Of a DNA stretch of 64,000 bases, positions 1-64,000 are shown in pieces. The position numbers were made by a program, and so were the translations under genes. Source of the DNA: Dendrobates tinctorius (taxonomy: Eukaryota); the NCBI RefSeq assembly GCF_039654945.1, contig NW_027361698.1, positions 19,654,001 to 19,718,000 on the forward strand, in the 5' to 3' direction. The notes beneath the pieces were generated by a model. The model was given only the letters and a program-made list of their open reading frames with translations. It did no database searches and had not been told where the DNA came from. Within the stretch, counting starts at the first letter, position 1, and the number at the start of each line of letters is the position of its first letter.

Positions 1-275
1 AAGGAGAGCTGGTGGATTGGTAAGCTATGATTTTTTTCCTAGAGTCTTCAGCATTTTTTTAAAACATGTCATGGAATGGAAAATACCCTTTAAAAAACAT
101 GCCTTGATTCCTAGATATCAGCGCCAGTCCTGGGCGTTGGCACCTCACTTCTGATTGTGCTGGCCTATCTGAGGACAACATAAAGTACTGACAGATAGTC
201 TCACAGTATCACTTACTGGGTTACTTTCTGGTTTTCATGAAGTTTTAGCCACAGATACGCTGGAGTACTCGTCAG

Positions 276-566
276 TAGTGATGAGCGAGTATACTCGTTG
301 CTCGGGTGTCCTCCGAGTATTTTGGCGTGCTCAGAGATTTAGTTTTCGTCGCCTTATCTGCATGATTTGTGACTGCTAGACAGCTTGAATACATGTGAGG
401 AATGCCTGTTTGTTAAGGAATTCCCACATATATTCAGCCTGTCTACAAATCGCAAATCATGCAGATAAGGGGAGGAAAACTAAATCTCCGAGCACGCCCA
501 AATACTCGGAGGACAGCCGAGCATGCTCGGGAAAACCCGAGCAACGAGTATACTCGCTCATCACTA
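276..566. mobile_element. Palindromic hAT-type MITE
   Basis: Perfect terminal inverted repeat TAGTGATGAGCGAGTATACTCGTTGCTCGGG / CCCGAGCAACGAGTATACTCGCTCATCACTA, and most of the interior is also self-complementary. The 8-bp flanks CTCGTCAG / CTTGCCAG (6/8) are a possible decayed TSD. Confidence 0.8.
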
Positions 567-574
567 CTTGCCAG

Positions 575-3500
575 CAGGGTTGTGGAGTCAAAGTCACGGA
601 GTCAGAGGCAGTGTCCATTTTGTGGTGGAGTCGGAGTTGGCATAAAATGGAAAGACTCTGACTCCTAAAATATATAATTGGGTACAGTATTACAATGCAG
701 GAGTTTTCATAATAATTGGGGAAAGTTATGAAATGTCCTATAAATGTTTGTTCTGTTCCTGATCTAAGAATCTTGGCTTTTAGTTGAGATGAATCTGTGC
801 TGCACTTTATGTACATGCTCAGTAGTGACCAGTGCTGTGGGGTCATAGTGGGGATGAATCTGTGCTGCACTTTATGTACATGCTCAGTAGTGACCAGTGC
901 TGTGGAGATGAATCTGTGCTGCACTTTATGTACATGCTTAGTAGTGACCAGTGCTGTGGAGATGAATCTGTGCTGCACTTTATGTACATGCTCAGTAGTG
1001 ACCAGTGCTGTGGGGTCATAGTGGGGATGAATCTGTGCTGCACTTTATGTACATGTTCAGTAGTGATCAGTGCTGTGGAGTCGTAGTGAAGAAGACTCTG
1101 TGCTGCACTTGATGTACATGCTCAGTAGTGAGGCAGTGCTGTGGGGTCGTAGTGGAGATGAATCTGTGCTGCACTTTATGTACATGCTCAGTAGTGAGGC
1201 AGTGCTGTGGGGTCATAGTGAAGATGACTGTGCTGCACTTTATGTACATGCTCAGTAGTGAGGCTGTGCTGTGGAGTCGTAGTGAAGATGACTCTGTGCT
1301 GCACTTTATCTACATGCTCAGTAGTGACCAGTGCTGTGGAGTCGTAGTGGAGATGAATCTGTGCTGCACTTTATGTACATGCTCAGTAGTGAGGCTGTGC
1401 TGTGGAGTCGTAGTGAAGATGACTCTGTGCTGCACTTTATGTACATGCTCAGTAGTGACCAGTGCTGTGGGGTCATAGTGAAGATGAATCTGTGCTGCAC
1501 TTTATGTACATGCTCAGTAGTGACCAGTGCTGTGGAGTCGTAGTGAAGATGAATCTGTGCTGCACTTTATGTACATGCTCAGTAGTGAGGCTGTGCTGTG
1601 GAGTCGTAGTGAAGATGACTCTGTGCTGCACTTTATGTACATGCTCAGTAGTGAGGCCGTGCTGTGGAGTCGTAGTGGAGATGAATCTGTGCTGCACTTT
1701 ATGTATATGCTCAGTAGTGAGGCAGTGCTGTGGAGTCATAGTGGAGATGAATCTGTGCTGCACTTTATGTACATGCTCAGTAGTGAGGAAGTGCTGTGGA
1801 ATCATAGTGGAGATGAATATGTGCTGCACTTTATGTACATGCTCAGTAGTGAGGCTGTGAGGTGGAGTCGTAGTGAAGATGACTCTGTGCTGCACTTTAT
1901 GTACATGCTCAGTAGTGACCAGTGCTGTGGAGTCGTAGTGGAGATGAATCTGTGCTGCACTTTATGTACATGCTCAGTAGTGAGGCAGTGCTGTGGAGTC
2001 GTAGTGAAGATGACTCTGTGCTACACTTTATGTACATGCTCAGTAGTGAGGCAGTGCTGTGGAGTCGTAGTGGAGATGAATCTGTGCTGCACTTTATGCA
2101 CATGCTCAGTAGTGAGGCAGTGCTGTGGAGTCGTAGTGAAGATGACTCTGTGCTGCACTTTATGTACATGCTCAGTAGTGACCAGTGCTGTGGAGTCGTA
2201 GTGAAGATGACTCTGTGCTGCACTTTTTGTACTTACTCAGTAGTGAGGCCGTGCTGTGGAGTCGTAGTGGAGATGAATCTGTGCTGCACTTTATGTACAT
2301 GCTCAGTAGTGAGGCCGTGCTGTGGAGTCGCAGTGGAGATGAATCTGTGCTACACTTTATGTACATGCTCAGTAGTGACCAGTGCTGTGGAGTCGTAGTG
2401 AAGATGACTCTGTGCTGCACTTGATGTACATGCTCAGTAGTGAGGCCGTGCTGTGGAGTCGTAGTGGAGATGAATCTGTGCTGCACTTTATGTACATGCT
2501 CAGTAGTGAGGCCGTGCTGTGGGGGCGTAGTGGAGATGAATCTGTGCTGCACTTTATGTACATGCTCAGTAGTGAGGCTGTGCTGTGGAGTCGTAGTAGA
2601 GATGAATCTGTGCTGCACTTTATGCACATGCTCAGTAGTGAGGCTGTGCTGTGGAGTCGTAGTAGAGATGAATCTGTGCTGCACTTTATGCACATACTCA
2701 GTAGTGAGGCTGTGCTGTGAAGTCGTAGCGGAGATGAATCTGTGCTGCACTTTATGTTCATGCTCAGTAGTGAGGCTGTGCTGTGGGGTTGTAGTGGAGA
2801 TGAATCTGTGCTGCACTTTATGTACATGCTCAGTAGTGAGGCAGTGCTGTGGAGTCGTAGTGGAGATGAATCTGTGCTGCACTTTATGTACATGCTCAGT
2901 AGTGAGGCAATGCTGTGGAGTCGTAATGGAGATGAATCTGTGCTGCACTTTATGTACATGCTCAGTAGTGAGGCAGTGCTGTGGAGTCGTAATGGAGATG
3001 AATCTGTGCTGCACTTTATGTACATGCTCAGTAGTGAGGAAGTGCTGTGGAGTCGTAGCGGAGATTAATCTGTGCTGCACTTTATGTACATGCTCAGTAG
3101 TGAGGCAGTGCTGTGGAGTCGTAATGGAGATGAATCTGTGCTGCACTTTATGTACATGCTCAGTAGTGAGGCAGTGATGTGGAGTCGTAGTGGAGATGAA
3201 TCTGTGCTGCACTTTATGTACATGCTCAGTAGTGACCAGTGCTGTGGAGTCGTAGTGAAGATGACTCTGTGCTGCACTTGATGTACATGCTCAGTAGTGA
3301 GGCCGTGCTGTGGAGTCGTAGTGGAGATGAATCTGTGCTGCACTTTATGTACATGCTCAGTAGTGAGGCCGTGCTGTGGGGGCGTAGTGGAGATGAATCT
3401 GTGCTGCACTTTATGTACATGCTCAGTAGTGAGGCTGTGCTGTGGAGTCGTAGTAGAGATGAATCTGTGCTGCACTTTATGCACATGCTCAGTAGTGAGG

Positions 3501-6500
3501 CTGTGCTGTGGAGTCGTAGTAGAGATGAATCTGTGCTGCACTTTATGCACATACTCAGTAGTGAGGCTGTGCTGTGAAGTCGTAGCGGAGATGAATCTGT
3601 GCTGCACTTTATGTTCATGCTCAGTAGTGAGGCTGTGCTGTGGGGTTGTAGTGGAGATGAATCTGTGCTGCACTTTATGTACATGCTCAGTAGTGAGGCA
3701 GTGCTGTGGAGTCGTAGTGGAGATGAATCTGTGCTGCACTTTATGTACATGCTCAGTAGTGAGGCAATGCTGTGGAGTCGTAATGGAGATGAATCTGTGC
3801 TGCACTTTATGTACATGCTCAGTAGTGAGGCAGTGCTGTGGAGTCGTAATGGAGATGAATCTGTGCTGCACTTTATGTACATGCTCAGTAGTGAGGAAGT
3901 GCTGTGGAGTCGTAGCGGAGATTAATCTGTGCTGCACTTTATGTACATGCTCAGTAGTGAGGCAGTGCTGTGGAGTCGTAATGGAGATGAATCTGTGCTG
4001 CACTTTATGTACATGCTCAGTAGTGAGGCAGTGATGTGGAGTCGTAGTGGAGATGAATCTGTGCTGCACTTTATGTACATGCTCAGTAGTGAGGCCGTGA
4101 TGTGGGGGCGTAGTGGAGATGAATCTGTGCTGCACTTTATGTACATGCTCAGTAGTGAGGCTGTGCTGTGGAGTCGTAGTAGAGATGAATCTGTGCTGCA
4201 CTTTATGCACATGCTCAGTAGTGAGGCTGTGCTGTGGAGTCGTAGTAGAGATGAATCTGTGCTGCACTTTATGCACATACTCAGTAGTGAGGCTGTGCTG
4301 TGGAGTCGTAGCGGAGATGAATCTGTGCTGCACTTTATGTACATGCTCAGTAGTGACAAGTGCTGTGGAGTCGTAGTGAAGATGACTCTGTGCTGCACTT
4401 TATGTACATGCTCAGTAGTGAGGCCGTGCTGTGGAGTCGTAGTGGAGATGAATCTGTGCTGCACTTTATGTACATGCTCAGTAGTGAGGAAGTGCTGTGG
4501 AGTCGTAGCGGAGATGAATCTGTGCTGCACTTTATGTACATGCTCAGTAGTGAGGCAGTGCTGTGGAGTCGTAATGGAGATGAATCTGTGCTGCACTTTA
4601 TGTACATGCTCAGTAGTGAGGCAGTGCTGTGGAGTCGTAGTGGAGATGAATCTGTGCTGCACTTGATGTACATGCTCAGTAGTGAGGCTGTGCTGTGGAG
4701 TCGTAGTGGAGATGAATCTGTGCTGCACTTTATGTACATGCTCAGTAGTGAGGCCGTGCTGTGGGGGTGTAGTGGAGATGAATCTGTGCTGCACTTTATG
4801 TACATGCTCAGTAGTGAGGCTGTGCTGTGGAGTCGTAGTAGAGATGAATCTGTGCTGCACTTTATGCACATGCTCAGTAGTGAGGCTGTGCTGTGGAGTC
4901 GTAGTAGAGATGAATCTGTGCTGCACTTTATGCACATACTCAGTAGTGAGGCTGTGCTGTGGAGTCGTAGCGGAGATGAATCTGTGCTGCGCTTTATGTA
5001 CATGCTCAGTAGTGAGGCTGTGCTGTGGGGTCGTAGTGGAGATGAATCTGCTGCACTTTATGTACATGCTCAGTAGTGAGGAAGTGCTGTGGAGTCGTAG
5101 CGGAGATGAATCTGTGCTGCACTTTATGTACATGCTCAGTAGTGAGGCTGTGCTGTGGGGTCGTAGTGGAGATGAATCTGTGCTGCACTTTATGTACATG
5201 CTCAGTAGTGAGGCAGTGCTGTGGGGTCATAGTGTAGATGAATCTGTGCTGCACTTTATGCACATGCTCAGCAGTGAGGCCGTGCTGTGGAGTCGTAGTG
5301 GAGATGAATCTGTGCTGCACTTTATGTACATGCTCAGTAGTGACCAGTGCTGTGGAGTCGTAGTGGAGATGAATCTGTGCTGCACTTTATGTACATGCTC
5401 AGTAGTGAGGCTGTGCTGTGGGGTCATAGTGAAGATGAATCTGTGCTGCACTTTATGTACATGCTCAGTAGTGACCAGTGCTGTGGAGTCGTAGTGAAGA
5501 TGAATCTGTGCTGCACTTTATGTACATGCTCAGTAGTGAGGCTGTGCTGTGGAGTCGTAGTGAAGATGACTCTGTGCTACACTTTATGTACATGCTCAGT
5601 AGTGAGGCCGTGCTGTGGAGTCGTAGTGGAGATGAATCTGTGCTGCACTTTATGTATATGCTCAGTAGTGAGGCAGTGCTGTGGAGTCGTAGTGGAGATG
5701 AATCTGTGCTGCACTTTATGTACATGCTCAGTAGTGAGGAAGTGGTGTGGAATCATAGTGGAGATGAAAATGTGCTGCACTTTATGTACATGCTCAGTAG
5801 TGAGGCTGTGCTGTGGAGTCGTAGTGAAAATGACTCTGTGCTGCACTTTATGTACATGCTCAGTAGTGACCAGTGCTGTGGAGTCATAGTGGAGATGAAT
5901 CTGTGCTGCACTTTTTGTACATGCTCAGTAGTGAGGCAGTGCTGTGGGGTCATAGTGAAGATGACTTTGTGCTGCACTTTATGTACATGCTCAGTAGTGA
6001 GGCTGTGCTGTGGAGTCGTAGTGAAGATGACTCTGTGCTGCACTTTATGTACATGCTCAGTAGTGACCAGTGCTGTGGAGTCGTAGTGGAGATGAATCTG
6101 TGCTGCACTTTATGTACATGCTCAGTAGTGAGGCCGTGCTGTGGGGTCGTAGTGGAGATGAATCTGTGCTGCACTTTATGTACATGCTCAGTAGTGAGGC
6201 AGTGCAGTGGAGTCGTAGTGGAGATGAATCTGTGCTGCACTTTATGTACATGCTCAGTAGTGACCAGTGCTGTGGAGTCGTAGTGAAGATGACTCTGTGC
6301 TGCACTTTATGTACATGCTCAGTAGTGAGGCCGTGCTGTGGAGTCGTAGTGGAGATGAATCTGTGCTGCACTTTATATACATGCTAAGTAGTGAGGCCGT
6401 GCTGTGGAGTCGTAGTGGAGATGGATCTGTGCTGCACTTTATGTACATGCTCAGTAGTGAGGCAGTGCTGTGGGGTCATAGTGAAGATGACTCTGTGCTG

Positions 6501-9500
6501 CACTTTATGTACATGCTCAGTAGTGAGGCCGTGCTGTGGAGTCATAGTGAAGATGACTCTGTGCTGCACTTTATGTACATGCTCAGTAGTGAGGCTGTGC
6601 TGTGGAGTCGTAGTGAAGATGACTCTGTGCTGCACTTTATGTACATACTCAGTAGTGAGGCTGTGCTGTGGAGTCGTAGTGGAGATGAATCTGTGCTGCA
6701 CTTTATGTACATGCTCAGTAGTGAGGAAGTGCTGTGGAGTCGTAGCGGAGATGAATCTGTGCTGCACTTTTTGTACATGCTCAGTAGTGAGGAAGTGCTG
6801 TGGAGTCGTAGCGGAGATTAATCTGTGCTGCACTTTATGTACATGCTCAGTAGTGAGGCAGTCCTGTGGAGTCGTAATGGAGATGAATCTGTGCTGCACT
6901 TTATGTACATGCTCAGTAGTGAGGCAGTGCTGTGGAGTCGTAGTGGAGATGAATCTGTGCTGCGCTTTATGTACATGCTCAGTAGTGACCAGTGCTGTGG
7001 AGTCGTAGTGAAGATGACTCTGTGCTGCACTTGATGTACATGCTCAGTAGTGAGGCCGTGCTGTGGAGTCGTAGTGGAGATGAATCTGTGCTGCACTTTA
7101 TGTACATGCTCAGTAGTGAGGCCGTGCTGTGGGGGTGTAGTGGAGATGAATCTGTGCTGCACTTTATGTACATGCTAAGTAGTGAGGCTGTGCTGTGGAG
7201 TCGTAGTAGAGATGAATCTGTGCTGCACTTTATGCACATGCTCAGTAGTGAGGCTGTGCTGTGGAGTCGTAGTAGAGATGAATCTGTGCTGCACTTTATG
7301 CACATACTCAGTAGTGAGGCTGTGCTGTGGAGTCGTAGCGGAGATGAATCTGTGCTGCAATTTATGTACATGCTCAGTAGTGAGGCTGTGCTGTGGGGTC
7401 GTAGTGGAGATGAATCTGTGCTGCACTTTATGTACATGCTCAGTAGTGAGGAAGTGCTGTGGGGTCATAGTGTTGATGAATCTGTGCTGCACTTTATGCA
7501 CATGCTCAGCAGTGAGGCAGTGCTGTGGCGTCGTAATGGAGATGAATCTGTACTGCACTTTATGTACATGCTCAGTAGTGAGGAAGTGCTGTGGAGTCGT
7601 AGCGGAGATGAATCTGTGCTGCACTTTATGTACATGCTCAGTAGTGAGGCTGTGCTGTGGAGTTGTAGTGGGGATCAATCTGTGCTGCACTTTATGTACA
7701 TGCTCAGTAGTGAGGCAGTGCTGTGGGGTCGTAGTGGAGATGAATCTGTGCTGCACTTTATGTACATGCTCAGTAGTGAGGCAGTGCTGTGGGGTCATAG
7801 TGAAGATGACTGTGCTGCACTTTATGTACATGCTCAGTAGTGAGGCTGTGCTGTGGAGTCGTAGTGAAGATGACTCTGTGCTGCACTTTATGTACATGCT
7901 CAGTAGTGACCAGTGCTGTGGAGTCATAGTGGAGATGAATCTCTGCTGCACTTTATGTACATGCTCAGTAGTGAGGCTGTGCTGTGGGGTCATAGTGAAG
8001 ATGAATCTGTGCTGCACTTTATGTACATGCTCAGTAGTGACCAGTGCTGTGGAGTCGTAGTGAAGATGAATCTGTGCTGCACTTTATGTACATGCTCAGT
8101 AGTGAGGCTGTGCTGTGGAGTCGTAGTGAAGATGACTCTGTGCTGCACTTTATGTACATGCTCAGTAGTGAGGCCGTGCTGTGGAGTCGTAGTGGAGATG
8201 AATCTGTGCTGCACTTTATGTATATGCTCAGTAGTGAGGCAGTGCTGTGGAGTCGTAGTGGAGATGAATCTGTGCTGCACTTTATGTACATGCTCAGTAG
8301 TGAGGAAGTGCTGTGGAATCATAGTGGAGATGAATATGTGCTGCACTTTATGTACATGCTCAGTAGTGAGGCTGTGCTGTGGAGTCGTAGTGAAAATGAC
8401 TCTGTGCTGCACTTTATGTACATGCTCAGTAGTGACCAGTGCTGTGGAGTCATAGTGGAGATGAATCTGTGCTGCACTTTTTGCACATGCTCAGTAGTGA
8501 GGCAGTGCTGTGGGGTCATAGTGAAGATGACTTTGTGCTGTACTTTATGTACATGCTCAGTAGTGAGGCTGTGCTGTGGAGTCGTAGTGAAGATGACTCT
8601 GTGCTGCACTTTATGTACATGCTCAGTAGTGACCAGTGCTGTGGAGTCGTAGTGGAGATGAATCTGTGCTGCACTTTATGTACATGCTCAGTAGTGAGGC
8701 AGTGCTGTGGAGTCGTAGTGAAGATGAATCTGTGCTGCACTTTATGTACATGCTCAGTAGTGAGGCCGTGCTGTGGGGTCGTAGTGGAGATGAATCTGTG
8801 CTGCACTTTATGTACATGCTCAGTAGTGAGGCAGTGCTGTGGAGTCGTAGTGAAGATGACTCTGTGCTGCACTTTATGTACATGCTCAGTAGTGACCAGT
8901 GCTGTGGAGTCGTAGTGGAGATGAATCTGTACTGCACTTTATGTACATGCTCAGTAGTGAGGCAGTGCTGTGGGGTCATAGTGAAGATGACTGTGCTGCA
9001 CTTTATGTACATGCTCAGTAGTGAGGCAGTGCTGTGGAGTCGTAGTGGAGATGAATCTGTGCTGCACTTTATGTACATGCTCAGTAGTGAGGCCGTGCTG
9101 TGGAGTCGCAGTGGAGATGAATCTGTGCTGCACTTTATGTACATGCTCAGTAGTGACCAGTGCTGTGGGGTCATAGTGGAGATGAATCTGTGCTGCACTT
9201 TATATACATGCTAAGTAGTGAGGCCGTGCTGTGGAGTCGTAGTGGAGATGGATCTGTGCTGCACTTTATGTACATGCTCAGTAGTGAGGCAGTGCTGTGG
9301 GGTCATAGTGAAGATGACTCTGTGCTGCACTTTATGTACATGCTCAGTAGTGAGGCTGTGCTGTGGAGTCGTAGTGAAGATGACTCTGTGCTGCACTTTA
9401 TGTACATGCTCAGTAGTGAGGCCGTGCTGTGGAGTCATAGTGGAGATGAATCTGTGCTGCACTTTATGTACATGCTCAGTAGTGAGGCAGTGCTGTGGAG

Positions 9501-12500
9501 TCGTAGTAGAGATGAATCTGTGCTGCACTTTATGTACATGCTCAGTAGTGACCAGTGCTGTGGAGTCGTAGTGAAGATGACTCTGTGCTGCACTTGATGT
9601 ACATGCTCAGTAGTGAGGCCGTGCTGTGGAGTCGTAGTGGAGATGAATCTGTGCTGCACTTTATGTACATGCTCAGTAGTGAGGCCGTGCTGTGGGGGCG
9701 TAGTGGAGATGAATCTGTGCTGCACTTTATGTACATGCTCAGTAGTGAGGCTGTGCTGTGGAGTCGTAGTAGAGATGAGTCTGTGCTGCACTTTATGCAC
9801 ATGCTCAGTAGTGAGGCTGTGCTGTGGAGTCGTAGTAGAGATGAATCTGTGCTGCACTTTATGCACATACTCAGTAGTGAGGCTGTGCTGTGGAGTCGTA
9901 GCGGAGATGAATCTGTGCTGCACGTTATGTACATGCTCAGTAGTGAGGCTGTGCTGTGGGGTTGTAGTGGAGATGAATCTGTGCTGCACTTTATGTACAT
10001 GCTCAGTAGTGAGGCAGTGCTGTGGAGTCGTAGTGGAGATGAATCTGTGCTGCACTTTATGTACATGCTCAGTAGTGAGGCTGTGCTGTGGAGTCGTAAT
10101 GGAGATGAATCTGTGCTGCACTTTTTGTACATGCTCAGTAGTGAGGAAGTTCTGTGGAGTCATAGTGGAGATGAATCTGTGCTGCACTTTATGTACATGC
10201 TCAGTAGTGAGGAAGTGCTGTGGAGTCGTAGCGGAGATGAATCTGTGCTGCACTTTATGTACATGCTCAGTAGTGAGGCCGTGTTGTGGGGGCGTAGTGG
10301 AGATGAATCTGTGCTGCACTTTATGTACATGCTCAGTAGTGAGGCTGTGCTGTGGAGTCGTAGTAGAGATGAATCTGTGCTGCACTTTATGCACATGCTC
10401 AGTAGTGAGGCTGTGCTGTGGAGTCGTAGTAGAGATGAATCTGTGCTGCACTTTATGCACATACTCAGTAGTGAGGCTGTGCTGTGGAGTCGTAGCGGAG
10501 ATGAATCTGTGCTGCACTTTATGTACATGCTCAGTAGTGAGGAAGTGCTGTGGGGTCATAGTGTTGATGAATCTGTGCTGCACTTTATGCACATGCTCAG
10601 CAGTGAGGCAGTGCTGTGGCGTCGTAATGGAGATGAATCTGTACTGCACTTTATGTACATGCTCAGTAGTGAGGAAGTGCTGTGGAGTCGTAGCGGAGAT
10701 GAATCTGTGCTGCACTTTATGTACATTCTCAGTAGTGAGGCTGTGCTGTGGAGTTGTAGTGGGGATCAATCTGTGCTGCACTTTATGTACATGCTCAGTA
10801 GTGAGGCAGTGCTGTGGGGTCGTAGTGGAGATGAATCTGTGCTGCACTTTATGTACATGCTCAGTAGTGAGGCAGTGCTGTGGGGTCATAGTGAAGATGA
10901 CTGTGCTGCACTTTATGTACATGCTCAGTAGTGAGGCTGTGCTGTGGAGTCGTAGTGAAGATGACTCTGTGCTGCACTTTATGTACATGCTCAGTAGTGA
11001 CCAGTGCTGTGGAGTCATAGTGGAGATGAATCTCTGCTGCACTTTATGTACATGCTCAGTAGTGAGGCTGTGCTGTGGAGTCCTAGTGAAGATGAATCTG
11101 TGCTGCACTTTATGTACATGCTCAGTAGTGACCAGTGCTGTGGAGTCGTAGTGAAGATGAATCTGTGCTGCACTTTATGTACATGCTCAGTAGTGAGGCT
11201 GTGCTGTGGAGTCGTAGTGAAGATGACTCTGTGCTGCACTTTATGTACATGCTCAGTAGTGAGGCCGTGCTGTGGAGTCGTAGTGGAGATGAATCTGTGC
11301 TGCACTTTATGTATATGCTCAGTAGTGAGGCAGTGCTGTGGAGTCGTAGTGGAGATGAATCTGTGCTGCACTTTATGTACATGCTCAGTAGTGAGGAAGT
11401 GCTGTGGAATCATAGTGGAGATGAATATGTGCTGCACTTTATGTACATGCTCAGTAGTGAGGCTGTGCTGTGGAGTCGTAGTGAAAATGACTCTGTGCTG
11501 CACTTTATGTACCTGCTCAGTAGTGACCAGTGCTGTGGAGTCATAGTGGAGATGAATCTGTGCTGCACTTTTTGCACATGCTCAGTAGTGAGGCAGTGCT
11601 GTGGGGTCATAGTGAAGATGACTTTGTGCTGCACTTTATGTACATGCTCAGTAGTGAGGCTGTGCTGTGGAGTCGTAGTGAAGATGACTCTGTGCTGCAC
11701 TTTATGTACATGCTCAGTAGTGACCAGTGCTGTGGAGTCGTAGTGGAGATGAATCTGTGCTGCACTTTATGTACATGCTCAGTAGTGAGGCCGTGCTGTG
11801 GGGTCGTAGTGGAGATGAATCTGTGCTGCACTTTATGTACATGCTCAGTAGTGAGGCAGTGCTGTGGAGTCGTAGTGAAGATGACTCTGTACTGCACTTT
11901 ATGTACATGCTCAGTAGTGACCAGTGCTGTGGAGTCGTAGTGGAGATGAATCTGTGCTGCACTTTATGTACATGCTCAGTAGTGAGGCAGTGCTGTGGGG
12001 TCATAGTGAAGATGACTGTGCTGCACTTTATGTACATGCTCAGTAGTGAGGCAGTGCTGTGGAGTCGTAGTGGAGATGAATCTGTGCTGCACTTTATGTA
12101 CATGCTCAGTAGTGAGGCAGTGCTGTGGAGTCGTAGTGGAGATGAATCTGTGCTGCACTTTATGTACATGCTCAGTAGTGACCAGTGCTGTGGAGTCGTA
12201 GTGAAGATGACTCTGTGCTGCACTTTATGTACATGCTCAGTAGTGAGGCCGTGCTGTGGAGTCGTAGTGGAGATGAATCTGTGCTGCACTTTATGTACAT
12301 GCTCAGTAGTGAGGCCGTGCTGTGGAGTCGCAGTGGAGATGAATCTGTGCTGCACTTTATGTACATGCTCAGTAGTGACCAGTGCTGTGGGGTCATAGTG
12401 GAGATGAATCTGTGCTGCACTTTATATACATGCTAAGTAGTGAGGCCGTGCTGTGGAGTCGTAGTGGAGATGGATCTGTGCTGCACTTTATGTACATGCT

Positions 12501-15500
12501 CAGTAGTGAGGCAGTGCTGTGGGGTCATAGTGAAGATGACTCTGTGCTGCACTTTATGTACATGCTCAGTAGTGAGGCTGTGCTGTGGAGTCGTAGTGAA
12601 GATGAATCTGTGCTGCACTTTATGTACATGCTCAGTAGTGAGGCCGTGCTGTGGAGTCATAGTGGAGATGAATCTGTGCTGCACTTTATGTACATGCTCA
12701 GTAGTGAGGCAGTGCTGTGGAGTCGTAGTAGAGATGAATCTGTGCTGCACTTTATGTACATGCTCAGTAGTGACCAGTGCTGTGGAGTCGTAGTGAAGAT
12801 GACTCTGTGCTGCACTTGATGTACATGCTCAGTAGTGAGGCCGTGCTGTGGAGTCGTAGTGGAGATGAATCTGTGCTGCACTTTATGTACATGCTCAGTA
12901 GTGAGGCCGTGCTGTGGGGGCGCAGTGGAGATGAATCTGTGCTGCACTTTATGTACATGCTCAGTAGTGAGGCTGTGCTGTGGAGTCGTAGTAGAGATGA
13001 GTCTGTGCTGCACTTTATGCACATGCTCAGTAGTGAGGCTGTGCTGTGGAGTCGTAGTAGAGATGAATCTGTGCTGCACTTTATGCACATACTCAGTAGT
13101 GAGGCTGTGCTGTGGAGTCGTAGCGGAGATGAATCTGTGCTGCACGTTATGTACATGCTCAGTAGTGAGGCTGTGCTGTGGGGTTGTAGTGGAGATGAAT
13201 CTGTGCTGCACTTTATGTACATGCTCAGTAGTGAGGCAGTGCTGTGGAGTCGTAGTGGAGATGAATCTGTGCTGCACTTTATTACATGCTCAGTAGTGAG
13301 GCTGTGCTGTGGAGTCGTAATGGAGATGAATCTGTGCTGCACTTTTTGTACATGCTCAGTAGTGAGGAAGTTCTGTGGAGTCATAGTGGAGATGAATCTG
13401 TGCTGCACTTTATGTACATGCTCAGTAGTGAGGAAGTGCTGTGGAGTCGTAGCGGAGATGAATCTGTGCTGCACTTTATGTACATGCTCAGTAGTGAGGC
13501 CGTGCTGTGGGGGCGTAGTGGAGATGAATCTGTGCTGCACTTTATGTACATGCTCAGTAGTGAGGCTGCGCTGTGGAGTCGTAGTAGAGATGAATCTGTG
13601 CTGCACTTTATGCACATGCTCAGTAGTGAGGCTGTGCTGTGGAGTCGTAGTAGAGATGAATCTGTGCTGCACTTTATGCACATACTCAGTAGTGAGGCTG
13701 TGCTGTGGAGTCGTAGCGGAGATGAATCTGTGCTGCACTTTATGTACATGCTCAGTAGTGAGGAAGTGCTGTGGAGTCGTAGCGGAGATTAATCTGCGCT
13801 GCACTTTATGTACATGCTCAGTAGTGAGGCAGTGCTGTGGAGTCGTAATGGAGATGAATCTGTGCTGCACTTTATGTACATGCTCAGTAGTGAGGCAGTG
13901 CTGTGGAGTCGTAGTGGAGATGAATCTGTGCTGCACTTTATGTACATGCTCAGTAGTGAGGCCGTGCTGTGGGGTCGTAGTGGAGATGAATCTGTGCTGC
14001 ACTTTATGTACATGCTCAGTAGTGAGGCAGTGCTGTGGAGTCGTAGTGAAGATGACTCTGTGCTGCACTTTATGTACATGCTCAGTAGTGACCAGTGCTG
14101 TGGAGTCGTAGTGGAGATGAATCTGTGCTGCACTTTATGTACATGCTCAGTAGTGACCAGTGCTGTGGAGTCGTAGTGAAGATGACCCTGTGCTGCACTT
14201 TATGTACATGCTCAGTAGTGAGGCCGTGCTGTGGAGTCGTAGTGGAGATGAATCTGTGCTGCACTTTATGTACATGCTCAGTAGTGAGGCCGTGCTGTGG
14301 AGTCGCAGTGGAGATGAATCTGTGCTGCACTTTATGTACATGCTCAGTAGTGACCAGTGCTGTGGGGTCATAGTGGAGATGAATCTGTGCTGCACTTTAT
14401 ATACATGCTAAGTAGTGAGGCCGTGCTGTGGAGTCGTAGTGGAGATGGATCTGTGCTGCACTTTATGTACATGCTCAGTAGTGAGGCAGTGCTGTGGGGT
14501 CATAGTGAAGATGACTCTGTGCTGCACTTTATGTACATGCTCAGTAGTGAGGCTGTGCTGTGGAGTCGTAGTGAAGATGACTCTGTGCTGCACTTTATGT
14601 ACATGCTCAGTAGTGAGGCCGTGCTGTGGAGTCATAGTGGAGATGAATCTGTGCTGCACTTTATGTACATGCTCAGTAGTGAGGCAGTGCTGTGGAGTCG
14701 TAGTAGAGATGAATCTTTGCTGCACTTTATGTACATGCTCAGTAGTGACCAGTGCTGTGGAGTCGTAGTGAAGATGACTCTGTGCTGCACTTGATGTACA
14801 TGCTCAGTAGTGAGGCCGTGCTGTGGAGTCGTAGTGGAGATGAATCTGTGCTGCACTTTATGTACATGCTCAGTAGTGAGGCCGTGCTGTGGGGGCATAG
14901 TGGAGATGAATCTGTGCTGCACTTTATGTACATGCTCAGTAGTGAGGCTGTGCTGTGGAGTCGTAGTAGAGATGAGTCTGTGCTGCACTTTATGCACATG
15001 CTCAGTAGTGAGGCTGTGCTGTGGAGTCGTAGTAGAGATGAATCTGTGCTGCACTTTATACACATACTCAGTAGTGAGGCTGTGCTGTGGAGTCGTAGCG
15101 GAGATGAATCTGTGCTGCACTTTATGTACATGCTCAGTAGTGAGGCTGTGCTGTGGGGTTGTAGTGGAGATGAATCTGTGCTGCACTTTATGTACATGCT
15201 CAGTAGTGAGGCAGTGCTGTGGAGTCGTAGTGGAGATGAATCTGTGCTGCACTTTATGTACATGCTCAGTAGTGAGGCTGTGCTGTGGAGTCGTAATGGA
15301 GATGAATCTGTGCTGCACTTTTTGTACATGCTCAGTAGTGAGGAAGTGCTGTGGAGTCATAGTGGAGATGAATCTGTGCTGCACTTTATGTACATGCTCA
15401 GTAGTGAGGAAGTGCTGTGGAGTCGTAGCGGAGATGAATCTGTGCTGCACTTTATGTACATGCTCAGTAGTGAGGCCGTGCTGTGGGGGCGTAGTGGAGA

Positions 15501-18066
15501 TGAATCTGTGCTGCACTTTATGTACATGCTCAGTAGTGAGGCTGTGCTGTGGAGTCGTAGTAGAGATGAATTTGTGCTGCACTTTATGCACATGCTCAGT
15601 AGTGAGGCTGTGCTGTGGAGTCGTAGTAGAGATGAATCTGTGCTGCACTTTATGCACATACTCAGTAGTGAGGCTGTGCTGTGGGGTTGTAGTGGAGATG
15701 AATCTGTGCTGCACTTTATGTACATGCTCAGTAGTGAGGCAGTGCTGTGGAGTCGTAGTGGAGATGAATCTGTGCTGCACTTTATGTACATGCTCAGTAG
15801 TGAGGCTGTGCTGTGGAGTCGTAATGGAGATGAATCTGTGCTGCACTTTTTGTACATACTCAGTAGTGAGGAAGTGCTGTGGAGTCATAGTGGAGATGAA
15901 TCTGTGCTGCACTTTATGTACATGCTCAGTAGTGAGGAAGTGCTGTGGAGTCGTAGCGGAGATTAATCTTTGCTGCACTTTATGTACATGCTCAGTAGTG
16001 AGGCAGTGCTGTGGAGTCGTAATGGAGATGAATCTGTGCTGCACTTTATGTACATGCTCAGTAGTGAGGCAGTGCTGTGGAGTCGTAGTGGAGATGAATC
16101 TGTGCTGCACTTTATGTACATGCTCAGTAGTGACCAGTGCTGTGGAATCGTAGTGAAGATGACTCTGTGCTGCACTTTATGTACAAGCTCAGTAGTGAGG
16201 CCATGCTGTGGGGGCGTAGTGGAGATGAATCTGTGCTGCACTTTATGTACATGCTCAGTAGTGAGGCCATGCTGTGGAATCGTAGTGGAGATGAATCTGT
16301 GCTGCACTTTATGTACATGCTCAGTAGTGAGGCTGTGCTGTGGAGTCGTAGTAGAGATGAATCTGTGCTGCACTTTATGCACATGCTCAGTAGTGAGGCT
16401 GTGCTGTGGAGTCGTAGTAGAGATGAATCTGTGCTGCACTTTATGCACATACTCAGTAGTGAGGCTGTGCTGTGGAGTCGTAGCGGAGATGAATCTGTGC
16501 TGCACTTTATGTACATGCTCAGTAGTGAGGCTGTGCTGTGGGGTCGTAGTGGAGATGAATCTGTGCTGCACTTTATGTACATGCTCAGTAGTGAGGAAGT
16601 GCTGTGGAGTCGTAGCGGAGATGAATCTGTGCTGCACTTTTTGTACATGCTCAGTAGTGAGGAAGTGCTGTGGAGTCATAGTGGAGATGAATCTGTGCTG
16701 CACTTTATGTACATGCTCAGTAGTGAGGAAGTGCTGTGGAGTCGTAGCGGAGATTAATCTGTGCTGCACTTTATGTACATGCTCAGTAGTGAGGCAGTGC
16801 TGTGGAGTCGTAATGGAGATGAATCTGTGCTGCACTTGATGTACATGCTCAGTAGTGAGGCCGTGCTGTGGAGTCGTAGTGGAGATGAATCTGTGCTGCA
16901 CTTTATGTACATGCTCAGTAGTGAGGCCGTGTTGTGGGGGCGTAGTGGAGATGAATCTGTGCTGCACTTTATGTACATGCTCAGTAGTGAGGCTGTGCTG
17001 TGGAGTCGTAGTAGATATGAATCTGTGCTGCACTTTATGCACATGCTCAATAGTGAGGCTGTGCTGTGGAGTCGTAGTAGAGATGAATCTGTGCTGCACT
17101 TTATGCACATACTCAGTAGTGAGGCTGTGCTGTGGAGTCGTAGCGGAGATGAATCTGTGCTGCACTTTATGTACATGCTCAGTAGTGAGGCTGTGCTGTG
17201 GGGTCGTAGTGGAGATGAATCTGTGCTGCACTTTATGTACATGCTCAGTAGTGAGGAAGTGCTGTGGGGTCATAGTGTAGATGAATCTGTGCTGCACTTT
17301 ATGCACATGCTCAGTAGTGAGGCAGTGCTGTGGCGTCGTAATGGAGATGAATCTGTACTGCACTTTATGTACATGCTCAGTAGTGAGGAAGTGCTGTGGA
17401 GTCGTAGCGGAGATGAATCTGTGCTGCACTTTATGTACATGCTCAGTAGTGAGGCAGTGCTGTGGAGTCGTAGTGGAGATGAATCTGTGCTGCACTTTAT
17501 GTACATGCTCAGTAGTGACCAGTGCTGTGGAGTCGTAGTGGAGATGAATCTATGCTGCACTTTATGTACATGCTCAGTAGTGAGGCCGTGCTGTGGAGTG
17601 GTAGTGGAGATGAATCTGTGCTGCACTTTATGTATATGCTCAGTAGTGAGGCAGTGCTGTGGAGTCGTAGTGGAGATGTATCTGTGCTGCACTTTATGTA
17701 CATGCTCAGTAGTGAGGCCGTGCTGTGGAGTTGTAGTGGAGATGAATCTGTGCTGCACTTTATGTACATGCTCAGTAGTGAGGCCGTGCTGTGGAGTGGT
17801 AGTGGAGATGAATCTGTACTGCACTTTATGTACATGCTCAGTAGTGAGGAAGTGCTGTGGAGTCGTAGTGGAGATGAATCTGTGCTGCACTTTATGTACA
17901 TGCTCAGTAGTGAGGCAGTGCTGTGGAGTCGTAGTGGAGATGAATCTGTGCTGCACTTTATGTACATGCTCAGTAGTGGGGCAGTGCTGTGGAGTAAAAG
18001 TCGGGAGTCTGGGAAATTGAGTCAGAGTTGGATTTGGTGGTTTGGCTTACCGACTCCACAGCCCTG
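575..18066. mobile_element. Non-autonomous hAT-like element enclosing the 66-bp array
   Basis: Left end CAGGGTTGTGGAGTC (575) and right end GACTCCACAGCCCTG (18052-18066) form a 14/15 TIR. Clustered GGAGTC/GACTCC subterminal motifs occur at both ends. The flanks CTTGCCAG / CTCCCAGA only loosely resemble a TSD. Confidence 0.7.
781..17995. repeat. 66-bp tandem (satellite) array, ~260 units, with 65-bp and 54-bp variants
   Basis: Consensus GTGCTGTGGAGTCGTAGTGGAGATGAATCTGTGCTGCACTTTATGTACATGCTCAGTAGTGAGGCA. The 65-bp variant ends GACCA. Shortened 54-bp units occur near 900-1010. Confidence 0.98.
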
Positions 18067-18075
18067 CTCCCAGAG

Positions 18076-18166
18076 TTTAGATTGTGAGTCCCAATGGGGT
18101 GGGTGACAAAAAAGTCTGTAAAGAGCTGTGAAATAAATGGAGCTATACAAGTAACTAGAATAAATA
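18076..18166 (+). mobile_element. SINE/L2-type 3' tail fragment
   Basis: TTTAGATTGTGAGTCCC...CTGTAAAGAGCTGTGAAATAAATGGAGCTATA resembles the SINE tail at 50525-50620. Confidence 0.55.
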
Positions 18167-18424
18167 TTTTCATGAGTGACCGGCTCCCCTGCCTACCCAC
18201 AGCTGACTGACAGATTCCCCTTATGCAAAGTATAGAGAGAATGCTGTCTACCAGTTATTGGAGGGTCACTGCCGCCCCGTGCTGCACCTAATAACGTGTG
18301 ATACATGATAATACATGCTTTTGTTACCAGGACGTAATGTATTAATACAGATTATCAGCAAATTTGTGTTGTTTGCTTGTGTTTCCAGAACATGATTATG
18401 ATTATTTGTATATTCAGTCTGTTA

Positions 18425-19091
18425 GGCCGGGGTCACACTGGCGAGGAATACGGGAGAGTGAGAGGCGCAAAAAGCACGCATTAGACACGGACCAATGATT
18501 CTCTTTGGGGTCACTCGCACCAGCCGTATATTTCTCCTCAGTATCCTACGCTCCGTGCCACTCGCAGCATGCTGCGATTGTCAGCGTACTACGGCCGTAG
18601 TACGCCAATGCAAGTCTATGGGTGCGCAAAAAATACGGATTACACACGGAGCACACATGTGACTTGCGAGAAATACGCACCAGGTGTCTTTTAGCAAAGC
18701 CGGCAATTCAGTGCGCGATACAGTAAACTCACACTGACAATTTTAATAAAGAAATGAAAGAATAGATATAGACACATAGAATACATATATATATATATAT
18801 ATATAAATAAATATATATATATATATATATGTATTCTATGTGTCTATATCTATTCTTTCATTTCTTTATTAAAACTGTCATAGGGCTCCATTATATGTCC
18901 ATTTTGCAAGCCTGCGAGAAAATCTCACCATACGGATGCCATACGGATTACATACGGATGCTGACATGCGCAAAATACGTGACCACACCTTGATTACGGA
19001 TGAAATACGGAGCACTGTTTAGGGGTCTGTCATCCGTATTACGCATGTAAAATACTGACTGTATTTTGCGCAGGTTAGTGTGACTCCAGCT
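18425..19091. mobile_element. PIF/Harbinger-type MITE with an internal hairpin around a (TA)n tract
   Basis: TIR GGCCGGGGTCACACT / AGTGTGACTCCAGCT with TTA on both sides. Near-perfect internal inverted repeat at ~18736-18880 centred on (TA)n. Confidence 0.8.
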
Positions 19092-19697
19092 TTATGGCTA
19101 AACTAGATAATAGTATCTCACTGTACCATCACTATGTTGTCTTAGGACATCATAATATATGGGGATGACATCACAATTCTATGATGGGATACAGTACAGC
19201 TTCCACTAAGGCGTTTCAAGAGTGACAAACCAGTCCACAAACTACAGGTAAGCCCAGAAGAATACAGAACGAGGATCGCGGCTGAATAATGTCAGACCAC
19301 AGCTTGAGCTGCTCTGTCATGGCTGGTGACATCACCTGCAGCTTTTCGGAATGGCTGTGTTGTGAAAGCCAAGCCTAAACGTCAGCATTTTACAGTAAAT
19401 TTGCCAGTCGTCGGGTAGCTGTGCCCCCAGTAAAGTATGCATCGATAAGTGCCAGAACGTCCAGACCACTCTCATCATAATCTGTACTGCATATTAGTAG
19501 GGCGATGGGTGTGGTATATTGATTTACAGACATTATTTCCTTCAGGACACTGCAGTGCTTGCTTTCCAATATATATATGTATGTATATATATATATACAC
19601 ATACACACAATGTTATACATCTAGAATTTTAAATTGTGCATATATATATATACACACACATACAACTATATCTTGTATACAGGTATACATATGTATA

Positions 19698-20312
19698 CAT
19701 TGTCAGACTTGGTGCCAAGGGCCCACCGTTAACATTGACTTTGGGGGCCCACTTTTCACCTGCATGTAAATATTACACTTTCCTCGTTCACTTAGGCTGT
19801 GTGCACACGCTGCGGATTCTGCTGCAGTTCCGCAGCGGATTTGGCCGCGGCGGATGCGCATCAGTTTTTGCTGCGGTGTACAGTACCATAATATCCTATG
19901 GATATTAAAAACCGCAGTGCAGACGGTGCAGATTTTTCCGTGCGGTTTTCCTGTGGTTTCTAAACCGTAGAAAGAATTGACATGTTAATTCTTTCTGCGG
20001 ATTCCGCTGCGGTTTGCCATCTCCTCCATTTTGGAGATGAAAAACCGCAGGTAAAACCGCAGGCCCTTTGACCTGCGGATTTACCTGCGGAATTTACAAA
20101 ATCCGTGCGGCCAAATCCGCACCCCAATCCGCAGCGTGTGCACATACCCTTATGTACCTATGCTTCTATATAAACTAGGTAGTTTGGTTAATGAATGATG
20201 ATATGCTATTTTTTTGTACAGAGTATATTTAGTGAATTATGCCGAGTACTGCCCATACAGTGGGGGCCCATCGGTGGATTCCCCGGTTCTCCTATGGGCC
20301 AGTCCGAGCCTG
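19698..20312. mobile_element. Non-autonomous hAT element
   Basis: Exact 8-bp TSD TATGTATA (19690-19697 and 20313-20320). Degenerate TIR CATTGTCAGACTTGG / GGCCAGTCCGAGCCTG and GGGCCC subterminal motifs. Confidence 0.7.
19795..20149. mobile_element. Harbinger-type MITE nested in the hAT element
   Basis: TIR GGCTGTGTGCACACGCTGCGGATT / AATCCGCAGCGTGTGCACATACCC, TTA TSD and many TGCGG motifs. A related copy lies in the opposite orientation at ~37005-37337. Confidence 0.85.
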
Positions 20313-20858
20313 TATGTATATGATGGAAGTTCTACAATCACCCAGCGTGCCAATGTGGGCATCTCAGTGAATGCTACAGCGCCAGGTGGCAATAATCTCA
20401 TATACCTATTACCTGTTGAGTGGCCATTATGATATATACTGTATTTTGGACATTTGTGGCACACATGGTACATTATAAAATGGCATAGGTATCCATGTAA
20501 ATATTGCCACCGAATCACAGCAATTATTATGCATTTCTACTATTAGCGCCACAATTGGGTTCTCTGAAAGGCGTGGCACAGCGACATATTTATCATAAGC
20601 CAACATTGTAGGTGGCACATACGTGTGCGGTGCTGGCGCATGTGACATCCCAGGGAGATCAGGTAAAAAACATTACCAGCCAGCCATGGCAAGCTCCTGC
20701 CTGCACCATACATACATGTGACTGGCCATTGTGGGGATGCAGGGAGTGTCCGGGGGAAGAAAAGTCAGTGCCCTGGTCTAGGAGGGGACCAGTGAGGGGG
20801 GCTGGCTCCCATACAGGTGCCACAGGGCACAGCACATATACAGGGTACAGTCACCCAC

Positions 20859-20924
20859 CTGGCGGATCCTGGGTGGCATGGGGGGAGACACACCACCCCC
20901 TGGTGTAGAGGCGGGAGAGGCCAT
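20859..20924 (-). CDS. Candidate first coding exon of an unidentified gene (MASPASTPGGGVSPPMPPRIRQ)
   Basis: Strong Kozak context GACATGG, then 22 codons and a CAG|GTGGGT donor. It sits in GC-rich non-repetitive sequence downstream of a TATA-like box. No homologue recognised and upstream ATGs exist. Confidence 0.3.
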
Positions 20925-21340
20925 GTCCCTGCAGCCTCCCTCCTTCTCCAGCTGTCCCTTCTGTGGCACGCTCCTGACTGACAATCCCGTCAGACAGCTT
21001 CCTCCTAGGCATGCAGTGTGGGTAGGAGCCGGGCAGCAATGACCTTCCTGTCTTCGTCCAGTAGTGATCTGCAGAGCAGCGCCTGGCAGTCTGCAGTGTA
21101 TGGGGGGAGAGCGCTGCTGCTGGGATGATCATTACAGCAGGAGAACTGACAGGAGCTGGAGGCTGGGCTGCTGCTGATGAGCTCACCCACAGCCCTGGAG
21201 TCTGGCATGGATGCCAACCTGCAGATATCTGTGTGGAGACCTGCTACACCACCATGAGGGAGCAGTCAGGGTTCTCTGCAGAGGATTCCTGCTTTCCCTC
21301 CCAGTAGATGGAGCTGCAGCCTCACTCCAACTGACTATAA

Positions 21341-21348
21341 TTTATATA
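21341..21348 (-). promoter_or_regulatory. Putative TATA box (TATATAAA)
   Basis: Isolated AT-rich TATATAAA in GC-rich context ~420 bp upstream of the candidate ATG at 20924. Confidence 0.3.
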
Positions 21349-21892
21349 AGTAGGAGCTGGGAACCCCACCAGTCCCCTGAATCCATGGGGCTGGGGCATC
21401 AGTAATGACAGGAGCCTGAGGTGTGCCAAATCCCCTTGTGTCCTGGATTAGGCCAGGTAATCCGGAACTAGCAGCGCTTGGACGCAGCACATATTCACGC
21501 TTCCAAAGCACTGCCGTCAGAGGCGTAGCTAGGGTTTTGGTTCAGGGGGGCGAAACTTCTGAGTGGGCCCCTAACCAGAGAACCTCAACAGATGATAATC
21601 TATATCTAAAAAGACCAACATTGATATTACCGCCATGTGGTCAGTGGTAGATCTCAGTCCTACAGAACATATAAGAGATTACAGCAGAGTTACAGATAAT
21701 GACTTACCGCTGACGTTCTTTCTGATGGAATCGTTCACTTTTCACGTCTTTTCCATCTGGCCCAGACCGACATGACAACTTCTTCCAGACAGGACTCGGC
21801 TGCAGAGAATACAACAACAACACATTTCACTTCTCACATTTTCAGCACTGTCACCAATTGGACCATTCTCATCCTGCACAAACTGCTCATCC

Positions 21893-24800
21893 TGCTGATA
21901 CCCCAATACTGAGCCACTGCTGCCATATCTGTCCTTATTACTGCACCTGATACCCCAATACTGAGCCGCTGCTGCCATATCTGTCCTTATTACTGCACCT
22001 GATACCCCAATACTGAGCCGCTGCTGCCATATCTGTCCTTATTACTGCACCTGATACCCCAATACTGAGCCGCTGCTGCCATATCTGTCCTTATTACTGC
22101 ACCTGATACCCCAATACTGAGCCGCTGCTGCCATATCTGTCCTTATTACTGCACCTGATACCCCAATACTGAGCCGCTGCTGCCATATCTGTCCTTATTA
22201 CTGCACCTGATACCCCAATACTGAGCCGCTGCTGCCATATCTGTCCTTATTACTGCACCTGATACCCCAATACTGAGCCGCTGCTGCCGTATGTGTCCCT
22301 ATTACTGCACCTGATACCCCAATACTGAACCGCTGCTGCCGTATGTGTCCCTATTACTGCACCTGATACCCCAATACTGAACCGCTGCTGCCATATCTGT
22401 CCTTATTACTGCACCTGATACCCCAATACTGAGCCGCTGCTGCCATATCTGTCCTTATTACTGCACCTGATACCCCAATACTGAGCCGCTGCTGCCATAT
22501 CTGTCCTTATTACTGCACCTGATACCCCAATACTGAACCGCTGCTGCCGTATGTGTCCCTATTACTGCACCTGATACCCCAATACTGAACCGCTGCTGCC
22601 ATATCTGTCCTTATTACTGCACCTGATACCCCAATACTGAGCCACTGCTGCCATATCTGTCCTTATTACTGCACCTGATACCCCAATACTGAGCCGCTGC
22701 TGCCATATCTGTCCTTATTACTGCACCTGATACCCCAATACTGAGCCACTGCTGCCATATCTGTCCTTATTACTGCACCTGATACCCCAATACTGAGCTG
22801 CTGCTGCCATATCTGTCCTTATTACTGCACCTGATACCCCAATACTGAGCCGCTGCTGCCATACCTGTCCTTATTACTTCACCTGATACCCCAATACTGA
22901 ACCGCTGCTGCCATATCTGTCCTTATTACTGCACCTGATACCCCAATACTGAGCCGCTGCTGCCATATCTGTCCTTATTACTGCACCTGATACCCCAATA
23001 CTGAACCGCTGCTGCCGTATGTGTCCCTATTACTGCACCTGATACCCCAATACTGAACCACTGCTGCCATATCTGTCCTTATTACTGCACCTGATACCCC
23101 AATACTGAGCCACTGCTGCCATATCTGTCCTTATTACTGCACCTGATACCCCAATACTGAGCCGCTGCTGCCATATCTGTCCTTATTACTGCACCTGATA
23201 CCCCAATACTGAGCCGCTGCTGCCATACCTGTCCTTATTACTGCACCTGATACCCCAATACTGAACCGCTGCTGCCATATCTGTCCTTATTACTGCACCT
23301 GATACCCCAATACTGAGCCGCTGCTGCCATATCTGTCCTTATTACTGCACCTGATACCCCAATACTGAGCCGCTGCTGCCATACCTGTCCTTATTACTGC
23401 ACCTGATACCCCAATACTGAACCGCTGCTGCCATATCTGTCCTTATTACTGCACCTGATACCCCAATACTGAGCCACTGCTGCCATATCTGTCCTTATTA
23501 CTGCACCTGATACCCCAATACTGAGCCGCTGCTGCCGTATGTGTCCCTATTACTGCACCTGATACCCCAATACTGAGCCGCTGCTGCCGTATGTGTCCCT
23601 ATTACTGCACCTGATACCCCAATACTGAGCCACTGCTGCCATATCTGTCCTTATTACTGCACCTGATACCCCAATACTGAGCCACTGCTGCCGTATGTGT
23701 CCCTATTACTGCACCTGATACCCCAATACTGAGCCGCTGCTGCCGTATGTGTACCTATAACTGCACCTGATACCCCAATACTGAGCCACTGCTGCCATAT
23801 CTGTCCTTATTACTGCACCTGATACCCCAATACTGAGCCACTGCTGCCGTATGTGTCCCTATTACTGCACCTGATACCCCAATACTGAACCGCTGCTGCC
23901 ATATCTGTCCTTATTACTTCACCTGATACCCCAATACTGAGCCGCTGCTGCCATACCTGTCCTTATTACTGCACCTGATACCCCAATACTGAACCGCTGC
24001 TGCCATATCTGTCCTTATTACTGCACCTGACACCCCAATACTGAGCCGCTGCTGCCATATCTGTCCTTATTACTGCACCTGGTACCCCAATACTGAGCCG
24101 CTGCTGCCGTATGTGTCCCTATTACTGCACCTAATACCCCAATACTGAGCCGCTGCTGCCGTATGTGTCCCTATTACTGCACCTGATACCCCAATACTGA
24201 GCCACTGCTGCCATATCTGTCCTTATTACTGCACCTGATACCCCAATACTGAGCCGCTGCTGCCGTATGTGTCCCTATTACTGCACCTGATACCCCAATA
24301 CTGAGCCACTGCTGCCATATCTGTCCTTATTACTGCACCTGATACCCCAATACTGAGCCACTGCTGCCATATCTGTCCTTATTACTGCACCTGATACCCC
24401 AATACTGAGCCGCTGCTGCCATATCTGTCCTTATTACTGCACCTGATACCCCAATACTGAGCCGCTGCTGCCATATCTGTCCTTATTACTGCACCTGATA
24501 CCCCAATACTGAGCCGCTGCTGCCATATCTGTCCTTATTACTGCACCTGATACCCCAATACTGAGCCGCTGCTGCCATATCTGTCCTTATTACTGCACCT
24601 GATACCCCAATACTGAGCCGCTGCTGCCATATCTGTCCTTATTACTGCACCTGATACCCCAATACTGAGCCACTGCTGCCGTATGTGTCCCTATTACTGC
24701 ACCTGATACCCCAATACTGAGCCACTGCTGCCATATCTGTCCTTATTACTGCACCTGATAGCCCAATACTGAGCCGCTGCTGCCGTATGTGTCCCTATTA

Positions 24801-27800
24801 CTGCACCTAATACCCCAATACTGAGCCGCTGCTGCCGTATGTGTCCCTATTACTGCACCTGATACCCCAATACTGAGCCACTGCTGCCATATCTGTCCTT
24901 ATTACTGCACCTGATACCCCAATACTGAGCCGCTGCTGCCGTATGTGTCCCTATTACTGCACCTGATACCCCAACACTGAGCCACTGCTGCCATATCTGT
25001 CCTTATTACTTCACCTGATACCCCAATACTGAGCCACTGCTGCCATATCTGTCCTTATTACTGCACCTGATACCCCAATACTGAGCCGCTGCTGCCGTAT
25101 GTGTCCCTATTACTGCACCTGATACCCCAATACTGAGCCGCTGCTGCCGTATGTGTACCTATAACTGCACCTGATACCCCAATACTGAGCCACTGCTGCC
25201 ATATCTGTCCTTATTACTGCACCTGATACCCCAATACTGAGCCGCTGCTGCCATATCTGTCCTTATTACTGCACCTGATACCCCAATACTGAGCCGCTGC
25301 TGCCGTATGTGTCCCTATTACTGCACCTGATACCCCAATACTGAGCCGCTGCTGCCGTATGTGTCCCTATTACTGCACCTGATACCCCAATACTGAGCCA
25401 CTGCTGCCATATCTGTCCTTATTACTTCACCTGATACCCCAATACTGAGCCACTGCTGCCATATCTGTCCTTATTACTGCACCTGATACCCCAATACTGA
25501 GCCGCTGCTGCCGTATGTGTCCCTATTACTGCACCTGATACCCCAATACTGAGCCACTGCTGCCGTATGTGTCCCTATTACTGCACCTGATACCCCAATA
25601 CTGAGCCACTGCTGCCATATCTGTCCTTATTACTGCACCTGATAGCCCAATACTGAGCCGCTGCTGCCGTATGTGTCCCTATTACTGCACCTGATACCCC
25701 AATACTGAGCCGCTGCTGCCGTATGTGTCCCTATTACTGCACCTGATACCCCAGTACTGAGCCACTGCTGCCATATCTGTCCTTATTACTGCATCTGATA
25801 CCCCAATACTGAGCCGCTGCTGTGGTATGTGTCCCTATTACTGCACCTGATACCCCAATACTGAGCCGCTGCTGCCGTATGTGTACCTATTACTGCACCT
25901 GATACCCCAATACTGAGCCACTGCTGCCATATCTGTCCTTATTACTGCACCTGATACCCCAATACTGAGCCGCTGCTGCCATATATGTCCCTATTACTGC
26001 ACCTGATACCCCAATACTGAGCCGCTGCTGCCATATGTGTCCCTATTACTGCACCTGATACCCCAATACTGAGCCACTGCTGCCATATCTGTCCTTATTA
26101 CTGCACCTGATACCCCAATACTGAGCCGCTGCTGCCGTATGTGTCCCTATTACTGCACCTGATACCCCAATACTGAGCCGCTGCTGCCGTATGTGTCCCT
26201 ATTACTGCACCTGATACCCCAATACTGAGCCGCTGCTGCCATATCTGTCCTTATTACTGCACCTGATACCCCAATACTGAGCCACTGCTGCCGTATGTGT
26301 CCCTATTACTGCACCTGATACCCCAATACTGAGCCGCTGCTGCCGTATGTGTACCTATAACTGCACCTGATACCCCAATACTGAGCCACTGCTGCCATAT
26401 CTGTCCTTATTACTGCACCTGATACCCCAATACTGAGCCGCTGCTGCCGTATGTGTCCCTATTACTGCACCTGATACCCCAATACTGAACCGCTGCTGCC
26501 ATATCTGTCCTTATTACTTCACCTGATACCCCAATACTGAGCCGCTGCTGCCATACCTGTCCTTATTACTGCACCTGATACCCCAATACTGAACCGCTGC
26601 TGCCATATCTGTCCTTATTACTGCACCTGACACCCCAATACTGAGCCGCTGCTGCCATATCTGTCCTTATTACTGCACCTGGTACCCCAATACTGAGCCG
26701 CTGCTGCCGTATGTGTCCCTATTACTGCACCTAATACCCCAATACTGAGCCGCTGCTGCCGTATGTGTCCCTATTACTGCACCTGATACCCCAATACTGA
26801 GCCACTGCTGCCATATCTGTCCTTATTACTGCACCTGATACCCCAATACTGAGCCGCTGCTGCCGTATGTGTCCCTATTACTGCACCTGATACCCCAATA
26901 CTGAGCCACTGCTGCCATATCTGTCCTTATTACTTCACCTGATACCCCAATACTGAGCCACTGCTGCCATATCTGTCCTTATTACTGCACCTGATACCCC
27001 AATACTGAGCCGCTGCTGCCGTATGTGTCCCTATTACTGCACCTGATACCCCAATACTGAGCCGCTGCTGCCGTATGTGTACCTATAACTGCACCTGATA
27101 CCCCAATACTGAGCCACTGCTGCCATATCTGTCCTTATTACTGCACCTGATACCCCAATACTGAGCCACTGCTGCCATATCTGTCCTTATTACTGCACCT
27201 GATACCCCAATACTGAGCCGCTGCTGCCGTATGTGTCCCTATTACTGCACCTGATACCCCAATACTGAGCCGCTGCTGCCGTATGTGTCCCTATTACTGC
27301 ACCTGATACCCCAATACTGAGCCACTGCTGCCATATCTGTCCTTATTACTTCACCTGATACCCCAATACTGAGCCACTGCTGCCATATCTGTCCTTATTA
27401 CTGCACCTGATACCCCAATACTGAGCCGCTGCTGCCGTATGTGTCCCTATTACTGCACCTGATACCCCAATACTGAGCCACTGCTGCCGTATGTGTCCCT
27501 ATTACTGCACCTGATACCCCAATACTGAGCCACTGCTGCCATATCTGTCCTTATTACTGCACCTGATAGCCCAATACTGAGCCGCTGCTGCCGTATGTGT
27601 CCCTATTACTGCACCTAATACCCCAATACTGAGCCGCTGCTGCCGTATGTGTCCCTATTACTGCACCTGATACCCCAATACTGAGCCACTGCTGCCATAT
27701 CTGTCCTTATTACTGCACCTGATACCCCAATACTGAGCCGCTGCTGCCGTATGTGTCCCTATTACTGCACCTGATACCCCAACACTGAGCCACTGCTGCC

Positions 27801-30210
27801 ATATCTGTCCTTATTACTTCACCTGATACCCCAATACTGAGCCACTGCTGCCATATCTGTCCTTATTACTGCACCTGATACCCCAATACTGAGCCGCTGC
27901 TGCCGTATGTGTCCCTATTACTGCACCTGATACCCCAATACTGAGCCGCTGCTGCCGTATGTGTACCTATAACTGCACCTGATACCCCAATACTGAGCCA
28001 CTGCTGCCATATCTGTCCTTATTACTGCACCTGATACCCCAATACTGAGCCGCTGCTGCCATATCTGTCCTTATTACTGCACCTGATACCCCAATACTGA
28101 GCCGCTGCTGCCGTATGTGTCCCTATTACTGCACCTGATACCCCAATACTGAGCCGCTGCTGCCGTATGTGTCCCTATTACTGCACCTGATACCCCAATA
28201 CTGAGCCACTGCTGCCATATCTGTCCTTATTACTTCACCTGATACCCCAATACTGAGCCACTGCTGCCATATCTGTCCTTATTACTGCACCTGATACCCC
28301 AATACTGAGCCGCTGCTGCCGTATGTGTCCCTATTACTGCACCTGATACCCCAATACTGAGCCACTGCTGCCGTATGTGTCCCTATTACTGCACCTGATA
28401 CCCCAATACTGAGCCACTGCTGCCATATCTGTCCTTATTACTGCACCTGATAGCCCAATACTGAGCCGCTGCTGCCGTATGTGTCCCTATTACTGCACCT
28501 GATACCCCAATACTGAGCCGCTGCTGCCGTATGTGTCCCTATTACTGCACCTGATACCCCAGTACTGAGCCACTGCTGCCATATCTGTCCTTATTACTGC
28601 ATCTGATACCCCAATACTGAGCCGCTGCTGTGGTATGTGTCCCTATTACTGCACCTGATACCCCAATACTGAGCCGCTGCTGCCGTATGTGTACCTATTA
28701 CTGCACCTGATACCCCAATACTGAGCCACTGCTGCCATATCTGTCCTTATTACTGCACCTGATACCCCAATACTGAGCCGCTGCTGCCGTATATGTCCCT
28801 ATTACTGCACCTGATACCCCAATACTGAGCCGCTGCTGCCATATGTGTCCCTATTACTGCACCTGATACCCCAATACTGAGCCACTGCTGCCATATCTGT
28901 CCTTATTACTGCACCTGATACCCCAATACTGAGCCGCTGCTGCCGTATGTGTCCCTATTACTGCACCTGATACCCCAATACTGAGCCGCTGCTGCCGTAT
29001 GTGTCCCTATTACTGCACCTGATACCCCAATACTGAGCCACTGCTGCCATATCTGTCCTTATTACTGCACCTGATACCCCAATACTGAGCCGCTGCTGTG
29101 GTATGTGTCCCTATTACTGCACCTGATACCCCAATACTGATCCGCTACCGCCGTATGTGTCCATATTACTGCACCTGATACCCCAATACTGAGCCGCTAC
29201 CACCATATGTGTCCATATTACTGCACCTGATACCCCAATACTGAGCCGCTGCTGCCGTATGTGTCCCTATTACTGCACCTGGTACCCCAATACTGAGCCT
29301 ACTACCGCCGTATGTGTCCATATTACTGCACCTGATACCCCAATACTGAGCCGCTGCTGCCATATGTGTCCCTATTACTGCACCTGATACTCAATACTGT
29401 GCCGCTGCTGCTGTATGTGTCCCTATTACTGCACCTGATAGCCCAATACTGAGCCGCTACCGCCGTATGTGTCCATATTACTGCACCTGATACCCCAATA
29501 CTGAGCCGCTGCTGCCGTATGTGTCCCTATTACTGCACCTGATACCCCAATACTGAGCCACTGCTGCCATATCTGTCCTTATTACTGCACCTGATACCCC
29601 AATACTGAGCCGCTGCTGTGGTATGTGTCCCTATTACTGCACCTGATACCCCAATACTGATCCGCTACCGCCGTATGTGTCCATATTACTGCACCTGATA
29701 CCCCAATACTGAGCCGCTACCACCATATGTGTCCATATTACTGCACCTGATACCCCAATACTGAGCCGCTGCTGCCGTATGTGTCCCTATTACTGCACCT
29801 GATACCCTAATACTGAGCCGCTACTGCCGTATGTGTCCATATTACTGCACCTGATACCCCAATGCTAAGCCGCTGCTGCCGTATGTGTCCCTATTACTGC
29901 ACCTGATACCCCAATACTGAGCTGCTGCCGTATGTGACCCTATTACTGCACCTGATGCCCCAATACGGAGCCACTGCTTCCGTATGTGTCCCTATTACTA
30001 CACCTGATACCCCAATACTGAGCTGCTGCCGTATGTGACCCTATTACTGCACCTGATGCCCCAATACGGAGCTACTGCTGCTGTATGTGTCCCTATTACT
30101 GCACCTGATACCCCAATATTGAGCCGCTACCACCGTATGTGTCCCTATTACTGCACCTGATACCCCAATACTGAGCCGTTGCTGCCGTATGTGCCCCTAT
30201 TACTGCACCT
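21893..30210. repeat. 52-bp tandem array, ~160 units
   Basis: Unit CCTGATACCCCAATACTGAGCCGCTGCTGCCATATCTGTCCTTATTACTGCA. A second major variant reads GCCGTATGTGTCCCTATT. Period verified at 21901/21953 and 21961/22013. Confidence 0.98.
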
Positions 30211-30538
30211 GCTGTGTGGTTCTGTGTGACCTCTACATTTTAAAGCAACCCTCTACAATATAGTGATGCTGGGTGCAAGTGCCCTAGAAAACAGTGCCCA
30301 CATTTTGTCCCCTAGAATGTAATAGTGCCCTGTGTGCCCCTTTGACAGTCACAGTAACCCAAGTTCCCCTATAATAAGTGCTCACTTTACATTTAGTAAT
30401 GTCCCAAGTCTCCCCCGTGTACAGCTCCTCTATACACAGTATGATGCTCTCTTACACAGTATAATGCCCCCACACTGTATGATGGCCCCGTCACTATAAT
30501 CACTGTATGATGGCCCCCTAGATAGCATCCATATAGCA

Positions 30539-31018
30539 CAGTGGTCCCCAACCTATCTGACCTTGAGAGCCACATTCACCTTAGACAGAGGGTCGCGAGC
30601 CACATTCAGCTCCCACCCCCTTCAAAGTAGTGTCACTCAATACCCCCATTACAGGTATAATGATAACCAATGCTTTTCCACATAAATCATTCCAAAGCAT
30701 CACACTGAGATACAGGGGTTCCCACAATACCCCCATTCAGTATTCTCCCAACACACTGTCACATCCAGCTTTGAGCATCTCCTCTAACATGTAGTACCAT
30801 CCTCCAGCGTACCATACCTAAAACATCTCTAAACCTCTAAGACCCAGATCTGCTCTTCTGTGCAGGGCTACTCACGTAAATCACTATTTTGTGATGTACT
30901 CTTCATACCTCTTTGCTAGACCTGGAGCTAATGCACCATGCTGGCAGACAGTCGCAAGCCACAATTCATGGGACCACGAGTAACATGTGGCTCCCGAGCT
31001 ACAAGTTGGGGACCCCTG
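30539..31018. mobile_element. hAT (Charlie-like) MITE nested in the large hAT element
   Basis: TIR CAGTGGTCCCCAAC / GTTGGGGACCCCTG. TSD ATATAGCA / ATATAGTA (7/8). Confidence 0.85.
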
Positions 31019-31049
31019 ATATAGTATAATACACCAGATAGTCCTCAAT

Positions 31050-34000
31050 ATAGTATAATGCACCCCCATAGGCAGAGTCTATAGTATGATGCACCCCCAT
31101 AGGCAGCCTCTATATTATAATGCACCCCCATAGGCAGCCTCTATATTATAATGCATCCCTATAGGCAGCCTCAGTATTATAATGCACTCCCCATAGGCAG
31201 CCTCTGTATTATAATGCATCCCTATAGGCAGCCTCTTTATTATAATGCACTCCCCATAGGCAGCCTCTATATTATAATGCATCCCTATAGGCAGCCTCTA
31301 TATTATCATGCACTCCCCATAGGCAGCCTCTGTATTATAATGCATCCCTATAGGCAGCCTCTTTATTATAATGCACTCCCCATAGGCAGCCTCTATATTA
31401 TAATGCATCCCTATAGGCAGCCTCTATATTATCATGCACTCCCCATAGGCAGCCTCTGTATTATAATGCATCCCCATAGGCAGCCTCTGTATTATAATGC
31501 ACTCCCCATAGGCAGCTTCTGTATTATAATGCATCCCTATAGGCAGCCTCTGTATTATAATGCACCCCATAGGCAGCCTCTATATTATAATGCATCCCTA
31601 TAGGCAGTCTCTGTATGATAATGCACTCCCCATAGGCAGCCTCTGTATTATAATGCACCCCCATAGGCAGCCTCTGTATTATAATGCACTCCCCATAGGC
31701 AGCCTCTTTATTATAATGCACCCCCATAGTCAGCCTCTGTAGCCCCATAGGCAGTCTCTGTACCCCCATAGACAGCCTCCGTATTATAATGTACCCTCAT
31801 AGGCAGCCTCTGTACCCCCATATTCAGCCTCTGTATTATAATTTACCCCCATAGGCAGCCTCTGTACCCCCATAGGCAGCCTCTGTATTATAATGTACCC
31901 CCATAGTCAGCCTCTGTACCCCCATAGACAGCCTCTGTATTATAATGTACCCACATAGGCAGCCTCTGTAACCCCATAGGCAGCCTCTGTACCCCCATAT
32001 GCAGCCTCTGTACCCCTATAGGCAGCCTCTGTACCCCTATAGGCAGCCTCTGTAAGCCCATAGACAGCCTCTGTAACCCCATAGGCAGCCTCTGTAACTC
32101 CATAGACAGCCTCTGTACCCCTATAGGCAGCCTCTGTAACTCCATAGACAGCCTCTGTACCCCTATAGGCAGCCTCTGTAACTCCATAGACAGCCTCTGT
32201 ACCCCTATAGGCAGCCTCTGTAACCGAACAAATAGAAGAAAAAAAATGGGCTAAAAAAGCCCTAGCCAGCTCACCAACCACAGCCACAGCACGGAACCTT
32301 GTCTGGACCCAGCGATAGTTGATAGTAGACAAAAACACGAGGGGTGTTCCAGCTGATAAAATTTCTTGCTTTATTGAAAAAATTAAAATAGTACAGCGGC
32401 TTACTCCTCAAGAGTAGATGGATGTGCTATGAGGCACTGAAACACCAGCTGGAACGGCCCTCATTGTTTTGTCTAGCCTCTGTAACCCCATAGTTAGCCT
32501 CTGTACCCCTATAGGCAGCCTCTGTACCCCTATGGCAGCCTCTGTATCCCTATAGGCAGCCTCTGTAACCCCATAGGCAGCCTCTGTACCCCTATGGCAG
32601 CCTCTGTACCCCTATAGGCAGCCTCTGTACCCCCATAGGCAGCCTCTGTAGCCCTATGGTAGCCTCTGTACCCCCATAGGCAGCCTCTGTAACCCCATAG
32701 ACAGCCTCTGTAGCCCTATGGCAGCCTCTGTACCCCCATAGGCAGCCTCTGTACCCCCATAGGCAGCCTCTGTAACCCCATAGGCAGCCTCTGTAACCCC
32801 ATAGGCAGCCTCTGTAGCCCTATGGCAGCCTCTGTACCCCTATAGGCAGCCTCTGTACCCCCATAGGCAGCCTCTGTAGCCCTATGGTAGCCTCTGTACC
32901 CCTATAGGCAGCCTCTGTACCCCTATGGCAGCCTCTGTATCCCTATAGGCAGCCTCTGTAACCCCATAGGCAGCCTCTGTACCCCTATGGCAGCCTCTGT
33001 ACCCCTATAGGCAGCCTCTGTACCCCCATAGGCAGCCTCTGTAGCCCTATGGTAGCCTCTGTACCCCCATAGGCAGCCTCTGTAACCCCATAGACAGCCT
33101 CTGTAGCCCTATGGCAGCCTCTGTACCCCCATAGGCAGCCTCTGTAACCCCATAGGCAGCCTCTGTAGCCCTATGGCAGCCTCTGTACCCCTATAGGCAG
33201 CCTCTGTACCCCCATAGGCAGCCTCTGTAGCCCTATGGTAGCCTCTGTACCCCTATAGGCAGCCTCTGTAACCCCATAGGCAGCCTCTGTAGCCCTATGG
33301 CAGCCTCTGTACCCCTATAGGCAGCCTCTGTAACCCCATAGGCAGCCTCTGAACCCTTATGGCAGCCTCTGTAACCCTATAGGCAGCCTCTGTAACCCCA
33401 TAGGCAGCCTCTGTAACCCCATAGGCAGCCTCTGTACCCCTATGGCAGCCTCTGTACCCCTATAGGCAGCCTCTGTAACCCCATAGGCAGCCTCTGTACC
33501 CCTATGGCAGCCTCTGTACCCCTATGGCAGCCTCTGTACCCCTATAGGCAGCCTCTGTACCCCCATAGGCAGCCTCTGTAGCCCTATGGTAGCCTCTGTA
33601 CCCCCATAGGCAGCCTCTGTAACCCCATAGGCAGCCTCTGAACCCTTATGGCAGCCTCTGTACCCCTATAGGCAGCCTCTGTAACCCCATAGGCAGCCTC
33701 TGTAACCCCATAGGCAGCCTCTGTAACCCCATAGGCAGCCTCTGTACCCCTATGGCAGCCTCTGTACCCCTATAGGCAGCCTCTGTAACCCCATAGGCAT
33801 CCTCTGTACCCCTATGGCAGCCTCTGTACCCCTATGGCAGCCTCTGTACCCCTATAGGCAGCCTCTGTACCCCTATAGGCAGCCTCTGTACCCCCATAGG
33901 CAGCCTCTGTACCCCCATAGGCAGCCTCTGTAACCCCATAGGCAGCCTCTGTAACCCCATAGGCAGCCTCTGTACCCCTATAGGCAGCCTCTGTACCCCT

Positions 34001-34358
34001 ATGGCTGCCTCTGTACCCCTATAGACAGCCTCTGTACCCCTATGGCAGCCTCTGTACCCCTATGGCAGCCTCTGTACCCCCATAGACAGTCTCTGTATCC
34101 CCATAGACAGCCTCTGTAACCCCATAGGCAGCCTCTGTACCCCATAGGCAGCCTCTGTAACCCCATAGGCAGCCTCTGTAACCCCATAGGCTGCCACTGT
34201 ACCCCTATAGGCAGCCTCTGTACCCCTATAGGCAGCCTCTGTACCCCTATGGCAGCCTCTGTACCCTCATAGACAGCCTCTGTACCCCCATAGACAGCCT
34301 CTGTAACCCCATAGGCAGCCTCTGCACCCCTATAGGCAGCCTCTGTATTATAATGCAC
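31050..34358. repeat. Minisatellite with 31/32-bp units grading into 21/20-bp units
   Basis: CCCCATAGGCAGCCTCTGTA+TTATAATGCAC units run to ~31730. Units then lose TTATAATGCA to give CCCCATAGGCAGCCTCTGTAA. Interrupted at ~32226-32475. Confidence 0.95.
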
Positions 34359-35492
34359 CTCGTTACAAAAATAAATAAATCTAATACTCACCTCTCTTCC
34401 TCCCGGCTCCTGCACTGCTCCCTGCTCTCGCTCATCTCCTGGCAGCGGGCGCCGGGCAGTGACGTCATCACGCCCGCTGTCAGGGAGAGGGGGATGATGG
34501 GAGAAGGAGCGCTCGCTCCCTCTCTCAGCACTGCGGTCAGCTGTATGGGCTAGATGCCGATACAGCTGACCCTGCAATGACGGGCGGGGGGCCCACTGCT
34601 GGCACAGGGCCCCCCACCGCCTGCTCAGGGGCCCATAGCGGCAGAGCCGGGAGATCGATTCTCCCTGCTCTGCCGCAGAATGTAATTGTATCGGCGCGCT
34701 GCGCACGCCGATACAGTTACAGTAGTGTAGCTCGGGGTGGGCCCCCTCAGACCGCGGGGCCTGGGGCGACCGCCCCCTCTGCCCCTCCCCGGTAGCTATG
34801 CTACTGACTGCTGTTTATTGAACACTGGGGAATCCGCATGTGTTCACTGAACCGTGCGGATTTACCGCATCCAATACATTGTATGGGTGAAATTTCTCCG
34901 CAAAAGAAATTGACATGCTGCAGTCTGGAAAGACATGCCGCATGGCCGTCTTTGCTGGTGATCCGCGGATATCTGTGCATGCATAGTGGACATGGGATTT
35001 CTTGAAATCCCATCCACTATGCTGTAACATCTGGACGCTGAGCGTCAAACCCACAGCAATTCTGGATCGTGGGCATATACCCTAAGACTTTAGGTATTGT
35101 CAGGGGTGGGCTGGGCCGGTTGGCAGAGAGGCGATTGCCCTCCGGTCCAATCCCCCAGCCGCTGTACAGGGCCCGCTGCACAACAAATTGTGCGCGGCCA
35201 TGCCCGCCATACTGTGACGCGGCCGGAAGCAGATACAGTCGCCCGTATCACAGTCCTATCACGCCGGGAGCTGTGCACGGCCGTCTCCATGTTCTCTCCT
35301 CTGTACTTCCGGGTCATGTACTGGACGCTGGAAGCAGAGAGGCGCTGCTGGGGAGCGACTGTGAGGTAAGTATTAAATACTTTTTTTTTCTTTATAAAAT
35401 GAATTCAATAAGTGAGGGTAAATGCAAGTGATGAAGTGGGGGGTGTAAGGGGGACTGCATATGATGGAGTTTGGGGGATAAAGAAGACTGCA

Positions 35493-36101
35493 CATAGAAT
35501 CATAGAATCGTAGAGTTGGAAGGGACCTCCTGGGCCATCAGGTCCAACCCCCTGCTCAAAGCAGGATTCGCTAAATCATCCCAGACAGATGTCTGTCCAG
35601 CCTCTGTTTGAAGACTTCCATTGAAGGAGAACTCACCACTTCTCTTGGCAGCCTGTTCCACTCATTGATCACTCTGTCAAAAAGTTTTTTCTAATATCTA
35701 ATCTGTGTCTCCTCCCATTCAGTTCCATGCCATTGCTTCTAGTCTTTCCTTGTGCAAATGAGAATAAAGATGATCCTTCTACAATGTGACAGCCCTTGAG
35801 ATATTTGTAGACAGCTATTAAGTCTCCTCTCAGTCTTCTCTTTTGCAAGCTAAACATTCCCAGATCCTGCAAACTTTACTCATAAGACAGGGTTTGCAGA
35901 CCGGTCACCATTCTGGTCACTCTTTTCTGAACTTGCTCGTTTGTTGATGACTTTTTTAATATGCGGCACCCAAAACTGGACACAATATACCAGATGAGGT
36001 CTGACCAAAGAGGAGTAGAGGGCAATAATGACTTCACATGACCTAGACTGTATGCTTCTGTTAATACATCCTAGAATTGCATTTGCCTTTTTTGCTGCTG
36101 C
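35493..36101 (-). mobile_element. 5'-truncated CR1 LINE (3' end of ORF2 plus tail)
   Basis: Peptides AAAKKANAILGCINRSI...LYSSLVRPHL.YCVQFW and LGMFSLQKRRLRGDLIAVYKYLKG are typical CR1 ORF2 C-terminus. The tail reads as ATTCTATG-type repeats on the minus strand. Frameshifted. Confidence 0.92.
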
Positions 36102-36320
36102 ATCACATGATGGAGTGGGGGGATAAGTGAGGCTGCACATGATGGAGGGGGGGAGTGGGGATGCACATGATGGAGTCGTGGGGGGAGTGGGGCTGTATAT
36201 GATGGAGTGGGGCTGCACATGATTAAATGGGGGGGCTGCACATGATGGAGTGGGGCTGCACATGATGAAGTGGGGGGAGTGGGACTGCACATGATTGAAT
36301 GGGGCTGCACATAATGGGGG
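36102..36320. repeat. G-rich minisatellite (GGGCTGCACATGATGGAGTG-like)
   Basis: About 8 imperfect copies. Similar units at 35450-35493 lie on the other side of the CR1 insertion. Confidence 0.75.
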
Positions 36321-37004
36321 ACGGCCAGAGGGACAGCAGGTATCGGGGAGGGTGAGGGGGTGATCGGAAGGCTGGGGGGAGCGGAGGGAAGGGGGAGGGG
36401 AGCTGATGATGACTGCAGCTGTCGATCGCTGTCGTCAGTCGGTGGCGGCAGCCGATCGGCGCTGACAGTCGGTGGGGGGGCTGATCAGTGTCTCCAGCCA
36501 TGTCCGATGCCACTGCAGCATCGGCCATGGTTGGATTGTAATATTTCATCAAATTTCATTGATGAAATATTACTATCGCTCTGATTGGCTGTTTCACTTT
36601 CAACAGCCAATCAGAGCGATCATAGCCACGTGGGGGCTAAGCCACCCCCCCGTGGTGAAGCACAAAGAGTCCTGTGTGTGCGGGTCAGGTGACCTTTCAT
36701 TGACCCCAGTCACCCGACCCGCAGGAGGGTGATTTATAGCATGACGCATGCGGGGGCATCATGGGTCGTTTGGGCATGACTTTCATGATGCCTACGTAGG
36801 CGTCATGGGTCGGGAAGGGGTTAAAGGGAATCTGTCACCCATTATTTGTGATATGATGTAAAGATATTCAATTTAGTGTCACATAAGAATTATAGCAGTA
36901 CTTTAGATACTCCCTGACTCCCTACCTTTGATGCATAAATACCGTTTTTAGCTCTCCTGCGGTGTATGTAAATCTCTGCGGTCCGGTTGGAACGGTAGGG
37001 CTAA

Positions 37005-37337
37005 AGGTACATGCACACGCTGCGGAATCTGATGCAGATTCATCCGTGCGGATTTTGCAAAATCCGCAGATCTGCAGGTCAAAAGACCTTCGGTTTAACT
37101 GCAGATTGGCCTGCGGTTTATCATCTCCACAATGGAGGAGATGGCAAATTGCTGCGGAATCCGCAGAAAGAATTGACATGCAATTCTTTCTGCGGATTTG
37201 AAACCGCAGCACAATTCGTGCGAAAAATTCCACACCGTCTGCACAGCGGTTATTTATTCCCAAAGGGAATAATGGTACTGTACAGGGCCAAATCCGCTGC
37301 GGATCCGGAGCAGAATCCGCAGCGTGTTAACACACCC
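37005..37337. mobile_element. Harbinger-type MITE (same family as 19795-20149), nested
   Basis: Ends ...TGCACACGCTGCGGA / TCCGCAGCGTGTTAACACACCC+TTA. The interior is the reverse complement of the 19795 copy. Confidence 0.8.
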
Positions 37338-38196
37338 TTATTCTCCTTCTCTCCCCCTCTCCTCGGCTTGCTGTACGTATTGTGATCTGTGAATATCACA
37401 GATCCCGTAGAGTTGCCGAGCGTGCACATTGAAATTTCCTCCCGCGCATGCGCAGTATGCTTTGCCCAGCTGTGGGCAAATCATAAATCATTATTGTGTA
37501 TGCGCCGTCATACGCTGTTACTCTCTATGGCCTGGAAGTATCGCAAATGCTGTTTGTTGATGTGATGACAGTGCTGATTGTTGCATTTCTGCGTGTATTT
37601 GTCATACATTTATGGTAGGTGACTATTGTCCTGATGAGAGGGACATATAATTTAAGCTAGGTCACTATGCTCCATGTACTTGGCTGACATGTTGAAAAGC
37701 ATTTTACATAGACACATGCTAAGGTTTATTTGATAAAACCATTTAAGTTGCATAATGCATAAGTAAACAGTGACTAGCAATATTAGTCTCTACCAATAAG
37801 CACAGCTAACCCTGTCAGTAATCATGATTTTGGATGTTGATTTATCTGATGTACTGCTTTCTTGATAAGATACCAAGTGATACTAAATTGTGTCCCTGAA
37901 TTTAGTGTTAGGCCTTATTGATTGACTTGATAGTCACATTGATAAATGGACAAAAGTTGATATGCAGGTCCATGTGAGTGGTTTAAGGCCATAATAGGTT
38001 ACTGCGCAATAGTGGGTTTTCTCTGTGGGCAATTTTGTGTGTTTCTGTTTTTCTGCACGTGCACTTTTATTGAGTTTATTAAACATATGAGAATAAAGGT
38101 TACATTTTATTATCATCCCCAAAATCTATTCCAATGCGCTATACCTAATCTAGACTTTATTGGATTACCATCTGCTATACTGATTATATTGCTTAA

Positions 38197-38602
38197 AGGG
38201 GGTTTTACACTAAGCGATATCGCTAGCAATATCGCTAAAACGTCACTGGTTTTGTGACGTTATAGCGATATTGCTAGTGATATCGCTATGTGTGATACTT
38301 ACCAGCGACCGGCTCCCCCGCTGCTCATCGCTGATCGCGCGAGAATGTCCGGCTCCATTTCTCGTCGTCTGCTTCCTGCTGAGACTTCCTGCTGTGACGT
38401 CCAGCGACGCGTGGAGGCGGGCCGGAGGACGCAGGATCGCTGTGTGTGAATGGTAAGTATCGTGCGCTGCGTCGCTGCTGCATCGCTGTGAGATCTTTCT
38501 GTATGAAAGCTCACTAGCGATCATTTAGCGATGCACCAGCGATCCTGACCGGGTCGGATCGCTGGTTGGATCGCTGGTGCATCGCTAAATGTAAAAGGGC
38601 CT
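38197..38602. mobile_element. Harbinger-type MITE rich in AGCGAT/ATCGCT motifs, nested
   Basis: Ends AGGGGGTTTTACAC / TGTAAAAGGGCCT flanked by TAA. Repeated AGCGAT/ATCGCT subterminal motifs. Confidence 0.75.
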
Positions 38603-39109
38603 TAAGTGACACTAAATTGAGTGATATCTTTATATCATATCACAAAAAATGGGTGACAGATTCCCTTTAACTCATCACACGCTACATATCCTGGGGGCTC
38701 TGGATGTTGAGACCTACAGCAACATTAAGAATAAATGATTCCTTTGTTCTCATCATAACGTAAGTAATAGTTGGTCAATTGAATGAATCGGTGTTCAGAA
38801 AACTGGCAACCAGTCTCAGTGCAATGAAATCTTGGACAGCAAACACGCATTTTGAACAATGGTTTGCTCTCAACTGTTTAAGAGACTTTTCGCATACCGT
38901 TTTCTTCACTCCGTTGGTCAGTGCTGTGCAAAAGGTATAAAATCAGCTGGTCCTCACTCTCCAGAGCCTGCTCCGGTTTCTGAAAATTGGCCGGTGTGGT
39001 GTTATCAGCGTTACAGCCAATCAGCCGCTCTGCTGATATAGACAGCACAAGCTGCTGAGCTCAGTGATAGGCTGCAGTGTGAATGTGCCCTGGTCATGTG
39101 ACGTTACCT

Positions 39110-39155
39110 CTAGAATGTAAAGTGCTGCGGAATATATTGGCGCTAGAGAAATAAA

Positions 39156-39189
<34 letters not shown>
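39110..39189 (+). mobile_element. SINE/L2 3' tail with (TTA)n microsatellite
   Basis: TGTAAAGTGCTGCGGAATATATTGGCGCTA...AATAAAG followed by (TTA)n. Confidence 0.6.
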
Positions 39190-39191
<2 letters not shown>

Positions 39192-39218
39192 AATTGTTTG
39201 CCTATGTTTTGATACTTA

Positions 39219-39679
39219 GGCTATGGTCACCCATTGCATTCTTGCATTACTTTTTTGCTGCTTTTTTTCTGTAGAAAAGAAGCAGTTTTACAGTAGCACC
39301 AATGGCTATGATATTTCAGAAATCGCATGCGCTCAGCTTTTTTTCCTGACTGAACATGAGAACTGCATTGGTTTTGAAAATCTGCAGCATGTCAATTCTT
39401 TCGGTGTTTTTGTAACATTTATTTCAACCTTTTAGAAACAATGAGAAAATGCAAAAATGCTGCAAAAAATGCAACATAACATTTGTGCTGCGTTTTTGGT
39501 GAAAAAAAACCTTTAATAACATATACTGTAGACAAATCACATCTGCCTAAAAAACACAGCAAAAATGCAGTAAAAACATGGCTAGTTGCTGCGTTTTATA
39601 AACAATGTTTTTAAAGCCAAGAGTAAAGGCTTTGGCCACGGAAAAAAACTCTGCAAAATCGCCATGTGTGAACATAGCC
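39219..39679. mobile_element. Harbinger-type MITE
   Basis: TIR GGCTATGGTCAC / GTGAACATAGCC with TTA TSD. Confidence 0.8.
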
Positions 39680-40085
39680 TTATACTGATACTTTTATATA
39701 GGCATGTAAGTGATAGCATTTGTAAACAGTTAAATGCTTCTCTGCGGCCGACAGATAATTTTCTACAACACTGCAATTACATCATGTCGTTATTGCCAGG
39801 TTCTATGCTGGCATTACTCTTCTGTTAAGGTTCTGTCTGTGATGTCATAGTGTGGATGGTTCTACTTCTGTCATCAGTGTAGACATTGAGCGGAATCTTT
39901 GCATCATAATTAGATGTAGAACGGAACTACATGTGATGTAAGTCCGTGACTGTGCAGTGTCTTTGAAGTCATAAGCAGTATAAACACCAGCTTCTTCCTA
40001 ATACTGTTATTAGGAACAAAGCTAGAGCCTGTCTTCATGAGAAGGTGCTATAAAGTGACTAACCACAAGAACACAAAGAAGTAAA

Positions 40086-41150
40086 ATGGACAACTCTTTT
40101 AACACTCGTACCAAGAAGCTTGGAACTTGGCAAGAGAGGGGCAAGATGGCAGGCAGGGGCCTGAGATCTTGGGCCGATACTACGATAGTCATGCCCAGGA
40201 GTCCATCGCTTTCTGAAATAAAGTCATCAATTCAAGTATTGCAGCAAAAGATACAGCTGATAGAATATGACCGCATGGCATACCAGGAGAGAACAAGTCA
40301 CACCATCAAGGAAAATGAGGAGACCTTAAGGCTGCTTCATGAAGAGATTAAGAAATTGAACCAGGAATTAGTTCAGGAGAAGCAGATACAATCAGACAGA
40401 GAGGCTAAGGCTAAAAAGGACGTCCTTAAGTTACATGAGAACAAGCTCCATGACACCGTCAAGCACCTAAATGCCCTGCATCACCAGGCACAAGTCCGCA
40501 GGAAATGCTTAGAGGAGATGGAGCTAATGCTCAAGCAGAATGCTGGTGTTAAGCAGAAGAATAGAAACATCCAAGAAGAACAGATCCAGCACTTCCTAGA
40601 GAATAAGCTGGAAGAGGCAAAAATGAAATTACAGGATGTGAAACACATTCGCAGCGTATACAGGAAAATCACTACCCTTTTGCAGGATGAAATGCCAACA
40701 TTCCAACCCCAGATTGAGCAACTAAAGACTGTAATTTTACTGTTTAAAAAGGAGTTAAAAGATCTCAAATTAATGCTTCATAATGTGGCAATATCACGTG
40801 ATCATGCATGGGCAGAATATCAGCACCTGAGGAAGGAATATCATAGCAAATGCATCCACAAAGAACAGATCCTGCGCAATTTGAACCACCAGGCCAATGA
40901 GAGGCGTCAGATTAAGAAGACCAAGACCAAATCTGGGGAAATAATTGTTGAAGACCAAGCTCCTACTGACTATGAGGTCTCTCTTGTAGAAGGAATAGAA
41001 AAAAGAGTCCGTACATATAAAGAAGCCACAGAAAAGATCAAGGAGGCTACTGGTGCAGTTAATGAATGTGAAGTGCTGCAGCGCTTCCTTAATCAAGAGG
41101 AGAAGCTGAAATATCTGGAGAAGGAGAAGTTAAAGGCTGAAACAACTCTG
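40086..41150 (+). CDS. ODAD3: ODAD3/CCDC151-like outer dynein arm docking complex subunit, coding exon 1 of 2 (355 codons)
   Basis: Coiled-coil ORF with motifs LQQKIQLIEYDRMAY, LNALHHQ and LENKLEEAKMK...HIRSVY that match vertebrate CCDC151 as I recall it (LQKKIQLLEGDRKAF, NALRHQ, LENRLEKAQMK...HITSVY). Ends at a phase-0 donor CTG|GTAAGT at 41150/41151. Alternative start at 40146. Probably a paralogue rather than the orthologue. Confidence 0.85.
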
Positions 41151-41623
41151 GTAAGTTTTGAGAAAGTTTCCTATTATTTTGGTTTTCTTCTTTAACCATG
41201 GCTCCTTCAGGACCATAATAATTTTTGGTTTGTTTTTTTATCAGTTCAATCCAAGAATGATAACCTTATTCTTTTTCTTCACCGTTTAACTACATAAGGG
41301 CTTGTTTTTTGAGGGCCGAGTTATACATTGTAGTGGCACTATTTGGAGTTATATATGTATAATTTAATCAATAACTTGCACTGTGGGCGATAATTTACAT
41401 ACTTACATTGTAGATCCATGACGTTCAACTTTTCTCAACCAATTATAGATTTTCCTCTTCACTGTTAGTTTATTTATTAGAAAAATATCCAGACATTTCT
41501 TAAATGCTGACAGAGTGTCCATCATTACTGCCTCTTGTGATCGGGCATTCCACAGTCTGACTACTGTTACGGTAAAGACCCCTTTCCTGTTTAGCTGCTG
41601 GAATCGTCTTTATTTCACACATA

Positions 41624-43230
41624 CAGTGGGGCAAAAAAGTATTTAGTCAGTCAGCAATAGTGCAAGTTCCACCACTTAAAAAGATGAGAGGCGTCTGTAA
41701 TTTACATCATAGGTAGACCTCAACTATGGGAGACAAACTGAGAAAAAAAAATCCAGAAAATCACATTGTCTGTTTTTTTTCCATTTTATTTGCATATTAT
41801 GGTGGAAAATAAGTATTTGGTCAGAAACAAAATTTCATCTCAATACTTTGTGATATATCCTTTGTTGGCAATGACAGAGGTCAAACGTTTTCTGTAAGTC
41901 TTCACAAGGTTGCCACACACTGTTGTTGTTATGTTGGCCCATTCCTCCATGCAGATCTCCTCTAGAGCAGTGATGTTTTTGGCTTTTCGCTTGGCAACAC
42001 GGACTTTCAACTCCCTCCAAAGGTTTTCTATAGGGTTGAGATCTGGAGACTGGCTAGGCCACTCCATGACCTTGAAATGCTTCTTACGAAGCCACTCCTT
42101 CGTTGCCCTGGCGGTGTGCTTTGGATCATTGTCATGTTGAAAGACCCAGCCACGTTTCATCTTCAATGCCCTTGCTGATGGAAGGAGGTTTGCACTCAAA
42201 ATCTCACGATACATGGCCCCATTCATTCTTTCATGTACCCGGATCAGTTGTCCTGGCCCCTTTGCAGAGAAACAGCCCCAAAGCATGATGTTTCCACCAC
42301 CATGCTTTACAGTAGGTATGGTGTTTGATGGATGCAACTCAGTATTCTTTTTTCTCCAAACACGACAAGTTGTGTTTCTACCAAACAGTTCCAGTTTGGT
42401 TTCATCAGACCATAGGACATTCTCCCAAAACTCCTCTGGATCATCCAAATGCTCTCTAGCAAACTTCAGACAGGCCCGGACATGTACAGGCTTAAGCAGT
42501 GGGACACGTCTGGCACTGCAGGATCTGAGTCCATGGTGGCGTAGTGTGTTACTTATGGTAGGCCTTGATACATTGGTCCCAGCTCTCTGCAGTTCATTCA
42601 CTAGGTCCCCCCGCGTGGTTCTGGGATTTTTGCTCACCATTCTTGTGATCATTCTGACCCCACGGGGTGGGATTTTGCGTGGAGCACCAGATCGAGGGAG
42701 ATTATCAGTGGTCTTGTATGTCCTCCATTTTCTAATTATTGCTCCCACAGTTGATTTCTTCACTCCAAGCTGGTTGGCTATTGCAGATTCAGTCTTCCCA
42801 GCCTGGTGCAGGGCTACAATTTTGTTTCTGGTGTCCTTTGACAGCTCTTTGGTCTTCACCATAGTGGAGTTTGGAGTCAGACTGTTTGAGGGTGTGCACA
42901 GGTGTCTTTTTATACTGATAACAAGTTTAAACAGGTGCCATTACTACAGGTAATGAGTGGAGGAAAGAGGAGACTCTTAAAGAAGAAGTTACAGGTCTGT
43001 GAGAGCCAGAAATCTTGATTGCTTGTTTCTGACCAAATACTTATTTTCCACCATAATATGCAAATAAAATGAAAAAAAAAACAGACAATGTGATTTTCTG
43101 GATTTCTTTTTCTCAGTTTGTCTCCCATAGTTGAGGTCTACCTATGATGTAAATTACAGACGCCTCTCATCTTTTTAAGTGGTGGAACTTGCACTATTGC
43201 TGACTGACTAAATACTTTTTTGCCCCACTG
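41624..43230 (-). mobile_element. Full-length Tc1 transposon (1607 bp, IR/DR type)
   Basis: TA on both sides and near-identical ~207-bp TIRs starting CAGTGGGGCAAAAAAGTATTTAGTCA, each with an inner AAGTATTTGGTCA repeat. Inserted into an old CR1-like fragment (~41500-43430) in the ODAD3-like intron. Confidence 0.97.
41840..42862 (-). CDS. Tc1 DD34E transposase, 340 aa, uninterrupted
   Basis: Paired-like HTH N-terminus, GAPRK linker, [14 protein letters not shown] and SPDLNPIE with 34 residues between D2 and E. Confidence 0.97.
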
Positions 43231-44674
43231 TAATTCATGTTTCTTGGCCCTTTGTGAGGTCCTTAGAAGGAATAAATCATGTGCCAGTCCGTTGTATTGA
43301 CGACACACGTATCTGTACATGGAAATGGGAATCTATTCTTTTTAGCATCCAAAACTTGATCTGATATTCAAGGTGTGGCTTTACAAGGGTTGTTATAAAA
43401 GGGGAATATTACACTGAGATTACTGGTTTTATCTCCCTTTTCACAAACCCTAAAAAATGTTGTTTTGCAGCTTGATATTGATTATTGCTGCTTAGCTTTC
43501 TTATACCAGAGTAAACACTGTGAGCTGTGAGGATCTGCCATTGTCGGGAATGGAGGTCTAGTACGCAATATGCAGACTCCCAGGAAGAAGTGTGGCCTTG
43601 CCCAATATTAAGCGATTCTGCACCCACTAGATGGCTGCACCCAGCAGCCAGCCGCGAACATTAGACTCACAATTTTGGAATTTTTATATGTTTACGTGGT
43701 TTGCCAATCAGGTTAATTTCATATTCTTTTATGGACTTTGGCAATACCACATATGCTAATGTGTTGGAGGTGGTTTTTATGTTGTAATTTTGTTTTAATG
43801 CCTTTAGGGTACTTGAACCTGCAGTTAGTTGTCTAATTGCATATACTATATACAGAAATTCCCAACAATTCTGTTGGTAAAAATATCAGTTACCTATGAA
43901 CACCAGCCACAGGCACGTTTTCAAAAAAGCTCTGTGATGGCAAGAAATGGGGTCTTCAGCACACTCTGGCTGCCATATTAATCCATCTGTGCCCTGAAAT
44001 CATATTACAGGGGACATAGAACAAATCACCCCTGTTCTAATGTAACAAGCGACAGTATACCCCGAGTCCAGACTATACCTGGGGTTAAAGCGGCTTAGGT
44101 GTATACTGGGTATTTTATGGCCTAGGCCAATTTATATTCCAAGGTATAAATTGACCTAGGCCATGTCACACCCCCTCACGACAGATTATACGCCCCTTAA
44201 CATCAGCTTAGGTAAAAGCCCTTATCTTATCGGACAACAGTATAATCTCAGATGTAATAACTGTTGTCACATTGTATTGTAAGATCAATCTTCATCATGA
44301 GATTAACAACACACATACTTTCCCACTATATGTAAGTCAGTATTAAGTTATTAAAAATGGCATCTAAAATCTATCTAATTTACAAGGGCTCATAAAATAA
44401 AGGGGTATATTGTAGCCTCGAGGGGGTATAGTTTGGCCTAGGACAGTTAATCCCCTGGGGTGTACTCTGACCTTGGACAAACTATACTCGGGTTTAATCT
44501 GGCCAGAGGTTAATTTGGCCTGTTATAGCAATACGCCATTAATACCACTGTCAGAAATTGACAGAGGCATTTAACAAACGTAGGCAGAACTCTGCTATGC
44601 TTATGACTGTTAGAGGAAGATCCTGGCTATATGTCACCCAGTGACCGCTTATGTAATTACAAAGAGAGCATAAG

Positions 44675-44756
44675 ATCTCCTTGCAGATGTTGTCATTGGT
44701 GGGATTTGAACCCAGGTCCCCAGCACTGCAAGGATAGAGTGCTACCCACTGAGCCA
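44675..44756 (-). mobile_element. tRNA-derived SINE head
   Basis: Minus strand reads TGGCTCAGTGG (A box) ... GGGTTCAAATCCC (B box) ... ACAACATCTGCAAGGAG. The last motif is shared with the SINE at 47256. Confidence 0.7.
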
Positions 44757-44843
44757 GCAATCTGCTTAATACAAAACATAATCCATATGTTTATATTTTA
44801 TGTTACATAGATATATTACATTCAAATTTTATTTCCATGACAG

Positions 44844-45467
44844 AGTGACGTGAAAAACACAAAAGAAAAAACAGTTAATCTCCTCAAGGAAATAAAGTTC
44901 TCAAAACAAGAGAAGCTGCAAGCTGAGCTATCTGACAATCAAAAGATCTTAGAAGATCTCCAAGAAAGACTGCAACTGGAATCAAAAAATCTAAGCGATT
45001 ATAAGAAGAAGTTAGAGAAAACTCACGAAGTCCTAGCTAAAGCAACATCTGAAGTAAAGCGCTTAGAAATAAAACTGCAGCACAATAAAATATCCTGGGC
45101 CAAATTTCCACTAAAGGATCTTTCTCTAAATACCCCTGTCCTGGATCTCCTAGCCGTCATTGGCCAGAAAATGCAGAACCTACAGAAGCAGTTAGAAGGA
45201 GAAGATGCTGCAGAAATCTTCAGGGAGATGGAGGAAGAAGAGGAATTTGTAGATACCATCGAGCGCAATCTCCCAGCAAGCAACTTGCGTATTTCGTTGC
45301 TGTCACCAACTAAACTGGATGAGTCCGATGATGAAGCTGGAGGAGAAGATCGCTTTCTGATAACAAGAGAAACGATAAAGAAGATTTCAGAGCAAAGCAC
45401 CATATCCAAAAGAAAGGCCAATATCTGGTGCGAGAAATGGGGGCTAAGCGGTGTTACATACGCCTGA
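44844..45467 (+). CDS. ODAD3: ODAD3/CCDC151-like coding exon 2 of 2 (207 aa + stop)
   Basis: Acceptor TTTTATTTCCATGACAG|AGT, phase 0 and in frame with exon 1. C-terminal motifs ERNLPASNLRISL, an acidic tract and LITRETIKKIS resemble the CCDC151 C-terminus. AATAAA at 45631. Confidence 0.85.
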   Translation, partial: SDVKNTKEKTVNLLKEIKFSKQEKLQAELSDNQKILEDLQERLQLESKNLSDYKKKLEKTHEVLAKATSEVKRLEIKLQHNKISWAKFPLKDLSLNTPVLDLLAVIGQKMQNLQKQLEGEDAAEIFREMEEEEEFVDTIERNLPASNLRISLLSPTKLDESDDEAGGEDRFLITRETIKKISEQSTISKRKANIWCEKWGLSGVTYA

Positions 45468-46128
45468 GCTACTTTTGGATTCTTTAATTGTCCCATATTA
45501 AAATTACATCTAGAATCCTCCTTTAGTACTCCACATTATCTCCAAAAGAACATCAGGAAACATTTAGCTCTGATGACAACTGATACTCATAAGAAAACAT
45601 TGTAATCGCTACTTTCAGAGTAGTTTGATTAATAAAAAATACTTGTTAAAACCATCATACATTTTCTCTGTGCAGGTTTCACTCTTGGTTTTACCTACAA
45701 ATACTAATGCAAAATATTGCTGTGTGAAAGTGGTCTCAAAGCTACACCAAATCATAAAAACGGAATTCAGCAAGCTGTAAAGGGAGCGCTTTCCTCCCAT
45801 TTCAACAATGTGTATTAGCATGACATGGCTACTCAAACCAGTAGTTTGGGCAAAGGGGCACCGGTTTATACTACATCAACATTGATTGAGTTAAATAGCT
45901 ATACTATGCTGTGCTTTGATGACCTGAAATAGGTAATTGGTGAATCTCCAAGTCAAGGATTACACCTAGAATACGTCAGTTATCTGCATGATTGTCTCTT
46001 TTTATTTGCTTTATGATAAAGTCCATAACACTATTGACCTGCAGATACAGGATTCTTCTGCAGGTTAATGGCATTCTGAAGGTGTTCACTTGAACTATTA
46101 GTACACAGCCGCCACTCTCGTTGTTAAC

Positions 46129-46311
46129 CAGTGTTCCACAACTCCGGTCCTGAAGAGCCACCAGCGGGTCATGTTTTCAGGATTTCCTTAGTATTGCCAG
46201 GTGATGATTTCATTCTGGACGGGCAAGAACTCCATCACCTGGGCAATCTTAAGGAAATCCTGAAAACATGACCCATTGGTGGCTCCTGAGGAACGGAGTT
46301 GGGGAACACTG
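46129..46311. mobile_element. Small palindromic hAT MITE
   Basis: TIR CAGTGTTCCACAACTCCG / CGGAGTTGGGGAACACTG. TSD TTGTTAAC / CTGTTAAC. Confidence 0.85.
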
Positions 46312-47332
46312 CTGTTAACAGTGATAATTGCTTTGGGAATGCCAGCATAACTGAAAGTCTGCGGCTCCCAGGAGAAATACAGTTTTCTCCCTGGTGCCGC
46401 ACGTTCAGTGCAATGGTCAGCCATCTCTATAGTGCTATTAATCTGCTGATTTATAGTATATCTGCAGGTTTAACCCCTTTCTGACATATGACGTACTATC
46501 TTGTCCATGTGCTCTGGGCCTTAATTCCCAAAGATGGGATAGGACGTCATAGCGATCAGCGGCGCCCCCTCGGGGGAGCGCCGCTGATCGCGGCCGGGTG
46601 TCAGTTGATGTGTTATCAGACCAAACAGGTTCTCTTTAAGTGTGCATGAAAGTAAATTCATATGTGCTATTTACAGAGTTTTTTGCTGTAACCCAGAACT
46701 TCACTCTTGGCAGTAAAAATGCTGTGTATAAAATGCAGCCAAAACTTGCCGCCTTTTTTGCTGTGTTTTTCTGGTGGGTTACATGTGTGATTTGTCTACA
46801 GTGCTTGTAAATACAGATAGTTTTCTTCACAAAAAAACACTGCAAAAACTCACCCAAAAAATGGTTTATGCTGCCTATTTTGCTGCATTTTTGCATGTTC
46901 TGATTGTTTCCTATGGGTGAAAAAACACGGCAAAATTATGAACAAATTAACATGCTGCAGATTTTTAAAAGACACTAGAATGTTAAGGCTGAAGCGTATA
47001 AAAAAATCAGTCCGATGTTGATCCAGAAAGGTAGGAGGAGTGTCATGCAAGTACAATGTGATTTTTCTCACCTAGCATCTGTATGACATCCTAATGACAT
47101 GCGTGTGCAATCTGTATTCAATTCGTTTCTAACATCATCTTTTACATAATGTAAATCTCTATGTAATTTAAAGCTAGTTTCAAACTAATAAATCAATCTT
47201 AGATACAGATGTAGATATGATAGATATGATAGATGTATGAATATATATATATATAATCTGCAAGGAGTTAGTATTTTCTCCCCGTGTTTGCGTGAGTTTC
47301 CTCCGGGGTCTCCTGTTTCCTCCCACATTCCA

Positions 47333-50300
47333 TTTTCCAAATAACTTTATTAAATTTTTAGAATAACAGTAATATTTTTACATTGACGTTTAAATGTAGT
47401 TGTTACAATGAAACAGAGGGAAGGGAAGGATAAGGGGTTCGGAATAGGTTTTAAGTTGCTTTATTAAGACATACAAAGGGTAATACAAGAGGAAGGGAAG
47501 GAGGGGAAATATTAACTAAACTAACAGTGTCATGTCTCTTCGATATATTGGGGATTGAATAACCCCATAAGGAAAAGACAAGACGAAAACTAACAGTATT
47601 ATTTCTCTGTAATATTTTTAGGAGTAAAACCCCTATGGTATAAAGACAAGCATACATATTTTAGTACAACCTGCAAAAAAAGAGTATAAGTATAAAATCC
47701 TCAAAGTAAATATATGTAAACTTGTCGCGGTTGGTCCGAGTATCTAACCCAAAGACCAAAATGGAGGAAAGTTCAGCTTCTTTCTCAAATTATATTAGTG
47801 GAGCACGTAACCACAAACAAAGTCACTGCTAAATATAATCCAAAGATAAGGAATAATAAACTCTGACAGTTCACGATAGTAAAGATCCGAGGGAGTCCAA
47901 AATTCACGTATGGTGAAGACGGAGGTCTTGTGCCGATGGATGAAGAGTATTAGGAGGAGAGAGATTAGTGATCAGTCCGGCATTTTTAAGAAAGTCCATA
48001 CCCTCCTCCGGAGAACATATGGGAATTATCTTGGAGGCAAAGTTGACAAGTAGTGTAGACGTTTGGGACCAATTATAATTAATGCCAGCACGTCGAAGCC
48101 CAATTGCTGTCTGGAAAAATGATCTACGTTTATGTATGGTATTCCTAGATAAGTCTTTGAAGAAAATTAAATTTTTATAAGGTGACGAGAGGAAATTTGT
48201 ATCCTTAGACATACCAAGGAGGGTATTTCTCACCCAATTAGGGTAAAACGAGACAATGACATCACTGGTTAAGTCAGACGGCAAGGAAGAAGGTCTTCGA
48301 ATTCTGAATATTTTCTCAATGAGATTTTCTCCTTTAGTTTCCGGAATTAGATAGCACATCATTGAGGAGACGTACTCTCTGAGTCGGGATGGATGGATTG
48401 CCTCAGGAATGTCTCTGATTTTCACATTATTCTTTCTCTTTAAATCTTCATAATTGGACAAACAGCTTTTGAAAGAGGCAATATCTTTCTGGATGTTTCT
48501 CAGAGAGTCCGAGAGCTCATGAAGGTCTGAAACTTCTTTAGAAGACGAGAATTCAAATTTTTTAAACATAGATTTTGCATTTTGAAGAGAGATATCTGGT
48601 ATGGTATTAGGTTTTACTACACTATCCTTGACTATTATTGACAATATGTGTTTCACAAGTTGCTTAATCAAGTTTCCCAAAGCTTTGACTTTATCTGTTC
48701 CCGAGCCACCCCTACTGCTGACTCCCAAGTCATTCAACGATGCCAAGAAAGCTTTACATAGCTTAACCAGGAAATCATCAGTAGGGCAACCCTCAGAAAC
48801 TAAGACATTGTCAAGCGATAATGAGATAATAAATGTCTCCTCAGTAGCAACATAAGTTTTCTTTTGAATCATAGTAGGCTTATCGTCATGAGATATCTGT
48901 TTGACTTTGAGATCCTCATAGCTGGCAGAACTCTCCGAAAGAAAAGAGCATATCGAAGAGGCCTCATCCGTATCACTTCTGTCAGTCAAGTCAATCAAGT
49001 CACTTTCTGAATTTATAGCAGAGATCACCCCTCAGAAGACTTCTCTGAATATACATTTTCTGCCTCCTCCTCGCCGTCAGACGAAATGTATGATTCATTA
49101 TGATTTAAGCCTGACTGGTCCTTAATATGAAGCTCCTTGATAGTATATGTATAAGAAGGGTCTTGAATACCAGAATTATTAAGTCGACATCTATTTTTCC
49201 AAGTATAGCAGAAAAACAATCAATAGATTTCTTACAAGTGTCTTCAATAAGCTTATAACAACTTTCACCCAAAGATTGTTTAGAGGACGCATCTGAAGAC
49301 TCCTTTTCTGAGAAAACATAAACTGAATCCCCCCGCCCCATATTCAATGAGATTTTAGATCCATTCTTTTGTAGTTCCTTTTTAATATCAGATTCTACTA
49401 ATAATTTGCCCCTTTCATTATTTTGACGTTTCGTATAAATATTTAGCTCAGAAGAGGATAGGGCCCCCCCCCCCGCAAATTAGTGGTGATTTTATACTTC
49501 TCTCCCCATTGAATAGCTGGTTAGACATATTTGCTGTTGATATTCCCTCCATAAAACGAGTATCAATGAGGACCCCCTTCCCACAACCGGTCAGAATCTT
49601 AGGCTTTATTACCTCCTTGATATTAAGAAAAGCCCCCATAGTATCCTGCTCCGGGGAGGGTTCTCTCCACATCACCGTTCCCACCGCCAACAACCTTGCC
49701 TTGCTTATGCCCACAGCACCCGGTATAAACTCTGCTGCATCGTGCCGCAGAGCACTGCTGATATACCTGATGGAGGGTGGGATAATGGTGCATGTGGTGT
49801 AGATAGCGTCGGACCATCGGTAGGCTTGTGTAGCGACGAAGCAGGAAACTCAGCTCTGCTGTTCCCCTTCAGCCGCACAGCCGCGGCTCTCCCTGTGATC
49901 TCCCGACTTCTCTTCTGACTTTCCTCATCTGAAGCCAGGACCGCGCTCAGCTCCAGGGACCCCACCGCCGATGCCCGACTTACTGATTGGACTCCTGGTG
50001 AATCTATGTGCTGGCTGCAGGAAGACAATCCGGCCGGTTCAGAAAGCAGCGACGCAGGAGCTCTGTCCATGTTGTTTCTCTGCAGCCGCGCGACCGCGGC
50101 TCTCACCGCAGTCTCCCTGCTTTCATCTACTGAAGCAGGGGCCGCACTAGGCGTAGAGGAGCTCACAGCCGATGCTCTTCCTGTTGATTGGACTCCATGA
50201 AGGCTCCTTTTCTTCCTCCCTCCCTGTGGATCAATTGCTTGTAGCGGCGGCTTGTTCTGTTTACCTCCAGCAGGAGGAAGGTCTAGGCCGGAGATCCTCC

Positions 50301-50491
50301 CAGAGCTTCTTAGAGCTGCCACATGTTCTTTCTCCAACGGAGCTGCTTGTTTCTTCCTTAATCTTCGTCCAGGCATGTTCACCTTGGCTCGTAGCTCAAA
50401 TACTCCACAATTTAGTACTCTTCTATAAGCTTAAGTTAGGGAAGAGCTGGAGCTCCCGAGAAGCACGACCCCTCAACTCCCCTGCAAGCCC
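47333..50491 (-). mobile_element. ORF1-only L1 derivative (HAL1-like), ~3.16 kb
   Basis: 14-bp TSD CCTCCCACATTCCA / CCTCCCCCATTCCA (13/14). G-rich 5' end, AATAAA (47346-47351, minus) and a short A tail. ORF1p RRM/CTD is followed directly by a ~570-nt 3' UTR with no endonuclease or RT. Confidence 0.8.
47904..50376 (-). pseudogene. Frameshifted, N-terminally extended L1 ORF1p
   Basis: 47904-49028 contains RKNNVKIRDIPE...IEKIFR...DVIVSF...IFFKDLS.NT..KRR...GINYNW...SPEEGMDFL, typical of L1 ORF1p RRM+CTD. Upstream same-strand ORF pieces run back to MPGRRLRKK at 50376. Confidence 0.75.
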
Positions 50492-50628
50492 CCTCCCCCA
50501 TTCCAAAGACATACTGATAGGGAATTTAGATTGTGAGCCCCATCGACCGTGCCAAAAATGTCTGTAACGCGCTGTGGAATTAATGGCGCTATATAAATGA
50601 GTGGAATAAATAAATAAATATATCTATA

Positions 50629-51916
50629 TAGTGGGTATGGAAAGTATTCAGACCCCTTTAAATTTTTCACTCTATTTCATTGTAGCCATTTGGTAAATTC
50701 AAAAAAGTTAATTTTTGTTCTTATTAATGTGTACACTCTGCACCCCATCTTGACTGAAAAAAAACAGAAATGTAGAAATATTTGCAAATTTATTAAAAAA
50801 GAAAAACTGAAATTTCACATGGTCATAAGTATTCAGACCCTTTGCTCAGAATTGAGTAGAAGCACACTTTTAGGGTCATTGTCTTGTTGGAAGGTGAACC
50901 TTCGGCTAAGTCTGAGGTCCAGAGTACCCTGGAAGAGGTTTTCATCCAGAATATCTCTGTACTGCATTCATATTTCCTTCAATTGCAACCAGTCGTCCTG
51001 TCCCGGCAGCTGAAAAACACCCCAAAGCATGATGCTGCCACCACCATGTTTCACTGCTGGGATTATATTGGGCAGGTGAAGAGCAGTGCTTGGTTTTCTC
51101 CAGACATACTGCTTAGAATTGTCAACAAAAAGGCTTATCTTCATCTCATCACACCAGAGAATCTTATTTCTCATAGACTGGGAGTCCTTCATGTGTTTTT
51201 TAGCTAACTCTATGCGAGCTTTCATATGTCTGGCACTGAGGAGACACCCTGCCATAAAGGCCGGACTGGTGGAGGGCAGCAGTGATAATTGACTTTGAGG
51301 AACTTTCGCCCATCGCCCAACTGCATCTGTGTAGCTCAGCCACAGAGATCTTGGGGTTCTTCTTTACCTCTCTCACCAAGGCTCTTCTCCCACGGATTGC
51401 TCAGTTTGGCTGGACAGCCAGGCCTAGGAAGACTTCTGGTGGTCCCAATCTTCTTCCATTTAAGGATTATGGAGGCCGCCGTGCTCTTAGGTACCTTGAG
51501 TACTGCAGAGGTTATTTTGTAACATTGGCCAGATATGTGCCTTGCCACAGTTCTGTCTCTGATCTCCTTGGCAGTTCCTTTGACCTCATGGGTCTCATTT
51601 GGTCTGACATGCACTGTGAGCTGTGAGGTCTTACATAGACAGGTGTGTACCTTTACAAATCAAGTCCTATCAGTTTAATTAAACACAGCTGTCTGAGCAA
51701 AGGGTCTGACTCTGAATACTTATGATTATGTGATTTTTCAGTTTTTCTTTTTTAATAAATTTCTAAAAATTTCTAAATTTATGTTTTTTCAGTCAAGATG
51801 GGGTGCAGAATGCACTTTAATGAGAAAAAAATGACCTTTTTTGAATTTACAAAATGGCGGCAATGAAACAAATAGTGAAAAATGTAAAGGGGTTTGAATA
51901 CTTTCCGTACCCACTG
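50629..51916 (-). mobile_element. Decayed, internally deleted Tc1 element
   Basis: TIRs AGTGGGTATGGAAAGTATTCAGACCCC / GGGGTTTGAATACTTTCCGTACCCACTG+TA. Transposase remnants KVPKSTAASIILKWKK..LPRPGCPAKL and ILWCDEMK..VKHGGGSIMLWG are in different frames. A second Tc1 end (CAGTGGTGGCCAAAAGTATT) abuts at 51919. Confidence 0.88.
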
Positions 51917-52073
51917 TACAGTGGTGGCCAAAAGTATTGGCACCCCTGCAATTCTGTCAGATAATACTCATTTTCTTCCTGAAAATGATTGCAATCACAA
52001 ATTCTTTGGTATTACATCTTCATTTAATTTGTCTTCAATGAAAAAATAAAAAAAGAATTGTCTTAAAAACAAA

Positions 52074-52485
52074 TCTAATATATAAAGCTCAAAGTGTGTA
52101 TGTATGTATGTGTGTATGTCCGGGATAAGCATCCACACCGTCGCAGCTACAGCCACAAAATTTGGCACAGTCGCACGTCTGGACCCCGGTTAGTTATAAC
52201 AAATTATAATTATCCTCCATCCCATAGACCCATGCACATATACCCATCATACATATCCGCCATCCCATAGACCCGTGCCCATATACCCATCATACATATC
52301 CTCCATCCCATAGTCCAGTCCCATATACCCATCACACATCCTCCATCCCATAGTCCCATGCCCAAATACATATCCGCCATCCCATAGTCCCGTGCCCATA
52401 TACCCATCACACATCCTCCATCCCATAGTCCCGTGCCCATATACATATCCTCCATCCCATAGTCCCATGCCCATATACCCATCAT
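52074..52485 (+). mobile_element. Possible non-autonomous Helitron 5' portion with a ~43-bp minisatellite (52210-52485)
   Basis: Starts A|TCTAATATATAAAGCT followed by (TATG)n, then CCCATATACCCATCATACATATCCTCCATCCCATAGTCCCGTG-type tandem units. The Helitron 3' end was not found. Confidence 0.5.
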
Positions 52486-53038
52486 GCATAGCAGTCAATA
52501 TCACACATGACATGAGGGTTATCGTGATTCATGTGAGCTCGGACACCCACAACTACCCCTGGACGAACACCACCCACCACTTCTTTAAAAAAAAAAAGAA
52601 AAGGAAACACAATCCCCATTAAATACACCAGTCAAGTAATGGATTTAATGGCCACAGCAGCCTTTTATTAACAAGAATTACAAACATTTATTTAACATTT
52701 CCAAGCCAAACAAATTTCCCATAGGAGGTGGTCCTCGAATCCCCAAAGTCTTAAAGCCACCAGTTCCCATAAAGTTCCAGCTTGGCCCCAGGTTGAGTCT
52801 TACCCCCAGCCGTTCAACACCAGCTCGGTGGCATACCGTAGTCAACCCTGCCAAACCGAACCCATGACGGGTTCCCTGTTTATCCATCCAATCCACGGGA
52901 TTAATTCACCCCGTCCACATAAATTCCCCCACAGGGAGTCCAGGACCTGTTAAGATCCCCCCCACCAATTCACCATTCCACCGATCCACCGACTTCGAGG
53001 ACCTCCCCCCACGCCACCAACATAAATGTTCTGACCCC

Positions 53039-53608
53039 TTAAACATTTATGTCCCCCCACACTTTTAAACCGATTTCAATACCCTCCTGAATGTTAAGGC
53101 ACCACAAATCAGTCCCCACCGCATTCAGATGCACCCCATCTGATCTCCAAAAACCACCTTCACCCGATTCCAGAGCTGAATGGCGAACCACCACGGCCCC
53201 ATTCCTCGCCATGAAACGAGATATGGCCTTATTCACCTTTATCCTTGCTCTGTTTACCCCTTCCACTGACTGAGCTCCCCTCCAAACTTTACGAAACACA
53301 ACGTCAGACCAAATAACCACCACCTCCGGAAATTCAGCCCACAGCCTTAACATGTCAAATTTTATATCCTTAATCAACTCCCTACATGGCCTCGAACCCA
53401 GGTCATTACCACCCAAATGAATGACAACAACATTAGGAGCACGGTCCAGACCGGCAAAACGATGAAATTCCGGAAGAAACTGCCTCCACACCATCCCCCT
53501 CTTTCCGATCCAATGCAGAACCACTGTCTCACGAGGGAAGCCTAATTGACGCCCATCCGGCCGAACCGCTGCTCGAATAGCCACCCAGAACACATACGAA
53601 TGGCTCAT
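53039..53608 (-). CDS. SGNH/GDSL-type hydrolase ORF of the Ngaro element
   Basis: Blocks (S)HSYV, RGM, HLGGNDL and DGVHL. Confidence 0.8.
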   Translation of the reverse strand: MSHSYVFWVAIRAAVRPDGRQLGFPRETVVLHWIGKRGMVWRQFLPEFHRFAGLDRAPNVVVIHLGGNDLGSRPCRELIKDIKFDMLRLWAEFPEVVVIWSDVVFRKVWRGAQSVEGVNRARIKVNKAISRFMARNGAVVVRHSALESGEGGFWRSDGVHLNAVGTDLWCLNIQEGIEIGLKVWGDINV

Positions 53609-53700
53609 TATCCAAGCGAGAGGCTGACCAAGCCCTGCAATAAAGCAGAAAAAACACCAACAAATTTAAACCCAATCTAACAAGATGACGACAGCCCACA

Positions 53701-54642
53701 TTAAACCAAATTCGGGCGAACATAAGACCGAAATCTAGCCGATTCCCACCGTCCGATCCTTTTAACCACTTCGTCACCGAGGCCCAGTCTAGCTGCCTCC
53801 GTGGCTGCCACGATTAGAAAAGAATGACCACTATAATCCATTGCCGATAAACCTTCCAACTCCAAACAGCGACGAAATATTGCCACGAACTGAAACCAAG
53901 GCAACAACGAACCATCGGCATGTACCAACAGCGGATCCTGCGGGATTCCTCCCCTACCCATAGGACACAAAGGTGAACCAGGGACTGCGAACAAAACCAC
54001 CTTGCATCCCCTCCCTGTAACGTCTGTTTTTGAAGAACGTAAAAATACCACCACTATATCCTCAAACACATCCACTTCTTCCCTCAGCACTCCCCCCTTT
54101 TTGTACCTAGACAGACTTACCAGTTCTCCCAGGCGAAAGACCCCGAAAAAAGCTAGAGCAAAAGCCGCCTTAAATAATTCCACTTCCCAACTCGAATAAC
54201 ACACTTGTGTCAAATGTTGACCAATACTCAGCAGAATCTTGTACGAAACTGGTCTCCTACTGTCTGCCGATCTCCAACCCTTCCTCCAACCCCTTAACAC
54301 CTGAAGCACCAAAAAAGATTTAGTCAAATCCTTTAGGCCCTTTGACTTAAAAACAAAAGCTAGGCCCGCCACGAACTTATTTACCATAGACACCGACCAA
54401 CCCAACTCCCAACAATGACCCAATAACAAAACTATTTTACTCTCGTCATCCATAAAATCCCCTAATGATGAACCCCAACTGTCCCACATGCTCCATGCCT
54501 TTTCGTATTGATTCCATGACCTGTCTGACAATGAACTGGAAAGCAAATCCCTCACTGCCCGCAAGGAAGATTCCATAAGTCCATTGGGCATTCCCGGCTC
54601 ACCGGTTCCTTGTGTAGAGCCAGCTCCCGAAATCGATCCCAC
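53701..54642 (-). CDS. Tyrosine recombinase of the Ngaro element (probably dead)
   Basis: FRLGEL, LRSSKTD, GHSFLIVAAT (HxxR arginine replaced by L) and GRWES..F..YVRP. Confidence 0.88.
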   Translation of the reverse strand: MGSISGAGSTQGTGEPGMPNGLMESSLRAVRDLLSSSLSDRSWNQYEKAWSMWDSWGSSLGDFMDDESKIVLLLGHCWELGWSVSMVNKFVAGLAFVFKSKGLKDLTKSFLVLQVLRGWRKGWRSADSRRPVSYKILLSIGQHLTQVCYSSWEVELFKAAFALAFFGVFRLGELVSLSRYKKGGVLREEVDVFEDIVVVFLRSSKTDVTGRGCKVVLFAVPGSPLCPMGRGGIPQDPLLVHADGSLLPWFQFVAIFRRCLELEGLSAMDYSGHSFLIVAATEAARLGLGDEVVKRIGRWESARFRSYVRPNLV

Positions 54643-56089
54643 TGTGAAAGAGAAAGAGCATCAATGATAGGATTACGCGGACTTGCCTTGACCTCGGATA
54701 CGATCCATAGATTAAACGATAAACCCACAAAAGCCAAATGCTGCAACACTTTTACCACTGCTGGGGTATCAGCAGATAAAGCATTTCTCGCCGCCGCCAC
54801 TCCCGATTGCTCGCATGAGAAACGAATCTTCGAATTTTTAACTTCCTCTCCCCACAAAGCCAAAGCCGCTACAATTGGGAATAGGTGCACCAAATCTGGT
54901 TCGCCAGTAAACCAAGTTCAATCCACGCATTCGGCCAACTCGCCACCATCTATTTTCTGCGAAAGTACAAACTAAAACCTTGCCTCAAATCGCTGTCAAT
55001 GAGAAAACCGAGCACTTCAGCATCTGTCACCGGTTGAATCCAAATAGATCTGCCATTGTACTCCTCGAGAAAATGAGACCATACTTTCAAATCATTTTTC
55101 AATTCTCTTTCGAGTCTGACAAAATGGACTCGAGTGGAATATTTGCAAATTTATTAAAAAAGAAAATATAGTCCAGTCCCATATACCCATCACACATCCT
55201 CCATCGGCATTATTCTACATGCAAAATTCAGCTTGCCCAGCAACGATTGTAAATTTCGTAGCATAATTTTTTGAGAACCTTGGGCCCTCGAGACATCCTC
55301 CCGCAATGCAATCAATTTATCAGAGGGCAATCTGCATTCCATAGCCATGGTATCGATTTCAATGCCCAGGAAACTCAACACTGACAATGGCCCAACGGTT
55401 TTCTCAGCCGCCAACAGAACCCCAAACCTTTTAGACACACTTTCCATAGTATGCAACAACAGTGAACAATCTGACGCGTTAGCAGGGCCAACAAACAAAA
55501 AGTCGTCAAGATAATGAATGCAAGAGTTCAAGCCTGAGACGTCTTTAACAACCCATTCCTAAAACGTACTGAAAGTTTCAAAGTATGCACACGAAAGCAA
55601 ACAACCCATTGGAAGACAACGGTCCACGAAAAAGCCGCCATCCCAGAAACAACCTATTAGGTGCAAACTATCACGATGAACAGGCAACAAACGAAACGCG
55701 GCCTCGATGTCCGTCTTTGCCAATAACGCTCCGTTGCCACACAACCGAACCCAATCCATGGCCGCATCAAAGGACGTGTACAGTACCGAGCACAACTGTG
55801 GATCAATCTCGTCATTAACCGATGACCCTTTAGGAAAAGATAAGTGATGAATAAGCCTGAACTTGTTGGGCTCTTTTTTAGGGACCACACCAAGTGGTGA
55901 AACCCTCAAATTATTAAGCGGTACTTCAGCAAACAGGCCCGCCATCCTGCCCAAACTAACTTCTTTTCCTAAATTATCAGACACCACCTCCGGATATTGT
56001 AAAGCCGACTTCAAATTTTTTGTACTCAAACGAATTTCTTGGTCAACAAAAGGGATCTTAAAACCATCCCTAAAACCTTCATACAACAA
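54552..56089 (-). pseudogene. Disrupted RT/RNase H of the Ngaro element
   Basis: SPLGVVPKK..FRLIHHLS, KTDIEAAFR, LPMGC and HYLDDFL motifs. In-frame TAG at 55559-55561, a foreign patch at 55138-55205, and a degenerate RNase H (LFPIVAALALWG). Confidence 0.9.
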
Positions 56090-56107
56090 GCAGCAGCATC
56101 CGAGTAC

Positions 56108-58039
56108 CTACTTAGGAAACCTGCCATCGCGTCCAGCCGCACTGGTGTCTCCCCTCTTTTCAACATTGTCACCGCCCTTTGCTCTGGTATTCCTAAAACA
56201 TTTAACTGCGCCTTGAGAGCCCCCACAGGCTGCACATTCATGCTTAAACTTGCATTTACTCCCGAATTTACATGTCGCTTCGTTAAATGCAAAGCACAGC
56301 CTTTTCTGCATAGCAACCGAGTGTCCTGACTGCCCGAAGCCCCCGGTGCCCCCCTGAAAGGGCTGACTACCCGACCCCAGCCTAGACCGAACCAATACCT
56401 TCATCCAAAGAGCGATGTCCTTATGATCCCACCGTATATTGGGACGAACTGCTTGCCGTTGACGAAATTGCTCGTCATGACGCAGCCAGCCCTGACCCTC
56501 ATAAACTCGATACGCCTCCCCTATCGCGTCCGTATAACAAAATAGGTCTGCACAATTCTCCGGGGTCTTTTCCCCAATAATGCTGGCTAAAATAGAAAAT
56601 GCTTGCAACCAATTGGGGAAGGTCCTGGGTATTAAGCGATACCTCCTCCTTTCTTCCTCATCTTTTTTAAAATCATCTTTCCTCTGCCTGTCCAAATTGA
56701 AACGTTCCAGTGGTAATAATGAAAATATCTCAACATACTCCCCTTTCCATATTTTTTCCCTCATCCCCTGCTTCAAGTGAGCCCCCAATGGACCCTCAAA
56801 GCATACATACACCTCCCCTTTTGCAGCGTCATCCAAGCGCACCTCTGACTCCTTATCTTTTTCGCTGACAGTCTCCGCCACCACCGATGGCTCCTCAGTC
56901 CGAAGACTACTCCCTGCCGCTTCACTGCCATCACATGAAGCCGCATGAGTTCCCGCACGCGCATCCCCTAAACTACCTGACTCAACTGACATATCCGTAT
57001 GACCCACCGGTGTATTGGGACCCCCTACCGACACTGCCGAAGGTGAGTTAGCTGTATACCGCCCCCCTGACCCCCACATCAAGGACAATTCCCTCAAGCC
57101 ATGCAAAACTAAACCAGCTACCCCAGCACCACCCCCACAATAGCCCTCTTGCCCTCTAGATTCAGGGGAAGCTAAATAGGAATTAAAAGGATAAAGATTA
57201 GCACTCTCACCTAGCTGCCTGGGTGCTGTGAGCCCAGCAGCCGAAGGTCCTGAATCCAGGGATGAAGGGCCTTGTGCAGGTCCGCTCCTGAGCTGATCCA
57301 GAGATGATCCTGCAGCTCCTGAGACTCCCCGACCCAGCAGCAGCCGGCCATCCCCCATAGCCGCATCCACTACCGAGCCAGGGACCCCCGAAGCCGCTGA
57401 TGAAGGTGTAGGTGGCTGTAGCAGGCCAGCATCCGGCTGTCCATATCGGTAAATGCCTGTGCTCTCTGCTGACAGACTGGAATGAGCGCAGACTGAGGCA
57501 GCTGCCGGCTGCCCGCCTCCTCCTGACTGTATCCCGGGCTCCCCAGCCCCCAAACCGCCACCGAGCTGACTCCCAAACTCCTGCACCGCTGGGGGCAGAG
57601 CGTCGCTGCCTGAGCCAGCCACAGACTGTGACTGGCCGCCGCTCTCCATGCGCTGAGGGACCACCCGTTGAGGCCCCCGCTGTCTCACCTCCCTGCCTCT
57701 TCCACGCCGAGCAGGCTCCGCTCACACACAGGAGTCCGCCGCTCCAGCTCCAGAGAACCCCCGGCGTCTTGCAGATGCTGTGAGGGAGGCTGACTCCTGC
57801 CCCCGCTGTAGGCCCCGCCGACCAGAAGGATTCCTCCCGGCATTCTGAGGTGGAACCGCAGGCCTGCGTCCAGCGCTCGTTACCGGAGGGTCCCTGGAGG
57901 GGCTCCTAACACTCTCAGGAACCAGGGAAGCTCCGGTCACCGACCCTTACAGCAGGCTGTCCACCGAAGCCTGCAGCCAGCCTGTCCCATGGGAGCCCGC
58001 CACCTCACGCAGCCGTTGCAGCAACGACTCCACATCCAT
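56108..58039 (-). pseudogene. Gag-like ORF of the Ngaro element, frameshifted at the N-terminus
   Basis: PLGAHLK...KIWKGEYVEIFSLL, WLRHDEQFRQ and a C-terminal Cys/His knuckle CFAFNEATCKFGSKCKFKHECAACGG. N-terminal piece MDVESLLQRLRE lies upstream. Confidence 0.8.
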
Positions 58040-58342
58040 AATGTCAGGTACCACAAATAGCTTCTTCCTCTCAGCCGGGGTACCTAAAATGGTTCCCAAT
58101 CTAAAATGGCCGGATCCTATATACTGGTCCTCCACCCCCCTTCCATAAGTCCACTCCCTTTTCCAATTTAACCCCTCCTCATTCCTTCAACCAGGCTAAA
58201 ACAAAAAACTCCCAACTCCACAAACCCGCCTCCTAAGTAGATTAACCCTTTTGCTAGCTCAGGTCCTGTACGCTTCCTTATTCCCACTATACCCTGTCAT
58301 GTCAGCCTCCCAGTGAGGCTAAGGGCCCCGTACGGCTTCTCT

Positions 58343-58691
58343 GGATAGGATTAGATACACAGCTCAGCAGTCAGTATCACACAGGATAGGATTAGATACA
58401 CGGCTCTGCAGACAGTATCACACAGGATAGGATTAGATACACGGCTCAGCAGTCAGTATCACACAGGATAGGATTAGATACACGGCTCAGCAGTCAGTAT
58501 CACACAGGAGAGGATTAGACACATGGCTCAGCAGGCAGTATCACACAGGATAGGATTAGATACACGGCTCAGAAGTCAGTATCAGACAGGGTAGTAATAG
58601 ATACACGGCTCAGCAGACAGTATCACACAGAATAGGATTAGATACATGGCTCAGCAGTCAGTATCACACAGGATAGGATTAGATGCACGGT
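58343..58691. repeat. 41-bp minisatellite, ~8.5 copies
   Basis: Unit ACACAGGATAGGATTAGATACACGGCTCAGCAGTCAGTATC. It abuts the truncated Gypsy pol. Confidence 0.92.
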
Positions 58692-58699
58692 TTTTATGT

Positions 58700-61043
58700 G
58701 CAGAACCTTTTGGTGGGGCAGTCCAAGAAAGGCAAGCAGAAGAATTCCACATTTGAATGGACTGAAGAGTTGGAGAGGTCTTTCACCAGATTGAAGATGG
58801 CTCTCGCAGGTGACGAAGTTCTGGCCTACCCAGATTATGACAAACCCTTTGCGCTGTACACGGATGCCAGCAACATGGGATTAGGAGCAGTACTGTCGCA
58901 GGTACAGAATGGAAAAGAGAGAGTGATCTCCTACGCCAGCAGGAAGCTGCGTCCCACTGAGAGGAAACCTGATAATTACAGTTCTTTTAAGCTGGAGTTC
59001 CTTGCCATAGTCTGGGCTGTCACCGAAAGGTTCAAGCATTACCTAGCTTCGGCCAAATTTACAATCTTCATGGACAACAACCCGTTGACCAACTTGGACA
59101 CTGCCAAGCTAGGAGCACTGGAGCAGCGATGGATGGCTCGGTTATCCAATTATGAGTTTACCATCAAGTACCGGGCAGGGCACAAGAATGCCAATGCTGA
59201 TGCGCTATCCAGGATGCCTAATCTGCCAGATGCAGGAGAAGACCCTGAGGCTCTGGAAGAGGAAGAATTGCCTCCCTTCCACCGGCCACTGGCGGCCCAA
59301 CGTGCTCAAGGAGTGAGAAACAGGCGGCCTGGCTTGAAGGAAGTCACTCTGAATCCGTTGCCCCATCATGATTGGGCAGAAGCGCAAGATAATGACCCTG
59401 CAGTCCGCCTGGTGAAAGAGCTGCTGACACAAGGTGACTCACGCCCAGAGTTGAATGCTCCTGAAGAAATTCATCAGTTGTGGAAGGAAAGAGGTCGGCT
59501 GTTCATTTATGAAGGGAAGCTGTGTGGGAGGAGTATCAATGCCCGCACATATGAGCTGGTCTGGCAGGTGGTGGTCCCAAAGAGAGATGCATCAATGGTC
59601 CTAGGAGCATGCCACAATGGAGCTGGACATTTTGGTTGGAAGAAGTTGGAAACATTGCTCCGAGAGAGCTTCTACTGGACTGGCATGCGGAAGGCCATTG
59701 AGAGGTGGTGCTGGGAGTGTGGACAGTGTAACCTGCGCAGAAAGGATCGAGACAGCCAGAGAGCTCCCTTACAGCCAATCATCACCAAACAGCCCCTGGA
59801 GTTGGTAGCCCTGGACCATGTGAAGCTGGTTCCAAGCCGGTCAGGCTACCTCTATGCCCTCACCATTGTGGACCACTATTCAAGATTCCTGTTGGTTGTG
59901 CCCGTCAAAGATCTAACAGCCAGGACTGCGGCCAGAGCCTTCCAACAGCACTTCTGTAGGCCACATGGGTATCCTGAAAGAGTACTCACAGATCAAGGTC
60001 CAGCTTTCAAGGCAGAAGTGTTCCATGAGTTCTGCAACTTGTATGGTTGTAAGAAGATCCGGACAACACCTTATCACCCACAGACCAACGACATGTGCGA
60101 GAAGATGAACCAGGTAGTGATTGATTTACTCAAGACATTGCCCTTGGAGGAGAGAAATCTGTGGCCAGAAAAGTTACCCGATCTGTTAGATCTCTACAGC
60201 CATATCCCAGTGAACTCTACCAACTGAACTCCAGCGTACCTGATGAGAGCAAGGCCTGGTAAGCTGCCTATTGACTTGGACACGGGAGTCCTGATGCCTG
60301 AAGTAACGTCACCAGATGCTGACTGGGACAAGGAGAGGCAGCAGCAGTACAGAAGGGTACAGGAGTGTGAGGAGAAGAGTCTGGCTCAGGCAAGGCAGAA
60401 GCAGGAGAGACTTTATAACTAAAATGCACCTGCTGTTCCGTTTTCGCCGGGAGAACAAGTTCTCAAGAGAAAAAGAAGACTGCATAAGCTGGATGATCAA
60501 TGGGAAGAGGAGCCCTATACAATTCTGCCCTCGAACTTTGATAATGCCAAAGTATGCCTTGTTAGCAAAGATGGAGGAGAGACCTCAGCAGCGGTATCCA
60601 GGGATCACTTGAAGTTATGCCCTGACCAGTTGAAAGAAAAAGAGGGAGGATCGGATAACATCCCACCTACAGAGGAAGAAAAGACAGTCAGTACCGTGCT
60701 GGGAGAGTTCCCTGCGAATTGGACTAGAGTTAATGATGCAATCGTGGTGCCGGTGTTGTTATTTCCCCAAGTAAAAGCACAGGAGAATAGGGCTCAAGAA
60801 GACCTTGAAGATCGAGAAAATCAGGCAGCAGAGGCTACACCAGCAGTGGAGCCAGAGAACCCTCGCCCTGCCAGTGGTGAACCTGTTATGCCCATGGTGA
60901 GTCCAAGAGTTACTAGACAATCTAGAATTCCTGTACCATGTGGAACACCCAGTAGTGTATCCAGTACATTACCCACTGCACCCGTCTTACGCAGATCTAC
61001 CCGCACCACACAAGGCATACTACCAGTTAGATATCGTATATAA
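58700..61043 (+). pseudogene. 5'-truncated Gypsy/Ty3 pol (RNase H, integrase)
   Basis: YTDAS.GLGAVL, YASRKL, LEFLAIVWAV, NANADALSR, HHCC zinc finger and D-D-E core. The frame continues past stops at 60225 and ~60420 to LRRSTR...PVRY. Confidence 0.92.
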
Positions 61044-61368
61044 AGTAATGTAATTGTTGAAATTGTGTAAATATGTAACTGTTTTTCAAGTTTTGTACCT
61101 ACAGGTGACCTGTAAGAGCTCTCTTTGGTTTGTTTTATGGACACTGAACCACAGGACTTGTGTGTGGTCAAAAACTTTTACCATTTGCCCAGGGATGGAC
61201 CATGGACATTGATGCTGGACTTATCATCATAGGACCATTTTTGAGCTCTTGGTTTTTCTACATTTTTCTCTTTTTCAAATCTTGTACAATTATTGTTGTT
61301 TCAATGTTTATATGTTGTTTTTCATGTTTTTGTTCATCCCAGGAGTGCTGACTTTCACTAGGGGGGGA

Positions 61369-62379
61369 TGTGGTGCCCCCAGGAGTATGGTCGCCACACT
61401 GGCTTTGCCTTCCTCCAGGGGAGGGTAATGCCAGGCTTGGAAGCAGTGATGGGTCTCTCCTGCAGTTAACCTAATGCATGCAACACAGTTCCACTCTGGG
61501 CCAGCAGGGGGAACTCTGAACCTGGATTCTGGAAAGGGGTGTCCTCTGAGGGCCAGGAGGAAAAAGTGTCAGATAGTCTGCGGAGGGTGAAGTGTGCAGA
61601 CGGGAGGTGCGAAGCTGAGAGGTTGAGCTGCAGAAGGCGAGCTCCCTCAGCTTGAGAGCGCACAGAACTGGAGCCTGGTCTCCACGGTGGTACGGATACT
61701 GACGGTCCTACCACAGATACCAGAGGAGTAGGAGGCTGTAAATGCCCTGCTCCCAGCAAAGACTTGGGACACAACAGCAATTGAATAGAGAGCCAGGACT
61801 CAGGAGAGGAGTCCCCGAGAGAGGCTACAGCTGTCTGTCATACAAGTATAGTTCTAGGAACATCTGAAGAGAGGCATTTCAGAGTAACTAAGTACTGGAG
61901 TGCTTCACACTATAAAGCGCTAGGAAGGAGACTGCACAGCCCTTCTGCTGAGAGAGAATCCTGATCTGCTTCCAGGCTAACCTGCTCCAATACCATCTGT
62001 AATCAGGACTCTGAACTGCATATACTCAGTAAAGGTACAGAAACTACAACCGCTGTGTCTTGCCTGTTCCCTACGCTTTCGGCACAGCTACATCCCCATG
62101 CCAGCTACATCTACACTGCCCTGGGACTACAGCTCCACCTGTGGGGAGCTTTACCATCTAAGCTGCACATAACATCAGTCCCAGCGGACCTGTATGCAGC
62201 GTTGGCTTAACACCATATTTGCCAAACATCACGGGTGGCGTCACGAACTATCCTACCATTAACTACATCTTCCCATTGCTTGGGCGCCCAGGGCCACGGA
62301 CCGGGTGACCGCTGCTGTGACACATCCCCCTGACACCGGCCCGGTACCGAGTACCCCACAGCCCTGGGAGGGCGACCCA
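61369..62379 (+). mobile_element. Gypsy 3' LTR (~1.01 kb)
   Basis: Polypurine tract AGGGGGGGA (61360-61368) directly precedes TGTGGTGCCC. Ends GGGCGACCCA (TG...CA with a short inverted repeat). Confidence 0.8.
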
Positions 62380-64000
62380 AGTCTGTGAAAATGTAGCAAG
62401 AAATTCAGCCTACCAAATGGATCCTGGCCTCTTCCATGTTCTTACTGTTAAAGAGATATCAAAGCGGTGAAAAAAATGGCAAAATTCGCGTGTCGGGAAT
62501 AAGCAAACCCTCTCCTCAGCAAGCCTGAAATGTCCTGGACAGGACCAATTGTAGATGTAGGCAACAGCCGTCCAGGGCTATGAACGGATTCAGCTTGGAA
62601 AGGAGTGGATCGGGGATCTTGTGTTGGTGTATGAGGCAGGGAGCAGTCCTGGCACGGTCTCAAAGCTCCTTCTGCATCTGCCATGACAGCACGAGCAGGG
62701 TTTTTAGGGGATGATGCTGAGTCAGAAAAAAACTTCTGTGTGGCCTGGGTGGAACCCATTGGAGCCTGAGAGCGTAGCCCAGATTTCCCGGCATTAGGAC
62801 AATTAGGACCGCAAGTACACGCTGGTATAGTGCAGGAAAATGGCTGAGGCAGTAGAGCTCTCACAACGTACGTCTGAAAAGCGCCATAGCCAGGCCACGT
62901 CCAACATGTGTGCTTTTTTATGCATTTTTATTTGCATTTTTTCCCATTCGTTTTATTTAGTTGGCATGCTACAGATTTGAGTGCAACAATGCAACAAAGT
63001 ACTTCTATGTCTTAAATCAACAAGAAAAAATAAGCAGCATATGTATAAGATTTCAGAAATTTAATTCACTATTCACTTTGCTGATACTCTAAATTGCTGT
63101 GTTTTGTACTCTAGAAAAACTTGCATCAAAAACGATGTTTCATCAATATAGCTACATATATAATCTTTCATTAGCTGGAATTTCTTCTAATCTTTGATAA
63201 TGGGTATTAATGAGCAGAATATATTTGATGTGAAGCGTTTAACTAAGCTTTCTCACTTAAAGTGTTAACACTGACTTCCCTTCCAGCACAACTGAGACAA
63301 AATAATTAGTATGCGTGACTATGGCCAAACTGCTCAAACACTGATTTCATGAAAAGAAAGCTTGGTCAGAAAAATGTGGACACATTACACATGCTGGCTC
63401 CAGATAAAGACACAATGGCCAAAATCAAACCTTCAATTACATTTACCCATCTTATTTATACATGTCAGCTACTTAGCCTAACAGACTGTGAAAAAATCAC
63501 TGCTAGGACAGGCACATACATCCAAGCATTTGTCTAACGAGGAAGATGGGTAAGTATTAATTAGTAATGCTGAATTAAACACATTGCCAGTTTAACCAAA
63601 AGATTCTAAAGTGGCACAAAGAAGTTTACTAACCGAATTAGTTCAGTGAGAAACACTTGCCTGTTACCATGTCTGCTTCACTGGGCTTGAAAAAAAGGAT
63701 TGTTTAGGGGCATTAATCTGGGCACAAAGTAAAATTTTTTTCTATTTCAGAATAAAATTACCGTACTTTTTTATTTTATTTTTTCTGATGCTAACTTAGA
63801 CCAGACACAGAATTTAAACAATAGCTCCTGCCTATGTTTTCTACCCCAGACATTTTTGTATAGCTAAAGGTATGTGTGTGATGTATTTTTCAAGCGGATG
63901 CCACAGGCCTGAAAAATCGCTAAACGTTAATAACTAATGAACAAATGCACTGAAATGTAAAAAAAGAACTTGTGCAAATGTTCTGTCTTTACCCTCTTTC

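What the first reader, a model, noticed from the sequence alone, without database searches (positions are those of the whole stretch)
575..18066. 17-kb satellite inside a hAT element, with each unit carrying a copy of the element's own TIR
Seen: the array is bracketed by TIRs CAGGGTTGTGGAGTC / GACTCCACAGCCCTG. Every 66-bp unit contains (CA)GTGCTGTGGAGTC(G), a near-copy of the left TIR in the same orientation. The last unit (17982, CAGTGCTGTGGAGTAAAAGTCGGGAGTC) closely mimics the true left end (CAGGGTTGTGGAGTCAAAGTCACGGAGTC). Known: hAT transposases bind TIRs and subterminal repeats, and MITE-derived tandem repeats are described in Xenopus. Inference: this is an array of ~260 alternative left ends facing one right end. 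It could transpose at any length from ~85 bp to 17.5 kb and so seed satellite blocks, or act as a transposase decoy.
Basis: partly seen in the sequence, partly recalled or inferred. Interest (0 to 1): 0.72.

Follow-up and report, generated by a model that had tools for sequence, protein, structure and literature searches.

The report
Satellite array between transposon-like ends
A 17-kb run of about 262 copies of a 66-base unit lies between two short transposon-type ends in a frog genome, and each unit carries a decaying copy of the end sequence; this is a known way for small jumping genes to breed satellite DNA, and nothing here shows the copies act as spare ends.

Summary
Window 782-17995 is one head-to-tail array of about 262 units of 66 bp. 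It is bounded by non-satellite pieces (575-781 and 17996-18066) whose outer 15 bases are inverted copies of each other (14/15). Each unit holds a 16-base motif that matches the complement of the right terminus at 15/16, always in left-end orientation. The last unit runs in register into a 29-base look-alike of the left end (24/29).

There is no target-site duplication, so hAT membership and "one element" rest on the ends alone. The end-like motif is among the least conserved parts of the unit. Only 100 of 261 units keep the terminal CAG, and 72 keep both CAG and GGAGTC. Blocks of 13 to 79 units are repeated at 99.5-100% identity, so the array grew largely in place.

My reading is a non-autonomous hAT-like element whose interior became a satellite, after a 66-bp duplication that spanned an internal end copy. 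Xstir/Xmix and Tetris are known precedents. The scan has already noted an 18-unit array with a 66-base unit elsewhere in this genome.

The "alternative ends / decoy" idea remains untested and unsupported.

The parts
575..589 (+). left terminal inverted repeat (15 nt, begins CAGGG)
   Evidence: 14/15 complementary to 18052-18066
575..781 (+). left end piece, 207 bp and not satellite. GGAGTC occurs at 584, 598 and 627. A 10-nt inverted pair lies at 598-607 and 656-665.
   Evidence: No significant likeness to the unit apart from the short motif. Motif positions, inverted pair.
782..17995 (+). array of about 262 units of 66 bp. Each unit is about 50 nt of unrelated sequence plus a 16-nt terminus-like motif.
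   Evidence: The array starts just after the motif and ends inside it.
830..1459 (+). left-edge units. They are more diverged (mean 0.911 to consensus against about 0.955), include two 54-bp units, and the first seven (830-1263) start with CAG.
2353..4092 (+). 13-unit block duplicated in tandem (2353-3235 = 3210-4092, 883 bp, 100%)
8991..15684 (+). multi-kb block duplications: 8991-10487 = 14188-15684 (1497 bp, 99.5%); 8991-10060 = 12213-13282 (99.7%); 12118-13282 = 14093-15257 (99.4%). Another pair, 7406-8700 = 10497-11791 (99.6%), starts before this span.
17982..18066 (+). 85-bp piece with both kinds of end: a left-end look-alike (17982-18009, 24/29 to 575-603) facing the right terminus
17996..18051 (+). 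right unique piece, not unit-like
18052..18066 (-). right terminal inverted repeat
567..574 (.). left 8-bp flank. It does not match 18067-18074, so there is no target-site duplication.

Best explanation
This is a non-autonomous, hAT-like cut-and-paste element, or the remnant of one, whose interior has turned into a satellite. A 66-bp segment was duplicated by slippage or faulty repair. That segment was made of about 50 nt of internal sequence plus the first 16 or so nt of an internal copy of the element's own left terminus, the copy that now starts at 17982. Unequal exchange then amplified the segment, in blocks of 13 to 79 units, to 17.2 kb at this locus. The terminus-like motif in each unit is a passenger of that founding duplication. 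It is decaying, not maintained, and no function is needed to explain it. Shown: the anatomy, the register of the array with the internal end copy, the decay of the motif and the block duplications. Inferred: the founding event, the hAT assignment, and that both ends once moved together.
For: The array has sharp limits, and its flanking pieces are not decayed units. The outer 15 nt are inverted at 14/15 (1% of shuffles). The unit motif matches the terminus at 15/16, and the likeness stops exactly at the terminal CAG; the other 50 nt of the unit resemble neither end. The array begins right after the motif and ends inside it, continuing into the left-end look-alike. This is what a tandem duplication across that junction predicts. 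The motif columns are the most variable, including CpG decay at the CG of the motif (G to A in 44 units, C to T in 11), while columns 30-64 are 98.5% uniform. Edge units are more diverged, and the first seven at the left edge keep CAG. Long blocks are repeated at 99.4-100% against 93% overall. No protein relative was found for the array reading frames and there is no hAT transposase in the window. Published precedents exist for satellites derived from MITE or TIR sequence (PMC9659126 table 1; PMC12628747 section 4). Earlier scan notes, not checked here, report an 18-unit array with a 66-base unit inside a hAT MITE elsewhere in this genome.
Against: There is no target-site duplication of any length. 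No second copy of either end lies in the 64 kb, and no genome-wide data could be obtained, so mobility of the family and the pairing of these two ends are unproven. The TIR evidence alone is modest (p about 0.01, post hoc). The founding-duplication story leaves 3 nt unaccounted for at the last junction. The internal left-end copy has no target-site duplication of its own either.
Confidence: 0.58

Rival explanations
1. This is not one element. The left end at 575 and the 85-bp piece at 17982-18066 come from two insertions of the same family, with the satellite grown between them. Alternatively, the copy is a chimera made by recombination between the arrays of two array-bearing copies, which would separate the original target-site duplications.
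For: There is no target-site duplication. The 85-bp piece has both a left-type and a right-type end and could stand alone. The homology between unit and terminus stops exactly at the terminal base, as at a true insertion junction. Long homogeneous arrays are good substrates for ectopic exchange (inference).
Against: The 85-bp piece has no target-site duplication of its own. No partner right end for 575 and no further end occurs in the window.
Confidence: 0.22
2. One reading: the units are working alternative left ends (or decoys) for the cognate transposase. The right end could then move with any number of units and seed new satellite blocks, or the array could soak up transposase.
For: All motif copies point the way a left end should, and the last one continues into a 29-nt left-end look-alike. 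GGAGTC, the candidate subterminal site, is present in 188 of 261 units. Use of alternative ends is established for Ac/Ds in maize (textbook knowledge). Helitron arrays with many 5' ends and one 3' end are described (PMC12628747 section 4).
Against: The motif is among the least conserved parts of the unit. The terminal CAG is lost in 161 of 261 units, and interior variants lacking it were spread by block duplication. Array length is accounted for by local duplication. There is no evidence of any copy that starts at a unit. Units lack the rest of the left subterminal region.
Confidence: 0.07
3. No transposon is involved. This is an ordinary satellite whose borders happen to carry stray copies of its most distinctive 15-17-nt motif, one of them inverted.
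For: All three 'ends' are simply copies of one motif that the array holds 262 times. The right 'TIR' is 16/17 to an inverted unit motif. There is no target-site duplication. The TIR match alone has p about 0.01.
Against: The likeness of both outer copies to the unit stops exactly at CAG and does not extend into neighbouring unit sequence. The left end and the 17982 piece share a further 14 or so nt and more that the unit lacks (z 2.9). The left end carries three GGAGTC repeats, as in a subterminal region. The motif begins with the hAT-type CAGGG.
Confidence: 0.08

Closest known systems
Xstir satellite and its Xmix MITE (Xenopus laevis; Hikosaka and Kawahara 2004, as summarised in PMC12628747 section 4 and PMC9659126 table 1)
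   Same: An amphibian MITE whose own sequence (listed as TIR-derived) gave a tandem repeat. The MITE alone, the array alone and a composite of MITE plus array all exist.
   Different: A different element family and unit. The Xstir forms were shown across many copies and species, whereas here there is one locus. The stem-loop model proposed for Xstir is not needed here.
miDNA4 (Xenopus tropicalis Tc1/mariner MITE with an internal satellite; Scalvenzi and Pollet 2014, via PMC12628747 and PMC12054243)
   Same: A short non-coding element with terminal inverted repeats and an internal tandem repeat whose copy number varies. It is proposed as a route to satellite arrays and genome growth in frogs.
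   Different: It belongs to the Tc1/mariner superfamily. Its repeat is thought to have been captured and is not derived from the terminus. Its arrays are far shorter (elements of 300-600 bp).
Tetris foldback element and the TIR-220 satellite (Drosophila virilis; PMC4079207)
   Same: The satellite monomers come from the terminal repeat region of a DNA transposon.
   Different: It is a foldback element with long, internally repetitive TIRs on both sides. Here the array has one orientation and lies between short TIRs.
Tandem arrays of truncated Helitrons with many 5' ends and a single 3' end (Xiong et al. 2016, via PMC12628747 section 4)
   Same: The architecture is the same: many copies of one end facing a single copy of the other end.
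   Different: Those arrays are made by rolling-circle replication that skips the terminator. The element here has inverted termini and no Helitron features.
FEDoR (Rana temporaria; PMC12054243)
   Same: A non-coding frog element with internal tandem repeats and a forward plus reverse repeat pair at each side. Here the left piece has an inverted GGAGTC pair, and the right piece has a left-type and a right-type end.
   Different: FEDoR is 3.5 kb, has target-site duplications in 43 copies, and has several different internal repeats. No sequence relation was tested.
Alternative transposition of Ac/Ds ends in maize
   Different: Those ends are complete, with about 200 bp of subterminal sites. The units here carry only about 16-25 nt of end-like sequence.

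Membership tests
hAT superfamily (non-autonomous member) | 8-bp target-site duplication | tested here: not met
   The flanks are CTTGCCAG and CTCCCAGA. The best score at any offset of +-4 is 5/8, and shorter duplications are absent too (sequence).
hAT superfamily (non-autonomous member) | Short terminal inverted repeats beginning YARNG | tested here: met
   Both termini read CAGGG... and are 15 nt long, 14/15 complementary. The consensus rule itself is from general knowledge.
hAT superfamily (non-autonomous member) | Short subterminal repeats near the ends | tested here: met
   GGAGTC lies at 584, 598 and 627 on the left. Only one direct copy (18004) lies on the right, so the right side is atypical.
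hAT superfamily (non-autonomous member) | An autonomous partner encoding a hAT transposase with the same ends | not testable with these tools
   None in the window. The genome could not be searched.
MITE carrying an internal tandem repeat (Xstir/miDNA4 kind) | Short, non-coding, with inverted termini once the array is set aside | tested here: met
   The ends total 278 bp (207 + 71). The open frames in the array are repeat artefacts with no relatives.
MITE carrying an internal tandem repeat (Xstir/miDNA4 kind) | Many dispersed copies with the same ends and varying numbers of units | not testable with these tools
   No other copy in the window. Metagenome scans found nothing related. An earlier unchecked note reports an 18-unit array with a 66-base unit.
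Satellite DNA | Long head-to-tail array with homogenised units and higher-order blocks | tested here: met
   17.2 kb at 93% matches, with blocks of 13-79 units at 99.4-100%.
Satellite DNA | High genomic abundance, with arrays at several loci | not testable with these tools
   No access to the assembly or to reads.

The most novel reading that the evidence does not exclude
The array is a working set of nested left ends. The family's transposase pairs the single right end with any intact unit, so pieces from 85 bp to 17 kb are cut out and reinserted. This would be a transposase-driven way of seeding the same satellite at new loci with ready-made arrays of different length.
Probability: 0.07. Interest if true: 0.7.

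Novelty: new member of a known kind. Interest (0 to 1): 0.3.

Why it matters
It is a clean, large example of a satellite whose monomer includes the terminus of the transposon that houses it. The junction is still readable: the array is in register with an internal end copy, which points to a single junction-spanning duplication as the founding event. That is useful for annotating repeats in giant frog genomes, where hAT elements with internal arrays appear to be common. It does not by itself show a new mechanism. If the units were shown to act as ends, it would give a testable route for dispersing satellites.

Tried and rejected
I did not try further.

2. Reaching other copies through spurious ORFs of the array. 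The word search with the frame spanning the array and right end found nothing.

3. Metagenome scans. The unit core gave 0 hits. The terminus pattern gave 2 hits, both unrelated GC-rich or other contigs and therefore chance.

4. Findings search by sequence was blank, which means nothing.

5. A literal search of papers for the terminal 15-mers gave 0 papers.

6. Whether the whole unit is a diverged copy of the 85-bp piece or of the left end. Rejected: z = -1.0 and -0.1.

7. Whether the left or right unique pieces are decayed units. Rejected.

8. Whether the neighbouring repeat-filled element (21518-34806) also builds its units from its own terminus. Only a shared 7-mer was found (p 0.06-0.15), not significant, so this serves as a negative control.

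9. Rfam found no family in the window.

10. megablast self-comparison gave no useful high-identity rows and was replaced by a diagonal scan.
Full report
**What is there**

Reading the two borders and running Tandem Repeats Finder show one uninterrupted head-to-tail array. TRF reports 956-17995, period 66, 258.9 copies and 93% matches. The first, more irregular units start at 782. Anchoring on the conserved motif finds 262 copies between 832 and 17984, spaced 66 (215 times), 65 (38), 64 (6) or 54 bp (2).

The array is bounded by a 207-bp piece on the left (575-781) and a 71-bp piece on the right (17996-18066). Neither piece is a decayed unit. The outermost 15 bases of the two pieces are inverted copies of each other at 14/15. 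Between flanks of this size, an inverted match that good arises in 1% of shuffles. The termini alone are therefore suggestive and not overwhelming. No other copy of either piece lies in the 64 kb.

**The end-like motif in the unit**

The unit consensus, rotated to start at the motif, begins with a 16-mer. It matches the left terminus at 13/15 and the complement of the right terminus at 15/16, or 16/17 with one more base. Against shuffled units this gives p = 0.006 and 0 of 1000. The likeness stops exactly at the terminal CAG. The remaining 50 nt of the unit resemble neither end (z = -1.0 and -0.1).

All copies point the same way as the left end. GGAGTC occurs 192 times on the + strand within 575-18066, and its complement occurs only at 660 and in the right terminus.

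The last unit merges after 14 nt into sequence that continues the left-end pattern (24 of 29 columns). The left end and this piece share a little more beyond the terminus (z = 2.9, p = 0.013).

As a control, the other repeat-filled element of the window (21518-34806) shares only a 7-mer with its own units, which is not significant.

**What does not fit a simple, intact hAT insertion**

The 8-bp flanks are CTTGCCAG and CTCCCAGA. No offset of +-4 gives better than 5/8, and no shorter duplication exists. hAT membership therefore rests on three things: the CAGGG start and length of the termini, the GGAGTC subterminal repeats on the left, and the abundance of hAT elements in this genome. That abundance is given as 3.9% of the dyeing poison frog assembly in PMC11152451. 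I took the identity of the genome from earlier scan notes and did not test it. The window holds no hAT transposase.

**How the array evolved**

Column by column, the end-like motif is among the least conserved stretches of the unit.
- Mean major-base frequency is 0.923 for columns 1-16, against 0.966 for the rest and 0.985 for columns 30-64.
- The motif window ranks third lowest of the 66 possible 16-column windows.
- The second base of the terminal CA is A in 51%, T in 30% and C in 19% of units.
- The CG inside the motif shows CpG-type decay (44 units G to A, 11 units C to T).
- Only 100 of 261 units start with CAG, 188 keep GGAGTC, 72 keep both, and 68 keep the full 15-mer.

The left block of ten units is the most diverged (0.911 to the consensus) and contains two 54-bp units. 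Its first seven units start with CAG. CAG is thus probably ancestral, and the variants lacking it arose inside the array and were spread.

That spread is visible as block duplications:

| Blocks | Length | Identity | Offset |
|---|---|---|---|
| 2353-3235 = 3210-4092 | 883 bp | 100% | 13 units |
| 7406-8700 = 10497-11791 | 1295 bp | 99.6% | 47 units |
| 8991-10487 = 14188-15684 | 1497 bp | 99.5% | 79 units |

Further pairs lie at offsets of 30 to 86 units. Overall unit identity, by contrast, is 93%. Much of the present 17.2 kb therefore arose at this locus by unequal exchange or replication errors.

**Most likely origin**

The array begins immediately after the motif position and ends inside the motif, continuing into the left-end look-alike. 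This is the pattern expected if a 66-bp segment was duplicated once and then amplified. That segment would have consisted of about 50 nt of internal sequence plus the first 16 or so nt of an internal left-end copy. Three bases at the last junction are not explained by this simple account.

I cannot resolve how the internal end copy came to lie 85 bp from the right terminus. It may have been a nested tiny element, or an internal duplication. The piece has no target-site duplication of its own.

The missing duplication for the whole structure could mean age, two separate insertions, or recombination between the arrays of two copies. I give the two-element or chimera rival about 0.2.

Nothing found here shows that units act as ends or decoys. 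The decay of the motif, the loss of the terminal CAG in most units, and the sufficiency of local duplication all speak against maintained function. They do not exclude occasional use of the intact units.

- A protein-word search through the array's open frames found nothing.
- Two metagenome scans gave only chance hits.

Earlier notes of this scan, unchecked by me, report an 18-unit array with a 66-base unit inside an old hAT MITE on another piece of this genome. They also report several other hAT elements with internal arrays. If that array belongs to the same family, it would fit a family whose array length varies between copies, and it means the scan has seen this kind of thing before.

**Comparison with what is known**

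Satellites born from MITEs or from transposon termini are documented.
- Xstir from the Xmix MITE of Xenopus laevis is listed as TIR-derived. It exists as the MITE, the array and the composite.
- miDNA4 of X. tropicalis carries a variable internal repeat.
- Tetris and its TIR-220 satellite occur in Drosophila virilis.
- Helitron arrays have many 5' ends and one 3' end.
- The repeat-filled FEDoR element occurs in Rana temporaria.

The sources are PMC9659126 table 1, PMC12628747 section 4 and PMC12054243. The present case is a large and unusually legible member of that kind, not a new kind.

**Verdict**

I rate this a new member of a known kind, with moderate to low interest.

Noticed in passing
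window 274-568: A 295-bp palindromic MITE of another family. It has 34-nt perfect terminal inverted repeats and inner arms of 99 nt at 88%. It ends only 6 bp before the left terminus at 575, so it may have disturbed the original left flank.
   Followed up: partly
window 21518-34806: A second repeat-filled element with hAT-type ends. It holds a 52-bp array (21895-30211, 160 copies) and 21-, 31- and 63-bp arrays (31054-34347). Its units share only a 7-mer with its own terminus, which is not significant.
   Followed up: partly
window 41840-42862 (-): An intact-looking 340-aa Tc1/Sleeping-Beauty-type transposase ORF (HTH_SB, HTH_Tnp_Tc3_2, DDE_3).
   Followed up: no
window 58343-60227: A Ty3/gypsy-type pol fragment (RNase H plus integrase, 58683-60227 +), preceded by a 41-bp tandem repeat of 8.5 copies (58343-58690).
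   Followed up: no
window 53039-53608 (-): A 189-aa ORF with a GDSL-like lipase/esterase domain (E = 2.8e-9). It may be the esterase-type ORF1 of a LINE, and the neighbouring ORFs had no Pfam match.
   Followed up: no
window 18735-18880: An AT-rich, near-perfect palindrome with 70-nt arms at 99% and a 6-nt loop, about 0.7 kb right of the element.
   Followed up: no
window 18067-18170: The right flank of the element looks like the 3' part of an old SINE-like frog repeat. This is recognised from memory only, and no tool test was made.
   Followed up: no
window 575-18066, both strands: Because 66 is a multiple of 3, the array is open in several frames, with 86 ORFs of 100-557 aa. These are artefacts that a gene caller could mistake for repeat proteins.
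   Followed up: yes
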